Shown here: positions 1 through 64,000 of the stretch, piece after piece
How the letters are laid out: each line of letters opens with the position of its first letter
How positions within the stretch are numbered: the first letter of the stretch is position 1
Assembly: GCA_964035545.1 (NCBI GenBank)
Contig: OZ037767.1
Span: 15,380,998 to 15,444,997, forward strand
Length of the DNA stretch: 64,000 bases
Source: Bugula neritina
Taxonomy: Eukaryota > Animalia > Bryozoa
Direction of reading: 5' to 3'
Program-made: the position numbers and the translations under genes
Notes under the pieces: generated by a model
What the model saw: only the letters and a program-made list of their open reading frames with translations
Told to the model about the DNA's origin: nothing
Databases searched by the model: none

Positions 1-719
1 TTGTTTTATTATGCTAAAACTTGTTTGATTTCATGCAATTCCAACATTCTGGCCTCTAATGTAAATTTGAACAATTTTTATCATATCAACAAAGCGCTTA
101 TATAATGCAATAACTACATTCTTAGCAAAATGGCAACTTTCGAACGTGAGAAAATGAGTTTATTTGATTTTTAAAAAACTGTAACAATAAACATTTCCTT
201 GATAGCACTTTTGCAATATAGAATATTTAATTTAACTTGCGGTACCTTATATGGACTGCGGTAGATATTGTATGAGTTAAGTTTTTTTTATACTTTAACA
301 ATTTCTAGTCAGAAATTCAATGTTGCAGAGTTAAAATTTCTTCAAGTTGCATTGCATTATGAAAGTCACTCGTAAAAAAACTTAATCGGCCGAGTTCAAA
401 TTAACAATCAAAAGGAGCAATAACTTTTTGTAAACATCATTATTTAGTTCTGACTTGAGCGACTATAGATGACATTCTAATATGTTTATAAATATATTGC
501 CAACGCTTTCCCAATTATCACTTTTATGCTGTCAGCTTTGTTAGTTCAGGACGTTTTCAAAGGAAGTGAAATAGCAACTTTCTTCTATAATATTATAGTA
601 ACATGCTCTGATTACAAGTCTATGATCTAAACTGCGAAATGTTATGGTTACACAGATTGTGAATTTAAGTTGCATGGCAGGAACAAATATATAACAACTT
701 TTAGAATATATGCTTGTCT

Positions 720-1100
720 ATTAATACTGGTCTTATAAAACACCAGTCTTATATTACTGGTCTTATAAAACACCAGTCTTATAATAATTACTGGTCTCAT
801 AAAGCTGGTCCTATTAAACTCCTCCTATAATATAATACCGGTCTTCTTAAAATGAGCTGGTCCCATAATACTGGTCCTATAATATATACTGATCCTACAT
901 TACCAGCTATAGGCCTATAGTAAACTAGTCCTATATTACTTATATAGTCCTACATTACTGGTCCTATATAATACAATAAACTGGGCCTATATAATACTAG
1001 TCCTATAGTGTTGGTGCTACAATACTGCATGGTTTTATAATAAGCTGGTCTCATAGTACTGGTTCTATTAAAATGGCTCCATAACATTGGCCCTATCACC
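720..1100. repeat. Degenerate minisatellite (about 14-15 bp unit, TACTGGTC(T/C)TATAA-like)
   Basis: Many imperfect copies of tactggtcttataa/tactggtcctata; explains the spurious ORF 950-1192. Confidence 0.75.
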
Positions 1101-1232
1101 CACAATATATCTATAAAAATAATTGATTTATATATTATATATAGCTGAATAATTAGTATATCATAGTTTATTATAAATAGAAACAATAACAATTAATTTG
1201 AAGGACAACTGTTTATAAACCAATCACATTAC

Positions 1233-2238
1233 CTGGGAAAGTATTGTAGATACTGTTCCTCCATGTTCCACCACACATTTGACTACTGTTCCCTCCGCAT
1301 GCTCTACGACACTCAGTTTCCCCTACTTCACCATATTTGCTGTATTCAACACCACAGTAACACTGGTCAGTAGATTGTACTCCTGCATATGGCTGCCCTG
1401 AAATTAGTAATTTGCTAATTGATCTTTATAAATATAACAACACGATAAATCACAAAACACAATTTTTTTGTAGTTCAGCTACAATTGGCAGATTCAAGCT
1501 TATATTCCTTTGTCGTGTTAAAATGGAAGAATACTGAAATCGATGAAAATTAAAAATGAACGTTTTCAAAGAATCAACATCATTATCGGGTATAGTAGGT
1601 TCTTACACAATACTTTTGGTATACTGCAGTTATTTTTGAAAACAGTTATAAAAAGATTTACCTTGCATAGTGCAGTAGCCAATACAAAGCTCTACGGTCA
1701 TGAAATGAGTAAAAAATGCTATGGGTAAGGCTCTGTTCCTAGAGTCCTTGTAACAACCAATCAGCTGGTTGAGAGTGTACACCAGATGCCAACACAGCCA
1801 GAGTTGCAGAAGCACTTAAATTATACAACTAAATTAGTCAATGTTTTGTAAAAAAAAGTTTGAACTAACAGACGCAAGTATTTAAAAAAAAATATAATTT
1901 AGAATTAAAAGTTTTGAATAGATAAAATTAAAGCAAAATATAAAAACATAAAATATTCACATTGTAAGTTAAAACATATTTAAAAAAAATAAAATTTAGA
2001 ATAAAAAGCTTTTGAATGAATAAAATTAAAGCAAAATATAAAAACATAAAATATTCACATTGTTAGTTAAAACATAACTTTTTAGTTTAGATATAAAAAG
2101 CAGATATAATAAACTACATTGCAATAATTGACAATTTGAATTTTTTTAAGCTAATGAACATGTTTTTCATATTTCAAATCTTACGAAGCTAACTGAAGCA
2201 AAGCATATCTTACCAAGCCTTAGCTGGCAATATTTCAT
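1233..2238 (-). CDS. WSC-domain secreted protein, paralog A (3' part not identified in window)
   Basis: Exons 2238-2214 (MKYCQLRL), 1814-1662 (hydrophobic leader, IGCYKDSRNRALP...VELCIGYC) and 1397-1233 (GQPYAGVQSTDQCYCG...CGGTWRNSIY), with GT-AG phase-1 introns. The WSC Cys pattern and exon split match the other paralogs. Confidence 0.8.
1881..2077. repeat. About 99-bp tandem duplication in intron of paralog A
   Basis: Two near-identical copies of tttaaaaaaaa...taaaattaaagcaaaatataaaaacataaaatattcacattgt.agttaaaacata. Confidence 0.8.
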
Positions 2239-3896
2239 TATTACTATGTCTAGCCAATTCAACTTTTAATCATGCAGTAAATTGGCTTTGAGTTTGTAAT
2301 AACTTTTATTTCTAGATTAGAGATTTATTTTGGAATGCAAAATACTTTAATTAGTTTGCACATATGTAAGATACACAACTTGGTTTGCCTGTGAAATTGT
2401 AACACTACTCCAACCTCATCCTAAAAGACCTAGACTATATATTTATTTTATGAATCTATTTTCAAATATAAGGATACAGCTTGTTTGAAAAAATAGGTCA
2501 TATTGTTAATGAATCGCGAAGTAAACGGGAAAATCTAATTGATTACAAATCGCAAACATCCCACATCCAATATATACTGCACAATTTAAGCCGCACAATT
2601 ATAAATTGTATAATTAGTTTTAATTTTACTTTAGGTAATATTTTAAACAATTTTTTGTAGCAAAATAATTTCTTATAGACATTTTCTTAAATTAATTTTT
2701 GTCGACATGTGTTATAATGAATGATATATTTTGATGTTTTCAATAACATGTTACTTTATGTAACATTTCAACTACTCGTATAAGCTGTCTCGTATATGCT
2801 AGTATTTGTTGGATTAGATCTGTCTATAATTTAGAATGAATCGGGATAAATTGTGCTACATTAGATATGCTGCTTTGAGATGGAGTTTCTATATTTTAGC
2901 TATAGGTGGTGCTTATAAGCAAAACATATTATTATGATTATCAATATAAATATTAATATAATGGTGTTATAACCTTGACATATAAAATAATATAAATATT
3001 GATTGTTTACATTATTTTAGGTTAATGCTGAAACAAATATTACATAAAGATATTATTTTTATATTTGTTTTTCATTACTTGGTATATCTATTATGACAAG
3101 ATGCATTGAAATTATTCGCACACTCTCAGTTACACAACAACTTTATCATAACAGCAGGAGAATCACAATGAAACATGATACCAACCTTTTTTTCATCTAT
3201 TAGCATGAAATATTTGACAAAGTTAAACATTATCAGACATTCAAATGTTTACTGTCACTATTAGCATGAATATAGATTTTTCATACTTTTTATGACACTA
3301 TAATAGCATGAATTATCTTTGTATTATGTTTATTTATTATAAATAATACATATACTTTACCAGTTTTCTATATTCGACAATCTTGCTCTTATAACACACT
3401 TTATGTTACTTGGTAATTGCAAAGTAAATATTATAAGTATATCTCTTAAGTTGCCGGCACTTTAAACTGTAAGAACAAAATTTTCAACATGGGAATAATA
3501 AGGAAAAATCTATAAATGAAAATTTTTGTTGTATGACGGCATTGTTATAGACTCTTTCAATAAGTTCACTTCGTAGATGCTACAACAGTAAGTTACTAAC
3601 AAACTTTATTAATTTTATAGTGAAATATCATTTTCTTAAATTACATAATTCAGCGGTTTTACTTTTTATGTGATATATAGCTGATTAAAGCACTATATAG
3701 AGCTGAGAAGCTCTGAACTTTAGTGAAATTTCTATTTCATTATCAGAAGTGGTTGGTGCGTGTATATTAGTAAATGACTGTACTGTATTCTATGTGTGCA
3801 TATAACTCTTGAAAAGACTCTAAAATTAAATAAATATATTATATTTGGTACTGATACAATTTTGGATATAAAAGTAAACTTAGATCTTCATTTTAT

Positions 3897-3943
3897 CGAC
3901 TACATTATTGTTTCACGTAGTGCAAGCTACGATCATCAGGTCG
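3897..3943 (-). ncRNA. Type I hammerhead ribozyme motif (inverted copy)
   Basis: Minus strand reads CGAC-CTGATGA-t-CGTAG cttgca CTACG-t-GAAA-CAATAATG-TA^GTCG, with a 5-bp stem II. Confidence 0.72.
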
Positions 3944-3996
3944 TTGTGTGTACGGTTGAGTGCTTTTGTTTTGAAATTACTCAACCGTACACACAA

Positions 3997-4043
3997 CGAC
4001 CTGATGATAGTAGCTTGCACTACGTGAAACAATATTGTAGTCG
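3997..4043 (+). ncRNA. Type I hammerhead ribozyme motif
   Basis: CGAC-CTGATGA-ta-GTAG cttgca CTAC-gt-GAAA-CAATATTG-TA^GTCG: stem I CGAC/GTCG, core CUGAUGA and GAAA, palindromic helix III ACAATATTGT, GUA cleavage triplet (after 4039). Confidence 0.75.
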
Positions 4044-4156
4044 ATAGAATGAAGATCTAAGTTTATTTTTATATCCAAAATTGTATCAGTACCAAATATA
4101 AACACTTTATTTTTCGATATAATAAGTTCTTTTGATTCATTTTTAATTATAGAAAC

Positions 4157-4331
<175 letters not shown>

Positions 4332-4370
4332 TGATAAAGTAAACAAAGAACTTGTTATATCAGAGTAGAG

Positions 4371-6943
4371 ATGAAGAATATTCTAGAAGTATACGCTCTG
4401 ATTCTTCTGATACAAGTGACTACTTCAGAATACATGGGATGTTATGAAGATAAAGGAGAGAGAGCATTGCCTTTAGTTGCGGAAATTACTAACATGGCAA
4501 TAGACTTTTGTATAGGCTACTGCATCTATAGGGGTAAAGAGAATAAACCTGTTTTTATATTTAGTATATTATACCGCAATTATATAAACTTAATTAGATG
4601 TGTGATGTATGAAAATTGTGATTCTTTTACACCAATCATGTGACTAATATTACCTTTTTCTCAAACATAATAAGCATATAATAATATTATATTATATTCT
4701 TAAACAGCAATTATATCTTTACTATGTTGTTCTCATCCAGCTATATAATACTTATGGCATTTTGATATTTAATTATTCTTGTACAGCAACTATATAAACA
4801 TTATATAATTCTTGTATTATAGTAATTATAAAAATGTTTCATTATTATTGTATATTAGATATATAAAGATTATATCATTATTCTATTGTAATTATATAAA
4901 TGCTATCTGCTTATTTTAGGCCAGATGTATGCTGGTTTGCAGGATGGCAGACAATGCTTCTGTGGTACAACCTTTGACCTCTATGGAGCTCTAGACGAAT
5001 CAAGTTGTAGCAGTAGTTGCACGGGAAATGCGAGTCAGATATGTGGGGGAAGTTGGGCAAACAGTGTATACAGAGCACTGTCAGGTAAGATGAGAAAAAT
5101 GAGATGAGATGAGATAAAATGAGAAAAGTTTTTTAGGTAATACATGAAATTGGAGTTTTTTAATCTTCACGATACTTATCAAATTTTATTTAACCAAATA
5201 TTTACTTTTACAGACGATTGTTATTCTAAAAAATTGGCTGATAGCGAAATAGCTTTTAAAGGAATATTAAAATAATTAAACTCAATTAAGAAAGTTTGAA
5301 TGATTTGACCTTAATACTTCTGACAAAAAGTATTAATACCATGATTTTTTAATTATTAACAACTAATAATTTGTTTAATCTATAGCTACATTGTTTAGTT
5401 TATTTCTACACTCTTGTAAGTAACAGTATGGTATAGTACAGTATATAACATGTTTTTTGTTAACTCGGGTAAAAGTTTTGTAACTTTATGATAAACTATA
5501 ATAACTTTGCTCTTTTTGATATGCTAAATAAATGTACATATCTTTATTATGTTCAAGCTTGCTAACCTAAATAACTATGTATGTTTTAAGATATATGTAA
5601 TACATATTTATTTATTTAGTAATATTTACTTCTGTGTTTTTATGAGTTTCTAGAATCATACTTTTATTGTTACATTATTTATTATTATGCTATTTTTAGA
5701 AAATGTCAAAACACGAAAAAACAAACCCGCAAACTTAGTCCAAGTCAGAAATATTGAAGTTAGAGAAATAAGTGATGACATCATATCCTTTATTGAACAT
5801 CCGACTGATTCTACTAAAATAATAGCAGCTACATCAAAACAACTTGTAGAGATCAATCACCATGGAGACTGTATAGCAGTAGCTGGTGTGCAGCTACAAG
5901 GTTGTGCCTATCAATCGAATGAATTTTCTTTTTCCTCAATCGGTCATTTTATTTATGCCCATTTCATCAAACTGAAAGTCTCTCACAGTCTTTTCAACAA
6001 ATCAGCCATTTTGGTTGCTGATGCAGGTAATCACTGCGTAAAGTTTCTCATTCTAAAAGACTTATCTTCTTTTGTGTTTGACAATTCAATAAATGACTAC
6101 CATGTTGGTAAGTGTGGATCTTTTAAAAAAGAACTTTTGACTGAAAATCTTCAAAATTTAATTGATCCTAAAGAAATGGAGCTGAACAGCCCAAAACATC
6201 TTTCTCTGTACCATGACTCTGAGACTATCAGACTGGTTGTTAACTGTGTACTGACTGAAGTATACTCTGTTATTGTTAGTATCTATCCAACTCACACTGT
6301 AGCATATGAGTACAGTGGACACCCTGGGTGTGTAACTGATGTTTCTGAAAATCTCTATTGGCCATTATTTCGATCAAAAGGATTGAAAAGTCTTTCAGCT
6401 GATAACAGCACATCAATAAACCAAATCCTTGTCATTAATGGGAGTTACTCAACTACTGCAAATTATCATTGTAATTCCAGAAACAGTTCTGCTATTCTTA
6501 GACTGTTTCAAAGTTGGCCTTTAGTAATTGCAAATGGTGAATTGAAATCTCTGGTTTATAATTCGACAAGCAGTGAAATCAAACTAACTAATATAAATAT
6601 TGCTAATCTTTCTACAAAAACACCCCCTGAATTTAGCCAGTTTACTACAACAAAGGAATCCAATCATATTATTCTCTACAGTCAAAGCCTAAAGAGATTT
6701 TATTATGCAAAAGCATTTTCTCGCTATCGGAAAATTCTGGAAAGGTTCTGTAGTAATTATGTTATAGAAAAAGCAATTGTGGGTGGACCTGAAAGTTGTG
6801 CTTACATCTGCAGTAAATATGGTAGTCAGTGTGTTGCTTTTTCTGTTAATGATTATGATAATTCTTGCTACATTCATGACCACTTTGACTTGGCCGATGC
6901 CTACATATCTAATGACTCAGCTTGTTATTTATCTATACCATAA
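4371..6943 (+). CDS. Secreted WSC + NHL-like propeller + PAN/apple protein, paralog B (intact)
   Basis: Exons 4371-4533 (signal peptide, YMGCYED...FCIGYC), 4920-5084 (YAGLQDGRQCFCG...CGGSWANSVY) and 5700-6943 (NHL-like ILVADAGNHCVKF and LNSPKHLSL; PAN-type ESCAYIC...CVAFSVN...CYIH). GT-AG phase-1 junctions keep frame. Confidence 0.88.
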
Positions 6944-7599
6944 CTATAACGTATAATTGTATAGTTGCACACCACTTTCTGATGACAACATTAGTGATGC
7001 TTTATTCTAACTTATGTTAATTTTTATTAATCATAATTATATTATTTTTATTCAATTAAATAGTTTCTGCATGGAAATGATCTGGAAATGATACACAGTG
7101 GCTTTTGAAAATTATATGTCTATATATATGTCTATATATATGTGCGTGTGTGTGTGTGTGTATAAATGAAGTATTATATCAACAGATTTTGTATTTATTA
7201 CAGACGGTAGATTTCTATATTATATTTGTGTATCAACAATTCAATAAAATACAAATCAATGATATTATTTATTTGAAACTTATTTGGGAATTTAATATTA
7301 AATATTAGTAGGTTGTGTAATTACTGATTTATAAATAATATTTATAATAGATGGTTTTATTATTATTTTCAGCTGAAGAAGTATAAAATAACATAATATG
7401 TATTATTTTAGTCAAATTTATTTGACTCACAAGGAAATGCAGCACAATTATTTGTGAATTAGGAACTTCTAGTTTATTAAAGATTGAGTAATAGCCAATT
7501 CAGCATATCCTAACTATGTATACTTATATAGAGAGAAAGTTAAACAGAGATGTTTATCAATTTGTATTGATACTTGCAAGAATATATTTACAGTACAAT

Positions 7600-7862
7600 A
7601 TATAGAGTTATAGATATAAAATAATTATAGATATAGAATAGTTCTAAATATAGAATAGTTATAGATATAAACAGGTTATAGGTGTAGAAGAGTTATAGAT
7701 ATAGAATAGTTATAGATATAAAATAGTTATAGATTTAGAATAGTTATAAGTATAGTATAGTTATAAGTATAGATTAGTTATAAACATAGAATTATAGTAA
7801 TAGATGTAGAATAGTTATAATTATAGAATAGTTATAAATGTAGAATAGTTATATTATATATA
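7600..7862. repeat. 17-bp minisatellite (ATATAGAATAGTTATAG)
   Basis: Tandem imperfect copies; a shorter array lies at the paralogous position 51345-51482. Confidence 0.85.
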
Positions 7863-10639
7863 GAAGTGCTGCAGTCAATAATTTAAACAACTTTACAAAC
7901 ACATCATTATATATTATACACATCCACCAGATATATTTAATAATTTATGATGCAAATGGTCAAACATGCAATCAATATTGCTAATATTTGCTTATAAATA
8001 CATTAATACTAATATTGTTTACATGAGAGCATTTGTTGAAAAGAATGGTAATAACAGTTATAAAAGACAATTAAAATTTTTTACTGGGTTATGTAATATA
8101 CTTTGTTTATCTGTTGCTTTTAATTACCAAATATCTAAAATAATATTTTAATGAACACAAAGTTATTCACTGTTTTACAAATTTGGTTTCTTATGATTAA
8201 TAGGTTTTTCCACTCTTTTTAAATCTGTAAAACAAAAATTTTTAGATTTAATAACTAAATATTGAACAGTGTCTGTTTATTTTTTTAAAAATAGACAGTG
8301 TTTATTTTAATCCTTCTTAAGAAACTTAATTAGGTAAAAAGTAAATTATTAAAAATTGAAAAATAATTGCCAAATCCAAGATACATCAATTCAATATTAC
8401 ATTTAAATTTATAAGACAAATGACTTTTTGTTTTTGATAATAGATTTTTGTGTTTCATTATACATGCTCTTTTGTAAAAAATGTTCTTATAGTTATTAAT
8501 ATATTTTAAGAAATGATTACAGTTTCAAAAGTGGTCAAATTACTGCAGCTGTTTGGCTTCAGTGAAACGACTCTTGTTGCTTAAAGCTAATGGGCTTTGA
8601 AATTATGTTTGTTATAGAAGGAATAATGACATAAATATCTAAAGGAGCTTATAGACTAAGACTTAGTGCCTTGTAATTAAATATTATTTTACAGATATCC
8701 TATAAACACTGACATATAACTCACAACAAAAAAGGTATTCTTTCATGTTTGAATATTCGAACTGAAATTATTGATTAATTTTTAATTTTTAATATATAAA
8801 CAAAACATGGAGGTTTACTATACATTTAAAAACTTCAAGCTACAAAGCAACACTAAGTACAACAATTTCAGACCAGCTATAGAGATCAAATCTTGAAGAA
8901 TAAAATCCAATCTTGTCAAGATACTGAAGTCAGGTATTATGAGAATTAAATATATACCTACATTTAACTTTCTATGTTTCACCTTTTACATGCAGTTTAT
9001 GCTTTATGATTTATAAATTTTATTAGATATTCCACATTTTACACTCTGTATTTTATGATCTGATTTTCATACTGCATATTTTGTATTTTATGCTCTACGT
9101 TTCACCTTCCAGGTGTGACATTCTACATTTTAAGTTCTACATTTCGTATTCTAAATACCGTATCATATTAGAGGTAATGTCTTATATATTTTAGTAAAAT
9201 GATCATAATATCACAGCCTTGCACTTAGAGTATAGATTTTATAAGAATATAACATTTTATAAAATTAGTTGAGTGATAAAGTTTGAAAATGTACAATATA
9301 GCATGAAGTTATTAATTATTCTAGTATTGATGAGCCATGAGTTTATTTTACAAGTTGTTTTTATTATGAGCTGATACATTTTTTATAAGCTGTAAAAGTG
9401 TTAGGAATGTTAGAATAACAAAAAAATAGTTTTTCTCTGTAAATTATTAAAACGAGATCTTGAAATTATTAATTTAAAGTTTTTTAGGAGTTTATTCAAA
9501 CTTAATATATAGTTTTAGAAAATAGGTTTAATAGTTATCATCATGTTTAACTTGGAAACCAAAAAAACTTTTATTTAATAATACATTTCAAAATGTTGAG
9601 ATATTATTCTTTACTAAAATGCCTATACTGTATAAGGTAATAACATTTTGCAAATTGTCATTAGCAGATAACAAATGAAACACCAATACGTTCTTATTTA
9701 CAGTATAATGGTTTCATCCCAGCTTGATATAGACGCAATTTTTTATTTTGGTACCATATAGTTATATAGTAATATATTATAGCTATAATATATATACCTA
9801 TATAACTGTTGTATTGATTGCTAAATAGCTAAAATACTAATAGCCATATTACAATAGGTAACATGAATTATCTGAAATAATATTCTAATTTTCACAGATT
9901 TGTGTGGGACAGAAAGTAGTATAATAGACATTAATAATAGACATTACCTTTAATTATTGACTATACTCATTAACGAAATATCTGTTCAAACAAGGAGCAA
10001 AATATATTCAAAATTGATGTTAATGCAAATCAAAGAAATTAATAATGTACTAAATATGTGCTTCATTTAAATATACATATATATTTCAATAATATTAAAA
10101 TAAATTGCACATAAAATATATATTATACCAAAATAAATAATTAGCGTCTAACTGAGAAGCGTCTATCTAGGATAACACCAAAACAAACTGTTTTTATTAC
10201 TACCAGCTGTCTAGAAGATGCATCAATATCTGATGTGTATAGCACTGGTTCCTATAGTTTATGGTTCAGTGTACATGGGTTGTTACAAGGACACCTCAAC
10301 CAGAGCTCTACCATTGAGGTATGATTCCAATGACATGACAGTCGACCTTTGTATTGGCTACTGTATTTACAGAGGCAAGTATTTCATTCACTTGCTAAGT
10401 TGATTTTTTACAATATAGTGAAATTGAAACCTATGAAGCAGAGCTAATAAATTAGCAATCATTTCAGGAGTAACTCACAATATCTTGAAACTCCAAAGGA
10501 GTTGCAATTATCCTGACATGAGGTTGCTACATACTTATACTTGAAAAAATTGTGCTTGCTTTACAGTATTATAGACATTTTACCTGAGCTACAAGTATTT
10601 AAATAGTGCCATGCAGTTGGTATCTATAGCACAGTGAGG

Positions 10640-10837
10640 CACAGTGGTATAGGGGTCAGAGTGTTTGCCTACAAGTAAACACAAAGTAATGAGTTTGAGC
10701 CCCATTATAAGCCAGTAGTGATGTTAAGAAGAGCATCCAGTCATAATTGCTCCTGTGCCTCATCTGAATAAGTCTTAAGCCAGCTTTAACAAAAACCCCT
10801 TCTATCAGAGATCTTCTCATAGGTATGGTGACTATAA
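10640..10837 (+). mobile_element. tRNA-derived SINE (V-SINE-like core), degenerate
   Basis: A-box-like TGGTATAGGGG, degenerate B box and GTGATGTTAAGAAGAGCATCCAGTCATAA core; related copies at 34618-34811 (-) and 54265-54466 (+). Confidence 0.65.
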
Positions 10838-12050
10838 ACTTGTGTGAGTTGGTATATAGTAGCATGTGTGCGTACATAATATATCCAAGAAATTTTGCAT
10901 GTCGCAATATATATTAAATCTCCACATAACTTTAAAATCTATAGCTAACTAGTTGTTTCATTGGCTATAACTATCATATTACAGTAAATTATTTAAAGTG
11001 AATTGATTATATCAAATTAATATGTTAGCAAGCATAAAATCAACTAATAATAATAATCGCCTTAGTTGTAAACTGATTCAACAAATGTAAATAAATCAAT
11101 AAAGAAACATTAGGTATACAAGCAATTAGCTGCTCGTAATATTTGTTCAGTAAGTGTAAATATTATACATGTTCAGAAACTGCTTGCTTAAGTTTACCTA
11201 ATTAATAGCAAGTATAAACATTTTGTTATTTATATAAATGCTATGATATTAAGTTTATCAGAGAATAATTCAATTACGCAATTATTTGACTGCCAGTCCT
11301 AAAAAATTTATGAATATTAAACTTAATTTAAGAATACTCAAATAATAGTTTATTTATCAAAGTTTTATTTACATTAACTAGAAAGCACAGCTCTCTATTA
11401 CTATATAGCCATGTTATATATTTGCTAAAACTTTGGAAAAAAGTAACTATGTTATAATGGCAAAATTGCTACTTATATATTTTCTAGTACATATAATATA
11501 TGCTCATTAAACCATAATTTTTATTCAAATAAAATGTTGACATGAATATTAATCAACCCTGCTGGTATTTCAAGGTCACCCCTACGCTGGTTTGCAGACG
11601 GATGATACTTGTTTCTGTGGAAGTCAGTACGACAAGTATGGAATCGGAGAAGAAACGAGCTGCAGAGACCCTTGCAAAGGAAATACTAGTCAGATATGTG
11701 GTGGAGGCTGGAGAAACAGTGTCTATAAAATAACTGGAAAAGGTGCGTAAAAAATGAACTCAAAATTAAAATTGAACAATTACATTTTAATGCAAATAAG
11801 AAAAATAAAAATATTGTTGATGCTTATTAACTATTATTTTAAAGCCTAAAAATTTGTATATTTGCACCTTTTTTTTAGGATTTTAATCGTAAAATATGCT
11901 CACATTTAAAGTCACTTCAACCATGTATCAAACAGCTGAATTTTGTTTAAATATATACTGTAGAAAAGAATGAATCCAGCCAAAGTGTACCAAAACCCAT
12001 TCGCTATGTCGGCAAAATTGAAGTTGGAAAACTAACTGATGACATCATAT

Positions 12051-12355
12051 TGTGGTGGTTCGTGGAACTACCAGCAGCACAACATGTAGGGTCGCGTAAT
12101 TGACCCGGAACAATGGATAGCCAATTAGCGTATTTGATAGTTAGCAGCAATTATAGTTTCCCGCTGCTAACTCAGTCGAAGTTAGAGTGCTGAATAGATT
12201 AGATGTGTAAATTGTCAGATGTATTGTATCGTTTTATAATGTATTATTGTGTGTAAAATATATACTCGTTCACTCGACTTATTCTGGTGCAGTTCTATAG
12301 CAAGTAATTAGACTCTCTGGATAGCATATCAACCCTAAATCTGAAAAACATAATA
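12051..12355 (+). repeat. 5' LTR of Ty3/gypsy element
   Basis: Starts TGT and matches 19248-19552; the terminal CA reads TA. Confidence 0.95.
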
Positions 12356-12356
12356 G

Positions 12357-12374
12357 TGGTGGCAGCGGTGGGAT
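12357..12374 (+). promoter_or_regulatory. Primer binding site, tRNA-Leu
   Basis: TGGTGGCAGCGGTGGGAT is the reverse complement of ATCCCACCGCTGCCACCA, the 3' end of eukaryotic tRNA-Leu(AAG/TAG). Confidence 0.85.
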
Positions 12375-12386
12375 AGTGCATCCAAG

Positions 12387-13340
12387 ATGGAGACTGAAAA
12401 TGCTGGAACTCAACCACCGGCAATAGAAGGTGAGCGTAGAGACAATGCTGTAGAGACAATGCCTGTTAACCATGTAGTAGAAGAGCGAAGGGTTCCGCGA
12501 GAACTAACTGAGGACCGCTACCGGTTAAAGGCGCCCACCTTCACGGGTGAAGAGGAGGTGGAACAATTTATCCAAGAGTTTAGCGACGTAATGGACATCG
12601 CCCAGTGGCCCCCTAGGGTGGCCTTGCTGAAGCTTAGAATGGCATTGATGGACAAAGCCAAGCCTTATGGGCTGGGCGTAGACATTGATAATATCTTTGC
12701 TTCTCTGCGGGCCCGCTTCGGCCTCTCTGCTACAGATGCCAGGGCCCGATTGCAGAGGTTGCGGCGTGATCCCCGCACCCCACTGCGGGAGCACGCCGCC
12801 GCGGTCATGAAGCTGGCACAGATCGCGTACAGCGACTTGCCCCCAGTCAACCGCGAGAGGTATACCCTCGACGCTTTCATAGCATCTGTCGACGATCTGG
12901 GTCTCCACCACCAGTTTCTAGCTAGGGGAGTCACCACCGTTGAAGATGCTTTGACTGAGGGGGAAGCTTACCTCCTAGCTAATCAAATGCATAAAAGTCG
13001 CGGGAGCTCCCGTCAAGTGGAGATAGACCGCGCGGACACGGCCGCGGGAGAAGGGGAGGAAACCCCCGCCGCGGCTGCCGTGTCCCAGTTGGCGACGGCA
13101 TCGAAAGTCACTCAACTGACAGACATGCTGGCCAAACTGATAGCAACACTGACACCCCAAACCCCAGTGAGTACCGCCACTGAGCCCTTGCGGCCACCGG
13201 CGCCGCCACAGGGAGAAACAGTCAGTTTCTGCTGGGAGTGCGGAAATCAAGGACATTTCCGCTGGTACTGTCCCTTCCTAAATCAGGGGTTAAACTACCG
13301 CGGCCCGCAGATGTTCCCACCTCCTGCGGGCCGACGATGA
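12387..13340 (+). CDS. gag: Gag (capsid + CCHC zinc knuckle)
   Basis: 317-aa ORF directly after the PBS; PTFTGEEEVEQFI capsid-like motif and CWECGNQGHFRWYC knuckle. Confidence 0.92.
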   Translation: METENAGTQPPAIEGERRDNAVETMPVNHVVEERRVPRELTEDRYRLKAPTFTGEEEVEQFIQEFSDVMDIAQWPPRVALLKLRMALMDKAKPYGLGVDIDNIFASLRARFGLSATDARARLQRLRRDPRTPLREHAAAVMKLAQIAYSDLPPVNRERYTLDAFIASVDDLGLHHQFLARGVTTVEDALTEGEAYLLANQMHKSRGSSRQVEIDRADTAAGEGEETPAAAAVSQLATASKVTQLTDMLAKLIATLTPQTPVSTATEPLRPPAPPQGETVSFCWECGNQGHFRWYCPFLNQGLNYRGPQMFPPPAGRR

Positions 13341-16300
13341 AACCTCTAGGGAAGAAGAAACGCAGGTCACCCAGACGGGTACCGCGTACTGGTAACCAAC
13401 CGTGGCAACAGCCACGGCGGACCAGCAAGGGGCTCCGCTCCGCCGCTACCTTTTCCATGCCCCTTCATAACAGATTCGCAGGGCTACAAGCCCAAGAATC
13501 TGGATGGGAGCCCACAAAGGTAGCCGGGAATCTAGCCTCGGCACCCCCGAGGCCTACTTACCACCGCCCCAAGAGACCTCCTTCGCGACCCAAAGCGAGG
13601 GAGGTACTCCCTGCGAGAGTAAGGCCCGAAGAGAGAGTTCAGGTGCAGCCCCATGGGAACAGCTATTTCTTGCCCGGTAAACTAGAAGGCAAAGCTGTTA
13701 CATTCCTCATTGATTCGGGCTGTACCACGAACCTCTTGAGCCGCCAACTCTTCGACACCCTCAGTGCTAGGGTCAGGGGTGAGATGGAGTCATACGAAGG
13801 GGAGTACGGCACCCTAGCAGACGGGTCGTGCCTTCCCTTCTATGGTATAATTGAGCTGACGGGACAAGTCCGTGATCAAACGATCCAAGAGACGTTCATC
13901 GTCAGTCAGCTCAAGGAGGACGCCATCCTCGGGATGCCATTCCTAAAACGGCACGGATGTCACATAGATTTTAGCAAATCTGCGATGATGATGTCCGGGC
14001 GAGAACTCGCCTGCGTCGACAAGTTCGGCCGCCCTTTAGTGGGAGGTGTGCAAGTGGTACGCAACCGTACCATACCAGGCCGCTCCCGGGCTACCATTCA
14101 CTGCAGGGTGAATAATAGCCGGATCTCTGGACTCGGGGTAGTTGAAGGCGCGCACGAAAAGATCCAACTTGCCAGCAGTCTGAATCAGCTGACTGAGCAA
14201 GGGGAGATCTTAGTGCAGTGCGTCAACCCCTTTACCGAGTCTATCAAGCTTCCGGCTGGGTCGATGCTGGGCCGTTTTCACTCTGTTCAGGAGGAAGACG
14301 TAGGCCCGTCGCTGGGTGATGCGACAGAGGCACTTCCTCAGTGCCCTACTCAAGGGCGAGGGGCAGTCCCAACACATCTCCGGGAGTTATATGACACAGC
14401 CTGTAGCGGCTGCGCGAGTAACAAAGAACGCCAAGTTATGGCCAACTTACTACGCGACTACGGTGATGTGTTCAGCAGCGGAGAGCATGACGTGGGACTG
14501 ACTGGAATTGTCAGACACGAAATACCGCTGACTGCAGGGACAGTCACTGTCCGGCAGCCCACACGCAGGCTGAGACCGGAGAAAGAGAAGGAGGTTAGCC
14601 GACAAGTACGGGATCTTCTGGACCGGGGACTGATAGAGCCCGCCCATAGTGCGTGGAGCTCGCCAGTTGTACTGGTCCGGAAGAAAGACGGCAGTTGGCG
14701 GTTCTGTGTGGATTACCGCAAACTCAATAGCGTAACCATACAGGGCGCCTACCCTCTACCTCGTATTGACGAGTCATTGGACGCCCTAGCCGGCAGCAAG
14801 TACTTCAGTACGTTAGACTTGCTAAGCGGCTATTGGCAAGTTCCTTTGAGTCCCGACGCCCAGGAGAAAGCGGCGTTTATCACACGGGACGGTTTGTGAA
14901 AGTGGAAGGTGCTGCCTTTCGGGTTGACCTCCGCCCCAGCCACCTTCCAGAGGCTAATGGAGCAAGTCCTCAGCGGGCTCCATTGGAAGACACTGCTGAT
15001 CTACCTCGATGATGTCATCATGATCTCCCCAGACTTCGAGACACATGTCAGTCGTCTGCAGGAAGTCTTTGAGAGACTCCGAGGTGCCGGTCTTAAGCTC
15101 AAACCTTCTAAGTGCGCTCTATTGCAGCCAGAGTTTGAGTACCTGGGGCACGTTGTCGGTCGAAACGGCGTGGCAACGGATCCCGAGAAGGTACGGGCAA
15201 TAGAAGACTGGGTCACCCCCCAAGACTTGACCGGACTCCGGGCTTTCTTGGGGCTGGTAGGGTATTACAGACAATACATACCAGACTTTGCGGGCATAGC
15301 ACAGCCGTTAAACCGGCTCACCGCAAAGGGAGTGACGTGGCAGTGGACCCCAGTCGAACAAGGAGCGTTCGACCGCCTCAAGGGCAGCCTACTAACGGCG
15401 CCCATCTTGGCCTACCCAGACCCCACTCTGGAGTACATCCTCGACACGGACGCCAGTGACCAAAATGTTGGCGCTGTGCTGTCACAAGTGCAGGAAGGCC
15501 GAGAAGTAGTAGTAGCCTACTACAGCAAGTCTCTCTCACCCACTGAACGAAACTACTGCACTACCCGCAAGGAGCTGCTGGCAGTAATCAAGTCAGTGAA
15601 GCATTTCAGACCATACCTATATGGCAGGAAGTTCCGGCTGCGTACGGATCATGCCTCGCTGATCTGGTTGTGCAAGAGAGCAGAGCCCTCTAGTCAGGTC
15701 GCCCGGTGGCTCGAAATCCTAGCTGAATTCTCATACCGGATCGAACCTCGACCGGGCAAGAGACACAGCAATGCGGATGGGTTGAGGCGCCGACCTGACG
15801 GAGGTTGCAAACAGTGTCTCAACATCGAGAGGAGGGATGGAGGTCCCCCGCGATGCGAGTTGGAGACGCTGGCTCACCACGGAGCACCGTTCGACTGGGA
15901 CCAGGGTCAACTCAGGCAGGGAGTTGATGAGTCCCCGGTGGGTGTACAAAACCTCCGCGCCAACCCTGTACTGGCCGGTAATTTTCGAGAGCTGAAGAAG
16001 CTCCAAGAAGAGCTGCCTGGAGTCGTGGCAGACATATACCGGGCCAAAAGGGAAGGGCGACAACCCAGCGAAGAACGCATACGACAGGGATGCGCCGAGT
16101 TCCGGCTATACTGTCAGCGTTGGGACTCGCTGCGGATCGGGCAGGATGGGTTACTAACCATCTCTCTAGCCGCCAGCGGCAGACACCCGGAGAGGAAGAG
16201 GGTAGTCTGCCCCAAGGTCATCCGCCGTGAGTTGATTTGGGATACTCACAAACAGGCCCACGCAGGGGTCAAGAGAGCGATGTCCAAATTACGACTCCGG

Positions 16301-17860
16301 TGGTATTGGCCACAAATGGAGCGTGACGTCCGACTCAGAGTCAAACAGTGTGAGATCTGCCAGGCCAGTAAGCATAGCCGCCCCCCTGGTGAAGCAGGAC
16401 GGCGGAGGCTATATGCTGGTAGGCCCTGGCAAGTAGTCGCTGTAGACCTGGTCGGACCCATGCCCCTGACCCCCAGAGGCAATAATTGGATCCTAGTACT
16501 AACCGACCACTTTACTAGGTGGGCGGATGCTCTGGCTATCCCAGATGCATCAGCCCCAACAGTGGCCAGGGCACTAGACCAACATGTATTCTGTTATTTT
16601 GAGCTCCCCGAACAGATACACTCTGATCAAGGCGCTCAATTCCAGTCTCAACTGATGAGCGACCTTTGCCACCTCTGGGGGGTAAATCAGAGCAGGACCA
16701 CCCCCTACCACCCTCAAGGTAACGGGGTGGTGGAGCGCAACAACCGGATGCTAGGTGATGCGCTCCGGAGTCTCCTCCTTGGACGAGGTCAAGAGGAATG
16801 GGATACGGTGTTGCCGCAAGTCATGCGTGCATACCGTAGCACCCCACACACCAGTACTGGTGAGACCCCAAACCTCTTGATGCTCGGGAGAGAGACTCGT
16901 GTCCCTGACCATCTCACCTACCACGTTCCAGAGCAAGACAACTCGGTTCACGAGTATGCCAGTGAACTAGTGGAACGGATGAAGGCCGCACACGATATAC
17001 TGCGAAAACAGCAGTGGAAGGTGCGGCACGAAGATTCCGATGAACCACCTCTCTATCAAACGGGAGATAAGGTGTGGATGGTCAATTACCGTAGGCGTCG
17101 CGGACAGGCTGATAAACTAAAGCCTAAGTTCGTAGGACCCTACGTGATCGTCGAGGCTATGCCCAATCATACGTACAAGATTGAGCGCTCAGGACAGGTG
17201 TCTATCCAGAATGAGTCTCGCTTGAAACCGTATTGGGCTAGCCTCGACGCAGTGGGAGAAGCCCCCCCGTTGTTGGAGCCCAGGAGGCAGACAACAACGC
17301 GCGGGCGACGGCGGCATGGACCTGAATACGAAGTGGTCATACCGCGAGAAGAAAACTTGGTGAGAGAGGAACGGCAGCTTTTGCCAACGGAAGCGTGTCC
17401 GCCACCGCCAAGTCTAATTCCATCACTTCCAGAAACCGAACCGGTTCCGGAAGTGCAAACCCCCACGGAGGGAGGGGCTCCGTCCGGAGAACAAGAAGAG
17501 GTGACCGCTAACGGTGAAGTAGAGACGCCATTAGAGGCCCCTACTAACGAACCGGCAAGCGTGTCACCCCCCCTAGAAAGGGGACAGCGTACGAGGCAAC
17601 CCCCCGCATACTTGAAGGACTTCATATGCGACTGCGTTAAAAGCGGCGTGTATGAAAGTCTAGGGGAAAACCGTACGAGAAAAGTATCGAGCAAATGTGG
17701 GAGTTGTCAACACCACGGAAATATCAACTTTTGTATCGGCGGAAATAGAAACAAAATTCATCCGCCGGGTGCACAAAGTCTTAATCACGCACCCCAACCA
17801 CGTTGCTCGATCTTTTCATACGCTGATGCAGTCAGGAGTAGACGTGTTTCCAAGCAGTAG
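13238..17860 (+). pseudogene. pol: Pol polyprotein (protease, RT, RNase H, integrase) with one in-frame stop
   Basis: Motifs LIDSGC, WRFCVDYRKLN, YLDD, LDTDAS, HHCC, D-D-E (VAVDL, HSDQG, VVERNN) and GPY. ORFs 13238-14899 and 14909-17860 share a frame, separated by TGA 14897-14899 in GL*KWKVLPFGL (likely TGG>TGA). Confidence 0.93.
13289..13333 (+). promoter_or_regulatory. -1 programmed ribosomal frameshift signal
   Basis: G_TTA_AAC in gag phase (13289-13295), 5-nt spacer, perfect 10-bp stem CGGCCCGCAG (13301-13310) / CTGCGGGCCG (13324-13333); pol is in the -1 frame. Confidence 0.8.
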
Positions 17861-18186
17861 TTCAAACCATTTCACACATTCAGTATGTCTTACGACAACA
17901 GATCGTGGGGTGAGTTAACTATATCTTAATGTGAAACTAGATTGCATCGCTCAGCTCCGACTCACTGAGTCAATCGAGCTGGAGATAGGTTAGTGAAATA
18001 CCGTAGTAAGAACTCAGTTTGACTTAGAGATTTTTTATAATCTCATTGCAATACGTGTTCTATCTGACTATTCGCTACCATAAATCTCTACGAGGTAACT
18101 GAATTAGGAGTTGCCAAGCTATTCAAGCTGACAACACGGCAGTGCACTGTATTAACACTGTCGAAACTTTTTCAGATTACACTTGA

Positions 18187-18957
18187 CCCGCTATAACCAG
18201 GGTACGGGATAGAGCACTTCCCGCTCCGCATCCGGAGGAGTATGCTAGTGGTGACCGGCCCGAGCCACTACGCCGCCGTTGGCGGTGGGTGTCTCCAGAA
18301 ACAGAGGAAGAAATAGAAACGGCCTGGGGGTCCAGAGGACGGACGAGATGCCAGATTTGTGGTGAAGAATGTGCCTCTCACCGCTCCTTGAAGCTACATG
18401 TCAATGCTCATCTCCTACTCACATTCTGCCCCTGCGGACACAATGATGTTTACCCCTACCCCGTCACCAGACATCGAGTGACGGGCTGTTTCTCTGGAGA
18501 AAACTACGTGGTCGACGCTAAGCTCTACCCGGAGTTCTTCACCCTTATACGACCCCTAGTGAAGAAGGCAATGCTGTTAGCCGTCCTGACCTCGGGGTTC
18601 CAACGTGTATTAGACAACGCCAGACAACAATCCCCGTTGGTATCTGATCGCCCTCAGACTACGTACACCCCCGAAGAGTTTGCCTATCCAGAAGAAGGAG
18701 AGATCTCCCCTACCCCGACGAAGAGACGAACCAGGTCCCCCAGTCCCCCTTTGCGCCGCAGACGGACACCGTCCCCAGACCCAGTCCGCCTGGCCACAGT
18801 AGAGGAACGCCTCCTGCGATTACAAGAAGAATTCACCCAGTTGGCACCGGATCTACTTAATACTAGAACAGGGCTCTTCCAACTCAAGGGATCCGTATGC
18901 CGGATGAAACGGAAACTGCGTACATGCCAAGCCAAGCACCAGCGTGCCCAACAATGA
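18187..18957 (+). CDS. Retrotransposon ORF3: C2H2-like zinc finger, RS/SP-rich tract and coiled coil (not env-like)
   Basis: Frame open 18187-18957 with no ATG in its 5' part; CQICGEECASHRSLKLHVNAH, CPCGH...H...C, KRRTRSPSPPLRRRRTPSP and a heptad-like C-terminus. Confidence 0.6.
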   Translation, partial: PAITRVRDRALPAPHPEEYASGDRPEPLRRRWRWVSPETEEEIETAWGSRGRTRCQICGEECASHRSLKLHVNAHLLLTFCPCGHNDVYPYPVTRHRVTGCFSGENYVVDAKLYPEFFTLIRPLVKKAMLLAVLTSGFQRVLDNARQQSPLVSDRPQTTYTPEEFAYPEEGEISPTPTKRRTRSPSPPLRRRRTPSPDPVRLATVEERLLRLQEEFTQLAPDLLNTRTGLFQLKGSVCRMKRKLRTCQAKHQRAQQ

Positions 18958-19247
18958 CTCTAGTTCTGCTGTCGGAATAATCCGCAACTTCGTCCTCTTG
19001 GGGGAACCCAGGACATCGTGCAAATGCTTGACTGCTCGACAGACTATTCCTTGTCCAATACCACAGCTAGCCGGTATTCCTCGTCTATAGCTGGTCAATT
19101 GTAGGTAACGGACTGTTATAATGACTCTGTCTATTATTATGTATCTTCCTGTGTGTTATGTATTATTTTGGTCTACTGATGTATGCGGTTAATAATGAAT
19201 GTTTTTTTATATATATCAGAGAGAAGGCTTTCTGCTGGTGGGGGCGG

Positions 19248-19552
19248 TGTGGTGCTTCGTGGAACTACCAGCAGCACAACATGTAGGGTCGCGTAATTGA
19301 CCCGGAACAACGGATAGCCAATTAGCGTATTTGATAGTTAGCAGCAATTATAGTTTCCCGCTGCTAACTCAGTCGAAGTTAGAGTGCTGAATAGATTAGA
19401 TGTGTAAATTGTCAGATGTATTGTATCGTTTTATAATGTATTATTGTGTGTAAAATATATACTCGTTCACTCGACTTATCCGGGTGCAGTTCTATAGCAA
19501 GTAATTAGACTCTCTGGATAGCATATCAACCCTAAATCTGAAAAACATAACA
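19248..19552 (+). repeat. 3' LTR of Ty3/gypsy element
   Basis: TGT...ACA, preceded by the PPT and followed by the ATAT TSD. Confidence 0.95.
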
Positions 19553-22202
19553 ATATCTTTTATTGAACATCCAACTGATTCTACTAAAATAATAGCAGCT
19601 ACATCAAAACAACTTGTAGAGATCAATCATCATGGAGACTGTACAGTAGTAGCTGGTGTGCAGCTGCAAGGTTGTTTGCATACGCAAAACTCACTTTCAT
19701 TTGCTTCTATCAGCCATATTGTTTATGCTCACTTCACTGATCTGAATATACATCACTTCCTGTTTAAAAAGTCTGTCATCTTGGTGGCTGATGAAGGTGA
19801 CCATTACATTAAATTCTTTGAATTTCAACAGAAATCTTTGTTCTCTAATTTTCAAACCTACAAAATTGGCAATTGTGGACTTCCACAAGTATCCCCTCTG
19901 TTAGCTGGTAGGGTTCAACATTTCAACGAACCTCAAGCAATCAAGTTGAACAGCCCAAAACATCTTTCTCTGTACCATGACTCTGAGACTATCAGACTGG
20001 TTGTTAACTGTGTACTGACTGAAGTATACTCTGTTATTGTTAGTATCTATCCAACTCACACTGTAGCATATGAGTACAGTGGACACCCAGGGTATGTAAC
20101 TGATATGTTGAATTATTTTGATTTTCCAGTGATGAAATCACAAAGATTTAGCAGTGTGGAGGGCAAAAGTGATTTAGCAAAAGTAGAATTGCATATTGAG
20201 GATAGTTTTGGCACATTACTTGGGATTTATTTTTATTTTTGTGAGTCAACTATTAGTTCAGAAGTTCCCAGACTGTTAGTTGATTTGCCAACAATATTAA
20301 TGAGTGGTAAAACTCAATATTTGATTTACAATCATACTAGTCAAGAGCTGTTCATACGGAATTTACAAATTTTACATCTTCCTCTGGAAGCAGAGTCTAA
20401 ACTGAGTCAGTATACTGTAGCACGTGATTCTCTCATACTCTACAGTCAAAGCCTGAAAACATTTTATTTCACAAAGAAATATTCTCAATATCAGAGAGTT
20501 AGTGAGAGTTAGTGTAGTCAGTCTATTATACAAAAGTTACAGGTGAATGGAGCTGAATCTTGTGCTTATGTCTGCTTTACATATGGCGACCTTTGTGTTT
20601 ACTTTTCATTTAATAGTGTAGACAACTTCTGTAATATTCATAATGAGGTCAGCAATACTAGTTTCATTACTGCTCCAGGTTTCTACTGTTACACATCTTT
20701 AAATTATATATTTTAAATGTTTAAACAATTTTTTGGCTCTTTTAACAACGATATTATATCCCAATTTTAATTTAGTAAGTTATCACACAAATAATAACTT
20801 ATTGAATGGGTTTTCTGACAAAGAATAATAACTTATTGATTGAGTTTTCTGACAAAGAACGTAATTTTTTTCTGATGCTGGTAACATTTACAATTATATT
20901 TATGTTTACAGTGTAATATCTATGTTTCGTACAATATTTTAGTTATGTTGACATTTATGCTATAGCTGTTGTGAATTCAATAAACACTAATCTCGGTTCT
21001 ATAATGTGTTTTATCTCAATATATAACTAGATATACCATTTTAATCAAAAAAAAAGCCATAATCAAAAAAGGAGAACAATGATCAGTTAAGGTAATTGAA
21101 AGGGCACAACAGAAACCTATATTATATGAAATGGGCAAAAGAGGACAACTCTAGATATTCATAATATCCCAGTGATAATTTCACTTATTGACTGCAAATG
21201 CATATTTTTTGTCTGATTAGCCAATTAAAAATCAGTGACTATGTTTTCAACAGCCATGCTTGTGTTTTACTAAATCACCCAATCAAATAATTGCTAAGGT
21301 AGCATTCGACTCTCTTAACTAACTTATTACATTATTTCGTCAGTTTAAAACTTCAAAGAAGCATCCAATATGTTATAAAGGATAATGAGTGCTTCTAGTA
21401 ACATGTGACAGCATGAACTCTGATTGGTATCGCTGACTGTATTATTACTAAGTGAAAAAACATTGAGGTAACGAAACAGTAAAAATTTTTTCACTCTGCT
21501 TTATTTAACATATTATATACTTATTTATATATATTTAGATGCTGAGTAGTGAATTTATCACTGGAACTCATGCATGCAAGATAACAGAAATATGTATGAG
21601 GCAAAATTTAAAAATATGATGAAGTAATTTAGCGAAGCAGTAACAAAATTAGTATAATATAATAATTGATATATATAGTAAGAAATATTGTTATTGTGGG
21701 CTATAATAAACTATTTTAGAATTAAACTAATGCATGTAATATATTCATAAATCAATCAAGCTTTACATTATAACATATAACAGCCTAATTGTTACACATA
21801 ATATTTCTATTCGTTATATAATTCAAGGTGCTTTCTTCGGTAATTTCATGGCAAAAACGAACACTATATAATAATGCTATATGCTGTATCAACTGTTATA
21901 AAATGATAATAAAAACTGATAATATATAATATAAAGTAATATAAATGCATAATCAAACAACTCAGGTAAAAACTAAACAATAATAAAGTCTAAAAAGTTT
22001 ATCAAAATACAGCACAAAGCTATTACAAAGTATATTTCCTTGCTATATCATGATAGTACATGCATGGCTGCATGAATAGAATCTATTACCAGTTATATAA
22101 TTTACTTGATCATAACGTCTTAAAGCTAATAGTATATGCAGCTTATAACCAGTTAGAATGTCAACGTAAGTGAGGTAAAGACATTTACTGTTGAAGAGCT
22201 AT

Positions 22203-25200
22203 TCACTTATTTTTCTTCATTCCAAAAATGGTAAGCTTTCCATCATTTGCTGCTTCTACCACTTTCGACCAATCAGTAGCTTCCTCACATAGTTTACCAA
22301 GTGCAGACAAGCCTCCTTTCTTTGCACTGTCCATCCATTGTCCAATTATCTGAAATTTATATTATGAGGGAAATTTCAATGAAAATGCATTATATATAAT
22401 ACCAATGTTTATATATTATTATAAAACAAATATAAGAGTGTATAATACTATCCCATATTTTGAGGCTTCAATAAAACATGTAGTGTTTAGGCAACTGGTA
22501 CTCAAAGCTTTTTATGCTACAGTCATCAAAAAATTGGCAAAAGAAACAATTTTTTTCTGCGTTTTCCTATATTTTGTACTATATGTTTTATAAACATGTA
22601 ATACCTGATACACTTTAATTACAATACATAAACAGTGTATAATTGTGCTATAGCTCATGATTATAGTAACACAGTTTTATAATATCTTTCAATACAATAA
22701 CTTGTTTATACAAGAGCCCTGTGTTTTTATAACAGCACAGCTTTTCATGTTTTGTTTATATACTACTTCAAAGAACTCAAAATGAAAACGTGCTTAAACA
22801 AAATTCTTGCAAGTGTGAATGCAATCAATGCTTAAACAAAAGTGTTGATTTTGCTTTTATTATAAAACTAGGATATATAAGTTAAAAGTCTACCTCATCT
22901 AGTTTATCTTTATCCAGTACATTCAGGTAGTAAATGTATCTGAATCTGTCAATAGTTTTACGACATTTCCCGGTTGGTTTAAGAGCATCATGAATAGATT
23001 TGGCTCATTTACTTGTCAGTTGGTTATGTACATATTCCATCAACTGTATAGCCTGTTCAGGTGTTTGTACTGCAAGGAACACAGGATAAAATATTTAAAT
23101 ATTAAGCTATGAGAAGATATGAGTATTAGTATTATATCTCTGCTATAGGAAATATTACTGAGTGTAATATAACAGCTGGTCATATATATCAAGCTCTATA
23201 GTTGCCTCTTCATCTTATATATAGTAAGAGTTGTCTTATTTTATTATATATGGTGAGAGTTGTCTTATCTTATTATATATAGTAAGAGTTGTCTTATCTT
23301 ATTATGTATAGTAGGAGTTGTCTTATCTTATTATATATAGTAAGAGTTGTCTTACCATATTGAAAACTTGTTGCAGCATTAGGAGCTGACAAATCTTGGC
23401 CAGCCTGCTTGTCACTGACTCTTTCTACAAAATACACAAAAGTCATGCAAGCTATCGTAATGGGTAGCCTCAAGATATAGGAAACTTTATAAACACGTGT
23501 TGAATTAAAATGTTAACAGAATGTTACAAACTGAAACACATTTTAATTCATTATTACTGTAATTTATTTCAACAAACCTGTAACTAGTGTTTCTTGGTTC
23601 TCAACAAATATTGAGAATGGAACATCCACTAATCCAAGTCTGAGAGAGTCAGAGCATCTTGATTTATCTAAAATGATACAAAGCTTTCAAACAAAGGATT
23701 ACCTACTGAAGATCCTCATTTATTTACTTTTACACGTTATGAAACAATTTTCAGTAATGTAATAAGCTGAATAATGTGGTGATATTGAGATTTAGCCACA
23801 TATATTATACCATGCAGTATTTGCAGTGTTGGGTTTACCCAGTAGTCCTCTCTAATGTAATGGTAGCAGCCTGCTTGCAAGTAGGAGGTCTCGGGTTCGA
23901 ATCCCACTGAGGGCAAAAGTTTTATAAACGATTTTCACCTTTTTTGTAATATAGTAGCACTTCGAGCGAGTTGAGATGCCAAAGAAGCAATTGAAGACTG
24001 AAGGTGTAGAGGAAGGGCCAGTGGAGTTCTTAAGAACAAAGTGGGAAGTAGCGCTTTAGTTTACTCAGGGCCCTCTGTGGTGTATAGTGGTTGCCCGCCT
24101 GCTTGCAAGCTGGAGTTCTCGGGTTGAATCTCAGTGGGAGCAAAACTATTTTACAGTATTTCAATTTTTAATTAAGTTTCTAGGCTAGTTTATTAGCAGA
24201 TTATAATAAAATATTTTCAATTTAAAAATATATAATCTAACTATATTTCTTTTAATATGAAGCTATTTATTTTTATCTTCTTGCTATACAATCACACACG
24301 TATGCACATTACCTTCATCAACTACACGACACAATACCCCAGTTTCACAGTCTTCCTTTATGCAACGTCTGAGATCTCCGATAGTCATGTGATCTTCAAA
24401 TGAGTAGACTGTGTTTTCTCCCTGAACTTTTACAGTTACTTTACAGTTTTTCACTTTACCTGCATAATTATATAACTTGTCACATGATCACAAAGTCAAA
24501 TTTAATCCTAGCGTAATTACACATCAACAATGTAACAAATAGGTATGTTTAGAGGCACACATGCAAGTAACTTACTCTTGAATGGCCCATCTGATCTGGT
24601 AGGAAGTGAAACTGCTTGGTGTACCGATACAGTAGCAGGTATATCTTGATGTGGTACTGCAACCACTGCATCTATTAGAGAAGGAACCTCAGTTGACTGC
24701 GCCATGTTCTCCATCGTGTTTTCTGCTGAGACATGTTCATGTGGTGCTGTAACACTTGAGAAAGCTTGGTGTGGTGCCACAGTGTTTAACTGACTTAGTT
24801 GTGATGATCCTGTATCTGACACTGGGTCATGTGAAAGAGTAGTAGTTTGGTTTAGTGCTTCAAAAGTAAAGGTAATACAAATAATATAGCTATATTAAAT
24901 GTTGATGATATTAAATCAGAATTTCTTTCATTCAGTAAAAAGCCTCAATATATGGCAGTCAATTAGCATTTGTATATCAGCTCAATGGTCATAATTATAC
25001 ATATTTTGCAAATTTCGACATTTAAAACAATTAGAGTTTTAGTGAACTACAAGAATCAGCTTATAGGACTAAAAGACTACCAAATTGTATAACTTACATG
25101 CAGTCCTTTGATATTTAGTTGAGGGTAAAATTGTCATAGCTGTTTCTGCAGGCCTTTTGTTGCACGAAACCTTGTCGGTTTGCTTTTTTAAGTCAAAAAC

Positions 25201-28200
25201 TTGAATAAACGAATTGCTTTCTTGTGCCGGGTCAATAACAGGAGGGTATGCACTACTTTTAAATTGCAGATAAAATTCGTGTTCATTTTCCATTTGCCTG
25301 CTTCTAAAACCTCCTTCATGTTTTTGTACTTCTGATGACACATTGTTAGGAAAGTTGGACATTGGAGATGAGGGTAATTTGAATCGAGTGTCTGCTTCTC
25401 TATGGATGTTGCTATCATCATTCACATGTGAAAGAATTGTAGAGATCATGTTGTTGGAAGTTGGAGGAATGAATGGAGACCAGTCCTCTGAATGGTTGAA
25501 AGATGGAGCATTCAATTGAGGAGATGGAGATGGTAAACTGACTGTGGGATTCTCTGGTCTAGGAAACCACTGTGGTGTTGACGGAGGGGGTACACTTGGC
25601 ATAGAAAAAGACCCATTAGTATTGTTTAGTCGCTGGGCCTCCATGTGTGATGGAGGGAGTTGGGACCAAGATGGCTGAAGATGAGTCAACTGTGGCGCTG
25701 TTTGTAGATACAATGGTTGTTTTAGATGTGTTGGTTGCCAGTGCTGTGAATTTATTGGTTGGTGTGGAGACAAAGGATGGTGTGTCTGTTCTTTCCAGGG
25801 ATCTGTCTCTAAAGAAATGTTAAATATGTAAAATAAAATTTCATGTAAACATGTCATTCAGCTTGTAAATGGGCAGCTATAGTTAGAATATTATGACTTC
25901 AATTGATTGATTATTATAGATAAACAGTAACATGCTACATACAGTTAAATTTTCATTTGTATAGTTTAAATATTTATATATTCTGTTTTTCAAATTCATG
26001 AATTTTACAATTGCTTATAGTATTTATGAAGGAATATTAATTTTACTCTTTCACATCACTTATGATATGCAACATTTGAATTAAACTGGCAGTGCTAAAT
26101 TACACATAGTCATTAGAATTTTGTTAAAACAATGAAATAGCAACTGTATTCAATGTGCTTATGGTTAACAATTGATTTATCTTGTGTTATCTGTGATAAA
26201 GCATAATAAGTAATTTCCTGCCTTTATCCAATTATGCTTTATATTCATTAAAAACAATATTTTAGCTTATTGCTACTTGAATCATAAAAGGAAAATACCT
26301 TGAAGTAAAATAGCCTGTTTAAAAATAAGTAATTCTACCTGGAACTTGACTTGTTGCATCATCTCTTTGTTCTGTAGAGGTTGTCTTCCGTCCAAATATT
26401 TCATTATTTACACCAACACCTAAAGGTATTCTTTCTGCATGGTTTGATATATTGAAATGTTTTAGCTGCTGCTCTGCTGTCAGCTGACTCATCAAAAGAG
26501 TGAGAATCTCTGTTTGGTTAGTCTTAGCTGCTTCCTGTATCACTGTCTTACCATCTCTATTCTGTATCTTGAGCAGTTCTACCTTCTGTTCTACTGATAT
26601 ACCATCTAGTAGACATTTGATGGTGTCAGTATGACCTCTTTCTGCTGCAATGTATATAGCTGTCTCATGCTTCCAGTCCTGTATCTTGAGTAGCTCTACC
26701 TTCTGTTCTACTGATACATCATCTAGTAGACATTTGATGATGTCATTATGACCTCCGCATGCTGCACTGTGTATAGCTGTCTCATCCTCCCAGTCCTGTA
26801 TCTTGAGTAGGTCTACCTTCTGTTCTACTGATACACCATCTAGTAGACATTTGATGGTGTCAGTATGACCTCCGCATGCTGCATTGTGTATAGCTGTATC
26901 ATTTACATTGTCCTGTATCTTGAGTAGCTTTACCTTCTGTTCTACTGATACACCATCTAGTAGACATTTGATGGTGTCAGTATGTCCTTCGAATGCTGCA
27001 CAGTGTATAGCATAAGACTCAGTTGTCTTGAGTAGCTCTACCTTCTGTTCTACTGATAAACCATCTAGTAGATATTCGATGATGTCAGTATGACCTCTTT
27101 CTGCTGCACTGTGTATAGCTGTATCATCTCCACCATTCTGTATCTTGAGTAGGTCTACCTTCTGTTCTACTGATACACCATCTAGTAGACATTTGATGGT
27201 GTCAGTATCTCCTCTCCATGCTGCACAGTGTATAGCATAAGACTCAGTTGTCTTGAGTAGCTCTACCTTCTGTTCTACTGATATACCATCTAGTAGACAT
27301 TTGATGATGTCAGTATGACCTCCGTATGCTGCACTCTGTATAGCTGTCTCATCTCCACCATTCTGTATCTTGAGTAGGTCTACCTTCTGTTCTACTGATA
27401 CACCATCTAGTAGACATTTGATGGTGTCAGTATACCCTTTCTCAGCTGCACTGTGTATAGCTGTCTCATCCTTGCAGTTCTGTATCTTGAGTAGCTCTAC
27501 CTTCTGTTCTACTGATACACCATCTAGCAGACATTTGATGATGTCAGTATGACCTCTGCATGCTGCACTGTGTATAGCTGTCTCATCTCCACCATTCTGT
27601 ATCTTGAGTAGGTCTACCTTCTGTTCTACTGATACACCATCTAGTAGACATTTGATGATGTCATTATGACCTCCGCATGCTGCACTGTGTATAGCTGTCT
27701 CATCATCCCAGTCCTGTATCTTGAGTAGGTCTACCTTCTGTTCTACTGATACACCATCTAGCAGACATTTGATGATGTCAGTATGACCTCTGCATGCTGC
27801 ACTGTGTATAGCTGTCTTATCTCCACCATTCTGTATCTTGAGTAGGTCTACCTTCTGTTCTACTGATACACCATCTAGTAGACATTTGATGGTGTCAGTA
27901 TGTCCTTCGAATGCTGCACAGTGTATAGCATAAGACTCAGTTGTCTTGAGTAGCTCTACCTTCTGTTCTACTGATAAACCATCTAGTAGATATTCGATGA
28001 TGTCAGTATGACCTCTTTCTGCTGCACTGTGTATAGCTGTATCATCTCCACCATTCTGTATCTTGAGTAGGTCTACCTTCTGTTCTACTGATACACCATC
28101 TAGTAGACATTTGATGGTGTCAGTATGTCCTTCGAATGCTGCACAGTGTATAGCATAAGACTCAGTTGTCTTGAGTAGCTCTACCTTCTGTTCTACTGAT

Positions 28201-28760
28201 ATACCATCTAGTAGACATTTGATGATGTCAGTATGACCTCCGCATGCTGCACTCTGTATAGCTGTCTCATCTCCACCATTCTGTATCTTGAGTAGGTCTA
28301 CCTTCTGTTCTACTGATACACCATCTAGTAGACATTTGATGGTGTCAGTATACCCTTTCTCAGCTGCACTGTGTATAGCTGTCTCATCCTTGCAGTTCTG
28401 TATCTTGAGTAGCTCTACCTTCTGTTCTACTGACACACCATCTAGTAGACATTTGATAGTGTCAGTATGACCTCTTTCTGCTGCAATGTGTATAGCTGTA
28501 TCATCTCCATTCTGTATCTTTAGCAGCTCTACCTTCTGTTCTACGGATACACCATCTAGTAGACATTTGATGATGTCAGTATGACCTCTCTTTGCTGCAC
28601 AGTGTATAGCATAAGACTCCTCACATAACAGTCTATATCTCTCTTCTAATGATATGAAAGGAAGACACTTCTTCAGCTTAGTCAGAATATTTCCCTCTTC
28701 ATATCTATATATAATACTAGTGAGTAATTGAGTAAACTTTAGCACTTCATTCTGATTCAT
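22203..28760 (-). CDS. Ankyrin-array protein with P/Q/S-rich linker, ubiquitin-like segment and CCDC106-like C-terminus, copy 1 (18 repeats + cap)
   Basis: Exons 28760-26339, 25808(or 25802)-25098, about 24858-24576, 24459-24313, 23667-23578, 23424-23356, 23069-22894 and 22349-22203. All have GT-AG junctions, keep frame and are conserved with copy 2; ends DGKLTIFGMKKNK*. Confidence 0.8.
23210..23354. repeat. 29-bp intronic minisatellite (about 5 units; about 3 units in copy 2 at 57425-57510)
   Basis: ATCTTATTATATATAGTAAGAGTTGTCTT units abutting the exon-6 donor. Confidence 0.85.
23845..24142 (+). repeat. Two degenerate tRNA-like units (23845-23915, 24070-24142) within a copy-1-specific intronic insertion
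   Basis: Both read ...TGGT...GCCTGCTTGCAAG..GGAG.TCTCGGGTT(C)GAATC.CA..G.G.GCAAAA, with a B box and an Ala(TGC)-like arm whose loop is only 6 nt. This intron is about 645 bp here and about 105 bp in copy 2. Confidence 0.65.
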
Positions 28761-30244
28761 TTTAACTGACCTTTTAGTTTTAGTAAGAATTCTCCATCTT
28801 TAGCAGCTCTTCAAATAGACTAATATGCTAGACTAGAAAACTCCACGATACACAATGACAATGTCTATTCTCAGACTATATATAATAATAATACTAAATT
28901 ATAACTTATTTTTTCATTTTAAGCTCTAAACTTTCACACGTGTATAACAGTAGTCGTTAACTTTCTGTAAATTACTAACCAGAATCTTCTCAATATGGCG
29001 TGCCTACTTGTGTAGCGCTTATCTATCAACTATAACTATAACTAGCCTGTACAGTATGCAGGTCCGTAGTACAGGGAATACACGAGGAAATAGATGGGAA
29101 ATTCCATTCACTCCCATTACTCATATTATATACTATGATTTTCGGCCTGTCAACAAACAATTGCGTTAGGTAACGACTAGTCAAAGTGGGGAATACTTAA
29201 AGAAACTATTATAATTATTGATAGGATAACACAACTCATATTATCAACCACCAAGCTGTGGTTGTAGACAGTCATGCTATACAAAATTATAACATGCCTA
29301 CATAAGCTGCTCATAGTATAATATTTGGAGTAATATAAACTTTCAACTTCTATATGAACTTCCGTACCATGAATGTAATTCTACATGAAATTAGGACTAA
29401 AATATGTTATAAAAGTCCGATTAAAGTCAGCCATTGTCTTGGCGCTAAATTAAAAGCAATAATTAATGGAAGAGTTAGAATTTTTACAGCCCTATGTTAT
29501 TTGTAACATTGTGATATTTATGCTTTAGACTATTATATAATATATGATGGAATGTTAATCAGTAATTTAATTTTGCAAATGCAAGCAAACAAGTATCACG
29601 TGTAAGAGCAAAGTTTTTAAACATAGTTTTGCGGTGGCTTATATTATGTTAGCTTCATTCAAAATATCTGGCAAAAGTTTACCATGAGCTACATGACATT
29701 TTTCTAATGATCATCATAATTTTAACTCAATATATATTTATAAAATAATTGCTTCGAATAAAAATGAAAACTTCCATATGAATAAAACACTTGCGTGACC
29801 AATATAAAAGATGAAAATAGGTTAAAAACCAAAGAGATTGATCAAATATGTAAAAGCTTGAAATAATTTTTCATCAAAATAAGAGAATATTTGAAACAGC
29901 TAATATATAATTTGTTGTATTAACAATCACATTAATGTGTATTTAAACACTAAAAAAAAATGCATTATAAGAAGCTTCATGTAAAAACAAAAACAAAAGT
30001 TTTAATGGTTTTATATGAGTAATTTCCCAACAGTATTATAAATCATATAATTTTCTTGCTATAATAACGTAATATTCTGAGTCTGTATAGATAGACAGTG
30101 TATGCATGCGCATTATGAACCTATCACCATATATTTAGTTCCTTAAAGCATTAGCTTAATGATAATTGCACAAGCCATTATGTGTTAAACTACTTAATAC
30201 AATTAAAAATCTGTACTTTTGAAATGAGCACCTCATGTGTTGTT

Positions 30245-30384
30245 ATTTGTTCCAACAATAGTAAGCTTTCTATCATTTGCTGCTTCATTCTTAATTTAGA
30301 CTAATCAGTGACCACCTGACATAATTTGTCAAATTAACACATGCCTCTTTTTTAGATGGATGGACAATGCTAAAAAAGAGGCAA
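30245..30384 (-). pseudogene. Relic last exon of a third ankyrin-CCDC106-like paralog with a local inversion
   Basis: gtaagctttctatcatttgctgcttc...taatcagtg...cataatttgtcaa aligns to 22231-22320; the WMD-encoding part is flipped between 14-bp inverted repeats TGCCTCTTTTTTAG / CTAAAAAAGAGGCA. Confidence 0.6.
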
Positions 30385-30393
30385 TATATGTGT

Positions 30394-30441
30394 GAATTTT
30401 TAATTTTTAAATGATCGCGATCATTTAAAAATTAAAAATTC
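30394..30441. repeat. Perfect 48-bp palindrome
   Basis: GAATTTTTAATTTTTAAATGATCG|CGATCATTTAAAAATTAAAAATTC. Confidence 0.9.
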
Positions 30442-31686
30442 TTTTAAATATCTATACTGTGTTGTGAATTACAGCTAATAAATCGGTCAGTATAAAGTCT
30501 TAATTATGAGCTAGAGTAGAATCTGGAGACATTGGTGTAGTAAATCTATTAAACATCAGTAGCAAGGGGTATGTAACGGTTGAAAGCTGAAAAATGCTGT
30601 AAAATATTAAACATAACAGTGATGAGCAAATAGTTTAGTTAGTAAATTAAGCATGTTTACTGCATATCTCTGTAGAAAACGTCAACTATTGTGTTGAGTG
30701 TCTTAGGGCGCGATGTAAAAAGTCCATTAGTTTCTTTGGCATGGCACCAGTTAACAGTCAATTCGGCTAAATGCTTTTCTATATTCAAACGAGCTGGTGC
30801 CATTGCAAAGCTATCATTCATGATTTATTTCATAAGCTCTTTTCGTGATAATATGTGATGTACTTTATTTTCAGTAGCTCAAATTTTCTTAAATTTGTCA
30901 CTTTTGTCCAATTTAAGTTAGAATAGAGACTTGTAGGTCACAACTACTGCATAATATTATTATTGTAATTGTGAAAGAATATCCTATTTCGGAGTTTTCT
31001 GCTCTAATAATTAAACGCATGAACACACACTATAATTATTGTCGTGCCAAAGGTGATAAAATAAAAATAAAATAAATACTAAATTTACATTTAGTTATTG
31101 CTATAATATTTTTAATAACTACTGAATTGAAAAAAATGTACTTTGGTTAAATGAATAATTATAATTATAATTTTTTAGTTCATTGGCAAAAGTTGAGAAT
31201 TTTACTTTTGACTTGGCGAGTATGTCAACTTTATTTTTCAGATAGTAGCTTGAGAGTTTTAAATCAAAGATTTTTAGACGATACTGCGCTAAAAACAGAG
31301 AATTTTTTCAAAGAGAAAATGTGTGTAGAACTTTGGTTACATAAGCGTTTCCGACAATCATAAGATTTGTCACTGTGATAATCCAAAAATGTAAATTAAA
31401 ACATGTTGTAAATAATATTTATAGAGTTAAGCTTGCTGAAAAATTCTATTTTGCTGAACATCATTAATGAATATTTATATAGCAATAATTGAAATTAACA
31501 TCATTATAATTTAATCTGAAGTCGAATCTAAGACAGAGTAAAACTAAAAGTAAAACTAAAGTTTCAAAGTGAAAGATTCAATAAATATAATATTAATTCA
31601 ATTTCATAAATCATATTATTATCAATATTTGATAATCATATCGAATTTAATATTATTATTGTGATTAATTAATAAATAGTTATAAC

Positions 31687-34600
31687 ATGAGTTTAGAAAA
31701 AGCTTCGTCTGGCTCTATACTCGAACAGTTCGTTTTGTTATCATCGGGTGCCCGAGGAGCTGCAGCAATGTCGTTAATCAAGCAAGCTCTTGAAGCTCCA
31801 AATCTTTATGTGTTTGGCGAACTTTTAGATTGTTCGTCAATTAAACAGGTATGTTTCAGTTTTAATTGTTTAACTAGAAACTATCTTCGGCAACATCTAT
31901 AAGCTTTGTTGGTTTTTTCAAAGTTTTAAATCTGATTATACTCATTGTCATTGTGATTGTCAATAAGGCTAGAAGTAGAATGCAAAAGCAATTGATAATA
32001 GTACTAGTAATAATAATACTGAACATGTAGTTTTTTGATCATAAAATACTCATAGTCATACCCAGACTGTAACATTAACTGGTATTATGATTATTAATTG
32101 TAAGTATAGGATTTATAGTTCAGGAAATTTAGGTTAAACTGAAATTCAAAGTCAAAGTTTAGAAATGTTTTATTTTAAGCTACAAGTGCAAGGTTGGAGT
32201 ATAAAATCTTAGCAAATATAATATGCCACCTACTGTATATGTATTATTATTTTTCTTTTGTGCTGTAGTCAATAATAACATTTTCGCATTGATTAAGTTT
32301 AAGTTTAACCTTGAAATAAATTTAAAGTTGTTTCAATGATTGTAAGCCATTGAAAATGATTTACCTTTTTATTTATTTAGGCTATACTAATTATTATATT
32401 ATAATGTAATAATTAGTATAGAGGGGTAGCCTTTGTTTTAATTTTTGAAATAAATGATTTGGCTTGAGATTAATTTGCCTCTGCAGTTAGTTTACAATTT
32501 CTTTGAAATGTTTTTCATATTGACCTAGTACTTTGCGTTATAATCCTGTAAACTGGTGCATTTAATTTTTGTAGCTGGGTGAGAACAGTGAACACAGGCC
32601 ATATGTAGACCTGTTAAGACTCTTTGCCTATGGCACGTGCTCTGACTACATTGGTAAGAATATAGAGACTGACGATCAGGCTAAATACTCTCTAGTTGTT
32701 GTTTAAATACAATTTTTTATTCAATTTTGTCTTTGTCACATTTATTTACACATTATGTTAAAGCGTAATTGATAGTCGTGTATTTGAGTCTCAAAATTTC
32801 AGTCATATTTTATGGCGAAGTCAAGGAAATACATTTCCTTGACCTAGACATGTCTTTTATTTGTACAGTTTATTCAAAGGCTAACTTGATACGACTAAAG
32901 TATAATGAATTGGGAATTTCCAACTTTCAAAAATGCAGTTGTTTATCATATCTGCACTGTAAGCACACACACAGTTGTGGTCACTTCTGCATCACGATGT
33001 TTCAGCCAATAGAAATGTGTTGCCTGAGATCTCTCCGCAAATGGTGAAGAAGTTGAGACACCTGAGCATCGTCTCATTAGCAGCTAAGTGCAAGCAGATT
33101 CCTTACAGTCTGCTACTGAAAGAGCTGGATATGCCGAATGTTCGGGAGTTGGAGGACCTAATCATCGAGGCTATCTACGCCGGACTCATCAAGGCTAGGA
33201 TGGACCAGAATGAGCAGAAGTTAGAGGTTTACTACGCAATGGGACGTGACGTGGAAATGTCGAAGCTACCAGAACTGTTAGGTATCGTATTTTCATTAGA
33301 TTGGATACTTCTTTATGCTGTGCTTTTAGTATATAATCTCAATTTTTCAAAGCTATTTTATTATAAATTGTTATATTTATTTTCATCAGTTTTTTATTCA
33401 ACTCCTTTTAAACCTATGGATTTTCGGTTTATACAACTTTTTAGTGTGTTTTTATTAATTTTACTATTCAACTTTTCTGCCCATAATTCTTTTAACTTCA
33501 TTTCATTATGGCCACCTTTTAGCTTTTTTATTTGATGATTACCTAAGCCCAGTGGTTATTATTAGACTCGTAAGTGTCATTATTATAAATGTTACTGTGT
33601 GTGTTGTACTGCAGGTATTCTAGAACAGTGGACAGGTAAATGTGAAGAAAGTTTATCTGACATACAGGCTCAGCTGTTGGACGCACAGCAGAAGAAATCT
33701 GCACACATGAAACTCAAGAATCAAACCGATACTGAGGTGAGATAACTCTCTTTGTCTAGTGCGGCAGTTTATTGCGGGGTCGCTGTAGTGTTTTATCACA
33801 GAAGATGCTTTATTTGCTGCTGAGTTTAAAGTAAGGAATGTCACTCAATTTTTAAGATTCCGGAGGTAATCGAAGTGGGTTATGTATTTGAAGATTGTTA
33901 TGTATTTTGAGGTTTTCTAATAATATTGCAGAAGCGTAGGTGAACCTTGTCAGATAAATTCTGTTCTTATTTAGTATTGTAAGAACTTTAGAGGCAATAT
34001 AATGTAAAAATATAATATGCAATACCATTAAATGTACCGTTTGGCTAGCTCTAAAATTCTAACTTACTAAGAAATATTTTTGTGGATCAGCAGTTTTCAG
34101 TCAACCCAATTCAACGTACAGACACCTCAATTAGTTATATGCAAAGCACAAGAATAATATGGAATGTACTATCTGCTAAAGTTGTCCTCTAAGACTTGGG
34201 CCCAACGTAATTTTAGCTTTACTTAGGGAGGGTTTACTAGTCTCACCTAAAAGAATTGAAGTTCCTTAACTATTGAGACGTAGTTATAGATTTATTTTGC
34301 TGAGATTTATGTGTCAATGGCCTATTTCCTGTGCAGACATATAAATACTGACTAATCATGTGTCTTTGAGAGGTTGTCCACACTTGGAAGCTGACAATTG
34401 TCTGATCATGTGACATTGGATTTGCCTTATTTAGAAATTGTCTTCTCATTCTCGAAGCTAGCATATAAAAGCTTTTAGAATGGTTTTCCATGTTTGTGTC
34501 AGTCACAATCTGCGTTCTGATGTCATCGTTTTCTAGTGACATGTCATATGCTTGATAGAATTGTGCAATGATTTACTGCTCGGATTGTATGTAACTAGCT

Positions 34601-35122
34601 AACTAACTTATGCTAGTATATAGTTGCCATCCCTGTGAGAAACCCGTGATAGAAGGGGTTTTTGTTAAACCAGGCTAAGGACTTATTTATATGTGGCACA
34701 AGAGAAAGTATGACTGGATGCTCTTCCTAACATCACCAATGGCCTTTGTCTAGGTTGGAACCAATGACTTCGTGTTTACTACGCAAACGCTCTAACCCCT
34801 AGACCACGAGCTAACACTTAGCTACAATTACAGCTTTTCCTATGCTCTAGGTTATGCTTGTAGATAATAAACATTAAGAAGACCCTGGCTTTAGCATCTG
34901 GCGCCGAGAGGGCCGGAATCCGCCCCTCCACCGAGACGATGGACACAGACGTGAAAAGCGCCAAGAAACCCGCAAAGATGAAAGGGTAAGAACTCAATTT
35001 AATTAGTCGTTAGTCAAATGCATTACCAATGAGTTCTATTCACTTTATGTGACATGCACTGATCTCTTCCTTGCAGGTTACGTGGAAGTGCTAGTAAAGT
35101 ATTTAAAGGCTCAAACTCGTAG
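31687..35122 (+). CDS. COPS7: COP9 signalosome complex subunit 7
   Basis: Exons 31687-31848, 32575-32653, 33006-33281, 33615-33736, 34864-34985 and 35077-35122. Motifs LEQFVLL..GARGAAA..LIKQALEAP.LYVFGELL, LLRLFAYGT, KKLRHLSIVSLA, NVRELEDLIIEAIYA (PCI) and the C-terminal KGLRGSA. Confidence 0.95.
34618..34811 (-). mobile_element. tRNA-derived SINE (V-SINE-like) in COPS7 intron 4
   Basis: Minus strand: GCTCGTGGTCTAGGGGTTAG (A box), GGTTCCAACC (B box) and GGTGATGTTAGGAAGAGCATCCAGTCATA, resembling the V-domain core GGAAGGGCATCCG. Confidence 0.7.
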
Positions 35123-35941
35123 CTCCGCCAGGTCAAGGAAATACTATACTATCAGAGTTGTGACACTCTTAGCCTAAGGACTCTTTTGCAGCATTGAAAC
35201 CTCTCTGAGGCTACATTAACATTGGCCTAGCTGCAGACTGTAACCTGACTATTTCTTCTTTAGCTCAATAATTGTGGTACCAGTTTTGTTGAGCAGTACA
35301 GCTCTGTTGCCTCGTCCAAGTGACCATCTTTTGAATTTGTTGTGAAAACATCAACTGGCTGTACCTTGGAAATCATCAAATAAACTTTATGTGTATTCAT
35401 CAATACAAATTTGCATTCATTTAATTTTAGTCTTTAGTAATTTCCTATGTTTTATGATTTTTGTAATTTGGTGTACTCAAGGGTTGAGATCGAAGAAGCC
35501 AATTTGTAATTAGACCCTTTGCTATGAATGGTGAGCATGAACAACGTATTGATCTCTTATCCGTTCCGAGTTAAGTTGCACGCACAATGTTTACTCAATC
35601 AATAGAAAGGCTGCAAGTATTGGATTTTTTTAATATTTCTTAGCCTTCAAAAAAAACTGAACTAAATCATGTGATTCTCAAACTGTATTCTCTGAACTCA
35701 GGCTATACTCACAGGCTATACGCTGTATATACTCGGAATAATGTATTCCCTAATGTCTTAGTCTATTGGTAACAGCTGAGTCAACATGTCTAGCTTCTAC
35801 TTTTCAGTCAGTAAGTCTTCTCCATAATTCATCTGACATTTTTATGAGTCACTTTTTCCGGAATAAAAAATTTCAATTCTGTTATGTCATTGTGTTGGTT
35901 GGTCATCTTACACTTTGTGGATATATAGAAAAGGTGTGATT

Positions 35942-36143
35942 ATGCTCTGTTTTTATTTTATAGGTTGTATAATAGTAGTTTTAGAGTTGCATTGTGGATA
36001 TGAACTTCAGTATATGGGTTGCTATAGCGACAGTAATGAAAGAGCTCTTTCTGCCTTCCACTTCAAAAGCTTTAAAATGGGAGTCAATTATTGCATAGGC
36101 TTATGCATTTTACATGGTAAACAACGTTATACAAAATATTTAT

Positions 36144-36191
<48 letters not shown>

Positions 36192-38675
36192 AAGAGTTTG
36201 AAATTGAATAAAAACGGTTTTTATTCTGCCCCATCTTTCGTTCTTCTATAGCACAAAAATACATTTAAATTTGTTATTATTGATGTTTTTATTATGCCTT
36301 GCAAAATTTTTTACATAGAGCTGGGTCAAGAGCAACCAATTTTTAGTTAAACATATAAACACATTACGTAGCAAATACTAGTCATAAACTAGTAAATGTA
36401 TAGCATCTCTAACTTTAGGATTTACTTTTTTTAATTATATATAGTCAAAGTTCGGCCAAAACCTAGATATATCTTGATATAATAAGTAATATCTATAATA
36501 ATAATAAGTAATTATTATAATATAATATAATAAGTCATATATATATATGACTTGATAAAATTGCGATATAATGTTATTATAGTGTTGATTTACTTAGAAG
36601 TAGATAGATTATTCAGTTTAGCAATATGGTTCAGCTATTTATTTTAATGGAGACACAGGAACAAAAGAGAGGGATTATGGGTAAAAGGGAAACATATTAC
36701 AAAATGATGCAATATAGAATCTATAAGTATGTAAAGAACATAACTCTAAAGTTGTAATATAAGTGACTGATTTTCACTACGTATTCAATTTATAGTACAT
36801 ATAATATTTAAGAATAAATAATATAATTAAATGATAATATTTTAATGTGTCGACTTGAACTCACTTGTATATTTACTTTAATAGGACAGCCCTATGCTGC
36901 GCTAGAGATGGGTGACGAGTGCTATTGTGGTCTCACATACGACAAGTATGGATCCAGCGATAAGTGCAGTAAAAAATGCTCTGGGAACTCTCAGCAGACC
37001 TGTGGAGGGACTTGGGCCCTCAGTGTGTACAGCACGTTCAGTCGTGAGTATAACAGAAAATTCAGGAGACTAGTGTGACCTCCCCTCCGTGTAGCCCCAA
37101 CCATATTAAACGGTTTGTGACAAGATTCAATGCTATGTCAAGGTTGAAAGTAATAAATGAGCATTGGAATGAAAATTTTATGAAGTTTAGGTCAATACCA
37201 ATAAAGACTGCATTGAAAATCCAAATAACTAGCAGAAATAGCAGATTCTTTGCAAGGAAGAAATGCAGTGCATATATGTGATACCTGCTAAACCTGACAC
37301 CCTTGTAGATGCATGTCCCTCTTTTGTAGAATATAAGTTACTTGTGGCCATAGTATAATGTGCAGGTATAAGGGAACATTACAATATTTTCAATTTCTCA
37401 ACAATGATATCTAAACAACACCTTTATGTTCTTATATATTGAACAGGTGATGTTAAGGTGAAGAAACCTATGAGTCAGAAAGAGCTAAGAGATTTGTTTG
37501 TTACCAGTTCTGTAGATGCTACCAGAATACTACCCGATATCAAGTCATTCATGTTATATCCTTGGTTGGAGAACAGGCTGGCAGCCGTCACGTCTCAACA
37601 GCTAGTGAGAATCAGTCCGACTGGGGATTGCGAAGTGTTGGCTGGTGTGCAGCTAACCGAATGCTCGATAAAGCCTAACTCCTTTACTTTTAACAGCATC
37701 AGTCACTTCATTTCAGTGGATTTCTCGCAGCTGCGAGATTCCTCGGAGCTCTTCAGTCAGAAAGTGTTTCTGGTGGCAGATCGTTTTGACCATTGCGTGA
37801 AGTTGGTTGACCCGAGTAACCTAGAAGATGCTAACCCTATTGTGATTGGTCAATGTAGCACGCCCGGGAGATTAGAGAATGTTTTTAGCAGATCTCTAAA
37901 CGATATTAGACTGACGAGCCCAATTCATCTTTCAGTTGTAATCGCGTCTGATGTCATCAGAATAATCATCAGCTGTAAGAAGGACGAACGCGTCTACCCA
38001 GTTATTTTGAATGTGTTTACCGACGATTATTATTTCTATGATTACTATTTAGAGGAGTCCCGGGGTTTCCTTTCAGATGTTGTTAACTCTTACTATTATC
38101 CACAAATACATTTACTCCAACAAACCCAAAATAATCAAAGTGGTTGGAACTGTTCTTTAAACCTGTTAACCGATGACTTTAACGTTACATCCAGCTATAG
38201 ATGTGCGGCCAAGTTAAATGCAAATATACCTGAAATGCTTAAAAGTTGGCCGCTTTATATAAACAATGGCAAATTAAAATATTTCAAGTATTCTTGGACT
38301 AATAATGTATTAAATACCGTAAATGTAAAAATCAACGGTTTAGCTCGAGAACTTACAAACTCACTTGACTTGTTCGACATCGCCCCTGATTCTCAGAAAG
38401 TCATCCTGTACAGTGAGAGTCAAAAGATGTTCTACTTCACTGAGCCTAGTACTAGAGTCCGATTTACTTTGCAGGCTGATACTACGTGCAATGAGCAATG
38501 GATAAAAATGAAGACAAATGGTAGCTTGGAGTCGTGTGCACATTTCTGCTACAAACAAGTGGATGATAAGTGCACATCATTTACTTTTGATGATAACAAG
38601 GACTGCTTTTTGCACAGCAGTGAAGTGCTGAAAGCAGAAAGTCATAGAAGCTGTTATATTGTTCATCAGGAGTGA
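35942..38675 (+). CDS. Secreted WSC + NHL-like + PAN/apple protein, divergent paralog D (intact)
   Basis: Exons 35942-36116, 36885-37043 and 37447-38675, with the same phase-1 structure. Motifs FLVADRFDHCVKL, LTSPIHLS and ESCAHFC...CTSFTF...CFLH. Confidence 0.85.
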
Positions 38676-38885
38676 TTTAATTGACTTAAAGTTTCATGAT
38701 ATGTATGCAAAGATGTCTGTAAAAGCTATGCTAGTAGAAAGTTTACTAGTGGGACAATTATTATTCCCCCTTTGAACATTTTACCATTTAGCAAGAAAAT
38801 AATAGTGATATAATTTCTATTACTTTTCTTTAAATTTTGAAGTGAAAATATTACAACAATTAAAAACTTATTAGGAAGAAAGGAC

Positions 38886-53856: not shown

Positions 53857-54851
53857 ATGCATCAATATCTGATGTTTATTATAGCACTGGTTCCTATAGT
53901 TTATGGTTCAGTGTACACCCGAACCAGAGCTCTACCATTGAGGTATGATTCCAATGACATGACAGTCGACCTTTGTATTGGCTACTGCATTTACAGAGGT
54001 AAGTATTTCATTCACTTACTATAAGTTGATTTTTTACAATATAGTGAAAATGCAACCTATAAAGCAAAGCTATTAAATTAGCCATCATTTTAAGAGTAAC
54101 TCACAATATCTTGAAACTTCAAAGGAATTGCAATTATCCTGAAATAAGATTGCTACATACTTATACGTAAAATAATTGTGCTTAACTGCTTTAAAGTTTA
54201 GACATTTTACCTGAGCTACAAGTATTTAAATAGGGCCATGCAGTTGGTATCTATAGCATAGTAAGTCGCAGTGGTCTAGGGGTCAGAGCGTTTGCCTACA
54301 AGTAAGCACAAAGTAATGAGTTTGAGCCCCATTATAAGCCAGTATAGTGATGTTAGGAAGAACATCCAGTCATAATTGCTCCTGTGCCTCATATGAATAA
54401 GTCTTAAGCCAGCTTTAACAAAAACCCCTTCTATCAGAGATCTTCTCATAGGTATGGTGACTATAAACTTGTGTGAGTTGGTATATATTAGCATGTGTGC
54501 ACATAATAATATATCCAAAAAAACTTGCATGTCGCAATATATATTGAATATCTATATAACTTTGAAATCTTTAGCTACAGTCAAAGCCTGAAAACATTCT
54601 ATTTCACAAAGAAATATTCTAAATATCAGAGAGTTAGTGAGAGTCAGTGTAGTCAGTCTATTATACAAAAGTTACAGGTGAATGGAGCTGAATCTTGTGC
54701 TTATGTCTGCTTTAAATATGGCGACCTTTGTGTTTACTTTTCATTTAATAGTGTAGACAACCTCTGTTATATTCATAATGAGGTCAGCAATACTAGTTTC
54801 ATTACTACTCCAGGTTTCTACTGTTACACATCTTTAAATTATATACTTTAA
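53857..54851 (+). pseudogene. WSC-NHL-PAN paralog F (duplicate of C), internally deleted
   Basis: Exon 1 53857-53998 lacks the MGCYKD codons. Intron 1 sequence is joined at about 54575-54577 (CTA microhomology) to the last about 275 bp of exon 3 (PAN domain); WSC exon 2 and the NHL region are missing. Confidence 0.85.
54265..54466 (+). mobile_element. tRNA-derived SINE, duplicate of the 10640 copy
   Basis: GTGGTCTAGGGGTCAGAGCGTTTGC...GTGATGTTAGGAAGAACATCCAGTCATAA. Confidence 0.65.
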
Positions 54852-56341
54852 ATGTTTAATAAACAATTTGTTTGTTCTTTTAACAACGATATTATATCCC
54901 AATTTTAATTTAGTAAGTTATCACACAAATAATAACTTATTGAATGGGTTTTCTGACAAAGAACATAATATCTTTTTGATGCTGGTAACATTTACAATTA
55001 TATTTATGTTTACAGTCTAATATCTATGTTTCGTACAATATTTTAGTTATGTTGACATTTATGCTATAGCTGTTGTGAATTCAATAAACACTAATCTCGG
55101 TTCTACAATGTGTTTATCTCAATATATAACTATATATACCATTTTAATAAAAAAAAAAGCCATAATCAAAAAAGGAGAACAATGATCAGTTAAGGTAATT
55201 GAAAGGGCACAACAGAAACCTATATTATATGAAATGGGTAAAAGAGGACAACTCTAGATATTCATAATATCCCAGTGATAATTTCACTTATTGACTGCAA
55301 ATGCATATTATTTGTCTGATTAGCCAATTAAAAATCAGTGACTATGTTTTCAACAGCCATGCTTGTGTTTTACTAAATCAGCCAATCAAATAATTGCTAA
55401 GGTAGCATTCAATTCTCTTAACTAACTTATTATATTATTTCGTCAGTTTAAAATTTTAAAGAAGCATCCAAAATGTTATAAAGAATAATCAGAAGTGGTT
55501 CTTGTAACATGTGACAGCATAAACTGTGATTGGTATTGCTGACTGTATTATTACTAAGTGAAAAACATTGAGGCACCAAAATAGCAGTGAGCTTTTTTAC
55601 ACTCAGCTTTATTTGATATCTGTATAGCTTTAACACATTCTATATATAATATATATTTAGATGCTGAGTAGTGAATTTATCACTGGAGTACCCATGCATG
55701 CAAGATAACAAACAATATGTATGAGGCAAAATTTAAAAATATGATGAAGTAATTTAGCGAAGCAGTAACAGAATTAGTATAATATAATAATTGAGATATA
55801 TAGTAAAAAATATTGTTATTGTGGGCTATAATAAACTATTTTAGAATTAAACTAATGCATGTTATATATTCATAAATCAATCAAGCTCTATAACATATAA
55901 CAGCCTAATTGTTATACACATAATATTTCTATTCATTATAAAATGCAAGGTGCTTTCTTTAATATAGTAATTTGATGGCAAAAACGAACACTATATAATA
56001 ATGATATGCTGTATCAACTGTTATAAAATGATAATAACAAACTAATAATATATAATATAAAGTAATATAAATGCATAATCAAACAAGTCAAGTAAAAACT
56101 AAACAATAATAAAGTCTAAAAAAGTTTGTCAAAATACAGCATAAAGCTATTACAAAGTATATTTCCTTCAACTATCATGATAGTACATGGTTGAATAAAT
56201 AGAGAGACTTCAGGATATAAATCTATTACAATAGTTATAGCTTTTATGATAATAGTTTTAAAGCATAATAGTACATGCAGCTTACAACCAATTAGAATGT
56301 CAACGTAGGTGAGGTAAAGACATTTACTGTTGAAGAATTAT

Positions 56342-59300
56342 TCACTTGTTTTTCTTCATTCCAAAAATGGTAAGCTTTCCATCATTTGCTGCTTCTACCA
56401 CTTTTGACCAATCGGTAGCTTCCTCACATAGTTTGCCAAGCGCAGACAAGCCTCCTTTCTTTGCACTGTCCATCCATTGTCCAATTATCTGAAATTTATA
56501 TTATGGGGGAAATGTCAATGAAAATGCATTATATATAATACCAATGTCTATATATTATTATAAAACAAATATAAGAGTGTATAATACTATAATCCCATGT
56601 TTTGAGGCTTCAATAAAACATAAAATGTTTAGGCAACTGATACTCAAAGCTTTTTATGCTACAGTCATCAAAAAATTGGCAAAAGCAACAATTTTTTTCT
56701 GCGTTTTCCTATATTTTGTACTATATGTTATATAAACCTGTAATACCTGATACACTTCAATTACAATACATAAGATGTTTATATGTAAATACAACTCCAG
56801 TTTGTCACATGACAAAAAAGTATGAGTTCGTTTGAAATAAACAGTGTATAATTGTGCTATATATATAGCTCATGGTTATAGTATCACAGTTTTATATCTT
56901 TCAATACACTAACTTGTTTATACAAGAGCCCTGTGTTATTATAACAGCACAGCTTTTCATGTTTTGTTTATATACTACTTCAAAGAACTCAAAATGAAAG
57001 AGTGCTTAAACAAAATGCTAGCAGGTGTGAATGCAATCAATGCCTAAACAAAAGTGTTGATTTTGCTTTTATTATATAACTAGGATATGTAAGTTAAAAG
57101 TCTACCTCATCTAACTTATCTTTATCCAGTACACTCAGGTAGTAGATGTATCTGAATCTGTCAATAGTTTTACGACATTTCCCTGTTGGTTTAAGAGCAT
57201 CATGTATAGACTTGGCTCTCTTACTTGTCAACTGGTTATGTACATATTCCATCAACTGTATAGCCTGTTCTGGTGTTTGTACTGCAAGGAACACAGGATA
57301 AACTATTTACATATTAAGCTATATGAGAAGATATGAGTATCAGTATTATATCTCTGCTATAGGAGATAGTACTGAGTGTAATATAACAGCTGGTCATATA
57401 TATCAAACTCTACTGTTGCCTCTTCATCTTATATATAGTAAGAGTTGTCTTACCTCATTATATATAGTGAGAGTTGTCTTATCTTATTATATATAGTAAG
57501 AGTTGTCATACCATATTGGAAACTTGTTGCAGCATTAGGAGCTGACAAATCTTGGCCAGTCTGCTTGTCACTGACTCTTTCTACAAAATACACAAAAGTC
57601 ATGCATGCTATTGTAATGGGTAGCCTCAAGATATAGAAAAACTTTATAAACACATGTTAAATTAAAATGTAAATAGAATGTTACATTTTTATTCATGATT
57701 ACTGTAATTTATTTCAACAAACCTGTAACTAGTGTTTCTTGGTTCTCAACAAATATTGAGAATGGGACATCCACTAATCCAAGTCTGAGACAGTCAGAGT
57801 ATCTCGATTTATCTGAAAAAAAATACAAGTTGATCAAACAAGTAAAACCTAAAATATCCGTCAATTATTTACTTTTACCTGCTAGACAAGGATTACAATA
57901 AAACAAGTATGCATTACCTTCATCTAGAATGCGAGTCACACCGTCCTTTCCAATAAAACGTTTGAGATCTTCAATAGTCATGTGATCTTCAAATGGATAA
58001 ACTATATTCTCTCCTCGAACTTTTACGGTTACTTTACAGTTTTTCACTTTACCTGCACGAAAAACCCGTCACATGATCATAAAGCTAACTTTAATCCTAG
58101 CGTAGTTACACATCAACAATGTAACAAATAGGTATGTTTAGAGGCACACACGCAAGTTACTTACTCTTGAATGGCCCATCTGATCTGGTAGGAAGTGAAA
58201 CTGCTTGGTGTACTGATACAGTAGCAGGTATATCTTGATGTGGTGCTGCAACCGCGGCATCTATTAGATAAGGAACCTCAGTTGACTGCGCCATGTTCTC
58301 CATTGTGTTTTCTGCTGGCACATGTTCATGTGGTGCTGCAACACTTGAAAAGGCTTGGTGTGGTGCCACAGTGTTTAACTGACTTAGTTGTGATGATCCC
58401 GTATCTGACGTTAAATCATGTGAGAGAGTAGTCGACTGAGTTGGTACTTCAACTGTAAAGATAATACAAATAATATTCTAGCTATTATAAATGTTGAGGA
58501 CATTGATTCACAAAAATAATTTATTTAGTAAAAAAGCTTAATATATGGCAGTCAATTATCATTTGTTTAACAACTCAGTAATTATTTTATAATTTTTGAC
58601 ATTTGGGACGAATAAATTTTTATAGTAAACTGCAAGAATCAGCAAAGACTACCAGACTACCAACTTATATAACTTACATGCAGTCCTTTGATACTTATTT
58701 GAGGGTGAAGCTGTCATAGCTGTTTCTGCAGGTCTTTTGTTGTGTGAAACATTGTTTGGTTGCTTTTTCAAGTCAAAAATTTGAATAAACGAATTGCTTT
58801 CTTGTGCGAAATCAATAGCAGGAGAATTTGCACTACTTTTCAATTTTAAATCGGGTTTGTGTTTATTTTCTATTTCCCTGCTTCTAAAACTTCCTTCCTG
58901 CATTTGTACTTCTGGTGGAGCATTGTTAGAAAAGTTGGAGATTGAAGGTGGTGGCTGTTTGAACTGAGTGCCTGCTTCTCTGTAGATGTTGCTGTCACCA
59001 TTCAAATGAGAAGGGTTTGTAGATGGCATGTTGAAAGATGGAGGGTTGAATAGAGACCAGTCCTTTGAATGGTTGAAAGATGGGGCATCAAATTGAGGAG
59101 GCTGAGCCAGTGAGTTGGTTGTGAAATTCTCTGATCTAGGAATCCACTGTGGTTTTGATGGTGTGGGTAGGTACGGCATAGAAAAAGAACCATCAGTATG
59201 GTTCAGTGGCTGAGCATGCATGTGTTGTGAAGGGAGTTGAAACCAAGGTGGCTGAAGATGGATCAACTGTGGCGCCGTTTGTAGATAAGATGGTTGTCTT

Positions 59301-61603
59301 AGGTGTGGTGGTTGCAGCCAGTGCTGTGGAGATGTTGGTTGATGTGGCAAGCCTGGTGATGACTGTGGAAACTCATCACCCTGCAAAGGATGGTGACGTG
59401 TCTGCTCTTTCCAGAAATCTGCGTTTAAAAAAATGGTAAACATGTATAATAATAAATATGTGAACGGACCATATTGGGCTTTCAAGTTTATAGATTATTG
59501 TTATAGGCACTTAAATAGTATGAGTACAAAAATTAATTACAGTAAAATGTTACATACGATTAATTGTTTCAGTTTGTGAGATAAATATTTGTTATATAAT
59601 TTATATTTTAAAATTTGTCAAATTAGCAGTTTCTTTGTAGTGGTGATGGGGGGAGGAGCACAACGGTCATAGGGTACAAAAAGCCAGTTAAATTGTGAAA
59701 AAACTTATTGACTTAGAGTTGTGAGTTTTTTTAATAAAAAGGTATTGACATAATGGCCGGAACCGAGAAGTTGTGAAAGAGATAAAAACAATCAACTGAT
59801 TTTACTTATAATAGTCAACTGGTGTAGCATTTAGAGTAGAGATTATTGAATTAGTTACTCAAAAAACAGACTAATGAGAGCGAAAAACTTAACAAGCGGC
59901 CGTTGTGTTCCCCTCCTGTAACCCCTATTTATTATGGAATATTATTTTCACTCTTTTGCATTATGCACCATATTTCTAAATTTCAGAAACGCATCCGTAT
60001 TTGTTTTAATAATAGCCAAATTGCACTCTTTTATTGACCTGTTCTGTTTAACTTAAAAATGATCAATCTATTGTTACCTGTGACAAAGCATAACGAAAAA
60101 ATTCCTGTCTTTATCCAATTTTGCTTTTTAGTCATTGGAAACATTTATTTAGCATGCTACTTAAATCATAGATGGGGAATATAAAAGCCTATCTTTTGAA
60201 ACTTTATAATTTACTTATCATTTTTGCATGAGATTTCTTTGTACTGCTAACATAACACAGTTATTTTATTTTAAGGTTAGTTGACCTTAATTAAAATAGC
60301 CTTTTTAAAAGTAAGTAATTCTACCTGGAACTTGACTCGTTGCATCAGCTCTTTGTTCTGTAGAAGCAATTCTCTGGAGTCCAAATATTTCATTATTTAC
60401 GCCAACATCTATAGGTATTCTTTCTGCATGGTTTGATATATTGAAAAGTTTTAGCTGCTGCTCTGTTGTCAGCTGACTCATCAAAAGAGTGAGAATCTCT
60501 GTTTGGTTAGCCTTAGCTGCTTCCTGTATCACTGTCTTACCAAATCTATTCTGTATTTTAAGTAGCTCTACCCTCTGTTCTACTGATACACCATCTAGTA
60601 GACATTTGATGGTGTCAGTATGTCCTTCCTCTGCTGCACTGTGTATAGCTGTCTCATCTCCACTGTCCTGTATCTTGAGTAACTCTACCTTCTGTTCTAC
60701 TGACACACCATATAGTAGACATTTGATGATGTCAGTATCTCCTCTGCATGCTGCATAGTGTATAGCATAAGACGCAGTTGTCTTGAGTAGCTTTATCTTC
60801 TGTTCTACGGATACACCATCTAGTAGACATTTGATGATATGAGTATACCCTCCCTCTGCTGCAATTTCTATAGTTGTGAACCCTTCTCCATTCTGTATCT
60901 TGAGCAGCTCCACCTTCTGTTCTACTGATACACCATCTAGTAGATATTTGATGATGTCAGTATGACCTCCCCATGCTGCATAGTGTATAGCTGTATCATC
61001 TCCACTGCCCTGTATCTTGAGTAACTCTACCTTCTGTTCTACTGATAGACCATCTAGTAGACATTTGATGGTGTCAGTATACCCTTTCTCAGCTGCACTG
61101 TGTATAGCTGTCTCATCTTCACTGTTCTGTATCTTGAGTAACTCTACCTTCCGTTCTACTGATACACCATCTAGTAGACATTTGATGGTGTCAGTATGTC
61201 CTCCCCATGCTGCACTGTGTATAGCTGTCTTATCTTCACTGTCCTGAATTTTGAGTAGCTCTACCTTCTGTTCTACTGATACACCATCTAGTAGACATTT
61301 GATGGTGTCAGTATGACCTCTGTATGCTGCAAAGTGTATAGCATAAGACTCAGTTGCCTTGAGTAACTCTACTTTCTGTTCTACTGATACACCATCTAGT
61401 AGACATTTGATGATGTCAGTATGTCCTTCCTCTGCTGCACTGTGTATTGCATCATACTTTTCACATAACAGTCTATATCTCTCTTCTAATGATATGAAAG
61501 GAAGGCACTTCTTCAGCTCAGTCAGAATATTTCCCTCATTGTCTCTATATAATATAATACTAGCGAGTAATTGAGTGAACTTTAGCACTTCATTCTGATT
61601 CAT
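56342..61603 (-). CDS. Ankyrin-array / ubiquitin-like / CCDC106-like protein, copy 2 (8 repeats + cap)
   Basis: Exons 61603-60325, 59418-58678, 58452-58165, 58052-57918, 57812-57723, 57580-57512, 57281-57106 and 56488-56342; GT-AG and frame-consistent. Confidence 0.82.
59638..59927. mobile_element. Possible MITE with about 30-bp imperfect TIRs in intron 1 of ankyrin copy 2
   Basis: TAGTGGTGATGGGGGGAGGAGCACAACGGTC vs reverse complement of the right end TAGGGGTTACAGGAGGGGAACACAACGGCC; absent from copy 1; no clear TSD. Confidence 0.45.
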
Positions 61604-62344
61604 CTCAACTGACCTTTCAGTAAGAATTCTCCATTTTTAGCAGCTCCTCAAGTAGACTAATATGCTAGACTAGAAAACTCCACAATACACAATGTCTATC
61701 CTCAGACTATATGTAATACTATATTATAACTTATTTTTTCATTTTAAGCTCTAAACTTTCACACGTGTATAACAGTAGTCGTTAACTTTCTGTAAATTAC
61801 TAACCAGAATCTTCTCAATATGGCGTGTCTACTTGTGTAGCGCTTATCTATCAACTAAAACTATAACTAGCCTGTACAATATGCAGTTCCGTAGTACAGG
61901 GAATTCACGACGAAATAGATGGGAAATTCCATTCACTCCCATTACTCATTTTAAATCGGCCTGTCAACAAACAATTGCGTTAGGTAACGCGTCAAAGTGG
62001 AGAATACTCATAGAAACTATTATAATTATTGTTAGGATAACACAACTCATATTACTCAGCCTGTTGCGTTCTGTAAATAATACGGCATGCTATACAAAAT
62101 TATAACATGCCTACATAAGCTGTTCATAATAATATAATATTTGGAGCAATATAAACTTTTAACTTCTTATATCTGAACTTTTGTACCATAAATGTAATTC
62201 TACATAAAATTAGGCTTAAGTGTTATAAAAATCCAATTGAAGTCAGTTATTGTCTTGACGCTAAATAAAAAGCAATAATTAATGGAAGACTTAGAATGTT
62301 TACAGCCTTATGTTATTTGTACTATTGTGATATTTATGTTTCCG

Positions 62345-62519
62345 ACTATTATATAATATATGGTGCGAATGTTAATCGGTAATTTAATTTTGCAAATGCA
62401 AGCAAACAAGCATGTGTAAGAGTAGTTTTCTCTCAAATCTACTCTTACACATGCTTGTTTGCTTGCATTTGCAAAATTAAATTACAGATTAACATTCGCA
62501 TCATATATTATATAATAGT
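62345..62519. repeat. 81-bp-arm inverted duplication of local sequence
   Basis: Arms 62345-62425 / 62439-62519 with a 13-nt spacer; the paralogous region 29529-29625 has only the left arm. Confidence 0.9.
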
Positions 62520-62709
62520 TTTGCGGTGGCTTATAATATGTTAGCTTCATTCAAAATATCTGGCAAAAAGTTTATCATGAGCTAAATGATATGATCTCTA
62601 ATGATCATCATAATTTTAACTCAATATATATTTATAAAATAATTGCTTCCAATAAAAAATGAAAACTTCCATATGCATAAAACACTTGCATGACATAAAA
62701 GATGAAATG

Positions 62710-63545
62710 AAATACCCGGCTAAGCTAAGCACAGACACCACGATATTTGTGGGAGCTCTGCATGGTATATGCTGAACCCGGAAGGCTTAGCCTGTGTTAT
62801 GGAAGAACTGTTTGGCCCAGTCATCTATGCCAGCATTGACACTGACAAACACAAATACCCAATTGGTAGGAGCTTAGTCTATGTTCTGACACAGCTATGC
62901 AACTTCCTGAAACAGTTTGTGCTAATAATATATATAACGGAAAAAAGTATTTCTGTGAACTCATTTACAATTCCTCTATTTTATTATTATCACCTTTACA
63001 TAACTCTACTATAATAACACACAATTGTGTACTATATATACAATTTCGTTGTTTTTCTATAACTACATTGATATATATGCTATCTCTACTATCTATATAC
63101 TGCAGTCAACACTCTAAGGTTACATTGATATATTACATAGTGTAAATAATTTAGTAGCAGAACATGGTTGTATCTGTTGTAGGTTCTGACCGTGTGACTT
63201 TCAGCTGCCATGACAGCTACAGGAATGCACTTGACACTGCTTTTGTGGAAATAGAAATTCCAAAATTTACTAAGAATTAAAGTATTTGTGCTCTGCAACT
63301 ATTATAGTTTTTAAAATCATGTTTTTATATAAATTGACATAATATTTTTCATTACCTTTTTTGGTTTAAATTACTATATTATATTTGAATTTTTGCAAAC
63401 TTGTAGTGAAATTATGGAGCTAAACTGTGTATTTTACTTAAATAATTTGCAAGTACAACTAGACCCTTACTTGGAGGAATCTATCTGTTACGTGTGCAGG
63501 ATCAGTTTAGGGCCATAATTTTGCAGACATCCAATGTGCTCCAAG
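62710..63545 (+). pseudogene. CPEB1: CPEB1/orb-like pseudogene fragment (RRM2 to ZZ-type zinc finger), intron-containing
   Basis: TIFVGALHG[+2 nt][33 protein letters not shown] (to 62865), GSDRVTFS...AFVEIEIPKFTK (63183-about 63277) and VQLDPYLEESICYVC...GP*FCR...C (63453-63545) match the CPEB1 C-terminus; frameshift, stop and damaged splice sites. Confidence 0.85.
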
Positions 63546-64000
63546 GTAACACAATTCCTTGATTATCTTGAGGAAAATTAGCTTTGCTTCTAAACCAAGA
63601 GAAAATATATTTGACAAGTATAAGTATTTAATTATTTAATTTAGGTTTTCATCTAATTTAATTATTTATTGCTATAAATTTTTATAAGACTTTTAGCAGC
63701 TCAAGATTTGCACATACAATTAATTTGATAATCTTGAAAGTGTAACTGCTACAATTGTTACCATAATTTATGTAATTATGATACATTATCTGTTGGTAAG
63801 AATAGACTTTTTCATTAAGAACACACAGGATAGTTAAGGGCAACCTTTTAGCTGCAACTGCCTTGCTGAGGTTTGCATTGTAATCATATAAGAATTCAGT
63901 ACCAGTGAAATAAAATCTCACCTAATTGTGCTAGAGTCAAAATTTAAAAACTATGTTGTAGATCTTTTTTTTCTCCAGTGTAAGTTTTTTGGAAATTTCA

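Follow-up and report, generated by a model that had tools for sequence, protein, structure and literature searches.

How does a gene keep its ankyrin repeats almost identical while a few codons in every repeat differ, and what would such an array serve? A locus of the bryozoan Bugula neritina raises this question. It lies in a window of 64,000 nucleotides, the whole stretch of DNA analysed here, to which all positions refer. A preliminary description of the locus had claimed a single-exon ankyrin array with a near-invariant scaffold, hypervariable codons on a DARPin-like binding surface and diversification by repeat shuffling. With 19 near-identical repeats, a fast-changing binding face and about 17 genes sharing a conserved tail, the family looks like a germline set of variable binders. 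The reading we favour, with reasonable though far from full confidence, is a bryozoan family of intracellular proteins that combine a variable binder with a constant tail and whose binding faces are under diversifying selection.

Anatomy of the array gene

An intact open reading frame at 26319-28760 (-) encodes 813 aa and holds the whole ankyrin array. Its ATG is supported by the start MNQNEVLKF, which is common to all paralogues. Position 26339 is the last exon base and is followed directly by a splice donor (CCAG/GTAGA, the slash marking the exon end), and the reading frame carries from exon 1 into exon 2 (cca g/ag aca). The earlier claim of a single exon holds for the array but not for the gene, which has about seven further coding exons after the array exon. 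The gene is laid out as follows.

26339..28760 (-): first coding exon, containing the entire ankyrin array; ATG 28760-28758, splice donor GT 26338-26337
28629..28760 (-): N-terminal cap, aa 1-44; three helices H3-18, H22-35 and H38-47
26565..28628 (-): 18 internally conserved ankyrin repeats, aa 45-732; units of 36, 38 or 39 aa
26339..26564 (-): 19th repeat, a divergent C-terminal cap, followed by the unique end of exon 1
25809..26338 (-): intron 1, GT...AG
25312..25808 (-): exon 2, P/Q/S-rich linker, probably disordered; 3' end approximate
24314..24741 (-): exons 3 and 4 (~24741-24559 and ~24466-24314), S/T-rich segment and start of the beta-grasp; bounds from tblastn
23357..23665 (-): exons 5 and 6 (~23665-23579 and ~23425-23357), remaining beta-grasp and short linker; bounds approximate
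22894..23070 (-): exon 7, conserved core of the C-terminal helical domain (faintly CCDC106-like)
22203..22352 (-): last coding exon, end of the C-terminal domain; protein 100% identical to the window paralogue

The N-terminal cap shares 91% identity with that of the window paralogue and has no signal peptide. Splitting the protein yielded 19 repeats, spaced by 39 aa (12 times), 36 aa (four times) and 38 aa (twice), the 19th being the divergent cap. The repeats are indeed longer than the canonical 33 residues, as had been described for units of 39 or 36 aa; the 38-aa units add to these. Tandem Repeats Finder reported a period of 117 with 17.9 copies and a period of 225 with 9 copies.

Public reads comprised three runs of one study, all DNA-like contig sets whose contigs break inside the array. 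The locus was present in one run (0.51 of sampled words), and the two others held only array-like pieces. A contig of one run (X1) is unspliced over 25969-26344 at intron 1, as DNA would be; a search for splice joints in the three contig sets found none. A high-copy repeat in a tail intron (~23.8-24.1 kb) gave no tRNA in a tRNA scan.

A three-helix ankyrin repeat

The array protein matched Pfam Ank_2 (E=4.3e-112) and Ank (E=1.5e-103), placing it in the ankyrin superfamily (clan CL0465). Its AlphaFold2 model, with pLDDT 91.8 and pTM 0.86, has three helices per repeat, and the best Foldseek matches were espin, ankyrin (ankyrin-1) and DARPins, with probability 1.0 and TM 0.5-0.6. The units of 36-39 aa do not match the canonical 33-residue two-helix unit; the extra residues SVEQKVELL are predicted to form a third helix in every repeat. 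The 39-aa period is common to many other B. neritina ankyrin clusters.

In register with canonical repeats, the variable pair falls at x13 and x14 and the hairpin at x2, x3 and x5. This register supports, from sequence, that the variable positions correspond to canonical ankyrin binding-face positions, their placement on the concave face being derived from the register and helix periodicity and not from computed solvent exposure.

Fixed scaffold and variable codons

The near-invariant scaffold of the preliminary description was borne out. Nucleotide identity between repeats averaged 0.95 over the TD.IKCLLDGVSVEQKV.LLK stretch, whereas the three codons that follow AIH and AA reached 0.63 and the hairpin 0.67. 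Mean pairwise repeat identity was 0.82 over 31 fixed columns and 0.89 over the scaffold only, with a nucleotide identity of 0.90. Entropy at the six positions randomised in DARPins greatly exceeded that of the rest (permutation p=1e-4 for the window gene and 4e-5 for the close family). Positions x2, x3, x5, x13 and x14 were hypervariable; position 10 and hairpin position 1 also varied, and hairpin position 4 did so less. The claimed DARPin-like pattern agrees in part: x33, which DARPins randomise as well, is a conserved Q in the array. At columns 5 and 9, each amino acid is written with one codon, with the third base fixed. Some of the variants listed earlier come not from this array but from the paralogue at 60305-61603: the residues F and Y behind AIH, the hairpin DSEDK and the pairs EE, YR and WG.

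DARPins resemble the Bugula array in their fixed consensus-like framework, their N- and C-caps and their variation at x2, x3, x5, x13 and x14. Unlike DARPins, the array is natural, has 19 repeats versus 2-3 and consists of 36-39-aa units with an extra helix. Its position 33 is fixed, and variation extends to position 10 and to positions 1 and 4 of the hairpin. The two are analogous, not related.

The gene family and its Watersipora relative

Genomic copies of the tail exon number about 17 in B. neritina, arranged in a few tandem clusters. At least 12 paralogues carry arrays, with 5-22 repeats each, and the tail was always found adjoining arrays of the family. One paralogue lies in the window and belongs to a tandem segmental duplication with copies ~34-43 kb apart.

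60305..61603 (-): array exon of the window paralogue, 432 aa, 9 repeats, 72% identical; tail exons 59296-56345

Among the other long 39-aa ankyrin families of B. neritina, one (P0003) carries a GDCGS protease-like motif. P0036 was considered as a transcript and rejected; being a gene model from a genomic contig in the older draft assembly, it gives no evidence of expression.

The same design of array plus tail occurs in Watersipora subatra XP_067945400.1 (P0039, 'ankyrin-2-like'). Relatives in Watersipora were found by an exhaustive HMMER search, a word-based search with the tail having given only the annotated paralogue P0001. Like the Bugula proteins, XP_067945400.1 joins an array of mutually similar 39-aa repeats, through a long linker of low complexity, to a beta-grasp and the same C-terminal domain; its tail shares 32% identity with the Bugula tail (E=3e-15), and the variable columns of its array are the same. 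The homogenised scaffold differs from that of Bugula (TDIVKCILDSISSENKDKLLLQ versus TDTIKCLLDGVSVEQKVELLKIQ), and the Watersipora repeats are 70% alike. Such differing homogenised scaffolds are a mark of concerted evolution in each lineage. A literature search for a bryozoan ankyrin family returned nothing.

Selection on the binding face

Selection was analysed in 11 paralogues with about 110 repeats. Since the repeats recombine, two of the tests, being tree-based, break the assumption of a single tree: parsimony counts over 73 and 108 repeats, in which non-synonymous changes at columns 5, 8, 9, 35, 36, 37 and 39 ran at 1.9-4.6 times the rate of synonymous change overall (p between 3e-3 and 4e-17), and maximum likelihood under GY94, in which omega was 8.46 at six a-priori codons versus 0.72 at the other 33 (likelihood-ratio test of the a-priori omega against omega=1, 2dlnL=43, p=5e-11). 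Independent repeat pairs gave a ratio of non-synonymous to synonymous change of 2.5-3.9 at the variable positions. Cross-validation, which removes the bias from picking pairs by scaffold similarity, gave a mean pN/pS of 2.38 (range 1.59-3.62, above 1 in 40 of 40 splits) at the variable positions and 0.43 in the scaffold. The ratios would be inflated should scaffold dS be reduced by gene conversion or by selection acting on synonymous sites. For the window gene alone, NG86 dN/dS of the a-priori codons against their own synonymous sites was 1.06, a value that is uninformative because only ~3 synonymous sites are involved and these are inflated by pathway averaging; the synonymous rate of the scaffold was therefore used as the reference.

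These comparisons support a dN/dS above 1 at the binding-face positions and constraint on the scaffold. The preliminary description had proposed dN/dS at the variable sites as a check; both omega (8.46) and pN/pS (2.38) exceed 1 there, and the variation is not evenly spread.

The variable codons could also reflect neutral decay, in which a repeat recently expanded in a dying copy leaves merely unconstrained surface codons with no selection for diversity. We consider this improbable. It agrees with the window gene taken alone, where omega is 0.76 at the non-a-priori codons and 1.06 at the a-priori codons against local synonymous sites. Across the family, however, the non-synonymous rate at binding positions is 2.4-8 times the synonymous rate and not equal to it, scaffold omega is 0.3-0.4 and tail omega is 0.00-0.02. 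The same pattern is seen in 11 other paralogues and in Watersipora. Diversifying selection on the binding faces is the reading we retain.

Block duplication and homogenisation

Arrays are enlarged by in-frame block duplication. In the window gene, a block of 918 nt and 8 repeats was copied, with these cores.

27849..28433 (-): block copy A, codons 110-304
26931..27515 (-): block copy B, codons 416-610

The two copies differ at 4 of 195 codons, all non-synonymously and in repeat columns 8, 8, 9 and 11. Recent block duplications in five genes together show 9 synonymous and 37 non-synonymous codon differences, 21 of the 37 sitting in nine variable columns. This N:S of 37:9 is close to the neutral expectation, a point on the side of neutral decay; what is non-random about the changes is only where they fall. 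A 4-nt patch (TCGA to GGAG) separates two otherwise identical repeats, and the patch codons are present in paralogues. Repeat duplication and shuffling, as had been proposed for this locus, are visible in the block duplications of five genes, the 5-22 repeats per paralogue and the mosaic patch shared with other copies.

Another reading is that the protein is structural or a scaffold, like long ankyrin springs, and undergoes concerted evolution: unequal crossing-over would homogenise the repeats to suit a mechanical or spacer role, and the variable codons would be old repeat-type markers kept by chance. The nearest scaffold neighbour lies within the same gene for 51 of 73 repeats. The exon-1 flanks have a dS of ~0.11, below the 0.19-0.34 of the tail exons and consistent with homogenisation of exon 1, and repeat types such as KTTES recur across genes. 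Homogenising tracts would, however, erase neutral differences 10-80 nt from scaffold codons, and it is the codons there that are most diverse, the 73 repeats carrying 40 different residue triplets at columns 5/8/9. The variable sites also coincide with the a-priori binding positions (p ~1e-4), where omega is significantly above 1. We judge this reading highly unlikely and keep to selected binding faces on a homogenised scaffold.

The conserved tail

In the tail, a P/Q/S-rich linker leads into a beta-grasp domain, behind which lies a helical domain that is strongly conserved. Compared with the paralogue, its omega is 0.00-0.02 at a dS of 0.19-0.34. Pfam searches with single tail exons and with the tail of P0001 gave no match. 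In the ESM Atlas, the best match of the tail model was a CCDC106 cluster (TM 0.48/0.47 over 113 residues). The CCDC106 HMM (PF15794) hit two family members faintly (E 0.002-0.005) and P0001, the closest annotated paralogue, not at all; the best score, 17.2 bits for the Watersipora homologue P0037, is below the gathering score of 30.2 bits. The coiled-coil N-terminal part of CCDC106 is absent from the Bugula tail. The modelled C-terminal helical domain resembles CCDC106 faintly but may not belong to it. A match of the tail to the LEAFY DNA-binding domain was rejected, since helical folds reach a Z of 7.3 as background, and no DNA-binding fold is claimed.

No NACHT or NB-ARC match was obtained with Pfam in exon 1, the tail pieces or the full-length paralogue P0001, and no TIR or death domain was found in the window protein or the paralogue tail. 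Reading by eye, neither a signal peptide or hydrophobic leader at the N-terminus nor a transmembrane segment in P0001 was visible. The suggestion in the preliminary description of a possible immune or allorecognition role did not gain support. A cell-surface allorecognition receptor is unlikely, as the sequences have no signal peptide, transmembrane segment or NACHT, and the make-up of the conserved tail speaks against it as well; an intracellular recognition role is possible.

Proposed mechanism and comparison with known systems

Exon 1 would form a capped ankyrin solenoid built from a 39-residue, three-helix ankyrin variant. Its scaffold would be kept alike by recent in-frame unequal crossing-over inside the single exon, which copies whole blocks of repeats, and probably also by gene conversion, both inside a paralogue and from one to another. 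Diversifying selection would drive apart the residues of the hairpin, the one following AIH and the two following AA. Every repeat would then offer its own patch, and every paralogue its own long binding groove. The presumably disordered P/Q/S-rich linker would tether the array to the beta-grasp and the CCDC106-like domain, and this conserved tail is taken as the common output or anchoring part. We infer that the array binds fast-changing protein targets, such as those of a parasite, virus or transposon or rapidly evolving self proteins, and the tail may act in the nucleus or in a ubiquitin-like pathway.

By analogy, the closest known kind is that of the internally conserved ANK/TPR/WD repeats of fungal NOD-like receptors (NLRs). 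In these intracellular proteins, which include the Podospora HET-E/HET-D family, the repeats have high internal conservation, vary in number and are shuffled within and between paralogues (Dyrka et al. 2014, PMC4986451). Positive selection acts on a few positions per ANK repeat, in the inner helix and the hairpin of the binding face, and such repeats make up only 0.8% of metazoan ANK/TPR/WD repeats (PMC4986451). Like the fungal NLRs, the Bugula family is presumably intracellular, with repeats ~82-89% identical, variable in number and reshuffled, and positive selection at the binding face. The fungal criterion is at least 85% identity over at least 100 aa; the Bugula values are 0.82 (31 columns) and 0.89 (scaffold). 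Unlike the fungal proteins, the Bugula protein is from an animal, has no NACHT/NB-ARC, places the array N-terminally and the constant part C-terminally, and has a 39-aa unit with a third helix; the variation in repeat number shown for it is that between paralogues.

This likeness invites a stronger proposal, a dedicated non-self recognition system. The family would be an innate-immune or allorecognition set analogous to fungal NLRs, in which, in this colonial animal, the array detects proteins of foreign or allogeneic origin and the tail triggers a response. Repeat conservation, hypervariable binding sites, variation in repeat number and tandem clusters together are the fungal NLR signature (PMC4986451), and the GDCGS protease-like motif of another B. 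neritina 39-aa ankyrin family (P0003) points the same way. The window protein and its paralogue P0001, however, have no NACHT/NB-ARC, TIR, death, signal-peptide or transmembrane feature, and their tail is CCDC106-like or HTH-like helical and not a known death or signalling domain. Our literature search found no paper linking the Bugula ankyrin-array family to immunity. We judge this proposal unlikely and prefer the more general one of intracellular variable binders with a constant tail.

Vertebrate KRAB zinc-finger clusters offer another comparison. Small binding modules stand in tandem within one exon and a conserved effector is encoded by separate exons, contact residues are positively selected on a fixed scaffold, and tandem clusters arise by segmental duplication. 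The Bugula modules differ in that they presumably bind protein and not DNA, and the effector is unrelated.

Rather doubtful, but conceivable, is a wider cheilostome repertoire of intracellular ankyrin recognition proteins. It would be germline-encoded, diversified by unequal crossing-over and short-tract conversion, and selected at its binding faces, with interchangeable effectors (beta-grasp plus CCDC106-like, possibly DNA-binding, here; protease or caspase elsewhere). In animals, such a repertoire would correspond to the repeat diversification of fungal NLRs, or it would parallel KRAB zinc-finger arrays with proteins as the bound targets, and its use would be against viruses, transposons, symbionts or allogeneic tissue.

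Binder-library-like natural ankyrin arrays, by which we mean a fixed scaffold, a positively selected binding face and a design allowing in-frame copying of repeats, are well documented in fungal NLRs and hardly in animals. In Bugula the pattern is strong and clear in statistical terms, runs through the whole family and recurs in a second bryozoan genus. If the Bugula arrays bind fast-evolving targets, they would represent a new type of recognition system in animals and would supply three-helix ankyrin scaffolds already diversified by nature, and also a tractable case of unequal crossing-over and selection jointly building binding diversity. If they do not bind such targets, the family would still show cleanly how concerted evolution and diversifying selection can act together.

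A premature stop in the window copy

The tail of the window array gene carries a nonsense codon.

23005..23007 (-): in-frame TGA inside exon 7, premature stop

The window paralogue has AGA (Arg) at this site, and the annotated paralogue P0001 also has Arg. Among the ~17 genomic copies, only the window array gene has the stop, which would suit neutral decay of this copy. The 813-aa array frame is intact, however, and apart from the TGA the tail differs from that of the paralogue by one amino acid; with this single difference and a tail omega of 0.00-0.02, the stop must be very recent. The window copy combines the largest and most recently expanded array with a nonsense codon in its tail; it may represent a null allele or else a pseudogene that arose very recently.

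Focal gene and repeat anatomy

Contig C3 of the B. neritina assembly (216 Mb in total) carries the window, and its closest matches were proteins annotated as hypothetical in the bryozoan Bugula neritina. The focal gene sits in AT-rich animal DNA, with 26–37% GC around it. An ORF scan returned the following feature:

28760 (ATG) to 26319 (stop), minus strand: ORF of 813 codons

The stop at 26319 is not the end of the gene. A CCAG/GTAGA donor at 26339/26338 makes 26339–28760 exactly the first coding exon, and a pyrimidine-rich AG acceptor at 25810–25809 puts the frame back into a P/Q/S-rich ORF. The exon-1 protein matched Ank_2 in Pfam with E=4e-112, and Tandem Repeats Finder resolved the array into 17.9 copies of period 117, with a higher-order period of 225. 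When the protein is split at each LLDG motif, it falls into a 44-aa N-terminal cap, 18 similar repeats, a divergent 19th repeat and a unique end. The spacing between repeats is 39 aa in twelve cases, 36 aa in four and 38 aa in two.

The preliminary description had proposed a fixed scaffold with variable codons after AIH, after AA and in the hairpin, and this was confirmed. Mean between-repeat nucleotide identity was 0.95 in the TD.IKCLLDGVSVEQKV.LLK part, but fell to 0.63 for the codons that follow AIH (one) and AA (two) and to 0.67 for the five hairpin codons. Its list of variants mostly stood; the exceptions are EE, YR, WG, DSEDK and the post-AIH residues F and Y, which are variants of the window paralogue, the second family copy at 60305–61603.

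An AlphaFold2 model of residues 1–355, built on an alignment of nine paralogues, reached pLDDT 91.8 and pTM 0.86. Each repeat is modeled as three helices (AIH.AA.., TD.IKCLL, then SVEQKVELL), the third of which is formed by the six extra residues of each repeat. Foldseek matched the array model to espin, ankyrin-1/B and DARPins (probability 1.0, TM 0.5–0.6). HMMER alignment to ankyrin-1 set the register, placing the pair after AA at DARPin x13/x14, the residue after AIH at position 10 and the hairpin at positions 1–5. Positions 10, 13 and 14 are predicted to be i, i+3 and i+4 of helix 1, and hence to form one helical face beside the hairpin.

Gene family and genomic spread

A six-frame search of the B. 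neritina genome turned up at least 12 close paralogues, of which eight lie at 15.17–15.89 Mb on C3 and one on contig C2, with a further cluster on C3 at 17.27–17.34 Mb. They carry 5 to 22 repeats and share the N-terminal cap and the pattern of fixed and variable columns. Two family copies lie within the window, in a tandem segmental duplication with a copy spacing of about 34–43 kb.

The 39-aa period predates the family, because it also occurs in ten other B. neritina ankyrin clusters, where lag-39 identity is 0.23–0.57 versus about 0.8 in the family. Many further clusters of long single-ORF ankyrin arrays (loci L015–L030) lie at C3:4.48–4.51 Mb, C2:30.5 Mb, C8:7.5 Mb and C9:9.32–9.35 Mb. These keep the 39-aa period at low internal identity (0.23–0.31), and the three-helix 39-aa unit is therefore a genome-wide superfamily trait. 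Another internally similar 39-aa ankyrin family comprises the B. neritina proteins P0003 and P0004 (EB796_005942, EB796_007494), with the scaffold ILDSVPAADLYKLLSIQ. In the long C-terminal part of P0003 there is a GDCGS motif that recalls proteases of the chymotrypsin fold or of the 3C-like type.

Selection on binding-face codons

The test set, fixed in advance, was x2, x3, x5, x13, x14 and x33, the positions randomised in the Binz/Plückthun DARPin library design. Entropy was concentrated at these six a priori positions (permutation p=1e-4 for the focal gene, 4e-5 for the close family, 2e-3 for the 17.3-Mb cluster). Changes were also counted by parsimony on a FastTree tree of 73 repeats. Relative to the global synonymous rate, non-synonymous change at columns 5, 8, 9, 35, 36, 37 and 39 of the repeat was 2.5–4.6 times as frequent, with p from 8e-4 to 3e-14, while most scaffold columns fell below 0.7 of that rate. 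Columns 5 and 9 use one codon per amino acid, with an invariant third base.

The codon-level repeat alignment and dN/dS computation proposed in the preliminary description gave ratios above 1 at the a priori codons and lower values in the scaffold. Among 39 phylogenetically independent nearest pairs, pN(a priori)/pS was 2.5–3.9. Since picking pairs on scaffold similarity lowers pS, the pair test was cross-validated, with pairs matched on half of the scaffold columns and pS taken from the other half in 40 splits. The mean ratio was then 2.38 (range 1.59–3.62), with scaffold pN/pS at 0.43. A GY94+F1X4 codon model of 79 distinct repeats on a fixed topology gave omega of 8.46 at the six a priori codons, 0.72 at the other 33 and 1.13 overall. 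Forcing omega=1 at the six codons cost 2dlnL=43 (p=5e-11). The local NG86 ratio within the focal gene alone was only 1.06. These selection tests have limits: the repeats recombine, the a priori partition is small, and the ratios would be too high if the scaffold is homogenised or its synonymous sites are constrained.

How array diversity arises

The proposal that the array diversified by repeat shuffling was borne out by a block duplication in the focal gene and similar ones in four other genes. Self-comparison of the focal coding DNA revealed a 918-nt lag, equal to eight repeats. In the core of this duplication 4 of 195 codons differ (six nucleotides), all four non-synonymously, at columns 8, 8, 9 and 11. 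Block duplications in the five genes together hold 9 synonymous and 37 non-synonymous codon differences, and 21 of the 37 fall in nine variable columns that make up 23% of all columns.

In one repeat pair, four contiguous nucleotides are replaced (TCGA by GGAG, turning FE into WR) and a single other base differs. Paralogues carry the codon strings for WR and for GD separately, a distribution that would fit short-tract conversion; recurrent mutation is the alternative. The nearest scaffold neighbour was in the same gene for 51 of the 73 repeats, among which 40 distinct residue triplets occur at columns 5/8/9. Between the two window copies, dS was about 0.11 in the exon-1 caps versus 0.19–0.34 in the tail exons, a difference consistent with homogenisation of exon 1.

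Conserved tail

Whole-gene architecture was read from the annotated B. neritina paralogue P0001 (EB796_019488, 818 aa) as a stand-in, and the focal exons were searched piecewise. With tblastn, the P0001 tail found every tail exon, in order, between 25719 and 22206, and found them again for the second window copy. Neither the focal tail exons nor the P0001 tail had a Pfam match. An exhaustive HMMER search detected tail homologues in Watersipora subatra. In one of these, XP_067945400.1 (1131 aa), an array of 39-aa ankyrin repeats, homogenised to a scaffold of its own and variable at the same columns, is followed by a low-complexity linker and then the family tail; two shorter Watersipora proteins are the tail alone. 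A KRPAETA motif that looks like a nuclear-localisation signal is kept in the linker of both window copies (exon 2, about 25090–25170), and Watersipora has KRPW.

In the tail model (pLDDT 79), a beta-grasp precedes a domain of six helices. The beta-grasp matched the mitochondrial calcium uniporter (MCU) in its N-terminal domain with Z 9.1, and many ubiquitin-like domains with Z about 4.5. The best ESM Atlas match of the six-helix domain was a CCDC106 cluster (TM 0.48), and the Pfam CCDC106 profile gave faint matches, below threshold, in two family members. The match to the LEAFY DNA-binding domain, at Z 7.3, lay within the helical background. Between the two window copies, omega of the C-terminal domain was 0.00–0.02.

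The focal copy carries a TGA at 23007–23005 (minus strand), within the exon that encodes the C-terminal domain's conserved core; at that codon the window paralogue reads AGA (Arg), and P0001 likewise has Arg. Among about 17 genomic copies of this exon, only the focal copy has the stop. The stop aside, a single amino-acid difference separates it from the window paralogue across the two C-terminal-domain exons, so the TGA change would be very recent. The focal copy is possibly a null allele, which may still be segregating, and the TGA may also be an error of the assembly.

Public sequencing runs

Three public runs from one study, all of them contig sets whose contigs break within the array, were compared with the locus. 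One contains it (0.51 of sampled words), and the other two, X2 and X3, contain array-like pieces only. No splice joints were found in the three contig sets. Over 26400–28770, X2 and X3 gave many array-like contigs of 92–99% likeness; of the unique intron and exon-2 sequence at about 24590–26380 they gave almost nothing except one short piece near 25460–25580. Their source may be a sibling species or type with related arrays. In the tail intron, at about 23800–24100, contig depth was very high in all three runs, and each run had several skip joints at which letters were replaced, which marks the stretch as a high-copy interspersed repeat; ARAGORN found no tRNA there.

Relation to known systems

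KRAB zinc-finger genes offer a parallel in gene design. We read the family as diversifying ankyrin binders with an uncharacterised constant tail. A literature search found no paper describing this bryozoan family. The closest known counterpart is found in fungal NOD-like receptors, whose internally conserved ANK/TPR/WD repeats are polymorphic in repeat number and positively selected at positions of the binding face; such conserved repeats make up only 0.8% of metazoan ANK/TPR/WD repeats (PMC4986451). The bryozoan family evolves under the same regime but lacks a NACHT domain, orders its parts differently, is built from a three-helix 39-aa unit and ends in a new tail. A role in immunity or allorecognition, as first suggested, is possible but unsupported, and a role as a surface receptor is unlikely.

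Other elements in the window

A Gypsy-type LTR retroelement at 12051–19547 carries gag, protease, RT, RNase H and integrase ORFs. Its composition is strikingly foreign, at 53–57% GC within host DNA of 26–30% GC, and its end stretches (300 nt compared, 7197 nt apart) are 99% identical, which indicates a recent insertion. A second retroelement fragment, at 37458–40711 between the two ankyrin gene copies, encodes a zinc-knuckle gag and an aspartyl protease. Two 418-aa ORFs (5687–6943 and 48330–49586) are 94% identical, had no Pfam match, and share a Cys-rich end segment; they belong to the large tandem segmental duplication that also holds the ankyrin genes. A degenerate third copy is found at 19658–20512, just downstream of the LTR element.
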